A stretch of DNA of 35,320 nt from positions 1 through 35,320 of the forward strand of contig PCSG01000397.1 of NCBI GenBank assembly GCA_002772195.1, given 5' to 3'. The DNA is from Desulfobacterales bacterium CG23_combo_of_CG06-09_8_20_14_all_51_8 (GTDB lineage: Bacteria; Desulfobacterota; Desulfobacteria; Desulfobacterales; Desulfosalsimonadaceae). Position 1 is the first letter of the stretch. Every line of letters starts with the position of its first letter. The notes below the pieces were generated by a model. The model was not told where the DNA came from. It searched no databases and worked only from the letters and a program-made list of their open reading frames with translations. Positions 1 to 35,320 of this stretch are shown here, piece after piece. The position numbers and the translations under genes were made by a program.

Positions 1-715
1 ATACTGGATGCACAATGGGTTTGTGAACATCAATCATGAGAAAATGTCCAAATCCCTGGGCAATTTTCTCATGATCAAGGATATTGTCAAAACCTGCCAT
101 CCCGAAGCCATCCGCCTGTTTCTCCTGTCCCACCATTACCGGACCCCCGTGGATTTTACGGACCAGGCCCTGAAAAATACGGAATCCGGTCTGGATAAAA
201 TTTATGCGCTTTTGGAGCGATGCGAAAAATTTCTGGGAGGTTTGCCGGGCAGGGAAGGGCAGGGAACTTTGGAAGATGCGGGTCATTCCTGGAAGGCTTT
301 TTGTGAGGCCATGAACGATGATTTCAATACGGCCCAGGCTATCGGCGTCCTCTATGATAGCGTGCGGAACCTCAACAAAATTTTGGATGTTGCGGAAAAA
401 GACGATGCTGGAAACACGGACCCGGAAAAAAATCGACGGACGGTTGCCACTGAATGCCTCGGCCTCCTGAAAATGGGCGATATTCTGGACATTCTGAGCC
501 TGCCGCCCGCAGAATATTTCGCCCGGAAAAAAGAAGCCGGCCTGGAACGCCGGTCAGTGGACCCGAAAATAATCGAAGCCCTGATCCAGGAGCGGAAGGA
601 CGCCCGAAAATCAAAGGATTTCAAGCGGGCTGACGAAATCCGGGATCAGTTGAAATCCATGAATATCGAAATCGAGGACCGGCCCGAGGGGACGGTGTGG
701 AAGGTGGTGTCCTAA
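1..715 (+). CDS. cysS: Cysteine--tRNA ligase, C-terminal part (5' end lies outside the window)
   Basis: The frame is open from the window edge. '..YWMHNGFVNINHEKMSKSLGNF' carries the class-I KMSKS signature in the context typical of CysS, followed by a helical C-terminal domain. Stop TAA at 713-715. Confidence 0.92.
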   Translation, partial: YWMHNGFVNINHEKMSKSLGNFLMIKDIVKTCHPEAIRLFLLSHHYRTPVDFTDQALKNTESGLDKIYALLERCEKFLGGLPGREGQGTLEDAGHSWKAFCEAMNDDFNTAQAIGVLYDSVRNLNKILDVAEKDDAGNTDPEKNRRTVATECLGLLKMGDILDILSLPPAEYFARKKEAGLERRSVDPKIIEALIQERKDARKSKDFKRADEIRDQLKSMNIEIEDRPEGTVWKVVS

Positions 716-1020
716 ATACCCCGCGAGAGCTTTTCTTCAAACCTGACTCTCTTTTGCAACCCTGTTTCGATAGGAACTTGTTATCCGATTCGAAAAACCC
801 CAAAAATGTTTCTCATGGAGACTTATGCCGATCCGCATAAGACGCTGTGATAAACCGATGTGTAAAGCGAAAAATCTGAAATTATAGTATGTTATTGTGT
901 TAAAGGGCATGTATTCAATAGCGTATTATGCGGACAGAGAATCAAAATTCGTTCGGTGACATCTCCGGCGAATATAGAATATAGTTTTGTTCAGAAAAAT
1001 GTTTTCAAGAGGGGGCAATA

Positions 1021-1290
1021 ATGGGTATCTTAACTGGATTGTTAGAAATAATTGGAGGCTCTGTCAAGGCAGATACCATAGATAGAGTAACAAGTGCAGG
1101 ATACTATGATGGAGAACATGGCAATCCACCGCAATGGGGGATCTTCGTAAAGGCGTCGTTGATTAGCGAGGAAAAAGCTGAAATGCTCAAACAATACTAT
1201 ACAGAAGCTTATAAACTTGGGCAGCAAAAAGCAGTTAGAAAAGAAATGGGGGGGAAAGCTTCTGTATTGTTGCCTCCAGATTCTCTATAG
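1021..1290 (+). CDS. Hypothetical 89-aa protein (no recognisable domain); first ORF of the AT-rich islet
   Basis: ATG is preceded by a strong SD-like 'GAGGGGG' (1010-1016). Composition is non-repetitive. It lies in the low-GC islet, upstream of attC-like site A. Confidence 0.5.
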   Translation: MGILTGLLEIIGGSVKADTIDRVTSAGYYDGEHGNPPQWGIFVKASLISEEKAEMLKQYYTEAYKLGQQKAVRKEMGGKASVLLPPDSL

Positions 1291-1372
1291 CATAGCTAAA
1301 AGAAAAAAAATATTTTTTGGGCCAGTACATTGAAAATGTATACAATAATTCTTTCGAAGGATTTGCACCCAA

Positions 1373-1427
1373 AAATAACCGCGTGGAGTCGGACTCGCTA
1401 CGTCGGCGCTCACGCGCAGCGTTATAC
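1373..1427 (+). repeat. attC-like imperfect hairpin A (AAATAAC ... GTTATAC)
   Basis: GC-rich 55-nt element within AT-rich sequence. AAC (1377-1379) and GTT (1421-1423) sit at the ends. Stem CGCGTG (1380-1385)/CACGCG (1411-1416), AG/CT, GAC (1392-1394)/GTC (1402-1404), with bulged bases (G1386, T1389). It ends 29 nt before the TTG start of the ATPase-TIR gene. Confidence 0.4.
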
Positions 1428-1456
1428 CTTTTAAAACACTATCTGGAGGAAATGAT

Positions 1457-2986
1457 TTGTCGAATTACACTCTTGAACAAGTATTTAACGAAGCTGCATT
1501 TCCAGAGGTGACTTTTGTTGAACCGACGAATTACAACTTCATCAAAGCATCCTTTAAGACACCAGGAAAGCACTTAACTATTTCAGGACCATCAGGAACT
1601 GGGAAAACAACACTTGTAAAACACCTTCTTAGAGAACTCAATGTGCTGGAGAAAGATGTTCTCTGGATAAACGGCAGACAATATTCAAATTTCGATTCTG
1701 GAATCATGCTTCTCGCTCAGGAGTTAACTGCCTCTCCGAACTTCGATGAGCTAACGGCACTAATTCAGTTGGTTAAATTCGTAGTGATCGACGACTTCCA
1801 TTTCATTAAGAAAGGTGCGCGTCTCGAAATCTCAAAAAATCTTAAGCTTTGGCATGAAAAAGGAGTTCGTTTCATAATCATAGGAATTGCGACATCAGCA
1901 GAGGAATTATACGGGGTCGATCCAGAACTTGGAATTCGAAACGATCCATTTGAACTAAAAACACAGGACGATGCATTTTGCCGAAAACTTCTTACAAATG
2001 GCTGCAATGCCCTTAATTTCAATTTTTCTAGTTCTTTGACTGAGGAAATTGTCTCAGCATCAAACGGAGTTCCGTCAATTGTTCATGTGATCGCTCGTGT
2101 TTGTTGTATTTCTGTTGGAATTGAGCGGACTCTCGAAGAACCGATGGAGATCGATCGAAGGCTTCGAGACTTGAAGGAAGAAATACTGCGGATTTTTCAT
2201 GGAAAGTACCGCGACAAGATAGTTGGGTTGGCAAAAGGTAAACAGCAAGCACGTTCAGTTCACAACACCTATTTTGACATCGTTGCCCAAATAGCGAGCT
2301 CAGCCTCATCGGAGCTGCCAACCGAAAAGCTGTATCGATCCATTGTCGGTATTATCGAGGATTCGAAGGAACGATCGAGAAAAGCTACTTCTTTCTACAA
2401 TTGCCTTAACAACCTTAGCGATGTCATAGAACAAAAAGGGCTAAGCGACATATTGCTTTTCCGGTCGGGCAGTACCTATATCTCAATAGAAGATCCAACA
2501 TTTAGATTCTATTTGAATTTATTGGATATAGAAGACATAAAGACAAGAATTCATCTACGAACGTCTGCATACCCTTATGATGTTGCAGTCTCTTTTGCAG
2601 GTAATGATCGCCCAACGGTAAAAAGCTTTGTTGACGCTTTAAAGGATCTTGGATTAAATGTTTTCTATGATTTCGACCAACAAGCATTGCTCTGGGGTAA
2701 AGACATACGCGCAAAATTAGCTGAAGTTTATGCAAACGAAGCACAATACATGGTTATTTTCCTTTCCGAATCTTATCCTGAGCGGGATTGGACCGATTTC
2801 GAGCTATCTATCGGAAAAGAGGCTGCGGAAAAAAGAACAGAAGAATACCTCCTTCCGCTACGCTTAGACGATGTTAAGGTTGTTGGGATGAAGTCGACGA
2901 CGGGCTATATAGACCTTAGACAAACTTCCGTCCAGGAAGTGGCTGCAATTCTTGCTGATAAAATTAATGTCAGTGGAAAAGTATAA
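1457..2986 (+). CDS. P-loop (AAA+/ORC-like) ATPase fused to a C-terminal TIR domain; candidate defence/abortive-infection protein
   Basis: TTG start with GGAGG 8 nt upstream (1444-1448). Walker A GPSGTGKTT (1586-1612). Walker B-like FVVIDD (1778-1795). C-terminal 'YDVAVSFAGNDR..VFYDFD..MVIFLSESYPERDWTDFELSIG' fits the TIR pattern. The stop TAA is embedded in the attC-B R'' box. Confidence 0.85.
   Translation: MSNYTLEQVFNEAAFPEVTFVEPTNYNFIKASFKTPGKHLTISGPSGTGKTTLVKHLLRELNVLEKDVLWINGRQYSNFDSGIMLLAQELTASPNFDELTALIQLVKFVVIDDFHFIKKGARLEISKNLKLWHEKGVRFIIIGIATSAEELYGVDPELGIRNDPFELKTQDDAFCRKLLTNGCNALNFNFSSSLTEEIVSASNGVPSIVHVIARVCCISVGIERTLEEPMEIDRRLRDLKEEILRIFHGKYRDKIVGLAKGKQQARSVHNTYFDIVAQIASSASSELPTEKLYRSIVGIIEDSKERSRKATSFYNCLNNLSDVIEQKGLSDILLFRSGSTYISIEDPTFRFYLNLLDIEDIKTRIHLRTSAYPYDVAVSFAGNDRPTVKSFVDALKDLGLNVFYDFDQQALLWGKDIRAKLAEVYANEAQYMVIFLSESYPERDWTDFELSIGKEAAEKRTEEYLLPLRLDDVKVVGMKSTTGYIDLRQTSVQEVAAILADKINVSGKV
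2576..2983 (+). other. TIR domain region of the ATPase-TIR protein (residues ~374-509)
   Basis: A betaA-like 'YDVAVSF' and 'S..Y..R.W...EL' resemble the canonical 'YDVFISF ... S..Y..S.WC..EL'. Glu449 (nt 2801-2803) sits where the catalytic Glu of NADase TIRs lies. Confidence 0.7.
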
Positions 2987-3040
2987 CAATTTGCTGCACG
3001 GGAGCGCAAAAAGCCGCGCCCCGTGAGCAACCCGTTGGGC
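2981..3040 (+). repeat. attC-like imperfect hairpin B (GTATAAC ... GTTGGGC)
   Basis: R''-like GTATAAC (2981-2987) and R'-like GTTGGGC (3034-3040, fits GTTRRRY). Short unpaired spacers AAT/CCC. Long stem TTGCT(G)CACGGG(A)GCGC / GCGCCCCGTGAGCAA with two extrahelical bases (G2996, A3003). Loop AAAAAGCC (3008-3015). Confidence 0.6.
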
Positions 3041-3054
3041 GTCGAAAAGACGGT

Positions 3055-3073
3055 CGAATGTATCAGTCATTCG
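3055..3073 (-). terminator. Possible weak terminator hairpin after higA
   Basis: CGAATG (3055-3060)/CATTCG (3068-3073) with a 7-nt loop, lying 9 nt past the higA-like stop on the minus strand. A TTTT run follows only after 6 nt, so this is not a textbook intrinsic terminator. Confidence 0.25.
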
Positions 3074-3081
3074 TTCAAATT

Positions 3082-3357
3082 TTACGACAGAGAAACATGT
3101 ATTTTTCGTCCCACGGCTTTGGCAAACTTTTCGAGTGTTGAAAGACGGATATCAGTGGCATGATTTTCCATACGAGAAACAACGGATTTTGTCGTTTTTA
3201 AACTTTTTGCAATTTGTTCCTGGGTCAGACCGGTTTCAAGACGAGCTTGCTTTAGCATGAGTCCAAGTTTAAAAGTCTCAAGGCGTTCGTCATAGCCGGA
3301 CCAGAATTTGGGATCTTGTTTCGCCCGCTTTTTTTTATATTTTTGGAAATCGCTCAT
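3082..3357 (-). CDS. higA: XRE-family helix-turn-helix antitoxin (HigA-like)
   Basis: 91 aa. 'LKQARLETGLTQEQIAKSLKTTKSVVSRMEN' is a classic Cro/C1-type HTH. It overlaps the upstream toxin gene by 4 nt, in toxin-first HigBA order. Confidence 0.82.
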   Translation of the reverse strand: MSDFQKYKKKRAKQDPKFWSGYDERLETFKLGLMLKQARLETGLTQEQIAKSLKTTKSVVSRMENHATDIRLSTLEKFAKAVGRKIHVSLS

Positions 3358-3707
3358 TTTTTAGCCTTTCGGTTATAATAATCTTTTTTGCGTTTTTCAG
3401 CAGTGGCAATTTCTTTTTGAGGTATTTGTTGAGATTTTTTGGTGAAACCATGATTCAAAATCACAAGATCTTTCCCATCCCAAAAACCCAATATTCGAAA
3501 TATGTTATTGCCTTGCTGTATCCTTACTTCCCAGATATCATCAGTGCCTTGAAGTTTCTTGAAGAATTTTCGAGGTACAATATCGAGTTGTTCTATGATA
3601 TCAAGCACAAATGCGACTTTCTCAAATTGTTTGTTTGACAGCGAATCGAAATATTCTTCAACAGGGCTTTTGCCTGTTTCGAATTTATAAAATTTGATTT
3701 TTCGCAT
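3354..3707 (-). CDS. higB: RelE/HigB-superfamily toxin (phage Gp49-like/DUF891 type)
   Basis: 117 aa. 'FYKFETGKSPVEEYFDSL...WEVRIQQGNNIFRILGFWDGKDLVILNHGFTKKSQQIPQKEI' matches the Gp49/HigB-type toxin pattern. It is translationally coupled to the HTH antitoxin. Confidence 0.82.
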   Translation of the reverse strand: MRKIKFYKFETGKSPVEEYFDSLSNKQFEKVAFVLDIIEQLDIVPRKFFKKLQGTDDIWEVRIQQGNNIFRILGFWDGKDLVILNHGFTKKSQQIPQKEIATAEKRKKDYYNRKAKK

Positions 3708-3734
3708 ATTTGTATGTTCGCATATGTGCGAACA
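3701..3734. promoter_or_regulatory. Candidate higBA operator: TTCGCATAT direct repeat plus an 8-bp inverted repeat
   Basis: TTCGCATAT occurs at 3701-3709 and 3717-3725. A perfect inverted repeat TGTTCGCA (3715-3722)/TGCGAACA (3727-3734) abuts the higB start codon (3705-3707), where TA autoregulation sites usually lie. Confidence 0.45.
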
Positions 3735-3761
3735 TTTTTCAAGGGTTTATTCTGAAAAACC

Positions 3762-3819
3762 GCACAACCAGGCACTGGTGCCGACCCAAAAAGCCGGGCG
3801 CTACAGTTCACCGTTCAAA
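3762..3819 (+). repeat. attC-like imperfect hairpin C (GCACAAC ... GTTCAAA)
   Basis: AAC (3766-3768) and GTT (3813-3815). 5-nt unpaired spacers CAGGC/TCACC. Stem ACTG/CAGT then GC(C)G(A)CCC/GGGCGC. The loop AAAAAGCC (3788-3795) is identical to the loop of site B. Confidence 0.42.
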
Positions 3820-3938
3820 AACCTTACAGAGAAAGATTATACAATCGTAATAATGATATCCGGAATTCAAACCTCTCAACTCCTGACACCCGAAACCTGA
3901 CACCTTCAACCCAATTTAAAATACTCATCCAGCCTGCC

Positions 3939-5945
3939 ATGCCCCTCTTCAAAATCATCTCCGACATGACCCCCAAGGGCGACCAACCCACGGCCATTGA
4001 GGCCATCAGCCAGGGCATTCGGGAAGGCAAACCTCACCAGGTCATGCTGGGGGTGACCGGTTCCGGCAAAACCTTTACCATGGCCCATATCATTGAGAAG
4101 GTGCAAAAACCCACCCTGATTCTGGCCCCGAACAAAACCCTGGCGGCCCAGCTTTACAATGAGTTTAAGGGCCTGTTCCCGGAAAATGCGGTGGAATATT
4201 TTGTCTCCTATTATGATTATTACCAGCCGGAAGCCTATCTTCCGGTTTCGGATACTTATATTCAGAAGGATTCGTCCATCAATGAAATAATCGACAAAAT
4301 GCGGCATTCCGCCACCCGGTCGGTGTTGTCCCGGCCTGATAGCCTGGTGGTGGCCAGCGTGTCCTGCATTTACGGCCTGGGCGCGCCTGAAGATTACGTC
4401 GCCATGCGCATCGAGCTGGAAAAGGACGCGGAGTTTTCAAGGGAGGAGTTACTCTCTCGGCTTGTGGAAATCCAGTATGAACGCAATGACATGGATTTTC
4501 ACCGTGGGGCCTTCCGGGTCCGGGGAGACCGGGTGGAAATTTTTCCCGCCTATGAGGAAGACACGGCCGTGCGTGTGGAATTTTTCGGGGACGCCATTGA
4601 CGGCCTGTTTGAGATCGATCCCCTGACCGGCAATCGAAAGAAGACCCTGAACCGGGTGCTGATTTATCCGGCCAGCCATTATGTGACGCATCAGCGCACC
4701 CGGGACCGCATCATCGCGGATGTGAACGCGGAACTAAAAGACCGCGTTGATTATTTTGTTCAAAACCGAAAACTCATCGAAGCCCAGCGCATTGAGGAAA
4801 GAACCGGTTTTGATCTGGAAATGATTCAGGAAATCGGGTACTGTAACGGCATTGAAAATTACGCCCGGCACATTACCGGCCGTGCCCCGGGCGAACCGCC
4901 GCCGACCCTGCTTGATTATTTTCCGGAAGATTTTCTGGTGTTTATTGATGAAAGCCACATTGCCGTGCCCCAGATCGGTGGCATGTACAAAGGGGACCGG
5001 TCCCGCAAGGAAACTCTGGTGGAATTCGGGTTCCGCCTGCCGTCGGCCTTGGACAACCGGCCCCTGCGCTTTGATGAATTCAGCGCAAAGGTGCCCCAGG
5101 TGGTTTATGTTTCCGCGACTCCGGCGGATTATGAACTGGAAAGAAGCAAGAGCGCGGTGCATGAACTCATCGTTCGGCCCACGGGACTCATCGATCCGCT
5201 GATCGAATTCCGGGACGCCAAGCGGCAGGTGGATGATCTGTATGATGAAATTCAGCTTCGCATCCAGAAAAAGGAACGGGTTCTGGTCACCACCCTGACC
5301 AAGCGCATGGCCGAAGATTTGACGGATTATTACACGGACCTGGGGATTGCGGTCAAATACCTGCATTCGGATATAAAGACCCTGGAGCGCCTTGAAATTA
5401 TACAAGAACTGCGCACCGGTGCGTTTGATGTGCTGATCGGCATCAACCTCCTGCGGGAAGGGCTGGACATTCCGGAAGTGTCCCTGGTGGCGATTCTGGA
5501 CGCGGATAAGGAAGGGTTTCTTCGCTCGGCCCGCTCCCTGATTCAGACCTGCGGCCGGGCCGCGCGGAATTTGAACGGCAAGGTGCTGATGTATGGCGAA
5601 ACCATAACGAAGTCCATGCAGAACGCTTATGATGAAACCATGCGCCGGCGGAAAATTCAGACCCAGTACAACCAGGATCATGGAATAACACCCGCGACAA
5701 TCATCAAAGAAATCTCCGGAGCGCTTTTGTCGCGGTTTTATCCCGCATCCGATGGACAGGCCGCCATGGAAGTGAACGAATCCATCGCTACCTATGCGTC
5801 CTATGAGAACATAGAGAAGCAGATTGCTTCTCTGGAGAAACAAATGAATGCCGCAGCCAAGGAGCTGGCGTTTGAACGAGCAGCGGAAATCCGGGACCGG
5901 ATCATTGCGTTAAAAAAATTGCAGGTTCTGGACTTTGAAACGTAG
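3939..5945 (+). CDS. uvrB: Excinuclease ABC subunit B
   Basis: 668 aa. '[12 protein letters not shown]', Walker A '[10 protein letters not shown]', helicase motifs, '[10 protein letters not shown]', and a C-terminal UVR motif '[11 protein letters not shown]'. Confidence 0.97.
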
Positions 5946-5952
5946 GCGAGCT

Positions 5953-7776
5953 ATGGAAAACACTCTTGCCCTTCAACTGCCATCCATTTCATCCGGTCCC
6001 GGCGTTTATCTAATGAAGGATGACCGGGGCAAAATAATCTATGTGGGCAAGGCGGCCAATTTAAAAAAACGTCTGGCATCCTATTTTATCAAGCAGACCC
6101 ACCCGGATTTAAAAACCGGTGTATTGGTAAAGCAAATCACCTCCTTTGATACCATTGTCACCCCGTCGGAAAACGAAGCGTTAATTCTCGAATCCACCCT
6201 CATTAAAAAGCACAAGCCGCGATACAATATTCTTTTAAAGGACGACAAGCGGTATCCGTCCATCCGCATTGACCTGACCAGCGACTATCCCTGCCTGCAG
6301 GTCGTCCGGAAAACCGGAAATGACCGTGCCCTGTATTTCGGCCCTTATACCTCGCCGGGCTCGGTCCGGGACACCATCAAAATCATCAATAAAACCTTTA
6401 AACTGCGCAAATGCCAGTCCGACCGGGTCAAGCCCCGGTCCCGGCCATGCCTGAATTATCAGATGGGACTTTGTCTTGCGCCCTGCTGTTATCCGGTGGA
6501 CCAACAGGCATATCGGGAAATGGTGGACGAGGTCCGGATGTTTTTAAACGGCCGGACCCATGACCTGATCCGGAAATTCACCGCTGAAATGACGGTGGCG
6601 GCCGAACGGCAAGCGTTTGAACAAGCGGCAAGGCTGCGGGATAAAATTTTCGCCCTTCAAAACACCGTGGAAAAACAGATTGCAGTCACCCCGGATTTCG
6701 TCGACCGGGATGTCATCGCTTTTGTCCGAAATGACATGATGGCCGTTGTGGTGGTGCTCCTGGTGCGGAACGGATTTTTGCAGGCCGTGCGCCAGTTCGT
6801 TTTCAAGGATGCGATTTCATCGGACCATGAGATTGTGGATGCTTTTATAAAGCAGTATTATGCAAAATCCGATTATATCCCCAAAGAAATCATTGTACCG
6901 CTGCATCTTGAGGATACGCCTGTCTATGCCGGGTGGCTTTCGGACATCAAGGGATCGGCGGTTCATATCATTCTACCGAAGCGCGGGGACAAATTGCGTC
7001 TGTTGACCATGGCCGAAGATAATGCCCGAACCCGGCTCACCCGCATGATGGATGAAATGGCTGCAGGAGCAGAACTGCTTGCGGGTTTGGCGCGGAGGCT
7101 GCAATTAAAGGCTCCGCCTCGGCGCATTGAGTGTTTTGACAATTCCGGCATGTCGGGCAGTAATCTGGTGTCCGCAAGGGTGGTGTTCGTCGATGGCCGG
7201 CCGGAGAAAAAAAGTTATCGGAAGTACACGATCAAAACCGTTGACCTTCAGGATGATTACGCGTCCATGAATGAAGTGCTGGAGCGGCGCTTTAAAAAGA
7301 GCAACCAGGATTCTGATCTTCCGGATCTCTTGATGGTGGATGGGGGCAGGGGGCAGTTGAATATCGCAATATCGGTGATCGAACGGCTGGGCCTGAAGGG
7401 CGCCTTTACCATTATCGGCATTGCCAAAAAAGATGTGGACCGGAATGAGCCAACGGATAAAATCTATTTGCCCGGACGGGTCAATCCCGTGAATTTCGGC
7501 AACGACATGGACGCGCTGTTTTTGCTTCAGCGCATCCGGGATGAGGCCCACCGGTTCGCCATTGCATTCCACCGGCAAAAACGCGGAAAAACCGCCCTGC
7601 ACTCGGCTCTCGACGCCATCCCCGGCATCGGCAAACGGCGCAAAGCGGCTTTGATGAAAAAATTCAAGAGGTTTCAGCGGTTGCGGGAGGCGTCGGTGGA
7701 AGAGCTGGCCGGAACCCCCGGCATCAGTTCGGATTTGGCCCGGACACTTTTTACCGCATTGAACAAAGCCCCATGA
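5953..7776 (+). CDS. uvrC: Excinuclease ABC subunit C
   Basis: GIY-YIG N-terminus 'GVYLMKDDRGKIIYVGKAANLKKR', UVR motif 'FEQAARLRDKI', and a C-terminal endonuclease plus (HhH)2 'IPGIGKRRKAAL'. ATG 5953 is preferred over the TTG at 5935 that overlaps the uvrB stop. Confidence 0.95.
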   Translation: MENTLALQLPSISSGPGVYLMKDDRGKIIYVGKAANLKKRLASYFIKQTHPDLKTGVLVKQITSFDTIVTPSENEALILESTLIKKHKPRYNILLKDDKRYPSIRIDLTSDYPCLQVVRKTGNDRALYFGPYTSPGSVRDTIKIINKTFKLRKCQSDRVKPRSRPCLNYQMGLCLAPCCYPVDQQAYREMVDEVRMFLNGRTHDLIRKFTAEMTVAAERQAFEQAARLRDKIFALQNTVEKQIAVTPDFVDRDVIAFVRNDMMAVVVVLLVRNGFLQAVRQFVFKDAISSDHEIVDAFIKQYYAKSDYIPKEIIVPLHLEDTPVYAGWLSDIKGSAVHIILPKRGDKLRLLTMAEDNARTRLTRMMDEMAAGAELLAGLARRLQLKAPPRRIECFDNSGMSGSNLVSARVVFVDGRPEKKSYRKYTIKTVDLQDDYASMNEVLERRFKKSNQDSDLPDLLMVDGGRGQLNIAISVIERLGLKGAFTIIGIAKKDVDRNEPTDKIYLPGRVNPVNFGNDMDALFLLQRIRDEAHRFAIAFHRQKRGKTALHSALDAIPGIGKRRKAALMKKFKRFQRLREASVEELAGTPGISSDLARTLFTALNKAP

Positions 7777-7911
7777 CGGCTTCAATAGAAATAAAATTTC
7801 AATTTTTTGAGAAATTTATTGTTTTGTTTTTCTCGCAGAGACGCTGGGTCCGCGGAGGGAGATGCCTTTAATGGTCTTATTCTCTGCGCCCCTGCGCGAC
7901 GATCTTTCATG

Positions 7912-8925
<1,014 letters not shown>

Positions 8926-9168
8926 TTATATGTTGATTCATGTCAATATATAAAATAATTTAAATTTAACTGCTTGTTATTTTAACTATAAAATATTTCA
9001 ATCAAATTGTAAGTTTTGCTTACTTTTTTAAAATTGTGCGGAAACCTGGACCATTGCTTCAGATTGCGAGCGAACTGGTGTCCGGATGCCGTCCTCCCAA
9101 GAATATTGGTACCGCGTGATAATTTCTTTGAAAACCGCTTAAAATTCAGGCAGATTTTAACACCTTTC

Positions 9169-9197
9169 TTGACAACAGGGATGATTGTCGGTATCAA
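9169..9197 (+). promoter_or_regulatory. Sigma70-like promoter candidate (TTGACA-17 nt-TATCAA)
   Basis: TTGACA 9169-9174, a 17-nt spacer, and TATCAA 9192-9197, in the 511-bp AT-rich intergenic region upstream of the histidine kinase gene. Motif match only. Confidence 0.3.
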
Positions 9198-9355
9198 AAT
9201 AATGCCTGCTTTGACAACCGCATTTGTTTGGCGGGTCGTTTTTCTCTCATTTTTTTTCAACCAGGATATGACCTTTTTTCGTTAAATTATGCTAATATAT
9301 GGAAAATTTCATTGATGAAATCAACCCCTGCGAACAGATCGGATAACCCCTTCCG

Positions 9356-10234
9356 ATGGATTTTGAATTCATGCCTGATCAGATCAATAAACAGAAAGAT
9401 GCTTTGACGGATGCCTGCTGTCAAGGGGCACTGGAAAAAGAAATCCATAAAACAATCGAATCCGGCCCTCTGACGGGAAGACCAGCCCGATCCGGCAAAA
9501 TGGAAGCTCTGGAAGTGGTCGCCAGTGGCGTTGCCCATGATTTGAACAATATCCTTTCAGGAATTGTCACCTATCCTGAGCTGCTGCTCATGAGAAAAGA
9601 TCTTGATGAGAAAACCCGCAAGGCCCTGAAGGTTATTCGGGACTCAGGCGAGCGGGCCGCCGCGTTGATCGGAGATCTGACCACCATCGCCAGAAACAAT
9701 GCTTCCAATCGGGAAGAGATCAGCATCAACAGTATGGTTCAGGAATATTTACAGTCTCCGGACTACCGCAAGCTGCAACTGTCCCAGGACGGTATCGCTC
9801 TCAAATTAAATCTTGATTCCCGTTTGTTTACTATTGATGCCTCCCGCCTTCATATTCGACGAAGCGTCATGCATCTGGTGGCAAACGCCGCGGAAGCCAT
9901 CGGATCAAACGGACAGATCCTTATTTCAACTGCTAATTGTTTGCTGGGCGTGCCTTTAAGGCCCTATTCGGAAGTAAAAAAAGGTGAATACGCGCTTTTA
10001 ACCGTTGCTCATACCGGCGGTATTTCAGAGCAGCATATCGACCGGATTTTTGAACCCTTCTATACCCGAAAAGTGATGGGTAGAAAAGGCACGGGTCTGG
10101 AATTAACGGTTGTATGGTATACGGCTGCCGACCATAACGGCTATGCCGTTGTGACAGGCGATACGACATCCACCCGGTTTGACCTTTATTTTCCCAGGAC
10201 CCGCCATCTGGCCCGGGAACAGGGGTGCGAATAA
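9356..10234 (+). CDS. Soluble sensor histidine kinase (HisKA + HATPase_c, no obvious sensor domain or adjacent response regulator)
   Basis: H-box 'VASGVAHDLNNILSGI', N-box 'LVANAAEAI', G-box 'GTGLELTVV'. No TM segment. The exact start is uncertain. Confidence 0.85.
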   Translation: MDFEFMPDQINKQKDALTDACCQGALEKEIHKTIESGPLTGRPARSGKMEALEVVASGVAHDLNNILSGIVTYPELLLMRKDLDEKTRKALKVIRDSGERAAALIGDLTTIARNNASNREEISINSMVQEYLQSPDYRKLQLSQDGIALKLNLDSRLFTIDASRLHIRRSVMHLVANAAEAIGSNGQILISTANCLLGVPLRPYSEVKKGEYALLTVAHTGGISEQHIDRIFEPFYTRKVMGRKGTGLELTVVWYTAADHNGYAVVTGDTTSTRFDLYFPRTRHLAREQGCE

Positions 10235-10329
10235 ATTCAGCTTGGTTCTTCAGTTTTTTGTATAAACAACGCTTCAAATATGCTATATTTTATTCGTTAT
10301 GGCATTTTTTTAATCGGGACAGGCATCAG

Positions 10330-10524
10330 ATGGATTTAGGCGTAAAAATAAAAAAATATTACCAGGAAGCGGAACTATACAACGAGCAAGGACTGCTGAC
10401 CGAAGCGCTGGAAAAATACAAGGCGGTGGAAGCCCTGATCAAATCCACCAGCAATATCCGCAACCGTCAAGGATTACTGAAACAGGTCGCCGCAAGAATT
10501 GATGAAGCCGCCAAAAAACTTTAG
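10330..10524 (+). CDS. Small TPR-like/helical hypothetical protein (64 aa from the internal ATG)
   Basis: 'YYQEAELYNEQGLLTEALEKYKAVEALI' resembles a single TPR-like hairpin. The upstream part of the 10225 ORF is Phe/Tyr-rich AT-rich sequence and unlikely to be coding. Confidence 0.4.
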   Translation: MDLGVKIKKYYQEAELYNEQGLLTEALEKYKAVEALIKSTSNIRNRQGLLKQVAARIDEAAKKL

Positions 10525-10536
10525 AAACTGGATGGT

Positions 10537-11247
10537 GTGAAGCCCACGCTGACAGTCAATGAAGAAGCCCAGTCGCTGATGAAGGAAATGTATAGTTTTG
10601 ATGATCCAGAGGCAAAAGGCTCTTCAGCTCTGGGAGGCGCCATTGCTTTGGCGAAATTCGGGCAATATGATAAAGCCATTGAAGAGCTGAACCGATTGCT
10701 CGAATATGACACACTGCGGCTGGAAGCGGCAAAAAACATCCTCTGGTGCTGGATGCAGCAGAATTATGCAGACTATGCCGTTTCTCTTTACCAGAAATGG
10801 CGGAAGAGCAACCTGTTTCCGCCAAAAGAAACGGATGAAATCCATCGATATTTTGTTAAATTGATGGATGAGGCCGGCGTTGACCATGAATTTGATGGAC
10901 TTGAATCTCAGCGGACTATTGAACCGGATTCTGAAATTAATGATGATGATATTCTGGATATCAGTTCCGTCAAGTTTGTTTTGCCGCACGGAGCCAAGGA
11001 AGGGGAAAAAATTGAACTGGAAATCAGTTTTCAGTCCGGCAAATATATTCGCATGATCATTCCCAAAAAGGAAAAGGATTTGATTGACGGCATCCATCCG
11101 GGTGACCTGCTTAAGGATATTGCTTTTTATTCTCCGGTGGCCATTTTTTCCGGTGAGGGATATGTCTCATCCAAAAATGAAATCCATGCGGGTCCCAAAA
11201 GAGGGGATTTCAGCCTGGAAATTAAAATCATTAAAATTGTCTCTTAA
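10537..11247 (+). CDS. Hypothetical protein with a helical (TPR-like) N-terminal half and a beta-rich C-terminal half (possibly a degenerate PilZ-like barrel)
   Basis: 236-aa ORF (GTG start in the ORF track; the start is uncertain). It is co-directional and closely spaced with the mglA-like gene. No canonical motif was recognised. Confidence 0.55.
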   Translation: MKPTLTVNEEAQSLMKEMYSFDDPEAKGSSALGGAIALAKFGQYDKAIEELNRLLEYDTLRLEAAKNILWCWMQQNYADYAVSLYQKWRKSNLFPPKETDEIHRYFVKLMDEAGVDHEFDGLESQRTIEPDSEINDDDILDISSVKFVLPHGAKEGEKIELEISFQSGKYIRMIIPKKEKDLIDGIHPGDLLKDIAFYSPVAIFSGEGYVSSKNEIHAGPKRGDFSLEIKIIKIVS

Positions 11248-11320
11248 GAAAATCAATGAATCAATTTTCAGGCATGGGGAGACAAGGTAAACAGCTAACG
11301 GATTTTTTTGGGAGTTCAAG

Positions 11321-11935
11321 ATGGCGGTCATTAATCTGAAAAATCGACAGATAGAGTGCAAGCTGGTTTATTACGGACCGGGCCGAAGCGGCAAGACAAC
11401 CAATCTGGAATATATCCATAAGGCGTTTAGCAAACGGGTGACCGGTAAAATGATTTCCATTGATACAGAAGGGGACCGGACTCTGTTTTTTGATTTTTTA
11501 CCCCTGGGTCTGGGAAAAATTAAAGGGTGTGATATTAAAGTCCAGCTCTACACCGTTCCGGGTCAGGTGAAATACAAGGCCACCCGCCAGTTGGTTTTAA
11601 AAGGGGTTGACGGCATTGTGTTTGTTGCGGATTCCCTGGCGGTGAGGCGTGAGAAAAACATGCTTTCCCTCAAAGATCTTCATGAAAACCTGCTGAAAAT
11701 GGGGTTGAGTATTCGAAAAATTCCCCTGGTGCTTCAGTATAACAAGCGGGACCTCGAAAAAAAAGGATTGCCCGTGATGCCGGTTGAAAAAATGGAACTG
11801 GAGTTGAACCGGCAGTTGAAGGTTCCGTCATTTCCCGCCAGCGCTTTGTCCGGGGAAGGTGTCGGGAACACATTGACCCAGGCCCTCAAGCTGACCTTGC
11901 AGTCTCTTCAGAATGAATTTAAATGGGCGCAATAG
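11321..11935 (+). CDS. mglA: MglA-family Ras-like small GTPase
   Basis: 'KLVYYGPGRSGKTTNL', 'DRTLFFDFLP', 'LYTVPGQV', 'GVDGIVFVADS' and 'QYNKRDL' line up nearly motif-for-motif with Myxococcus MglA. GGGAG SD 6 nt upstream. Confidence 0.9.
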   Translation: MAVINLKNRQIECKLVYYGPGRSGKTTNLEYIHKAFSKRVTGKMISIDTEGDRTLFFDFLPLGLGKIKGCDIKVQLYTVPGQVKYKATRQLVLKGVDGIVFVADSLAVRREKNMLSLKDLHENLLKMGLSIRKIPLVLQYNKRDLEKKGLPVMPVEKMELELNRQLKVPSFPASALSGEGVGNTLTQALKLTLQSLQNEFKWAQ

Positions 11936-11942
11936 CGGACAG

Positions 11943-13115
11943 ATGAACTCAAATGTCGTATTAAAAGGAAGTCTGGCTTTTTTAAATCTGGGGGAGCTGC
12001 TTCAGCTCTTAGGCATGTCCGGAAGCAGCGGTATCCTGAAACTCACCAGTAATCATACGGAACATTCCGGGTTTATTTATATGATGGATGGCAACCCCGT
12101 GGATGCGGAATTCCAGGGCACCAAAGGTCAGGATGTGCTAAACACCTTTTTCGGCTGGGTGGATGCTGAATTTGAATTCAGTGAGGAAAAAATACTGCAC
12201 CGCCGAACCATTCAGAAGAGCCGGATGGAAATCATCCTGGACGGACTGCGGATGGTGGATGATGGATTAACCCATAAAATCGGACAAGCATCCTCCAAAA
12301 AATCCAGCGTGGACATAAAAGATGCGTCCGGAATCCCCATCATCAAAGGCCCCCTTGTGGATTATCTGTATATTGTGGATGAGGATGATTTTTCCGACGG
12401 CCAGGAAATCGTGGTACAGTCTAAATTCGGCAACTGGCTCTGGGTGATTCTGGAAGGCACGGTAGCGGTGGTGAGACAGATGCCCGGGGGGCCGGTGACC
12501 ATCAATAAATTATCTGAAGGCGCATTTATCGGCGGCATTGGTTCCTTAAAAGAAAAAACAAACATCCGAAACGCCACCGTCTGCGCGGTGGGGAAAGTCC
12601 AGCTGGGGGTTATCGACTTTCATCGGATTATGGAAGAATTTTCCAAAATATCTCAAGATTTAAAGCAGGTCCTGTTCTCTTTGGATAAACGGTTAGCACA
12701 GGTGACAACCGTCTGCGCAAACGTGCATTTTAAAAAAATTAAACTCCATAAGACCATGGAAGACATGCAGGCTTTTTCTTTTTCCGAACACCCGGAAGAT
12801 AAAATTCTGAAAATCGTATCCGGCAGAGCGGTTATCGCAAAACAAATCAATGATCATTTCATTGAATTATGCGAGTTGGCCCCTGAAGATGTCATCGGGA
12901 ATATCCCTTTTTTAGGCACTTCCCACGAACCCCATTCCGCCATGGTGTTTGTTTCAGATCCATTCCAGGTGAGTTCCATCGATCTGATCGATTTGAAAGA
13001 AGAGTATGATGAATTGTCCCAAACATTTAAAAACATGATTGTTCATACATCCACCTCTTTGTCCGTAACAACCGGCAGGCTGATGGATATGATCAAAAAA
13101 CCAGTAACCCAATAA
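11943..13115 (+). CDS. DUF4388 (PATAN-like) domain protein with two degenerate cyclic-nucleotide-binding-like domains
   Basis: 'LKGSLAFLNLGELLQLLGMSGSSGILKL' is the DUF4388 signature. 'WLWVILEGTVAVV...GAFIGG...RNATVCA' is a cNMP-type beta-barrel, and a second weaker copy follows. An alternative ATG at 11913 overlaps the mglA 3' end. Confidence 0.72.
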   Translation: MNSNVVLKGSLAFLNLGELLQLLGMSGSSGILKLTSNHTEHSGFIYMMDGNPVDAEFQGTKGQDVLNTFFGWVDAEFEFSEEKILHRRTIQKSRMEIILDGLRMVDDGLTHKIGQASSKKSSVDIKDASGIPIIKGPLVDYLYIVDEDDFSDGQEIVVQSKFGNWLWVILEGTVAVVRQMPGGPVTINKLSEGAFIGGIGSLKEKTNIRNATVCAVGKVQLGVIDFHRIMEEFSKISQDLKQVLFSLDKRLAQVTTVCANVHFKKIKLHKTMEDMQAFSFSEHPEDKILKIVSGRAVIAKQINDHFIELCELAPEDVIGNIPFLGTSHEPHSAMVFVSDPFQVSSIDLIDLKEEYDELSQTFKNMIVHTSTSLSVTTGRLMDMIKKPVTQ

Positions 13116-13240
13116 GGGCTTGAAGGAAGTTTTCTTTTTCTTTTTTTAAAAAAATGATATTTAATTCTACTTTATAAAGTTCTCGTATTCAATTTTCATT
13201 GAAACAGATAACCTATTTCTTGGTCATAAGGAGCGACGCA

Positions 13241-13591
13241 ATGGGAATCAATAAGCGCAAACACGAGAGATTCGATGCATTAAATCTTTTATCTTACATC
13301 ACCATTGATTCAGACGGGAAGGAATGGGATCAGGGTATGGGCCGGACATTAAATATCAGTGAAAGCGGCCTTCAACTAGAAACCCATGCCCCCGTGGACA
13401 CCAAAAACACGCTGCTGATTTCTATCGGTATTGAGGATGATCTCGTTGAAATCAGAGGCAAAGCAGTCTATACCAATCGTGGTGACAATGATAAATTTGA
13501 ATCCGGCATCGAATTTATTGAAGTCAAGCCGGAGGCTTTATCCGTGTTGAGAAAATTCATCCGTGCATTTCAGAAACAATATGCAAAATAG
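13241..13591 (+). CDS. Stand-alone PilZ domain protein (c-di-GMP receptor type)
   Basis: 'KRKHERF' (RxxxR) and 'LNISESGLQL' (D/NxSxxG) motifs. AAGGAG SD at 13228-13233, 7 nt before the ATG. Confidence 0.8.
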   Translation: MGINKRKHERFDALNLLSYITIDSDGKEWDQGMGRTLNISESGLQLETHAPVDTKNTLLISIGIEDDLVEIRGKAVYTNRGDNDKFESGIEFIEVKPEALSVLRKFIRAFQKQYAK

Positions 13592-13661
13592 GATCTATTG
13601 AACAGTCACCACGCTGCTGGATTTTGCTTCAATCCGGACCCGATGTGATTTAGGATTTTTT

Positions 13662-14546
13662 ATGAAACACCCTGCGATTTTTGAAACTGATTTCCCGAAC
13701 CTCAAATTGATCAAGCGAGGAAAAGTCAGAGATATCTATGATCTGGATGAAGCCCTGTTGATGATCGCCACGGACCGCATTTCCGCTTATGATGTGATCA
13801 TGCCCAATCCGGTGCCGGGCAAAGGGGAGATTTTGACGCGGATTTCCCTGTTCTGGTTCGATGTGATGAAGAATATTGTCGCCAATCATCTGATTTCCGG
13901 GAATGTGGATGACTATCCCAAATCCTGCAAACCCTATGCGGATGCGTTGCGCGGCCGAAGCATGCTGGTGAAAAAAGCATCGCCGTTGCCCGTTGAATGT
14001 GTGGTGCGCGGATATATTTCCGGATCCGGGTGGAAATCCTATCAGGAAACCGGAAGGGTCTGCGGCATCCGCCTGCCGGCGGGCCTGAAAGAATCCGAAC
14101 AGTTGGCCGAACCCATTTTCACGCCATCCACCAAAGAGGAGCAGGGGACCCATGACATTAATATTGATTTTGATGAAACCGTGAAACTTATCGGTGCGTC
14201 CCTGGCTGAAAAGGTCCGGGATCTGAGTCTCGCCATTTACAAAAAAGGAGCCCGGCTGGCTGCTGAAAAAGGCATCCTCATCGCCGATACCAAATTTGAA
14301 TTCGGCCTGCTCGATGACCAGCTCATCCTGATTGATGAAATTCTGACCCCCGATTCCTCCCGGTTCTGGCCAAAGGAAACTTACTGCCCCGGCGGTCCGC
14401 AAAACAGTTTCGACAAACAGTATCTGCGGGATTACCTCATTGCCATCAAATGGGATAAAACCCCGCCCGCTCCATCTTTGCCCGAAGAAGTCATTCAAAA
14501 CACCCGCCAAAAATACATGGAGGCACTGACCTCCCTGACCCGTTAA
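13662..14546 (+). CDS. purC: Phosphoribosylaminoimidazole-succinocarboxamide (SAICAR) synthase
   Basis: 294 aa. '[27 protein letters not shown]' and '[11 protein letters not shown]' are typical long-form PurC. Confidence 0.95.
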
Positions 14547-14555
14547 ATCATTCCT

Positions 14556-15575
14556 ATGAAATCTGTTTCAGATACGCCGGTTTTTGAAACCATCGACCTC
14601 GGACGCATTGATTCAGAAAATCTTTTTTTTAAAATCAGTTTTGAATCATCGCCATCCACGGATTCGGGGGCTATGGCAGTCGATGCCCTCAAGGCATCCA
14701 TCGCGCGCATCGGGCTTGTCTCCCCACCTATTTTAAAATTACAACCGGAAAACCGATATATTGTCGTCAGCGGGTTTAGAAGAATCTCAGTATGCCGGGC
14801 GTTGGGTTTGCAAAAAATACCCGCGCGCGTCATGGGCCTGGGGAGTGATGACGGGCAGTTAATGAAACTCGCCATCGCTGACAATGCCTTTAACCGGTCC
14901 CTGAATATCATCGAACAGGCAACGGCGATATTCAAGTTATCGCCATTTCTCCCTGATGATGACCGCACATGGCATAGCGAATGCGATCCGATCGGTTTAA
15001 CCGTCAATCCCGGGCTGATCCGCAAACTTAAAAAAATCCGTGCCGCGTCCAGCGACCTGAAAGAGAAAATAGCGGCCGGAAAAATTTCCTTGACCGTCGG
15101 CCTTGAACTGGCGGGCATGGACGATGGTTCCCGGGTTCAGTTTTTAACTATTTTTGATGCCTTGAGTCCCACCTTAAATCATCAGAAAGAAATGATCCGC
15201 ATGGCCGGAGAAATCGCCTGTTTAGAGGACAAACCCATATCGAAAATTTTTAATAGCCTGGAAATTGACAATATCATCAAAGATCCGGACATGGACCGAA
15301 ACATGAAAATCAGCCGGGTCCGCCGGAAATTAAAGGACCGGCGCTATCCGGAAATTTCCGGGTTTGAAAAAACCTATCACGCCCGGGTCAAACGCCTTAC
15401 GCTGCCGGAATCCATTGCCCTGCATCCCCCGACGGATTTTGAAGGCAATGACTTCATGATTCAATTCACGTTCCGGGGTCTGCCTCAGTTTAAAGAGATC
15501 TGCGACAATCTTTTGAGGCTCCGGGACCATCCGGATTTTGCCGCTATTTTAGAAAAGAGCCGTGAAGATAACTGA
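14556..15575 (+). CDS. ParB/Srx-fold (ParB N-terminal-like) domain protein
   Basis: 'RYIVVSGFRRISVCRALGLQKIPARV' resembles the ParB-box GxxRxxA region. The remaining ~230 aa are unassigned. It starts 9 nt after purC and overlaps the next gene by 14 nt. Confidence 0.65.
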   Translation: MKSVSDTPVFETIDLGRIDSENLFFKISFESSPSTDSGAMAVDALKASIARIGLVSPPILKLQPENRYIVVSGFRRISVCRALGLQKIPARVMGLGSDDGQLMKLAIADNAFNRSLNIIEQATAIFKLSPFLPDDDRTWHSECDPIGLTVNPGLIRKLKKIRAASSDLKEKIAAGKISLTVGLELAGMDDGSRVQFLTIFDALSPTLNHQKEMIRMAGEIACLEDKPISKIFNSLEIDNIIKDPDMDRNMKISRVRRKLKDRRYPEISGFEKTYHARVKRLTLPESIALHPPTDFEGNDFMIQFTFRGLPQFKEICDNLLRLRDHPDFAAILEKSREDN

Positions 15576-16656
15576 CCTCTATATTGATCAGGATGTTCTG
15601 GATTTACCGGCAACCCGCGTCATTTGCGACCGTCTGAAAATGCCCGGTCAGGTGGTGGATTCCGCCGATCCGGTGTATGAAAAATTATCCCGGACCGCCG
15701 CACCGGTGGATCAGGGCAAAAAGATCCTGTTTCTGACCCGTAACAAAGGGGCGTTTCTTCGCCCGTGCCCTGGAACAGACTATTATACCTGCTGCAATTA
15801 CACGATCCTTCACTTCGGGACATTCTGCACCATGGACTGTTCTTATTGCATTCTTCAATCTTATTTTCATCCGCCGGTGCTCCAGTTTTTTGTGAACCAT
15901 AATGATATGGACGCTTCCCTGGATGAGTTTTTTCAGCAAAAAAAACGCGCCCGTATCGGCACCGGTGAATTCACGGACAGCCTGATCTGGGAAGACATTT
16001 ACCCGTTTACCTCGCATTTGATCAAAAAATTCGCCGCGCAAAACCACGCCATCCTGGAAGTGAAAAGCAAAACCGTCGCTATCGACCATTTGCTGACCCT
16101 GCCCCACAACCAAAAAACCATCATGGCTTGGTCCCTCAATACTTCCGACATCGTCAGAACCGAAGAACGGCGCACGGCGTCCCTGGATGCGCGATTGGCG
16201 GCGGCGGCAAAATGCCGGGACCACGGATATCCCCTGGCGTTTCATTTTGACCCCCTGATTATTTATCCGGGAGCGGAAGCTGCGTACCGACTGATCATAG
16301 AAAAACTTTTTGCAACTATCCGTCCGGAAAATATCGTCTGGATCAGTTTGGGGACTTTCCGCTTCATGCCGGACCTGAAAGCCATTATCGAACAGCGGTT
16401 TGATCGTTCAAAAATTATTTACGGGGAATTTGTCCGGGGATTGGACGGGAAAATGCGCTATTTCAAACCCCTGCGCATCCGGTTTTACCAGCAGATTGTT
16501 TCATTTATCCGGGAATTCGCCCCGCATGTGACCCTCTATTTTTGTATGGAAGACGATGAGGTCTGGGAGAAATCATTTGGGTTCGCGCCGCATCAATATG
16601 GGGGCCTGCCCATGATGCTTGATCAAAGCGCGGCCAGGCACTGCGGGCTTCTTTAA
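15562..16656 (+). CDS. Spore-photoproduct-lyase-family radical SAM protein
   Basis: CX3CX2C cluster 'CTMDCSYC' (15826-15849) in the context 'ILHFGTFCTMDCSYCILQSYF', which closely resembles SplB-family proteins. GVTG-style start: the ORF begins with GTG. Confidence 0.82.
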   Translation: MKITDLYIDQDVLDLPATRVICDRLKMPGQVVDSADPVYEKLSRTAAPVDQGKKILFLTRNKGAFLRPCPGTDYYTCCNYTILHFGTFCTMDCSYCILQSYFHPPVLQFFVNHNDMDASLDEFFQQKKRARIGTGEFTDSLIWEDIYPFTSHLIKKFAAQNHAILEVKSKTVAIDHLLTLPHNQKTIMAWSLNTSDIVRTEERRTASLDARLAAAAKCRDHGYPLAFHFDPLIIYPGAEAAYRLIIEKLFATIRPENIVWISLGTFRFMPDLKAIIEQRFDRSKIIYGEFVRGLDGKMRYFKPLRIRFYQQIVSFIREFAPHVTLYFCMEDDEVWEKSFGFAPHQYGGLPMMLDQSAARHCGLL

Positions 16657-16681
16657 AATTTATTCAAGCGTCGATCCGAAT

Positions 16682-17545
16682 TTAACGAACCAATTCCACA
16701 TCCGACTCTGGAACCCAGCAAGTCCTGGCATCCGGCAGTTCCACCCTAAGCCAAGCCCCCCGGTTTTCAAGAAGCACAAATTCGGTTCCTGCATGCAATG
16801 GTTCCTTGAAGCTCTTTTCGTATGACGCGCTGTTGCCTTTTCTAGCGATGACTTCCTGGCTGATAATCACCCCGGGCACTGAATTCCGGAGAGTGATATA
16901 TTCGACGGCTGAAGAACCGGCAAACAGGATGGACAGGGCCGCACTAATGCTGACAATCCATCTGAAAACCGGTCTTTTACTAAAAATACGCAGGGCTGCA
17001 AAAATCCATACCAGGCCGGAGGAAATGGTAAACAGGATGAATCGGATTTTTGCGGATAGATCATAATGCCAGAAGAACACGGTTTTTAAAATTTTTGTTT
17101 CCTGTTTTTCCTCGATCTGGTCCTTTCGGGTGTTTCGTGCAAATTCCAGATTTTTTTGAAGGTTGAGGTCGTTTCCGATATATTGCGCAGCCCGGCGATA
17201 ATTTAAAATCGCTCGGCCGATATCTTTGATTCGAAAATAGATGTTTCCGATATTATAATAGAGTCGTCCGTTTTCAATGCCCCCGTCCTTGATGATCCGC
17301 TCAAGGCGAAGAATAGATTTTTCGTAAAGAGACGTTGCTTGCTGTGGATCGGATAATGCCAGCTTGTTGGCTTCACTAAAAAAACTGTTGGCTTCGTGGA
17401 AAAGCCGGGACAACTCTTCATTGCTGATGGGTTGAGATGATTCTGCCGCTTCAGCACACAAACAAAAATCCGGAAAAAGAAAAAAACGGATTCCCATTAA
17501 GCAAAAAATAAAAAAGAATGTCACTATCCTTTTGAGAGGGCTCAT
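16682..17545 (-). CDS. batE: BatE-like TPR + C-terminal SH3b membrane protein
   Basis: Signal/TM N-terminus, TPR-like repeats 'YYNIGNIYFRIKDIGRAILNYRRA', two TM segments, and an SH3-like tail 'GAWLRVELPDARTCWVPESDVELV'. Last gene of the operon, with a 4-nt overlap with batD. Confidence 0.72.
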   Translation of the reverse strand: MSPLKRIVTFFFIFCLMGIRFFLFPDFCLCAEAAESSQPISNEELSRLFHEANSFFSEANKLALSDPQQATSLYEKSILRLERIIKDGGIENGRLYYNIGNIYFRIKDIGRAILNYRRAAQYIGNDLNLQKNLEFARNTRKDQIEEKQETKILKTVFFWHYDLSAKIRFILFTISSGLVWIFAALRIFSKRPVFRWIVSISAALSILFAGSSAVEYITLRNSVPGVIISQEVIARKGNSASYEKSFKEPLHAGTEFVLLENRGAWLRVELPDARTCWVPESDVELVR

Positions 17546-19431
17546 TTAAATAATTTTTCCAGTTTTTGGGCAACTTCTAATGTTTTTTCAGAAAGGGCGG
17601 AAGCCGCGTATCCTGTTGCGCCGGAATAGCGGCCTGCTTCACACGCCTCGAAAATTGATTTTAGCGATTTAAGCAGTTCTGCGGGCGCCCCTTGTTTACT
17701 GAGCATGTTGCAAACATCACTAAATACAATCGCTTGAGCGGACATTCTCAGTCTGGCTCCCAGATAATGTCTCAGGGCGTCAAATATCCTATCGGTTTTT
17801 GCTGATTCGGATTCGGCAGTTGCGGCTTTTTTAAGATCCTTACGCAGTCCGGCATACGCTTTTTTGGCAAGCGCGGCCAGGGGGTCCGCCTGCTTCCTTC
17901 GGATAATGGTTGTGGTCAAGAGCAGCAGCAGGTAAAGGCCGGGCGGCAACGAAACACTCGCCATCCAGACGGGTGATCGAAGGAGCGAGAAACCGGTTCC
18001 CTGGTTTTGAATAACACTCAGATCTTCATAGTTATAGGCAATTCCCTGTGTCCACGTTTCCACCTCACTGCTGTTTTCCACCGGCAGAATCCTTCCTTCC
18101 GCATCCAGTGCCGTAATGATCCGCGTCTCTTTCACTGTGACGGGAATGGGCTTTGTCCTGGCGATGTTATATCTCCCGGAGCTTGTATCAAAATAGGGGA
18201 GTTCAATGGCGGGGATTTGTGTCACATCCGGACGCAATGCCCGGATGGTCTGGGTAAAAACTTTGGTTTTGCCCCGGGTTTCGCCCGCGGCCTGTTCCTG
18301 AGGAATTTTAAAATCTCTGGTCAAATCCGCCTGATTCGTTAACGGCGGCAGGGTAACATGATCCAGATAATCCGGTCCGCTCAATGTAACTGTTAAGGTG
18401 ATGGGGTCGCCCACATTGACATCGGTCGGCGCCGCATCCGCGGAAATTTGGTATTCACCGACATGGCCGGCAAAATTGGCTGGTTTTCCGATGCCCGGGA
18501 CCTCATTGATGGTCAGGCGAAGCGCATTTGAGGGAACAACCACTTTTTTAAAGACCCCCTGCCGGGTTCTAAAAAAATTATCGTCAAACCCGCCGGAAAA
18601 AAAGTCATCGCCAAAAGGATTGCGGCGCTGGGAACTACGATATCCGGCCAAAATCTCACAGGCCACCGTTGCCGGATCAATCGTCAGATCTCCCGATTTT
18701 TTAGGGATTAAAATTTTTGAAAAGCTGATGGTTGAATATACGGTACCCCCAAGAGATTCTTTTCCTTCTTCTGCAATCACCTCGCCGTCTGAAAGTGGAA
18801 TACGGTAATATTTTTTATCCGGTTTTTGATCGATGTCCGGGTCGATAAAATAAAACCAATCTGTTTTATCCAGCAGCGGAATTATAAAATTAAAGGAGCG
18901 GACATCGGCTCGGAGATACCAGGTAAGCGTGAACGTAACCGGTTCCCCCGCATAGCACTGATCCCGGGACAAGAAGAGTTGAAGCTTGATGTCGTCTGTT
19001 TTTTCAGGTTCCAGAACGTTGATGCTGATTGGACGCGTGCGGAGTGTCTGGCCGTCCGCCTGAACCGGAATTGCGGGAATGGTCAACGTCCCGGTTTGTT
19101 TGGGGGTTAGCTGGTAGGAGAATACATACCCGCGGCTGACGCTTTTCGTCATTTTCCCGTTAATAATAGTAATCGAAGAGCTGTTGTTTTGCGAACCGCC
19201 CTGATATTGAACGAAGAATTCGTTCAGGCAGGACAAATCCGGCGGTTCCGGCTGGTCGCTTCCTGAAACCTGAATCAGGAAAGGAAACGGGTCTCCCACA
19301 TACACGGAATCCGCCTGCACAATCGCATCTGCCTGAAGCGGCTCCGCGAAAGCAGATCCATCAAAGATAAACCATGCCGGAATCAGGAGTATGAGTAAAA
19401 TGATATATCGCGTGGCTTTCACTGCTACCAA
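17542..19431 (-). CDS. batD: BatD-like (oxygen-tolerance family) large exported protein
   Basis: 629 aa. Signal peptide, repeated 'VGDPF/VGDPITLTVT' beta-sandwich segments, and a C-terminal TM plus cytoplasmic tail, as in BatD proteins. Confidence 0.82.
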   Translation of the reverse strand: MVAVKATRYIILLILLIPAWFIFDGSAFAEPLQADAIVQADSVYVGDPFPFLIQVSGSDQPEPPDLSCLNEFFVQYQGGSQNNSSSITIINGKMTKSVSRGYVFSYQLTPKQTGTLTIPAIPVQADGQTLRTRPISINVLEPEKTDDIKLQLFLSRDQCYAGEPVTFTLTWYLRADVRSFNFIIPLLDKTDWFYFIDPDIDQKPDKKYYRIPLSDGEVIAEEGKESLGGTVYSTISFSKILIPKKSGDLTIDPATVACEILAGYRSSQRRNPFGDDFFSGGFDDNFFRTRQGVFKKVVVPSNALRLTINEVPGIGKPANFAGHVGEYQISADAAPTDVNVGDPITLTVTLSGPDYLDHVTLPPLTNQADLTRDFKIPQEQAAGETRGKTKVFTQTIRALRPDVTQIPAIELPYFDTSSGRYNIARTKPIPVTVKETRIITALDAEGRILPVENSSEVETWTQGIAYNYEDLSVIQNQGTGFSLLRSPVWMASVSLPPGLYLLLLLTTTIIRRKQADPLAALAKKAYAGLRKDLKKAATAESESAKTDRIFDALRHYLGARLRMSAQAIVFSDVCNMLSKQGAPAELLKSLKSIFEACEAGRYSGATGYAASALSEKTLEVAQKLEKLFK

Positions 19432-20708
19432 TCCTTGTCAACATTCTTGAAATCACCGGGAGAAAAGAGCGTCCGCTGTTTTTGATTTTCTTTTTCTTCA
19501 TCTAAAATATTGTTAGCATCATCGCTCAGCTGGACAGCCGTCGGCTGCTGGCTTTGATCCGGAGTCTTCTGTTCAGGCGCTTGTGTTTCTTCAGCCGCGG
19601 CTGAAGATTCCTGATTCTGTTCTTTTGGGTCTTTTTGTTGCTGGCCATTTTCCTTGTGTTGCGCCGGATTTCCCTGCTGCTGCTGCTGCTGTTGTTGTTG
19701 CTGTTGCTGTTGCTGTTGTTCTGGTTGTTGCTGACCGCACTGAGGATTTGTCTGACCATTGTTAAGGGCTTCAAGTGCCTTGTTTAAATCATCCAAGGAT
19801 TTTTGCTGATTGTCTGCCGCGGTATGGGTATCATTATCCGCTAAACGCGAAATCGCATTTTCCTGTTCACCCACGGAAGCATCCAGATGCTGTTTTGATG
19901 GATGATCCGGGGCAGGGGGGGCGCCTTTATTGGATGATGCAGCAGAAGAGGCACCGGCAGGCGGTGCGGCCTGTTTCGCCAGTTCTTCCGAAAAATTTTG
20001 AGTTTCGTTTTTTAATTGTTTCTGGGCATCCGCGATGTGCTGATTTTTATCAGTGGAAGCATCCTCCGTCCTTTTTGCCTGTTCACGCTTTATAAGGGAC
20101 TGGCTTTCGTCGAGAAGATTTTTCTGCTTTTCGATGAGGTTTTTTATTGTCGCCGCTGCTTGCTGCATTTTTTCCTGCTGTTTCCGGGCGTCTTCTTCCT
20201 GTTTTTTAATTTCATCCAGCACCGACTTCATCATGAGTCGCACCAGTTCGATGTTTTCTGCCGCTTCTGTAAATTTCGGGTCCAGAGTCAGCGCTTCCTG
20301 AAATGACTGAACACTGGATTCGTATGATTCAAGAGCTTTTTTCAAATCACTGTCTTTCTGGCGATCCCCTTCCCGAAAAAAGCACAATCCCAGGTTGAAC
20401 CTGCTTTTTGCTTCAAGGGCGATGTCCTTTGTTTTGATGGCCGCTTTCTGAAAAGCGTCTCTGGCTGCGGCAAAATCTTCTTTTTTATACAATGCGGCGC
20501 CTTTGTTAAAATAAATCACCGGCGACTCTGGATCATCCACGGCTGCTTCATCATAGGTGCGGATTGCTTCATCAAATTTGCCTGATGCAAACAGGGCATT
20601 TCCCGTTTTTACCAGCTTTTCTTTTGATGCCGCCCATGCCGTATTCATGAAGCCGATGATGCAGACGGCCAGAAATAAACCAACGATGACTTTAAATAAT
20701 TTATTCAT
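19425..20708 (-). CDS. batC: BatC-like TPR protein with a long Gln/Glu/Lys-rich low-complexity C-terminal half
   Basis: Signal/TM N-terminus, TPR repeats 'GNALFASGKFDEAIRTYDEA', 'YFNKGAALYKKEDFAAARDAF', then a coiled-coil and poly-Q region. Confidence 0.8.
   Translation of the reverse strand: MNKLFKVIVGLFLAVCIIGFMNTAWAASKEKLVKTGNALFASGKFDEAIRTYDEAAVDDPESPVIYFNKGAALYKKEDFAAARDAFQKAAIKTKDIALEAKSRFNLGLCFFREGDRQKDSDLKKALESYESSVQSFQEALTLDPKFTEAAENIELVRLMMKSVLDEIKKQEEDARKQQEKMQQAAATIKNLIEKQKNLLDESQSLIKREQAKRTEDASTDKNQHIADAQKQLKNETQNFSEELAKQAAPPAGASSAASSNKGAPPAPDHPSKQHLDASVGEQENAISRLADNDTHTAADNQQKSLDDLNKALEALNNGQTNPQCGQQQPEQQQQQQQQQQQQQQQGNPAQHKENGQQQKDPKEQNQESSAAAEETQAPEQKTPDQSQQPTAVQLSDDANNILDEEKENQKQRTLFSPGDFKNVDKDW
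19674..19733 (-). repeat. CAG/CAA trinucleotide tract (15 consecutive Gln codons, then E-P-QQQ) inside batC
   Basis: The plus strand reads (CTG)6(TTG)3 CTG TTG CTG TTG CTG TTG at 19674-19718, followed by TTC TGG TTG TTG CTG. Confidence 0.9.
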
Positions 20709-21723
20709 TATTTTTGAATACTTTTTTACGTTCGTTTACCAAAAGCTCAATGCAAAGGACTATAAATGCCGCCGCCAGAAATATCTGGAACTTTTCTTCA
20801 AACCGTTTAATCGTATCGGACTCAAGCTCCTTCTTGTCTGCCGTGGCGATCAGCCGGGAATAGACATTTCCCAGATCAATAGCGCCGGTGGCGACATTTA
20901 GATATTTCCCTCCGGGCGTGGCATTGACCATTTTACGCAAAGTATCCGCGTCCAGCCGCGACCAGACTTCTTGACCATTATATTTTAAGAAGGTTTTAAT
21001 GCCGTCCGCATTGGTGACGGGAATCCGTTTTCCTTCATTTTCATCCCCCAGACCGATGGCGATGAGCCTTACACCTTTTTCGCCGACGTCTTTCGCCGCA
21101 TCCACCGGAAAACTGTCGTGGTCCTCGCCGTCCGTGATTAAAATAATATCTTTAAATTCTTTTATCTGGTCGTCAAATACATCTGTCATGACTTTCCGAA
21201 GGGCATCCCCAATGAGCGTGCCGCCGCGGGCGATACTGTCCGTGGATATGTCATTTAACATCATCCGGAAAAATCCGTAATCCAGGGTCAGGGGACATTT
21301 TACCGCGGCGGTGCCGGCAAACGCCACCAGGCCGATCCGATCCCCTTGAAGACTTTCAAGACAGTCTGAAATAGCCAATTTCGCACGCTCCAGGCGGTTG
21401 GGAACAAGATCTTCGGCCAGCATGCTTTTAGATACGTCGAGCAGAAATACCACATCCCGTCCTTTGCGTTCAATGGTTTCCGGTTTCGGATTCCAGGCCG
21501 GCCTTGCCATGCCGATGATGATAAATCCCAAAGACAAAAGGACTGCGGCGGATTTCCAGAATCGTTTGGCATGACTCAGGGATATGGGGATTTTATCCAG
21601 GAGGCCGGCATCAATGAAAAGTCTCAGCGCGAATTTCCGTTTTTGCCAGGCATACACATAGAGGGCCGCCATTAGCGGAATCAGCCATAAAAAATGCAAC
21701 ATATGGACATTTTGAAGTATCAT
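20701..21723 (-). CDS. batB: BatB-like von Willebrand factor A (VWA) membrane protein
   Basis: N-terminal TM 'LHFLWLIPLMAALYVYAW', MIDAS 'FLLDVSKSM', 'ILITDGEDHD', and a C-terminal TM. The start is probably ATG 21723 (4 nt after the batA stop) or 21702 rather than 21771. Confidence 0.85.
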   Translation of the reverse strand: MILQNVHMLHFLWLIPLMAALYVYAWQKRKFALRLFIDAGLLDKIPISLSHAKRFWKSAAVLLSLGFIIIGMARPAWNPKPETIERKGRDVVFLLDVSKSMLAEDLVPNRLERAKLAISDCLESLQGDRIGLVAFAGTAAVKCPLTLDYGFFRMMLNDISTDSIARGGTLIGDALRKVMTDVFDDQIKEFKDIILITDGEDHDSFPVDAAKDVGEKGVRLIAIGLGDENEGKRIPVTNADGIKTFLKYNGQEVWSRLDADTLRKMVNATPGGKYLNVATGAIDLGNVYSRLIATADKKELESDTIKRFEEKFQIFLAAAFIVLCIELLVNERKKVFKNNE

Positions 21724-21727
21724 ATCG

Positions 21728-22786
21728 TTAAGGAATTTTTCTGAAAATAGTATTGGATAATAATATTTCAAGTCCGATCAACATGAGGCCGAGCATTGCA
21801 AAGGGTAAAAACGATTCCTTGTAATCCACAAACTTGATGGATTCGATTTCGCTCGTTTCCATTTGATCGATTTCCTTATAAATTGCGGACAGGGAATCCG
21901 CATCGGTTGCTTCGCGGAAAAAACCGCCTGTTTTTTCCGCAATTTGTTTTAGGGCCATGGTATCGACGCGCTGACTCACGGGAACTTTAAATACCCCGAA
22001 GGGCGTCTGGACAGATTGAACCGATTCTCCGCCGCCCACGGCAATGGCATAGACCTTGATGCCCCACTTTGCCGCCAGATCAGCGGCTTGTAAAGGGTCC
22101 CGTTTGCCGGCATTGTTTTCACCGTCCGACAGAAGAATAATAATTTTGCTTTTGATCTCATAGATTTTTTTGTTCCCGGGCCTTTGTCGCGTCAGAGTCT
22201 CGTCGGCTTTTTCCAGACGCGCGGCCGCCAGCGCCAGAGCATCGCCGATCGCGGTTCCGTCCTCGGAGCGCACCTGCACCAGCTTGATGGTGTCCAGAAA
22301 CGGCGGCAATGCTCCATGGGCGAGGGTCAGGGGGCAAATGGTATCCGGATACCCGGCAAAGGCGATCATGCCGATAAGATCATTGGACCGACCCTTCAGG
22401 TCCTTGCCGTCACCCAGGGCAAAATTTTTAAACACATTTTTGACCACATCCAGCCGGGTCATTTGACGTCCCTCAAATTCCATTTCAGCTCCCATGCTGC
22501 CGGAACGGTCAATGACCATTTCAATGGCAATGCCTTTGCTGACATCAACGATTTGTTCTCTGCCGGTCTGGGGCCTGGCCAGAGCAACGACTAAACATAC
22601 CAGTGCCAGCAATCGGATAACAGCGGGCAACTGGTAAAGCCTGCGGCGGAATGAACTTCCGGCTTTTGCCGCGTTTCCGGTTGATGAAAACCGGATGGCG
22701 CCGCGCTTTAATGTGAAGCGTCGGATCAACGGCAAAGCCGGTATGAGTATCAGCAGTAAAAATGCCCAGGGAGATTCAAAATGCAT
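21728..22786 (-). CDS. batA: BatA-like VWA membrane protein
   Basis: 'MHFESPWAFLLLILIPALPLI' N-terminus, MIDAS 'MVIDRSGSM', 'ILLSDGENNAG', and a C-terminal TM. Confidence 0.85.
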   Translation of the reverse strand: MHFESPWAFLLLILIPALPLIRRFTLKRGAIRFSSTGNAAKAGSSFRRRLYQLPAVIRLLALVCLVVALARPQTGREQIVDVSKGIAIEMVIDRSGSMGAEMEFEGRQMTRLDVVKNVFKNFALGDGKDLKGRSNDLIGMIAFAGYPDTICPLTLAHGALPPFLDTIKLVQVRSEDGTAIGDALALAAARLEKADETLTRQRPGNKKIYEIKSKIIILLSDGENNAGKRDPLQAADLAAKWGIKVYAIAVGGGESVQSVQTPFGVFKVPVSQRVDTMALKQIAEKTGGFFREATDADSLSAIYKEIDQMETSEIESIKFVDYKESFLPFAMLGLMLIGLEILLSNTIFRKIP

Positions 22787-22798
22787 AAGAATGAAACG

Positions 22799-23848
22799 TT
22801 ACTCCTTTTCCTGTGTTCCCAGAATAAAATCTTTGCAGGCATCGAACGTTTTCTGGATATCTTCCCTTTGCGGCTGATGTCTGGCAAATTTGACCAGGTC
22901 GCAATGGGTCAGAAAATTTTTTAAAAGCAGCTTATGAGCAGTGTCAAATTCATTCCGAACCTTAATGCCGGCCAGAAATTCTTCGGTTGTTAATTCCGAA
23001 GCCCGGATATGAAACCGGTTCTCGATATATCGCCGCAGGATGTCGGATATCTTGTGATAAAATTCTTTGATATTTCCTTTTTCCACCAGATTTTCAGATA
23101 CCAGGGCGTTTAATTCATCAAATGCCTGCTGGTGGGCTGGAATTTTCATGATCAGCAGATCGGTTCCATTTTGTTTTCTTTTCCGGATAACAAGAAAAAC
23201 AACGACTCCCGAAATTAATAAAAGCAATGCAATTCCGCCGGTCCAAAACCATAAAGCATAGGATTGCGGCAAATCTTCCGGCGGCTTGATATCGTGGATG
23301 GCCATTTGTGCAAAGTTTTCCGGAAGCAGGGAAGTAACATGCACCGTAATCTCCTCGGTCTCAATCTCATGCCAGGTGCCTTTCGGATCCTTTTTTTCTC
23401 TGAAACGAACCTTCATGGGTGGAATCTTATAGTCACCGGACAGGAAAGGCTCAAGCACGTATGAACGGCTGATCTTTGACCGGTGATCATCGGTCAGCTC
23501 CGGTTGAGAGGTGTGATAGTCCACAATCCCGAATTGTTCCAGTTTTTCACCCAGTCCCGGCAGTTCCACATCATAATCCTCATCGAAAATTACCGAGACT
23601 GTCAGGTTAAGGCGGTCAGCGATCGTGATCTCTGCTTTCTCTGTGTCTAAATGCACACTGACAGGCCCGCGTTCAAAAGTTTTGTGAATGCCTGCGTCCT
23701 TGTCTTTAATCTGGCCCGTCTTATTTTTTTCTTCAGGCGGATTGCATGCGGATAGCCAAACAGCGCTGAGCAGAATTAAAAAAATGCCAAAGGCAAACCG
23801 CTCGTGCGTCGCGCCGGGTATTTTGAATGTATCTGGATAAGGTATCAT
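22799..23848 (-). CDS. Lipoprotein-like membrane protein with a C-terminal DUF4381-like region
   Basis: Lipobox-like 'LLSAVWLSAC', a central TM 'GGIALLLLISGVVVFLVIRKRK' followed by a helical region as in the DUF4381 proteins of Bat operons. The N-terminal ~190-aa extracytoplasmic part is additional. Confidence 0.55.
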   Translation of the reverse strand: MIPYPDTFKIPGATHERFAFGIFLILLSAVWLSACNPPEEKNKTGQIKDKDAGIHKTFERGPVSVHLDTEKAEITIADRLNLTVSVIFDEDYDVELPGLGEKLEQFGIVDYHTSQPELTDDHRSKISRSYVLEPFLSGDYKIPPMKVRFREKKDPKGTWHEIETEEITVHVTSLLPENFAQMAIHDIKPPEDLPQSYALWFWTGGIALLLLISGVVVFLVIRKRKQNGTDLLIMKIPAHQQAFDELNALVSENLVEKGNIKEFYHKISDILRRYIENRFHIRASELTTEEFLAGIKVRNEFDTAHKLLLKNFLTHCDLVKFARHQPQREDIQKTFDACKDFILGTQEKE

Positions 23849-23894
23849 GGGTTATTCAAGCGGGTACTGATGTTCAAGGTCCTGGGACAATGGT

Positions 23895-25013
23895 TTATTT
23901 GATATTTCCGGTCTGTGTGCTTCGGGCTTGCGTTTCAGCCTGCGGAGGAGGCGTATCAAATGCTGACTGATGAATCACCACATCGTACTCATCTTTTAAC
24001 CGGGTCAGAAGCTGTTGCCGGATATCATTCTCCTTTTGTGAACGGAGGGCTTTGTAGACATCATTTTTTACATCTTCAAAGGCCTGTTCTTTATCTTCCT
24101 TCATAAAGGCCTTTTTATTTGCCGCATAATAGGTTTCAAGATCAGACTGGGTGATTTTTATCTGGTCGGAATATTCCTTTTCCAGGGCCATTGAAGCAAG
24201 CAGGCTTCTTTCCTGGTCTTTGAGTAGATCCTGGATTTTTGGATCTTCAGTCAGTTTCGTTTCTCGGGCCATTCTATAAAGGATTTCCTCGCCGATATAC
24301 TGGTTTAAAAACATCATCCGCTTGGCTGGAGTTGTAAATTCCTTGAGCAGCGTCTCTTTTTGTTGATGCCGTTCTTTTTCCGGCAGGTAAGGGGCCATCA
24401 TGCGCATTTGCCGTTCAATGGTGTCTTCCATGCGTCGATCAAGTTCTGAAGCGTTAATTTTGCGAGTCCCGATTTCAGCAACCAGCGTATCGTTTGGCGA
24501 GACTGGCTGCATGGTGACGCGATCCGCAAGTTCATGACGCATGGCTGAAAATTTTCCCATTGATTCAAGGCATTCCTGAATCCGCAGGGCGATTTCGGGA
24601 GCAATGGAATCAATGGTATAAATACTCTCTGACCGGTAATATCCATCCAGAGCCTGTTCGTAATCATCGTTGTCCTGATACAGTTTTCCGATCCGGTACC
24701 AGATTAACGCTGCTTCTTTGTCGTCTAATCCGGCTCGAACCATGTATTCCTTCCATGCACTGGCCGATGAAATGCTCAGGCCGCTTTTTTCAAGCTTTAA
24801 GGCGATTTTTTTTAGTTGTTCGCTATCTGCGGCAACGCCGTCGTAACCGGGGATTTTGGTTCCCTTTGGATTTAATGAAATCCATATATCGGCGCCAACG
24901 CCCAAAAGGATCAGTATCAGAAGTCCTGTCAGCAATGTTGTCTGGCGATGGCCGGGGTCCGCCTGTTTCGCGGGCACTTCGAAATTCAATTTTTTCATGG
25001 TGTCTTCCGGCAT
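23895..25013 (-). CDS. Membrane-anchored protein with a TPR-like segment and a SurA-N/PpiD-like chaperone region (no PPIase domain seen)
   Basis: N-terminal TM 'TTLLTGLLILILLGVGADIWI'. 'VAEIGTRKINASELDRRMED...' and a helical C-terminus resemble SurA_N-type domains. The start codon abuts the DUF58 stop. Confidence 0.55.
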   Translation of the reverse strand: MPEDTMKKLNFEVPAKQADPGHRQTTLLTGLLILILLGVGADIWISLNPKGTKIPGYDGVAADSEQLKKIALKLEKSGLSISSASAWKEYMVRAGLDDKEAALIWYRIGKLYQDNDDYEQALDGYYRSESIYTIDSIAPEIALRIQECLESMGKFSAMRHELADRVTMQPVSPNDTLVAEIGTRKINASELDRRMEDTIERQMRMMAPYLPEKERHQQKETLLKEFTTPAKRMMFLNQYIGEEILYRMARETKLTEDPKIQDLLKDQERSLLASMALEKEYSDQIKITQSDLETYYAANKKAFMKEDKEQAFEDVKNDVYKALRSQKENDIRQQLLTRLKDEYDVVIHQSAFDTPPPQAETQARSTQTGNIK

Positions 25014-25895
25014 TTATCGATGCCTCCGTCGTTCGCGCATTTTGAAAAATTTGACCAGGTCCACGACATAATCCCGGTTCGTAAAAATTTCGATCTGGTC
25101 AACGTCCATGGAGCGGAACATTTTTTTCAAGTTCTCCTGGCGGGCATGCCCTATTTTTTCGTAATTCCCGCGCACCTGTTTGCTCCCTGTATCAATTAAA
25201 ACCAGTTCTCCGGTTTCCGCGTCTTCCAGTTCGATCAGGCCGATGTTCGGAAGTTTTATTTCCCTGGGGTCGGCAACAGACACGGCCAGGAGATCGTGTT
25301 TTTTCCCCAGCGCGCGCAATTCCCTTTCGTAATTTTCTTCCAGGAAATCCGATATCAGGAACACCACGCTCCGCTTGGTAATGACTCGCCCCATAAATTC
25401 AATGCCGGTCTTGATGTTCGTCTTTGTCTGCCGTGGTTTAAATTTAAGGAGTTCTCTGATTAGCCGGAGCGCATGCGTAGTGCCCTTGGCCGGGGGGATA
25501 AACATTTCCACCTGATCGGTGAAAACAATCAGGCCGACTTTATCATTGTTTTTAATGGCGGAGAAAGCCAGCAGGGCGCACAGTTCCGCAGCCACCTCAT
25601 TCTTTATTTTTCGCGTGCTGCCGAATGATCCGGATGCGGACAGGTCGACCATGAACATAACGGTGAGTTCCCGCTCTTCCACAAACAGTTTGACGTGCGG
25701 TTCACCGGTCCGGGCGGTCACATTCCAGTCAATGGACCGGATATCGTCTCCGATATGATATTCCCGGACCTGGTCAAACTCCATGCCTCGCCCCTTGAAC
25801 ACGCTTTCGTACTCCCCGGCAAGGGATTCGTTGACCGCCCGACTGGTATAGATTTGAATGTAGCGTATTTTTTTTGCGAGTTCTTTGGGAATCAT
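25014..25895 (-). CDS. DUF58 family protein (MoxR-associated, VWA-like)
   Basis: 'GEYESVFKGRGMEFDQVREYHIGDDIRSIDWNVTARTGEPHVKLF' is the DUF58 signature. 4-nt overlap with moxR. Confidence 0.9.
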   Translation of the reverse strand: MIPKELAKKIRYIQIYTSRAVNESLAGEYESVFKGRGMEFDQVREYHIGDDIRSIDWNVTARTGEPHVKLFVEERELTVMFMVDLSASGSFGSTRKIKNEVAAELCALLAFSAIKNNDKVGLIVFTDQVEMFIPPAKGTTHALRLIRELLKFKPRQTKTNIKTGIEFMGRVITKRSVVFLISDFLEENYERELRALGKKHDLLAVSVADPREIKLPNIGLIELEDAETGELVLIDTGSKQVRGNYEKIGHARQENLKKMFRSMDVDQIEIFTNRDYVVDLVKFFKMRERRRHR

Positions 25896-26881
25896 GGGAC
25901 ATCAACCGTTTCAAGAATCTGTTGAATAATATCTTCGGATGTTTTTTCTTCCGCTTCCGCCTCATAGGTGACGATTACCCGGTGACGGAGGACATTGAAC
26001 GCAACCGTTTTGACATCCTGAGGTGTGACATATCCGCGTCCCTCAATGAGAGCGTTTGCCTTGGACGCCATGGCTAGAAATATGGTTGCGCGCGGAGAAG
26101 CGCCGTAGCGGATTAACTGGCCGATATCCAGCTTATAATTTTCCGGGTGACGGGTCGCTTCCACCAGATTGACGATATACTCTTCAATTTTATCATCCAT
26201 GTAAATTTCATCAGAGAGTTCCCTCAGTCGTCGGATATCCTGCGTCGAAACAACCGGATTGATGTTGATGGCCGGCGCTGACCGCGCCATTTTTTTCAGT
26301 ATTTCATGTTCCTGGATTTTACTGGGATAGGTGATTTTGAGTTTCAACATAAACCGGTCCACCTGGGCCTCCGGCAGGGGATACGTTCCTTCCTGTTCGA
26401 TGGGGTTCTGGGTGGCCATCACCAAAAACGGATCATCCAGTTTAAAGCTTTCGTCCCCAATGGTCACCTGCCGTTCCTGCATGGCTTCCAGAAGGGCGCT
26501 CTGGACTTTTGCCGGGGCCCGGTTGATTTCATCCGCCAGAACAATATTGGCAAAAATCGGCCCTCGTTTGGTTTTAAATTCTCCGGTTTTGGGATTGTAG
26601 ATCAGGGTTCCGATCACATCGGCCGGCAGGAGATCCGGGGTAAACTGGATTCTCTGGAAAGAGGCCTGGATCATTCGGGCAAGGGTGGTGACGGATAATG
26701 TTTTCGCCAGACCGGGAACGCCTTCAATCAGTATATGATTATTGCAGAGCAGCGCCAACAACAGGCCGTCGATGAGTTTTTCCTGACCGACGATTACTTT
26801 ATGCATTTCAGATCTGATCTGATTGATAACGATGCTTTCTTTTGCAACCCGCTCGCCAATCTGTTTGACATCAACAGCCAT
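25892..26881 (-). CDS. moxR: MoxR-family AAA+ ATPase
   Basis: 'HILIEGVPGLAKT' (Walker A), 'LLADEINRAPAKVQSALLEAMQERQVTI', 'GASPRA'. AAGGAG SD upstream. Confidence 0.95.
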   Translation of the reverse strand: MAVDVKQIGERVAKESIVINQIRSEMHKVIVGQEKLIDGLLLALLCNNHILIEGVPGLAKTLSVTTLARMIQASFQRIQFTPDLLPADVIGTLIYNPKTGEFKTKRGPIFANIVLADEINRAPAKVQSALLEAMQERQVTIGDESFKLDDPFLVMATQNPIEQEGTYPLPEAQVDRFMLKLKITYPSKIQEHEILKKMARSAPAININPVVSTQDIRRLRELSDEIYMDDKIEEYIVNLVEATRHPENYKLDIGQLIRYGASPRATIFLAMASKANALIEGRGYVTPQDVKTVAFNVLRHRVIVTYEAEAEEKTSEDIIQQILETVDVP

Positions 26882-26975
26882 GGTGTTCGCTCCTTACCTG
26901 AAATTTGAAAGTTTTATTTTTAATACTGAAGCAGCAATGGGAAAGGACCATGATTTTCATAAAATTTTGAAAATC

Positions 26976-27003
26976 AGCTTAATCACCGCTCTATTTTTGT
27001 CAA
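26976..27003 (-). promoter_or_regulatory. Sigma70-like promoter candidate for the Bat operon (TTGACA-16 nt-TAAGCT on the minus strand)
   Basis: The reverse complement of 26998-27003 is TTGACA. The reverse complement of 26976-26981 is TAAGCT. It lies ~95 nt upstream of the moxR start. Motif match only. Confidence 0.25.
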
Positions 27004-27202
27004 GTCTTTGTCCCCAAAAATTATTGAAGATGAAACATCAAAATACTCATACTACTGATCATGGGCCGAATATAAGGCATCAAGGATTAAAAAAAGGTTA
27101 AAATTAGATTAAAATTTTCTTATTTTTTCATGGGGATTTGAAAGTTAAAACCGCTTGCATTTTTGAAGTTTGGTGCTATGGTTTTAAAGTCAAAAAATTG
27201 TT

Positions 27203-29185
27203 ATGATGAATAGTTATGTTAACTCAGGATTCCGAATGCCAGACATACTCCTAAATCAGGAACCGCTGATTTATAACAGCCGCATTATTCATTCCTATGT
27301 TCAACTCCTCAAAAAAAAATATCCGGCCGTCAACATAACAGACCTGCTGACATATGCGGGGATGAATGTTCAGGAAGTAAACGACCAGGGGCACTGGTTC
27401 TCTCAGAGTCAGGTTGACCGGTTTTATGATCGCTTGGTGGAACTGACGGGACGGGAAAATATCGCCCGGGAAGCCGGCCGCTATTCCGCATCCCCGGAAT
27501 CCATTGGGGTCATGCGGCAATATGTTCTTGGATTGACCAGCCCTGGGAAAGTTTATGAATTGCTGGAAAAAACATCGGCCAATTTCACAAGATCCGCCAA
27601 ATATGAATCCCGGATGCTGTCTTCCAACAAAGTCCAGGTGACCGTCACGCCTTATCCCGGCGTCAGCGAAAAATCCTTCCAGTGCGAGAACCGGAAAGGC
27701 TTTTTTGAAGCCATTACCATGATTTTCAACCATAAGCAGCCCCGGATCGAGCATCCGGAATGCATCTTCAAAGGGGACCCCTGCTGCCGGTATCTCATAT
27801 CCTGGGAAAAAACATACACAACCTATTTAAAATTGATCAGAAATTATGCCCTGGGCGTTTTTGTTCTGCTGGGTCTTGTCTTAATGCCATTACTGCCGGC
27901 CAGGGCATTGTTTTCCGTTTTTTTATTTTTTGCAATTCTGGTTCTCCTGATTTCCTATGCGGCCGTTCAGGCTGAAAAAAAAGAACTGAACGAGAGCTTG
28001 GAGAATCTGAAGGATGCATCAGACCAGCTCGTTGATCAGATTGAAATTAACTATAACAATCGCCTTGTGACCCAGGAAATCGGTCAGATCATCAACCGAT
28101 ACAACAATCTCAGCGATGTTTTAAGAGAAGTGGTCCTGGTGCTCGAAAAACGTTTAGATTTTGACCGCGGCATGATCATGCTGGCCAACAGGGAAAAAAC
28201 CCTCATGCGTTTTCAGGCGGGGTTCGGCTATTCTCCGGAACAGCATCAATTTTTGCAAAAGCTTTATTTTCATTTGGACAATCCGGATTCAAAAGGTTTT
28301 TTTGTTGTATCCTTCAGAGATAAAAAACCTTTGTTAATCAACAATATTCGCGAGTTCGAAAATAATCTTTCAAGCCGGAGCGTTGGTTTTGTTCAGAAAA
28401 TGGGGGCGCAGTCTTTTATCTGCTGTCCGATCATCTGCGATAATGAAAGCATTGGCATACTGGCGGTTGACAACATCCGGACCCGTCGGCTGCTCGTTCA
28501 AAGCGATATGAGCCTTTTGATGGGGATTTCCCATTTTGTCGGTATCAGTATCCGGCATACCGAACACCTTGAGGCACAGAAAAAACAGTTGAAATCCGTG
28601 CTCAAAGTCCTGGTCTCCAGTATCGATGCCCGGGACCCCGTGACCAAGGGCCATTCGGAGTGGGTTGCGGAGTTTTCCGAAGGCATCTGCGATGCCATGG
28701 GAATTCACAATGAAGAGCGGGAAGTGATTCGGGTGGCGGCCCTGCTGCATGATTATGGAAAAATCGCTATCCCCGATTCCATGCTGAAAAAACCCGACAA
28801 ACTCACCGAGCACGAGTATGAATATGTCAAATTTCATGTGGACAAGACAAAAGAAATACTCGATCAGATTAATTTTGAGGGGCCGCTGAAAGCGGTGCCT
28901 GCTATTGCGGCGGCCCATCATGAAAAATTTGATGGAAGCGGTTACCCCGGCGGGCTCCGTGGCAAGGAAATCCCCCTCGGCGCGCGCATCATAGCGGTGG
29001 CGGATTATTTTGAAGCGCTGACCGCCAACCGGTATTACAGTGACCCCATGCCGCCGGAACTGGTCATCAATATTTTAGAGGAACAAGTCGGGATTTTTTT
29101 TGATGGAGAAATCGTAGAAGCGTTTATCCGCTACTATCGGAATGAATTTTTAAATCGCGAAACCCTGAAGATGTCACTGGCCTAG
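27203..29185 (+). CDS. Membrane-associated sensor protein: N-terminal ligand-binding-like domain, TM segments, GAF domain, HD-GYP c-di-GMP phosphodiesterase domain
   Basis: 'AALLHDYGKIAIPDSML', 'HHEKFDGSGYPGGL' (HD...GYP), 'IIAVADYFEALTANRYY'. GAF-like 'FDRGMIMLAN...ILAVDN'. Hydrophobic stretch 'LGVFVLLGLVLMPLL...FAILVLLISYA'. The N-terminal ~200 aa ending 'KGDPCCRYLISW' may be V4R-like (tentative). Confidence 0.9.
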   Translation: MMNSYVNSGFRMPDILLNQEPLIYNSRIIHSYVQLLKKKYPAVNITDLLTYAGMNVQEVNDQGHWFSQSQVDRFYDRLVELTGRENIAREAGRYSASPESIGVMRQYVLGLTSPGKVYELLEKTSANFTRSAKYESRMLSSNKVQVTVTPYPGVSEKSFQCENRKGFFEAITMIFNHKQPRIEHPECIFKGDPCCRYLISWEKTYTTYLKLIRNYALGVFVLLGLVLMPLLPARALFSVFLFFAILVLLISYAAVQAEKKELNESLENLKDASDQLVDQIEINYNNRLVTQEIGQIINRYNNLSDVLREVVLVLEKRLDFDRGMIMLANREKTLMRFQAGFGYSPEQHQFLQKLYFHLDNPDSKGFFVVSFRDKKPLLINNIREFENNLSSRSVGFVQKMGAQSFICCPIICDNESIGILAVDNIRTRRLLVQSDMSLLMGISHFVGISIRHTEHLEAQKKQLKSVLKVLVSSIDARDPVTKGHSEWVAEFSEGICDAMGIHNEEREVIRVAALLHDYGKIAIPDSMLKKPDKLTEHEYEYVKFHVDKTKEILDQINFEGPLKAVPAIAAAHHEKFDGSGYPGGLRGKEIPLGARIIAVADYFEALTANRYYSDPMPPELVINILEEQVGIFFDGEIVEAFIRYYRNEFLNRETLKMSLA

Positions 29186-30005
29186 TTTTTTTGAGGGGCT
29201 TCCGCCCGCGGCAGGAGATTACCGGGGTGTAGGTAAATCGCCGGGGGTCCAGAAAGAATTCCTTGAAAACCTCGTAAAACTCGTCAAATCCACCTTTAAA
29301 TTCATGAAAATCATAGCCGGACTGCCGGGCCGCCACCTCGGCTTTGGTAATCCAGTTAAAAGTATGGATGCGGTTGAGTTGTCCGAAAAACAGATGATGG
29401 GCCTGCATATCCACATCAATTTCTTCAAAATTCAGATCATATAAATAGGAATACAATTTCCGGCCCGCATAAGGGTCAAAATTTTTTCGGGTTTCCAGGA
29501 CCTTCATCAACCCCGTAAGGCTTTTCATCAATGCTTCCGGCGCTTCAAAATGGCTCAGGCAGTTATGGTCGAGATCAATCAGGCAGATGATTCCGCCGGG
29601 CTTTAATATATTATAGAGATTTTTAACGATTTCAAAGCTGTCTTGCCGATGATATTCCAGCAGAAACCGGACCCAGATAAAATCGAAGACTCCGATATCA
29701 TCCAAGGGCCTGCATACGTCGCGGCAGAAAAAACGAACTGAGTGACTGAGAAAATGGGTCTCGGCATCTTTTATGCGGACTTCTGAACTGTCGATGCCCA
29801 CAGCTTCGCCTTTCGGACCCACGATTTTTTTCAGATAAAATGTTGTTTTTCCGGCGCCGCATCCGATATCCGCGACCCGCATGCCGGGCTGGATGCCCGC
29901 CCAGTTGGCCTGTTTTTCAAGGGTTGCGCGATCTGTTTTCAGCTTCAGACGAAGAATCTCCTGGTCGCTTTCCATGATGTATTTGTATGCAAACATATCA
30001 GTCAT
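29124..30005 (-). CDS. Class I SAM-dependent methyltransferase
   Basis: Motif I 'VADIGCGAGKTT' and post-I/II 'GGIICLIDLD'. It starts 22 nt downstream of the 699-aa PilZ gene on the same strand. Confidence 0.85.
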   Translation of the reverse strand: MTDMFAYKYIMESDQEILRLKLKTDRATLEKQANWAGIQPGMRVADIGCGAGKTTFYLKKIVGPKGEAVGIDSSEVRIKDAETHFLSHSVRFFCRDVCRPLDDIGVFDFIWVRFLLEYHRQDSFEIVKNLYNILKPGGIICLIDLDHNCLSHFEAPEALMKSLTGLMKVLETRKNFDPYAGRKLYSYLYDLNFEEIDVDMQAHHLFFGQLNRIHTFNWITKAEVAARQSGYDFHEFKGGFDEFYEVFKEFFLDPRRFTYTPVISCRGRKPLKKTRPVTSSGFRDLKIHSDSSG

Positions 30006-30027
30006 TGGGTGTCCATCCTGTTGTGTT

Positions 30028-32127
30028 TCAAATCAGGTAATTAAAATTTTTAAAATAATCATCGGTGTGCTGCATGCTGAGCGACCAGAGATTATAGGAT
30101 TTTTCATATTTCAACCCATGTTCGTCGGCATAGGCTGCCGGAAACAGCAGAACGGGGAATTTTTTCTCTGTGAATTTTTCTGAAAGGACGGAAATCGCAG
30201 ACATCAGAATATCCGGAGGAAAATTTTCCGGATCCATGACAAACACACTGATGCAGTTGGTCAGGTCCGACATGTTCACCGCGAAATCTGAAATATTGAG
30301 CATGAACATGGCCTTGGTCTCTTGATCACAGGTCAGCGAATAAAGACGCCGTTCCCGCTTCAGCTGATTTTTGGCGTATTCCGAAGCCAGGTCGTGCCGA
30401 TCCGATAATTCCCCATCCGGTAACAGATCCAGGGCTTCCAGCATCAATCCGCCGGACTGGTGTTCATAAGAATTCGCAAGGGTGTCAAAATCCCCCCGCT
30501 CAGACTTGATAAGCTGCCAGCTTTCGGGCAAAGGCGGATATGCTCTGCCGGACTTGTAATGAAAATAGGCCATCCGGTCGATGGAGCAGGCCTTGGGATT
30601 GTCAATATTTTTGGCGACGCCGCCGAAAAAATGGTTGGGAAAATGATTTTCCGGCCGGAAATAGCATATCAGATAATCCATATGGCTTGAAAACAGACGA
30701 TGGGAATCATAGGCGTATGCCCCGATCTGATTAAGAATTTCAATGCCGACTTTCAAGTGGTCCCGGGATATGATGGCCGCCAGGTGCTGAATCAGCCAGG
30801 TGTTCTGGTAGAACCGGAGCATGGACATGTGTCCGAGGATTTCTCCTTTTTTTTGCCAGGTAAAATGGCGGGCGATGCTGGAATCCCGTATATAGAGCTT
30901 CTCATAGGTGGCGGTGATTTTCTTTTTATATTCGTGCATGAAAGCGTATTTTTTGGGATAGATAAACCCGCTTTTAAAAAAGAAATTCCACAGGTCATCC
31001 ATATCAATATCGTTGCAGATATAGAAATTCTGATTTTTGGTCTGATGCAAAAGGGACAAGAGCCGGATATGGTCCGCCGGTTTCATGTCCAGAAAGGCGA
31101 TGCCGCATTGGATGGTCCGTTTGCCGTTATCCGTCTCAAAAGATTTCCGGTATACGACCTGGGCTTTGCAGGGATAATGAAAACTGTTCGCAAAACTAAG
31201 GGTCATTGACGGAATCATCATCCCGGGTAAAAGCACGGAAGTGGCTTCATCATCTTCAACACTGAGTCCTGATCCGGACAAATCCATCACTTTCAGATTG
31301 ACCAGCTTGCCCGTAAATGGATGGAGAAATTGAATATCCGGCGAAGGCGTCAACTGAATTCGCTGGCTCCGGTAAACCCTGGGATTAAACCGTTGAATGG
31401 TATCATGCAGAGGGGTCAGGATGAGGCTCTTCTTTTTTGAAGCGCCGACTACTTTGAGTATGGCGCACTCTCCGGAATAAAGAAGTTCCTGGTCGTTTCG
31501 GACAACCAGGTTGACCCGGTCTTTTAAATTAAGGCATTGAAACGGAGTGGCCGGCGTATAGTCGATATCGATCTGAAGGGACAGGGGACTGAAACCGACC
31601 AGTTTTCCGGGAAAAAGGATGCTGTTTTGAATGACTTGCACATCCAAGTGGTCACAGGTATATCGCTTGGCCTTTCGGGCGGTGGTTTGGGATGATTTCT
31701 CCGGAAGGACAAAACAGACACCTCGGGCGGTAATGCTTTTAATGGCCGCCTCCACGGTGATGATGGTCTGGGCGTCATCAAAAACAAAATTCAGGAATTG
31801 ATAACCGGTGTTTAACTGCTGGATGTTGGGCGGATTTTTCCAGAGGCAGACCAGGTATTTATTGAAACACGGCTGGGGTGCGCCCTCAAAAGCGATGATC
31901 TGCTTGTCCCGGACATGCTGAAAATGAATCGAAACGGTTTCTTCTCTGAAGTTGAGATGATTCAGTTTATTGACGAGGACCCGGCGCTTGACCGTGGTAT
32001 TGGTTTGAAGGGGAGCCGGCGCTTTAAGCGTCTCAAGGTCGGTATCAATAATCCGTAAAGCGGTCTCGGATTTATTCAACCGGGCCTCTGGTGCATCGTT
32101 ATCTATGATCTTTTGAATATAATCCAT
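30028..32127 (-). CDS. Multi-PilZ-like protein with an uncharacterised ~335-aa C-terminal region
   Basis: Canonical PilZ motifs 'RVYRSQR' and 'MDLSGSGLSV' (residues ~250-290). Two upstream PilZ-like barrels have degenerate motifs ('KRRVLV..', 'RKAKRY...GFSPLSL'). The C-terminal half has no motif I can name. Confidence 0.75.
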   Translation of the reverse strand: MDYIQKIIDNDAPEARLNKSETALRIIDTDLETLKAPAPLQTNTTVKRRVLVNKLNHLNFREETVSIHFQHVRDKQIIAFEGAPQPCFNKYLVCLWKNPPNIQQLNTGYQFLNFVFDDAQTIITVEAAIKSITARGVCFVLPEKSSQTTARKAKRYTCDHLDVQVIQNSILFPGKLVGFSPLSLQIDIDYTPATPFQCLNLKDRVNLVVRNDQELLYSGECAILKVVGASKKKSLILTPLHDTIQRFNPRVYRSQRIQLTPSPDIQFLHPFTGKLVNLKVMDLSGSGLSVEDDEATSVLLPGMMIPSMTLSFANSFHYPCKAQVVYRKSFETDNGKRTIQCGIAFLDMKPADHIRLLSLLHQTKNQNFYICNDIDMDDLWNFFFKSGFIYPKKYAFMHEYKKKITATYEKLYIRDSSIARHFTWQKKGEILGHMSMLRFYQNTWLIQHLAAIISRDHLKVGIEILNQIGAYAYDSHRLFSSHMDYLICYFRPENHFPNHFFGGVAKNIDNPKACSIDRMAYFHYKSGRAYPPLPESWQLIKSERGDFDTLANSYEHQSGGLMLEALDLLPDGELSDRHDLASEYAKNQLKRERRLYSLTCDQETKAMFMLNISDFAVNMSDLTNCISVFVMDPENFPPDILMSAISVLSEKFTEKKFPVLLFPAAYADEHGLKYEKSYNLWSLSMQHTDDYFKNFNYLI
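31048..31380 (-). other. Canonical PilZ domain within the 699-aa protein
   Basis: RxxxR (RVYRSQR) followed ~30 residues later by DxSxxG (DLSGSG). Confidence 0.75.
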
Positions 32128-32609
32128 ACGCTCTCGGTCGATAAACGCCTATGCCGTGAGAGAAAAATCCATTTACTGATAACTTTTTTTTTAATTCAAG
32201 TCAAGAAAAAAATCAATTTATTCCAACACTTTCTACCATCATTAAACGCGATTCCGCTTCAGGTAAGCTTTTATAAAATTTGACCGATTCCGCTGCGGCG
32301 GTATTTTATGTTGAATCAATTTTTTATCATGCACACTGCCAAACTGCTTGACTTATTTTCAGCACATAGCATACAATAGCTACCATGCCTGTGATCCTTT
32401 TTATTCAATATCATCAATTATTCAAAGTTGTTATTTCTTCCTTTATTTTTGACCATCGCCACAAAAAGCCAAAAAGTTTACACGATCTTCGAAGCGATAA
32501 AATTCAGTTTTCCCCGATTTTGTTTTCCCGTTTCCGGAGCATCTCCATCATGGAAGCATTGCCCGGCCGGCTTGCAATGTCCCATCCTTTTACAATTCAG
32601 GATATGTGA

Positions 32610-33908
32610 ATGCAGATTATAACAACTCATCGAAGCGCTGATTTTGACGGATTTGCATCTGTCATCGCGGGAACCATCCTTTATCCCGGCGCCGTCCCCG
32701 TCCTGCCGAAAACATTGAACCCCAATGTCCGGGCTTTTTTATCCATTCACAAAGATCTTTTTGAGCCCGGATCCATGGATGAAATTGATCCGGCGGAGGT
32801 CAACCGGCTGGTTGTCGTGGATACCTGTAAATGGGCCCGGCTTGAAAAAATGAGCGGTCTGAAAAAAAAAGAAGCCCTGGAAATATTTATTTGGGACCAT
32901 CATGAAAATTCCTGTGATATGACCCCGGCATGGATATGTCAGGAAAAAATCGGCGCTAATATCACCCTGATGATTCGTGAAATCAAAAAGCAAAAGATCA
33001 CGCTAACGCCCATGCAGGCCACGCTTTTTCTCACCGGCCTGTATGAAGATACCGGCAATTTGTCTTTTTCCTCCACCACGGCTGAAGATGCCTATGCCTC
33101 CGGATATCTGCTGGAAAACAAAGCGGATTTGAACATTCTGGCCACGTTTCTGCAGCCGGCATATGGTGAAAAACAGAAAAATATTCTGTTTGAAATGCTG
33201 AAAACCGCTCCCCGGACGAAAATCCATGCGTATACGGTGAGCATCAACACCATGCATATCAACGGACATGTGAGCAATCTGTCTCTGGTGGTGAATATGT
33301 ACCGGGATATTTTAAATGTCGATGCGGCTTTTGGCATTTTCGTCAATGAAGAAAATGAAAAATGCATTGTGATCGGCCGCAGCAGCGTGGAGGACATCAA
33401 CGTCGGATCCATCATGCGCAGCATGGGCGGGGGAGGGCATACCGGCGCGGGTTCGGTCATGTTAAACGCCGTCAATCCGGCGGCGTTGAAAGAATGGCTG
33501 CTGGAACTGCTCAAAGGCAATCAGCAGGCATCGGTGCTGGTCAGTGACCTGATGTCGTATCCTGTGTTCACCGTCAGTCCGGATATGGCCATGAGCGAAG
33601 TGGCTGAAGTGCTGAAGGATAAAGGGTGCACGGGGCTTCCGGTGGTGGATGATGAAAAGCTGGTGGGGGTGATCTCCCGCCGTGATTTCAAGAAAATTAA
33701 AAAACCGTCTCAGTTTCACGCTCCGGTCAAGGCATTTATGAATACGAGAAACATCACCATCGCACCGGATAAAAGCCCTATGGAAGCCGCGCGTCTGATG
33801 GTCAAGCATGATGTGGGCCGGCTGCCCGTGGTCAAGGAGGGGAAAATTATCGGAATTATTTCAAGGTCGGACGCTATGCTGTATTTTTACGACCTGCTGC
33901 CGGATTAG
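32610..33908 (+). CDS. DHH-DHHA1 phosphoesterase fused to a CBS-domain pair
   Basis: 'HRSADFDGFAS' (motif I), 'VVDT', 'WDHHEN' (DHH), 'GGGHTGAGS' (DHHA1 GGGH). C-terminal tandem CBS 'TGLPVVDDEKLVGVISRRD' and 'GRLPVVKEGKIIGIISRSD'. Confidence 0.88.
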   Translation: MQIITTHRSADFDGFASVIAGTILYPGAVPVLPKTLNPNVRAFLSIHKDLFEPGSMDEIDPAEVNRLVVVDTCKWARLEKMSGLKKKEALEIFIWDHHENSCDMTPAWICQEKIGANITLMIREIKKQKITLTPMQATLFLTGLYEDTGNLSFSSTTAEDAYASGYLLENKADLNILATFLQPAYGEKQKNILFEMLKTAPRTKIHAYTVSINTMHINGHVSNLSLVVNMYRDILNVDAAFGIFVNEENEKCIVIGRSSVEDINVGSIMRSMGGGGHTGAGSVMLNAVNPAALKEWLLELLKGNQQASVLVSDLMSYPVFTVSPDMAMSEVAEVLKDKGCTGLPVVDDEKLVGVISRRDFKKIKKPSQFHAPVKAFMNTRNITIAPDKSPMEAARLMVKHDVGRLPVVKEGKIIGIISRSDAMLYFYDLLPD

Positions 33909-33958
33909 ATTTTTTCGTGTGGTCTAATGTTTAAAAAATTCAGACATTCTGACTGATT

Positions 33959-34612
33959 TCACGCTTGGCGGACAACTTCCGCCACCAGTTTTTCGATGCC
34001 GCTGGCCACTTCCTTAATGCCGGGGCCGATCATATAGGCCGGCGTGGTGATGAGTTTATTCCGGGGGTCAATATGGATCTGATCCACCTTGCACGCCACA
34101 TGAATTCCGCCCATGCGCTCGATGGTTTCAATGGTTCCGAAATCATTGCCGATGGTCACTTCCGGGGTTTTATCTTCAAGAATTTTCGCCAAAACCGCAG
34201 GAGAGATGCATAAAGCGCCCACGGGCTTGCCGGCCGCCACCATGCCCCTGACAATTCGGGCGACCTCCGGATGGACGTCCGCATCTTTTCCCTTCAGGGC
34301 ATAATTGCTTAAATTTTTCGCCGCTCCAAACCCGCCGGGAATAATCAGCGCGTCAAGGTCTGCCGGGCGAACGGTTTTGATGTCTTTGATTTTTCCCCTG
34401 GCCACGCGAGCTGATTCCACCAGAACATTTCGTTTTTCATCGCTGGGTTCGCCGGTTAAATGGTTCACCACATGATACTGCATCATGTCGGGCGCCATAC
34501 AGACGGCTTCCGCACCGTTTCGATCCAGGGCCAGCAGGGTAATCACGGCTTCATGAATTTCAACCCCGTCGTAAACACCGCAACCTGAGAGCAATACACC
34601 GATTTTTTTCAT
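33959..34612 (-). CDS. elbB: ElbB-type DJ-1/PfpI family protein (isoprenoid biosynthesis/glyoxalase-like)
   Basis: 'KKIGVLLSGCGVYDGVEIHEAVITLLALDR' and 'DALIIPGGFGAAKNL..ALCISP' are typical ElbB. ATG 34612 (AGGA upstream) is preferred over 34627. Confidence 0.87.
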   Translation of the reverse strand: MKKIGVLLSGCGVYDGVEIHEAVITLLALDRNGAEAVCMAPDMMQYHVVNHLTGEPSDEKRNVLVESARVARGKIKDIKTVRPADLDALIIPGGFGAAKNLSNYALKGKDADVHPEVARIVRGMVAAGKPVGALCISPAVLAKILEDKTPEVTIGNDFGTIETIERMGGIHVACKVDQIHIDPRNKLITTPAYMIGPGIKEVASGIEKLVAEVVRQA

Positions 34613-34648
34613 TTGAGTTTTCCTCATACAGACCGGTAAAAAAATTGA

Positions 34649-34966
34649 TTACTGGATTTTTAGAATAGCCTGATCCGGAAAAACTTTTTCCATAATTTTG
34701 CCGTCTTCATCCAGGATAAAAATTAAAAATCCATTTCCGAAGGCATCCTTTTGCAGATCTCCGAACATCACGGCATGGACTTCATATTTTTTCCCTCTTT
34801 CAGTCGGCAGATGCAGAAGGCATCCCTGGGCGGCTTCCTTGGTGTGAAACGCCGGGATATAGGATACATCGGAGTCTTTGTCATGCAGTCCGAAAAACTC
34901 TTCATTTATCCCCGGATTTTGAACCACAACAAAAACCCAGCTCGTGTCATTCAGTGCCTGCTTCAT
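34649..34966 (-). CDS. Hypothetical 105-aa protein (weakly SseB-N-like)
   Basis: GAGGTGGTG SD upstream of the ATG. 'SYIPAFHTKEAA' resembles the '..lpaFts.e.a' pattern of SseB-type domains. Assignment is tentative. Confidence 0.55.
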   Translation of the reverse strand: MKQALNDTSWVFVVVQNPGINEEFFGLHDKDSDVSYIPAFHTKEAAQGCLLHLPTERGKKYEVHAVMFGDLQKDAFGNGFLIFILDEDGKIMEKVFPDQAILKIQ

Positions 34967-35125
34967 GATATCACCACCTCGTCCATTTTTCCATAATTTA
35001 TGAAACCAACTGAATTTATCAAAAAAAAACTACATTGACCACTGTTTTTTTCAATTATGTTTTCAATTAACGCATGATAAGCAGCAAAAGACTATTATGG
35101 ATTGTATATTCCGGGTGGGCACGCA

Positions 35126-35154
35126 TTGACAGATTGTCGGCAATGGGCTAATTT
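35126..35154 (+). promoter_or_regulatory. Sigma70-like promoter candidate (TTGACA-17 nt-TAATTT)
   Basis: TTGACA 35126-35131, a 17-nt spacer, and TAATTT 35149-35154, about 45 nt upstream of the ATG at 35198. Confidence 0.35.
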
Positions 35155-35197
35155 ATAAAAAAAAAGCCACAACCATCGGATAAAAAAAAGGAACACC

Positions 35198-35320
35198 ATG
35201 TCTTTTTCCAGAACAGACAAACCCTTGCGCCGCATCGGCCTGCTGGCGGATTCCCACGGCCGCCTGGCAGCGATCGTTAACGGCGCGGCATGTCTGAAAC
35301 TGTACCGGGCGGACGCGGTC
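35198..35320 (+). CDS. Probable metallophosphoesterase (YfcE/MJ0936-like), N-terminal fragment; continues past the window
   Basis: 'RRIGLLADSHGRL' matches the first metal-binding motif (D-x-H-G) of calcineurin-like phosphoesterases. AAGGAA SD-like sequence upstream. Confidence 0.55.
   Translation, partial: MSFSRTDKPLRRIGLLADSHGRLAAIVNGAACLKLYRADAV

Follow-up and report, generated by a model that had tools for sequence, protein, structure and literature searches.

A probable integrase-less array of three integron cassettes between cysS and uvrB, with an ATPase-TIR gene and a higBA pair

A 3.2-kb insert separates the housekeeping genes cysS and uvrB of a Desulfobacterales bacterium and carries three integron gene cassettes in a row. 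The locus raises two questions, namely, what kind of element this island is and how it came to lie there. The initial annotation, made from the letters of the window (the whole stretch of 35,320 nucleotides analysed here), took it for a small integron cassette array between cysS and uvrB, and this first reading was essentially right; each refuting check named with it, to the extent that it could be carried out, spoke in its favour. We are highly confident that the island is a CALIN, an integrase-less attC cluster, with three cassettes in + orientation: an 89-aa gene with site A, an ATPase-TIR gene with site B, and an inverted, apparently self-promoted higBA pair with site C. On the + strand, 781 nt separate sites B and C, and A lies 1611 nt upstream of B. 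The array is a new example of an already known class of elements and illustrates the way in which a TIR-ATPase gene and a toxin-antitoxin pair travel from genome to genome. The features are collected in Table 1.

Table 1. Features of the cysS-uvrB island and its flanks (positions in the window)
Feature	Position	Strand	Evidence
cysS 3' part, left chromosomal flank	8..715	+	ORF; tRNA-synt_1e/DALR_2/CysS_C annotation
Non-coding left portion of island	716..1020	.	Inverted repeat 832-846/920-934; promoter-like site 956-985 (+)
89-aa ORF, gene of cassette 1	1021..1290	+	Homologues adjoining attC
Site A, weak attC of cassette 1 (probable)	1370..1427	+	R2 12.7 bits, position, box complementarity, homology boundary
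Cassette 2, 1613 nt: TTATAC...ATPase-TIR gene...attC B...G	1422..3034	+	L145 homology
ATPase-TIR gene, 509 aa, P-loop AAA_22 N-terminus, TIR_2 C-terminus	1457..2986	+	Pfam, PADLOC
Site B, canonical attC, 60 nt	2981..3040	+	R1/R2 scores, fold z, 32-sequence covarying family, IntI-adjoining arrays
Cassette 3, 779 nt: TTGGGC...higA + higB (inverted)...attC C...G	3035..3813	+	L160 homology
higA-like antitoxin, 91 aa, HTH_3	3082..3357	-	Pfam HTH_3 2e-10
higB-like toxin, 117 aa, Gp49/DUF891	3354..3707	-	Pfam Gp49 4.6e-21
Palindrome ATGTTCGCA-tatg-TGCGAACAT	3714..3735	.	9-nt inverted repeat 3714-3722/3727-3735 just upstream of higB
Site C, attC of cassette 3, last of array	3762..3819	+	R1 22.5, R2 40.3 bits
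uvrB, right chromosomal flank	3939..5945	+	ORF and contig annotation

An insertion at a normally tight gene junction

At seven related loci, 0-100 nt lie between the end of cysS and uvrB, and the relatives examined have no island gene there, thus presenting an empty site. Because cysS directly abuts uvrB in relatives, the 3.2-kb island is an insertion, as had been proposed. The AT-richness noted earlier is likewise real, with a GC content of 0.41 in the island (716-3938) vs 0.51 in cysS and 0.54 in uvrB. No integrase was found either, in agreement with the CALIN-like character initially suggested: with two IntI sequences as queries, tblastn gave nothing below E 2.6 across the 35-kb window and a fetched portion, about 22 kb and including the island, of the 46.8-kb source contig. 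At the left edge, region 716-1020 yielded no attC match with either of the covariance models described below (R1 and R2) and no recognisable junction for the left end of the array or for the initial insertion; upstream of 1020, sequence comparison detected no similarity to other copies of the 89-aa cassette. Promoter scan counts were not above those in shuffled sequences.

The island could have been delivered as one 3.2-kb block, either on another mobile element (IS or composite transposon) or through transformation followed by homologous recombination, with the attC sites as passive relics of an array assembled in a different genome. Its GC content of 0.41, against about 0.53 in the host, is compatible with such delivery, an IS-like element with a constant end has two insertion points in the island, in different subpopulations (L006 and L025), and natural transformation reportedly shuffles chromosomal-integron cassettes (PMC12614218). 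However, the junctions of the IS-like element are polymorphisms within the island and do not coincide with its borders, the island ends bear neither inverted nor direct repeats, and the island contains no transposase ORF. Moreover, the three cassettes are met separately in different arrays, and in a population variant (L012) one cassette alone, that upstream of attC B, is replaced by another; these two observations favour cassette-by-cassette dynamics and make block delivery quite improbable.

The three attC sites and their family

In integrons, the bottom strand of the attC site folds into a hairpin whose bulges and AAC/GTT box are recognised by the tyrosine recombinase IntI, which cleaves the right box after its G, ahead of TT (hereinafter G/TT). 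Canonical attC sites are imperfect palindromes of 57-141 nt and carry two extrahelical bases on the top strand's 5' arm, which corresponds to the 3' arm of the bottom strand that is recombined. The three attC-like elements delimited by the initial annotation all run from AAC to GTT but differ in strength. With the covariance models R1 and R2, which weigh sequence jointly with structure, were built here from attC sites of integrase-linked metagenome arrays and are biased towards one attC family, site B scores 82.4 and 79.2 bits, respectively, and site C 22.5 bits (E 2e-4) and 40.3 bits (E 1.9e-10, on the + strand alone), whereas site A reaches 12.7 bits with R2 (E 0.26). By these substitute models, B and C are significant and A, taken alone, is not. 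The models match nowhere in a control of 1.17 Mb of DNA; with filters off, 3 matches of at least 12.7 bits appear in 90 kb of control DNA. A scan against Rfam, in which the presence of an attC model is not established, gave no match. The claim that each element folds into an imperfect stem holds for B, with z values of -3.1 (+) and -3.8 (-) relative to shuffles, but not for A and C (z about 0 to +0.7), which fold no better than shuffled sequences.

Site B, which is beyond chance with E about 1e-23, combines an R'' box GTATAAC (2981-2987) and an R' box G/TTGGGC (3034-3040) with 3-nt spacers and a 15-bp stem that consists of 5 bp, a bulged G (2996), 6 bp, a bulged A (3003) and 4 bp, both bulges on the 5' arm, closed by the 8-nt loop AAAAAGCC. 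The same loop is found at 3008 in B and at 3788 in C, as the earlier reading had it, and the 10-mer CAAAAAGCCG occurs in the 35 kb only at these loop positions. A 22-nt core of B is present in 39 metagenome contigs with unrelated flanks. Among the 32 members of the resulting family, conservation ends exactly at AAC and GTT, mean column identity is 86%, and variation is confined to the outer positions of the boxes and to some stem pairs; ORFs with ribosome-binding sites begin 15-35 nt past GTT. The hairpin is paired in 96% of cells, double-sided changes number 28, compared with 4.7 for shuffles and no more than 6 for slid controls, and both bulges are kept while stem pairs covary.

Family sites form arrays with a spacing of 0.3-1.5 kb that adjoin IntI, and co-oriented runs of 4-6 matches are found on L111, L115, L125 and L129. 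On L125, intI (2182-3174, -) is followed by attC matches at 4356, 5715 (B family), 7182, 9669, 10378 and 14629 (+), and on L121, intI (3563-4552, +) adjoins attC matches at 2577 and 1375 (-). The integrases are divergently oriented relative to their arrays, match TIGR02249 with 436 and 442 bits (cutoff 265) and are 47% identical to each other. Three pairs of contigs (L122/L137, L115/L141 and L116/L120) have a cassette and its attC site in common and split right after G/TT. Site B is thus an attC site of a family used by integron integrases.

These observations effectively refute the possibility that the hairpins are REP-like repeats or terminators with coincidental AAC/GTT ends. The GC-rich hairpin of B does lie where one would look for a terminator, between the convergent genes for ATPase-TIR and higA, and a terminator scan catches small pieces of A and B; yet no T-run follows the full stems, and the count of terminator-like structures is not above that in shuffles. 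The copies at gene ends genome-wide that such repeats would imply are not seen, as the window has no further copy at E<1 beyond the sites and the control DNA none. The AAC/GTT limits, the conserved bulges, the co-oriented arrays next to IntI and the swapping of cassettes at G/TT all speak against this explanation.

Site C has an R'' box GCACAAC (3762-3768), a weak stem (fold z +0.3 to +0.7) and an R' box G/TTCAAA (3813-3819). Site A, with boxes AAATAAC (1373-1379) and GTTATAC (1421-1427), is the fourth best R2 match in the window, on the correct strand. Nevertheless, it lies 80 nt past the stop of the 89-aa ORF, a placement as in L153, its GTTATAC and B's GTATAAC are exact reverse complements (7/7), and homology to L145 begins at 1420, at its right box; by our estimate, a 12.7-bit match would arise by chance on the right strand of the 165-nt gap with a probability of about 0.003. 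It is the combination of position, box complementarity and homology boundary, not the score alone, that places A beyond chance, and we regard it as probably a decayed attC site whose right box is the junction with cassette 2.

The complementarity of A and B extends to a more general pattern. Among 27 consecutive pairs from real arrays, 12 are complementary at 4/4 across the outer four positions of one R' box and the next R'' box; among unrelated pairs, 2% reach 4/4 and 11.7% at least 3/4. In the window, the junction from A to B scores 4/4 and that from B to C 3/4, with 6/7 positions complementary between B's R' and C's R''. Judged from the sequence, the cassette junctions of the window bear the signature of the cassette circle.

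Three cassettes with separate relatives

Each of the three gene modules adjoins attC sites on other contigs. The 89-aa protein of cassette 1 has no Pfam or PADLOC match; its homologues, 76-78% identical, are encoded on L153, L154 and L159, with a strong attC site (50.7 bits) 72 nt past the stop, and L153 carries three co-oriented attC sites.

In cassette 2, as first described, the ATPase-TIR gene starts 29 nt past A, and its TAA stop (2984-2986) lies within the left box of B; the start is TTG at 1457, with GGAGG 8 nt upstream. The protein matches TIR_2 (2.5e-15) and AAA_22 (4.4e-8) in Pfam and PDC-S59 (2.7e-19), PDC-S66 (7e-15) and a ThsB-like TIR (2.3e-7) in PADLOC, and has 333 homologues at E<=1e-10 in several phyla. 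It is probably a single-gene defence of the abortive-infection type, a candidate anti-phage effector. Thoeris was considered and ruled out, given the weak ThsB-like match and the lack of a ThsA-like gene in the island. A second copy of the cassette resides in another array and another chromosomal context (window 1420-3020 vs L145 7964-9564, 85.5% nucleotide identity). The attC sites preceding the two copies are unrelated, and GTTATAC then follows in both, so that the copy is bounded at A's GTT, which supports the suggestion that the TIR gene moves between genomes as a cassette. The right end of the match is blurred because the attC site of L145 is a hybrid. The R'' box GTATAAC is common to the window, L145 and L146, and homologues of the gene in L146 and L149 are also located between attC sites.

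In cassette 3, the last 4 nt of higB coincide with the start of higA. The reversed orientation of higBA between B and C, with a palindromic region of its own, was described correctly: both genes are on the minus strand, and the 9-nt inverted repeat upstream of higB, conserved in the L160 copy, is probably an autoregulatory operator. By gene order, overlap, protein families and palindrome, higBA classifies as a type II toxin-antitoxin pair. HigB has 755 homologues at E<=1e-20, with 74-93% identity among the 120 matches listed. Window 3033-3768 is 91.5% identical to L160 at the nucleotide level, in a different context.

Origin and dynamics of the array

By size and composition, the array resembles described CALINs (PMC4889954; IntegronFinder 2, PMC9024848), with three co-oriented attC sites (two significant, one weak) at distances of 0.8-1.6 kb, no intI in the vicinity and cassettes other than antibiotic resistance; in 83% of published CALINs, the number of attC sites is below six (PMC4889954; PMC9024848). 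The differences, none of them essential, are the location in the normally tight cysS-uvrB junction of an uncultured Thermodesulfobacteriota-like organism, and the decay of one site (A). As in the clade-specific attC families of sedentary chromosomal integrons (Vibrio cholerae repeats; Ghaly et al. 2021, PMC8352920), the core of B is nearly invariant across many cassettes and samples, but the B family is linked to two or more integrases with just 47% identity and is found here in a small integrase-less array rather than a large one.

Such an array might descend from a complete integron (intI, attI and cassettes) at cysS-uvrB, reduced by deletion of its integrase. Loss of intI is one of the listed routes to CALINs (Cury et al. 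2016, PMC4889954), the 305 non-coding nucleotides at 716-1020 could be left-over attI/Pc, and the IS-like element is active in the population. This origin appears unlikely to us, given that no trace of an integrase was detected in the window or the fetched parts of the source contig, that the 0-100-nt gap in related lineages would require entry of a whole integron followed by clean trimming, that 95% of CALINs are without intI pseudogenes (PMC4889954), and that insertion at secondary (attG) sites has been demonstrated experimentally (bioRxiv 10.1101/2022.09.11.507474). The latter work also describes SALINs, which, like the island, are chromosomal cassettes outside an integron platform that adjoin core genes, although they comprise one cassette vs three here, and no initial junction was found in 716-1020.

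We infer that the array arose by integrase-mediated insertion at a secondary, attG-type site, probably not by decay of a complete integron, and that attC x attC additions would have enlarged it later. With IntI provided in trans, each cassette could be cut out as a circle and inserted at another place. In an array without a Pc promoter, higBA would be driven by the palindromic promoter that belongs to it, the pair probably lends the array stability, and the 89-aa and ATPase-TIR genes would need a promoter within 716-1020. Like the toxin-antitoxin cassettes known from chromosomal integrons (Richard et al. 2024, PMC13108822), higBA is a type II pair in a cassette, with the HigB/Gp49-like toxin first, the HTH antitoxin second and a probable promoter/operator of its own; the difference is that it belongs to a three-cassette integrase-less array, where it may limit cassette loss. 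The ATPase-TIR cassette resembles reported integron defence cassettes (bioRxiv 10.1101/2024.07.02.601719, 10.1101/2024.07.02.601686) in being a compact single-gene candidate defence, and differs in matching only the PADLOC candidate families PDC-S59 and PDC-S66 and a ThsB-like TIR.

Some exchanges depart from the textbook position. The L012 variant retains attC B and higBA but differs from the window to the left of B's AAC, and L160 retains higBA from B's G/TT to C's AAC, with different attC cores on both sides; the breakpoints are thus at the left AAC box, of B and of C, respectively. In L145, the breakpoint falls in the loop, yielding a hybrid attC site with a B-like left arm and loop and a foreign right arm. 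Crossover at G/TT alone does not explain these three cases. Two speculative proposals, which we consider doubtful, are that attC cores are exchanged at the left box or loop and, separately, that the P-loop-TIR protein is an uncharacterised single-protein anti-phage system spreading across phyla mainly as a cassette. If the breakpoints indeed reflect top-strand action of the integrase or second-strand cleavage, genes and attC sites would be reassorted outside the G/TT-only model. TIR-domain cassettes are also present in the related array L139 and probably in L111.

A cassette island at the cysS-uvrB junction

The initial annotation read three attC-like elements, here sites A, B and C, as delimiting a small array of integron-type cassettes between cysS and uvrB. 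The three elements lie at the positions, with the ends and at the distances from neighboring ORFs originally described, and the loop AAAAAGCC is common to B and C as claimed; the observation is thereby confirmed, and the cassette-array interpretation is supported by the evidence described here. The features of the locus are collected in the table.

Features of the cysS-uvrB island and its flanks
Feature	Positions	Strand	Remarks
cysS, 3' end	8-715		left flank of the island
89-aa ORF	1021-1290	+	no family match
Site A	1370-1427	+	attC-like element
ATPase-TIR protein, 509 aa	1457-2986	+	AAA_22 and TIR_2
Site B	2981-3040	+	attC-like element
HigA-like protein	3082-3357	-	HTH_3
HigB/Gp49-like protein	3354-3707	-
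Site C	3762-3819	+	attC-like element
uvrB	3939-5945		right flank; 3.2 kb separates cysS and uvrB

The GC content of the 3.2-kb island is 0.41, compared with 0.51 in cysS and 0.54 in uvrB. In a UvrB scan of species-representative genomes, the top matches came from Thermodesulfobacteriota and Desulfobacteraceae metagenome-assembled genomes (MAGs). In seven related loci, cysS lies directly 5' of uvrB; the gap between the two genes measures about 100 nt in L026 and about 1-11 nt in L027, L028 and L036. None of the island proteins was found in these related loci, with the evidence for the empty site coming from distant relatives only (best UvrB identity 71%). The adjacency of the two genes in relatives that lack the island proteins implies that this arrangement is ancestral and the island an insertion into the cysS-uvrB junction.

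PADLOC places the ATPase-TIR protein only with candidate families, PDC-S59 and PDC-S66, and with a ThsB-like TIR. A promoter and terminator scan yielded no signal above shuffles. In the non-coding stretch at the left of the island, a 15-nt inverted repeat (832-846/920-934, TCCGCATAAGACGCT / AGCGTATTATGCGGA), with arms that are 93% complementary and separated by 73 nt, immediately precedes the 89-aa ORF and a promoter-like site (956-985, +).

Site B and the attC signal in the window

A 22-mer of site B, GGAGCGCAAAAAGCCGCGCCCC, is present in 39 metagenome contigs, only one of which (L110) represents the locus of the window itself. When these contigs are aligned on the 22-mer match, the conserved block ends exactly at AAC on the left and at GTT on the right. 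The flanks show no relationship to one another, and variation at the outer positions of the boxes stays within RYYYAAC/GTTRRRY-like limits. Read in the + orientation, the GTT is followed at 15-35 nt by the start of a new ORF that has a ribosome-binding site. Three pairs of contigs (L122/L137, L115/L141 and L116/L120) have the left flank and the attC in common and diverge immediately past the GTT, the classical sign of cassette exchange at the G|TT crossover point.

The secondary structure of the family was tested with a hand-drawn fold consisting of an AAC:GTT box, 3-nt spacers, a 15-bp stem with two bulges in the 5' arm, and an 8-nt loop. Across 32 distinct copies, 96% of cells are paired, and 28 double-sided changes are seen, where shuffles give 4.7 and sliding the partner columns gives no more than 6. 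The claim that each of the three elements folds into an imperfect stem holds for B (z-scores of -3.1 and -3.8 vs shuffles) and fails for A and C. On this comparative evidence, site B is a member of a widespread attC family. Rfam produced no match over the whole window at gathering thresholds or over 700-4000 at E<=10, a result treated as uninformative given that an attC model in Rfam is unconfirmed.

Two covariance models built in this analysis bear out the attC signal of B and C. R1, derived from the B-family copies, scores 82.4 bits for B and 22.5 bits for C (E 2e-4), with no other match below E = 1 in 35 kb. R2, rebuilt from 50 hits including diverse attC sites of the metagenome arrays, scores 79.2 bits for B and 40.3 bits for C (E 1.9e-10), on the + strand only; run with default filters on 1.17 Mb of unrelated chromosomal DNA, it returns no match at E<=10. 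Site A is the best R2 match after B and C (12.7 bits, E 0.26; noise, 10.3 bits); with the filters off, 90 kb of control DNA yields three matches that reach 12.7 bits or more, so that genome-wide A stands at noise level. The chance of an A-grade match on the right strand within the 165-nt inter-ORF gap, estimated from the same control, is about 0.003.

The order of the sites provides a further test. Within an array, the TTRRRY after the G of one attC is already part of the next cassette and therefore should complement that cassette's own R'' (the left box). Of 27 consecutive pairs in the metagenome arrays, 12 have R' (the right box) and the next R'' complementary at every one of the four variable positions, with 1-nt register shifts or skipped sites in the pairs that fail; among unrelated attC pairs, 2% match at all four positions and 11.7% at three or more. 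The GTTATAC of A is the exact reverse complement of the GTATAAC of B (4/4), and the GTTGGGC of B matches the GCACAAC of C at 3/4 positions.

Mobility of the cassettes and origin of the array

R1 detects further, weaker same-strand matches in the contigs that carry B-family copies, spaced 0.3-1.5 kb apart; L115 and L125 have six such matches apiece, L129 has five and L111 has four. Running divergently from the array, a gene in L125 (likewise in L117 and L134) and one in L121 each encode a protein of 330 aa. Against the 'integron integrase' model NCBIfam TIGR02249, which has a cutoff of 265, the two proteins reach 436 and 442 bits; they are 47% identical to each other. B's attC family lives in integrons: it is a nearly invariant attC family common to many sediment and groundwater metagenomes and to at least two integrase lineages.

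Several observations concern other contigs. In L111 (7438-9403), an array of B's attC family abuts a XerC/XerD-like tyrosine recombinase that scores under the integron-integrase cutoff, and a neighboring 366-aa ORF resembles an IS91-family transposase by its N-terminal sequence. A cassette adjoining a B-family attC in L139 (1895-2377) encodes a TIR-domain protein; another in L111 (3311-4075), with an attC related to the B family but outside it, is probably also of the TIR type, given an N-terminal KVFISYSHDS motif. In a control locus, the uvrB neighborhood of a Syntrophobacteraceae MAG (L032), R2 with filters off gives two 18-bit matches (3271-3363 and 6005-6094, both minus, 2.7 kb apart); instead of noise, these could represent a further small cluster of attC sites.

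The contents of the island recur as cassettes elsewhere. The ATPase-TIR protein has 333 homologues at E<=1e-10, from Marinobacter, Microbulbifer, Pseudoxanthomonas, Stenotrophomonas, Geomonas, a cyanobacterium, Cytobacillus and Brocadiaceae, among others. A 90% identical copy in a different chromosomal context (L145) lies between R2 attC matches; its nucleotide homology spans window 1420-3020 and sets in at GTTATAC, with unrelated attC sites preceding it. Copies in L146-L148 (85%) and in the five-attC array of L149 (73%) are bracketed by attC matches as well. No attC match was obtained with R2 around the Pseudoxanthomonas homologue (L150), which is either not a cassette or accompanied by an attC type invisible to the family-biased R2. 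Overall, this gene family, with at least 333 homologues, travels as a cassette.

Homologues of the 89-aa protein in L153, L154 and L159 are followed by a 50.7-bit attC 72 nt past the stop, within a three-attC array in L153; site A occupies the equivalent place, 80 nt past the stop of the 89-aa ORF. The stop-to-R' regions of the window and the homologue align weakly (score 51.5 vs a maximum of 47 in 300 shuffles), and for the attC part alone the similarity between A and the L153 attC is not significant (38 of 500 shuffles score as high). The next cassettes in L153 (519-2949), each followed by an attC, encode a 537-aa protein without a Pfam match and a NERD plus Zn-ribbon protein, and may be further defence-type cassettes. 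The higBA pair recurs in L160, at 91.5% nucleotide identity over window 3033-3768.

A tblastn search with both IntI (integron integrase) sequences found none in the window, as the initial annotation had it, or in about 22 kb fetched from the source contig, which is 46.8 kb long. The locus is a CALIN, an integrase-less attC cluster, with three cassettes, on which, by established integron biology, an IntI provided in trans could still act. Insertion at secondary sites (attG) has been shown experimentally and proposed as a source of small CALINs (bioRxiv 10.1101/2022.09.11.507474). We favor such an origin for the island over the decay of a complete integron because the ancestral junction is tight and no intI remnant is present in the window or the fetched parts of the source contig. 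The first insertion junction could not be located in 716-1020.

Chromosomal integrons are known to carry toxin-antitoxin cassettes that bring their own promoters (PMC13108822), and compact defence systems have recently been reported as cassettes (bioRxiv 10.1101/2024.07.02.601719 and 10.1101/2024.07.02.601686). The ATPase-TIR cassette adds a testable candidate to the cassette-encoded compact anti-phage systems, and the locus is a clean, well-controlled case of integron cassettes in a core housekeeping junction, distant from any integrase, in an uncultured sulfate-reducer-like lineage.

Population variants and non-canonical breakpoints

About 35 metagenome contigs carry the window locus at 99.8-100% identity. 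The 1259-nt L012 retains uvrB, C, higBA and B unchanged, but left of B's AAC its DNA (1141-1259; junction at window 2984/2985) is unrelated. An open frame there stops at a TAG just before a TGCCAAC box, which implies that a different cassette precedes higBA; the breakpoint is B's left AAC, not G|TT. Being a left GTT when read on the minus strand, this breakpoint suggested a minus-strand array with higBA forward, which was rejected because the B bulges lie on the + strand 5' arm, ORFs of the whole B family begin past the + strand GTT, and C is matched on the + strand only.

In L160 (6880-7760), the higBA identity extends only from B's G|TT to C's left AAC, where it breaks, and the attC cores differ on both sides of higBA. 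The attC that follows the TIR gene in L145 (9525-9584) combines a B-like left arm and loop with an unrelated right arm unable to pair. The breakpoints in L012, L160 and L145 could stem from homologous exchange among attC cores that are nearly identical, from cassettes that arose independently, or from integrase acting on the top strand. The understanding of integrons is unchanged by this locus, and only the left-AAC-box breakpoints and the hybrid attC might alter that. The locus is of modest interest, chiefly for the ATPase-TIR cassette family and for these non-canonical breakpoints.

Joined after TATTTA, one and the same foreign end (GTGCCTGACAGAAAACCCCGGATTTTTTCTCGGCCGGGCAAAAAATTT..., bearing a subterminal hairpin) occurs in L006 (3157-3290) and L025 (637-689). 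The two copies face opposite ways and lie at window 711/712 (the cysS stop codon) and 1487/1488 (in the ATPase-TIR gene at about codon 11, where an insertion would inactivate it). The recurrence of one end at two places in opposite orientations identifies both as IS-like insertion polymorphisms, and L006 was accordingly rejected as an alternative context of the island. No transposase was seen for this end, which looks like that of a target-specific IS (IS200/IS605-like or IS5-like). In L014, an 8.3-kb contig that is 99.95% identical, higA is called and higB is not, with a 69-aa opposite-strand ORF in its place (6266-6547; window about 3357-3638), suggesting that the toxin gene carries a point mutation or a frameshift in that subpopulation.

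Follow-up and report, generated by a model that had tools for sequence, protein, structure and literature searches.

A compact AAA+-winged-helix-TIR protein with an ORC/Cdc6-like fold as a candidate single-gene defence

Proteins that join a P-loop oligomerisation NTPase to a TIR domain in one polypeptide include the TIR-STAND/NLR-like group (Rst_TIR-NLR, PMC9122126; TIR-bearing Avs). Their NTPase is related to the ORC/Cdc6-STAND lineage, their TIR domain is N-terminal, the STAND NOD is central and a long TPR-type sensor occupies the C-terminus. Oligomerisation is described as a requirement for TIR catalysis in the accessible text of PMC10899771. Simpler arrangements exist, and in the available portion of its report (PMC12847820) SpbK, from ICEBs1 of Bacillus subtilis, is a single-protein TIR NADase that causes abortive infection and is activated directly by the phage protein YonE. 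A survey of E. coli systems TIR-I to TIR-IX, as far as its accessible text goes, contains one AAA-domain system, a two-protein one by elimination (PMC11350192). Finally, PDC-S59 was proposed as a PADLOC candidate on the basis of 'guilt-by-embedding' (Payne et al. 2024, bioRxiv 10.1101/2024.01.29.577857).

Here we describe a 509-aa protein that is a further NTPase-TIR fusion, encoded in a 35,320-nt stretch of DNA analysed as a whole (the window). With the TIR-STAND proteins it presumably shares the logic of NTPase-driven assembly that activates the TIR, but its domain order is reversed, it has no repeat sensor and its Arg161 is invariant. All STAND Pfam models scored below their thresholds (NB-ARC 15.6 against 23.5, nSTAND_NTPase5 22.1 against 34, nSTAND3 21.3 against 27.2), and no STAND protein appeared among the top 50 Foldseek matches to residues 1-365. 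The protein carries no STAND-like C-terminal repeat or large sensor, as its ATPase begins at residue 26 and it ends in the TIR. A remote STAND relationship is plausible because a distant multidomain relative, P0201, passes nSTAND_NTPase5 on its ATPase module with 43.6 bits. In layout the window protein resembles SpbK, both being lone proteins that mobile elements carry and that have their TIR NADase at the C-terminus, in our case as read from sequence; SpbK as described in the text available has no ATPase, and the two are related in sequence only within the TIR. In the reading that we consider probable, the product of the window gene is a self-contained defence protein of the abortive-infection kind whose gene spreads by horizontal transfer.

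The gene occupies positions 1457..2986 on the + strand, the strand of all its features given below, and opens with a TTG start codon, at the residue where its homologs also begin. A Shine-Dalgarno sequence, GGAGG (1445-1449, +), lies 7 nt 5' of the TTG. The coordinates in an earlier note on this DNA hold, as do the positions it assigned to Walker A, Walker B, SNGVPSIVHVIARV and Glu449. That note had also placed the gene in a low-GC islet beside a toxin-antitoxin pair, and both observations were borne out. GC content is 0.40-0.42 over approximately 800-3900 versus 0.51-0.55 in uvrB/uvrC. The pair comprises an XRE-HTH antitoxin (3082-3357, - strand; Pfam HTH_3, E=2e-10) and a Gp49/HigB-like toxin (3354-3707, - strand; Pfam Gp49, E=4.6e-21), which share the islet and are neighbours outside the functional unit. 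An 89-aa ORF in the islet, 5' of the TIR gene (1021..1290, +), probably also lies outside the unit; it had no match in family searches and no counterpart beside homologs at ~32 loci. Searches at the islet bounds for attachment-site repeats, tRNA genes, Rfam RNAs and promoter or terminator signals returned nothing above chance.

Homologs equal in length and architecture numbered 337, yet the gene is rare, being present in 28 of 185,579 species genomes. These 28 belong to the Pseudomonadota, Cyanobacteria, Acidobacteriota, Bacteroidota and Planctomycetota, plus one archaeon; with a further carrier from the Bacillota (Cytobacillus), the scatter covers at least seven phyla in all. Divergent copies occur on plasmids. 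A 90%-identical copy in another genomic context (L001) shares DNA homology with the window only over 1420-3020, a stretch that takes in the Shine-Dalgarno sequence, leaves out the 89-aa ORF and ends ~35 nt beyond the TIR gene on both sides. Comparison of the two copies gave a dN/dS of 0.065, or 0.09 for the TIR part. Across ~32 independent loci there was no conserved neighbour gene and, in particular, no conserved SIR2/SLOG or other partner, nor does the protein contain repeats, which confirmed the earlier note on the lack of both a repeat sensor and a SIR2/SLOG partner. A two-gene system with either the 89-aa ORF or the toxin-antitoxin pair was rejected, given that neither is conserved beside homologs and that L001 homology stops so close to the ORF. 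To judge from these sequence comparisons, the mobile unit is the single gene, transferred horizontally. The ORF, its homologs, the dN/dS and the lack of a conserved neighbour mark 1457..2986 as a complete gene, and this gene alone is the whole functional unit. Two further results were counted against a role in defence: no full-length homolog was found in 50,697 phage records, and no homolog was found on the viral contigs of IMG/VR; phage carriage was rejected accordingly. The idea of a validated E. coli relative was likewise dropped, since neither the window gene nor a Pantoea homolog, used as queries, matched any of 5,426 E. coli genomes at the level of DNA.

The neighbourhoods of homologs are variable or mobile and often rich in defence genes. 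One homolog is embedded within an Hma system, between HmaA and HmaB. Direct neighbours of homologs also include pPIWI-RE, PDC-S15 and SoFic-like genes, and nearby genes include Mrr, AbiEii and ParE (L002), NERD at one locus, and GmrSD and a SLOG-like gene at another. The Cytobacillus homolog adjoins a ThsB-TIR and caspase pair with integrases nearby, and on plasmids of Pantoea and Gloeothece the surroundings of divergent homologs hold small TIR proteins, CBASS-type patatin phospholipases and a macro-domain protein. Several homologs are flanked by housekeeping genes: the window gene itself sits mostly among such genes (cysS and uvrB-uvrC), as do L001 and L004. Housekeeping flanks at these loci were counted against the defence reading.

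By profile and by structural model, the C-terminal 135 residues are an AbTir-like TIR domain and a predicted NADase. Pfam TIR_2 (PF13676) matched residues 376-490 (2582..2926) with E=2.5e-15 and 57.5 bits, relative to a cut-off of 28. When the region was compared as a profile with solved structures, BtTir and AbTir were matched at E ~1e-9 to 1e-10. A TIR-only model of residues 369-509 (pLDDT 78.6) was closest in Foldseek to AbTir (7uxu_A, E=6e-7, TM 0.68/0.71), followed by the TIRs of BtpA, PdTIR, MyD88, SPARTA and SARM1. Thus, a TIR fold that had been recognised by eye is now backed by profile and structure. Glu449 (2801..2803), the predicted catalytic glutamate, lies in the motif DWTDFEL, which aligns with DWTNYEL of AbTir such that it falls opposite the AbTir catalytic Glu. 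This residue is invariant in 34 close homologs, in keeping with the catalytic position the earlier note had given it, and is a glutamate in 71 of 88 aligned sequences, namely the window protein and 87 C-terminal domains of superfamily representatives. AbTir and BtTir are the nearest TIRs in both sequence and fold. However, proteins of the AbTir/BtTir type and ThsB are TIR-only or coiled-coil-TIR, whereas the window protein adds an AAA+-winged helix. All parts of the earlier reading open to computation held up, and none of the computational outcomes that the earlier note had named as fatal to it was found, these being a failure of profile or structure searches to support a TIR fold, a catalytic Glu position lacking conservation, or homologs in housekeeping contexts rather than defence islands.

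A TIR of this kind might act as in Thoeris, with the ATPase regulating synthesis of a cADPR-type signal for an effector encoded elsewhere, and without direct killing by NAD+ depletion. In the accessible text of PMC10022894, AbTir and BtTir fall in the group of TIRs that make cADPR isomers. The weak match to ThsB, the ThsB-TIR and caspase beside the Cytobacillus gene, and the small TIRs, patatin phospholipases and macro-domain protein near the plasmid homologs all point the same way. Yet no partner gene is conserved across the ~32 loci, the gene is transferred alone such that a signal would be useless without a co-inherited receptor, and SLOG, SAVED, macro and STING domains are all missing from the protein itself. 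We regard this explanation as unlikely. Thoeris proper was rejected: it needs an adjacent ThsA-type effector (SIR2/SLOG, macro, TM), whereas the window holds no ThsA-like gene, the match to ThsB1 reached only 28.6 bits and the ~32 loci share no neighbour. CBASS/Pycsar TIR effectors and SPARTA were likewise rejected because the protein has no SAVED, STING, cNMP-binding or APAZ domain and no gene of these kinds, including short pAgo, is conserved nearby. Only partial or sub-threshold matches were obtained to Avs/TIR-NLR, retron-TIR, and NCBIfam DS41_1 and DS8.

In the AlphaFold model, residues 1-365 are by fold an ORC/Cdc6-type AAA+ base, lid and winged helix, in agreement with the earlier suggestion of an ORC/AAA+-like ATPase. 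Foldseek with this model returned ORC1, Cdc6, RFC and TnsC as best matches (E 1e-8 to 1e-7), including 7jgr_A (Drosophila ORC-Cdc6 complex), 2v1u_A (archaeal ORC1) and 1fnn_A (Cdc6). What these proteins share with the window protein is the AAA+ base and the lid, followed at the C-terminus by a domain that is helical or a winged helix. Alignments extended over 350-430 columns, or 416-420 for ORC1/Cdc6, although TM scores were only 0.41-0.52 because domain orientations differ. The placement of the domains relative to one another is modelled with only moderate confidence (pTM 0.71), a point weighed against the main reading. At the level of sequence, the orc1/cdc6 profile TIGR02928 scored 17.5 bits relative to a cut-off of 181.3, and a PDB profile search with the ATPase module gave P-loop-level matches only, with no solved sequence relative beyond these. 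Unlike ORC1/Cdc6 initiators, the window family is fused to a TIR and has a patchy, transfer-driven phyletic pattern that does not resemble that of a housekeeping gene.

The AAA+ alpha/beta base spans approximately residues 26-170 (1532..1966), as delimited by Pfam AAA_22 (residues 38-145, 33.9 bits, cut-off 27), secondary structure in the AlphaFold model and Foldseek. Its Walker A motif is GPSGTGKTT (residues 44-52, 1586..1612), in which G44, G47, G49 and K50 are invariant among 34 close homologs; K50 is retained in 93 of the 94 superfamily sequences having a residue in that column. A two-helix insertion (residues 82-103) separates beta2 from the Walker B strand in the model. Walker B, FVVIDD (residues 108-113, 1778-1795) followed by FH (together 1778..1801), is invariant in the close family and includes Asp112, Asp113 and His115; in the superfamily D113 occurs in 98/100 sequences and H115 in 97/100. 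Arg161 (1937..1939) is found in 100/100 divergent module sequences. It is a candidate arginine finger, being the last residue of helix 158-161 ahead of beta5 (162-166), a placement taken from the secondary structure of the model. The middle region, likened to a lid in the earlier note, does form a helical lid in the model (approximately residues 172-219, 1970..2113; helices 172-186, 192-202 and 206-219). Here, the motif NGVPS (residues 203-207) is conserved, with G204 in 92/100 superfamily sequences, and overlaps SNGVPSIVHVIARV (residues 202-215). A basic loop, KGKQQARSVHNT (residues 260-271), leads into the winged helix (approximately 271-355; loop and winged helix at 2234..2521), which has the order helix-strand-helix-helix-strand in the model and the wing ISIEDPTFRF. 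By entropy these are the most conserved blocks of the whole protein, and Foldseek supports their assignment. His269 was tried as a STAND-type 'MHD' histidine of the winged helix, but it is invariant only in the close family and is not conserved in the superfamily, and so the idea was dropped.

The ATPase module belongs to a superfamily of 2,371 clusters at 50% identity; a search for a ~490-aa sister subfamily alone gave 1,031 matches. Relatives add domains of conflict systems, namely N-terminal TIR, HD-CE, PNP_UDP_1 or REC, and DUF4062-NACHT, and some add a methylase. PDC-S59 is part of the same superfamily and, like the window gene, a single-gene candidate: its AAA+-lid-winged-helix module is homologous to window residues 107-352 (E=2.7e-19). 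However, true PDC-S59 proteins are ~425-430 aa long, have no TIR and score 175-291 bits over model positions 3-404, whereas the window protein scored 67.5 bits over positions 153-399 of 428 (58%), has another N-terminal part and carries the C-terminal TIR. With a partial match only, membership of PDC-S59 was rejected and the window protein was placed in a sister subfamily. The TIR is in turn homologous to a second PADLOC candidate, PDC-S66. The earlier view that the protein belongs to no named family thus stands insofar as no named or validated system matches it, but it needs amending for its resemblance to these two candidates. A literature search on ATPase-TIR, TIR-AAA, ORC-TIR and PDC-S59 returned no description of the family.

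It may also be that the ATPase-winged-helix part is the effector and loads onto or blocks foreign DNA in an ORC/TnsC-type assembly, with the TIR mainly an oligomerisation scaffold or regulator. The best folds are DNA-loading AAA+ proteins, conservation within the protein peaks in the winged helix and the basic loop, and the existence of TIR-less relatives (PDC-S59 type, ~425 aa) means that the ATPase module can stand alone. Furthermore, it is the C-terminal TIR that is constant in multidomain relatives while other enzymatic domains joined N-terminally vary, and this TIR could be an assembly or signalling element instead of a killing effector. Against this, the catalytic Glu and the TIR motifs are under strong purifying selection, with the low dN/dS of the TIR part noted above, and scaffold-only TIRs usually lose the catalytic Glu. 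We find such a division of roles very improbable. Equally doubtful is a role outside phage defence, either as a toxic passenger, selfish or of the addiction type, on mobile elements or as a stress- or DNA-damage-responsive NAD+ regulator: type II toxin-antitoxin pairs are often immediate neighbours (window, L002, Pantoea plasmid, Acetobacter plasmid), integrases and transposases lie nearby and uvrB/uvrC adjoin the gene in the window, but the ~32 loci share no cognate antitoxin or immunity gene, the uvrBC adjacency recurs at no other locus, and many neighbours are bona fide defence genes, with one copy inside Hma.

As a self-contained abortive-infection protein, the product would be monomeric or otherwise inactive in the uninfected cell. 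On infection, a cue would then lead the AAA+ module to self-assemble with the help of ATP. Sensing of this cue, which could be a phage protein or a structure formed by nucleic acid, would probably fall to the winged helix and basic loop, both strongly conserved, or else to the helical insertion, which varies. Once assembled, the TIR domains would make the head-to-tail contacts on which their catalysis depends, and the active TIRs would cleave NAD+, possibly also yielding cADPR isomers, with the cell and the phage halted as a result. The analysis shows an intact gene, its domain folds, conserved motifs, mobility as a single gene, defence-type surroundings and modular relatives; from these we infer the oligomerisation-driven activation, the NAD+ depletion and the anti-phage phenotype. 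No dedicated sensor domain is visible, which counts against this reading and makes any statement on the trigger purely inferential. A more speculative version, which we hold only tentatively and think rather unlikely, makes the protein a sensor-less minimal receptor. In it, the AAA+-winged-helix part would itself recognise a structure in foreign nucleic acid (for example, phage replication intermediates or origin-like DNA), polymerise on it in an ATP-dependent manner and switch on the TIR NADase. Such a DNA-templated 'proto-NLR' would stand between replication-initiator AAA+ proteins and STAND/NLR receptors, its core reused in a superfamily of >2,000 clusters whose N-terminal effectors would be interchangeable.

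If the self-contained reading is confirmed, a compact single-gene defence of 1.5 kb acting by NAD+ depletion would join the catalogue. Its AAA+-winged helix-TIR architecture differs from that of known TIR-NTPase systems in its domain order, in the lack of a repeat sensor and in an ATPase that is ORC/Cdc6-like rather than STAND. Confirmation would likewise be informative about the recruitment of ORC-like AAA+ proteins into immune signalling, and a small self-contained NADase switch would be a handy tool for structural and synthetic biology. The superfamily anchored by the ATPase module is large and for the most part unannotated, and because its members share this module, the mechanism of one would annotate thousands of entries now listed as 'TIR domain-containing protein'.

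The ATPase-TIR gene (1457-2986, + strand) encodes 509 aa from a TTG start that GGAGG (1445-1449, +) precedes by 7 nt, and an alignment placed the start residue of its homologs at the equivalent position. Upon re-reading, every coordinate in the earlier note was exact for Walker A (GPSGTGKTT, 1586-1612, +), Walker B (FVVIDD, 1778-1795, +), SNGVPSIVHVIARV (residues 202-215), and the Glu449 codon (2801-2803, +). Among 5.8 billion proteins searched there were 337 homologs. Nearly all of the best 120 were 500-530 aa with the window protein's AAA_22 plus TIR_2 architecture, and their source names, where given, were nearly always generic (e.g., 'TIR domain-containing protein'). In a close-family alignment of 34 homologs (51-90% identity), mean column identity was 63%, and G44, S46, G47, G49, K50, D112, D113, H115, R161, P206, S207, W445, and E449 were invariant. 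Comparison with locus L001, whose copy is 90% identical and has other genomic surroundings, gave a dN/dS of 0.065 for the whole gene, 0.056 for the ATPase, and 0.093 for the TIR. Judged by its sequence, the ORF is a real gene under selection.

The C-terminal domain is predicted to be a TIR with a catalytic glutamate, as the earlier note had read by eye. Residues 376-490 match Pfam TIR_2 (57.5 bits versus a cut-off of 28), and a profile of the region matches solved BtTir (7uxr, E=3.6e-10), AbTir (7uwg, 8g83), BtpA/TcpB, and the TIR of plant Roq1. When residues 369-509 were modelled with AlphaFold (pLDDT 78.6), the best superposition was on AbTir (7uxu_A, TM 0.68/0.71), followed by BtpA, PdTIR, MyD88, and the SPARTA and SARM1 TIRs. 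Glu449 occupies the catalytic position, with DWTDFEL aligned to AbTir DWTNYEL; besides being invariant in the close family, its column was Glu in 71 of 88 sequences (the window protein and, from divergent representatives of the superfamily, 87 C-terminal domains). These matches and the conservation of Glu449 therefore speak against both a non-TIR fold and an unconserved glutamate.

We consider a one-protein abortive-infection system the best-supported reading, and a reasonably probable one. ORFs called in the flanks of ~32 non-redundant loci were grouped with blastp, and the ATPase-TIR gene was the only family common to them. No other family recurred across these loci, in keeping with the earlier suggestion that the gene lacks a SIR2/SLOG partner. 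At the DNA level, the window and L001 are similar only over 1420-3020, that is, the ORF and ~35 nt on each side. By these comparisons, the gene is a single-gene unit that moves alone. It is unlikely to be a Thoeris-like signal generator, whose receptor would have to be unlinked. Among 185,579 species-representative genomes, the gene turned up at only 28 loci, spread over Pseudomonadota, Cyanobacteria, Acidobacteriota, Bacteroidota, Planctomycetota, and the archaeon Methanoperedens, with a Cytobacillus copy adding Bacillota. Full-length homologs of 25-27% identity are plasmid-borne in Pantoea, Acetobacter, Curtobacterium, Gloeothece, and Azospirillum, and one lies on the Ralstonia megaplasmid. 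No full-length homolog was found in 50,697 phage records and none in IMG/VR viral contigs, and 5,426 E. coli genomes had no DNA-level match to the window gene or the Pantoea homolog. In one Planctomycetota MAG (L037:10001-11519), the homolog is broken into three ORFs of 159-186 aa, reflecting either a decaying pseudogene or assembly frameshift errors.

Many loci are defence-type or mobile in setting. In a Pirellulaceae MAG (L030, JAHBXS010000002.1, 5215-15930), HmaA (5215-8688) is followed by a 373-aa gene without a PADLOC match (8768-9886), the ATPase-TIR gene (10001-11503), HmaB (11518-14877), and a SoFic-like Fic protein (14890-15930). Such an arrangement is textbook 'defence gene embedding', and embedding inside Hma was the criterion of Payne et al. 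for nominating defence candidates. Elsewhere the gene abuts a pPIWI-RE system (Waterburya, L013), lies 19 nt upstream of a PDC-S15 candidate (L031), or accompanies ThsB-TIR, a caspase-like gene, and four integrases (Cytobacillus). Other neighbours include an Mrr-like nuclease, an AbiEii-like protein, and ParE/Phd (L002); NERD and a Y1 transposase (L009); GmrSD_C and SLOG-like/PRTase genes (L010); DUF4145 (L004); and one more TIR protein with a CBASS-type phospholipase (Gloeothece plasmid). On Pantoea agglomerans plasmid pNBBC01-2 (L039:8004-15609), a divergent ATPase-TIR heads a cluster with three further TIR-domain proteins, a CBASS-type patatin phospholipase, and a macro-domain protein, with a TA pair also at the locus; this cluster could represent a composite island for TIR signalling. 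When 147 neighbours up to 3.5 kb away were scanned with PADLOC, matches to RT, HamB, Cas1, mad6, PD-T4-6, and PDC-M23B also emerged. Other loci, the window included, have housekeeping flanks, and the pattern, as read from the individual loci, is one of small insertions and not exclusively large islands.

Residues 1-365 are modelled as an ORC/Cdc6-like AAA+ module with a winged helix, an assignment that is weaker at the sequence level. The best PDB matches of the full-length AlphaFold model (pLDDT 85.5, pTM 0.71) were 7jgr_A (chain A of a Drosophila ORC-Cdc6 complex), archaeal ORC1 (2v1u_A), Cdc6 (1fnn_A), RFC subunits, and TnsC (E 1e-8 to 1e-7, 350-430 aligned columns), bearing out the proposed ORC/AAA+-like ATPase; STAND proteins were absent from the top 50. 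AAA_22 was the sole Pfam match above threshold on the ATPase part, with NB-ARC, nSTAND3, nSTAND5, and orc1/cdc6 models all sub-threshold, and a profile search found no solved structure related in sequence beyond the P-loop. Across 100 divergent relatives of the module, conservation was high at K50 (93/94), D113 (98/100), H115 (97/100), K130 (96/100), and G143, R161, and G182 (each 100/100). R161 ends the helix before beta5 in the model, the expected position of an AAA+ arginine finger, for which it is a candidate. Within the close family, the P-loop, residues 131-170, NGVPS, basic loop KGKQQARSVHNT, recognition helix TSFYNCLNNL, and wing ISIEDPTFRF were most conserved, and the helical insertion (61-105), lid (171-200), and linker (221-240) most variable. 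The basic loop (residues 260-271; 2234-2269) is highly conserved yet the least confident part of the model (pLDDT <50 at 264-268), and its His269 never varies within the close family and is unconserved across the superfamily. That the protein is a DNA-acting ATPase using its TIR as a scaffold seems improbable.

The window copy lies in an islet (~800-3900) with GC of 0.40-0.42 versus 0.51-0.55 for uvrB-uvrC downstream, flanked on one side by a cysS-like gene (8-715), of which the 3' end is present, and on the other by uvrB (3939-5945), both named from their translations. The toxin-antitoxin pair that had been placed beside it is present, comprising a Gp49/HigB-like toxin (3354-3707, -, E=4.6e-21) and an XRE-HTH antitoxin (3082-3357, -); the toxin comes first and the genes overlap by 4 nt. 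Homologs in L002 (ParE/Phd) and on the Pantoea (RelE/Phd) and Acetobacter (MazEF) plasmids likewise have type II pairs beside them. A non-defence selfish or stress function is improbable. An 89-aa ORF (1021-1290, +) in the islet has a strong ribosome-binding site, and 956-985 resembles a promoter; the ORF matched no family in Pfam, PADLOC, or NCBIfam, and no conserved counterpart adjoins ATPase-TIR homologs. Farther along the window, a ParB_N-domain protein (14556-15575, +) and a spore-photoproduct-lyase-like radical-SAM protein (15562-16656, +) are encoded with a 14-nt overlap. A long operon (16682-26881, -) with BatD, TPR, and VWA proteins is a Bat/MoxR-type aerotolerance cluster, over which + strand AT skew is strongly negative (to -0.37 at 19.5-20.5 kb), and a 699-aa ORF (30028-32127, -) has no Pfam match at E<=1e-5.

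Fusions of an NTPase to a TIR are already a familiar theme, exemplified by TIR-NLRs (N-terminal TIR, STAND domain, TPR repeats), with Avs and single-protein TIR NADases such as SpbK (PMC12847820) as further examples. The ATPase-TIR family differs in its reversed domain order, ORC/Cdc6-like instead of STAND-like fold, lack of a sensor domain, and small size. Full-text literature searches found no paper describing or naming it; an E. coli TIR-system survey reports one system with an AAA domain (PMC11350192). A profile of residues 1-368 matched 2,371 clusters (50% identity) at E<1e-3 and 959 at E<1e-10, many having the module plus a C-terminal TIR (~485-530 aa). Other architectures were TIR-module-TIR, REC-module-TIR, HD-CE-module-TIR, PNP_UDP_1-TIR-module-TIR, HsdM-HTH-module-TIR, DUF4062-NACHT-HEAT-module-TIR, and the module alone (~425 aa). 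In representatives with N-terminal additions, HsdM being a methylase (P0148, P0154, P0173, P0174, P0184, P0201), the C-terminal TIR is constant and the N-terminus varies, which is unusual for an 'effector'. The TIR-less proteins (e.g., P0242, P0252, P0264) are the true PDC-S59 family, a PADLOC defence candidate, matching its model end to end at 175-291 bits. TIR-fused proteins match only part of it at 42-73 bits (67.5 for the window protein) and, by these profile scores, are a sister subfamily without a dedicated model. A second subfamily of ~490 aa (1,031 matches; Pantoea, Serratia, Enterobacter, Sinorhizobium, Paracoccus, Nitrospira) carries only generic names where entries are named.

Neither repeats nor any other dedicated sensor domain was found in the protein, as the earlier note had said of a long repeat sensor. 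Because a sensor domain is absent and the winged helix and basic loop are very highly conserved, we speculate that the ligand could be generic, e.g., nucleic acid. In the abortive-infection reading, an infection cue would drive ATP-dependent assembly of the AAA+ module, and this assembly would cluster the TIR domains, whose catalysis requires oligomerisation according to the abstract of PMC10899771. Once clustered, the TIR domains would consume NAD+.
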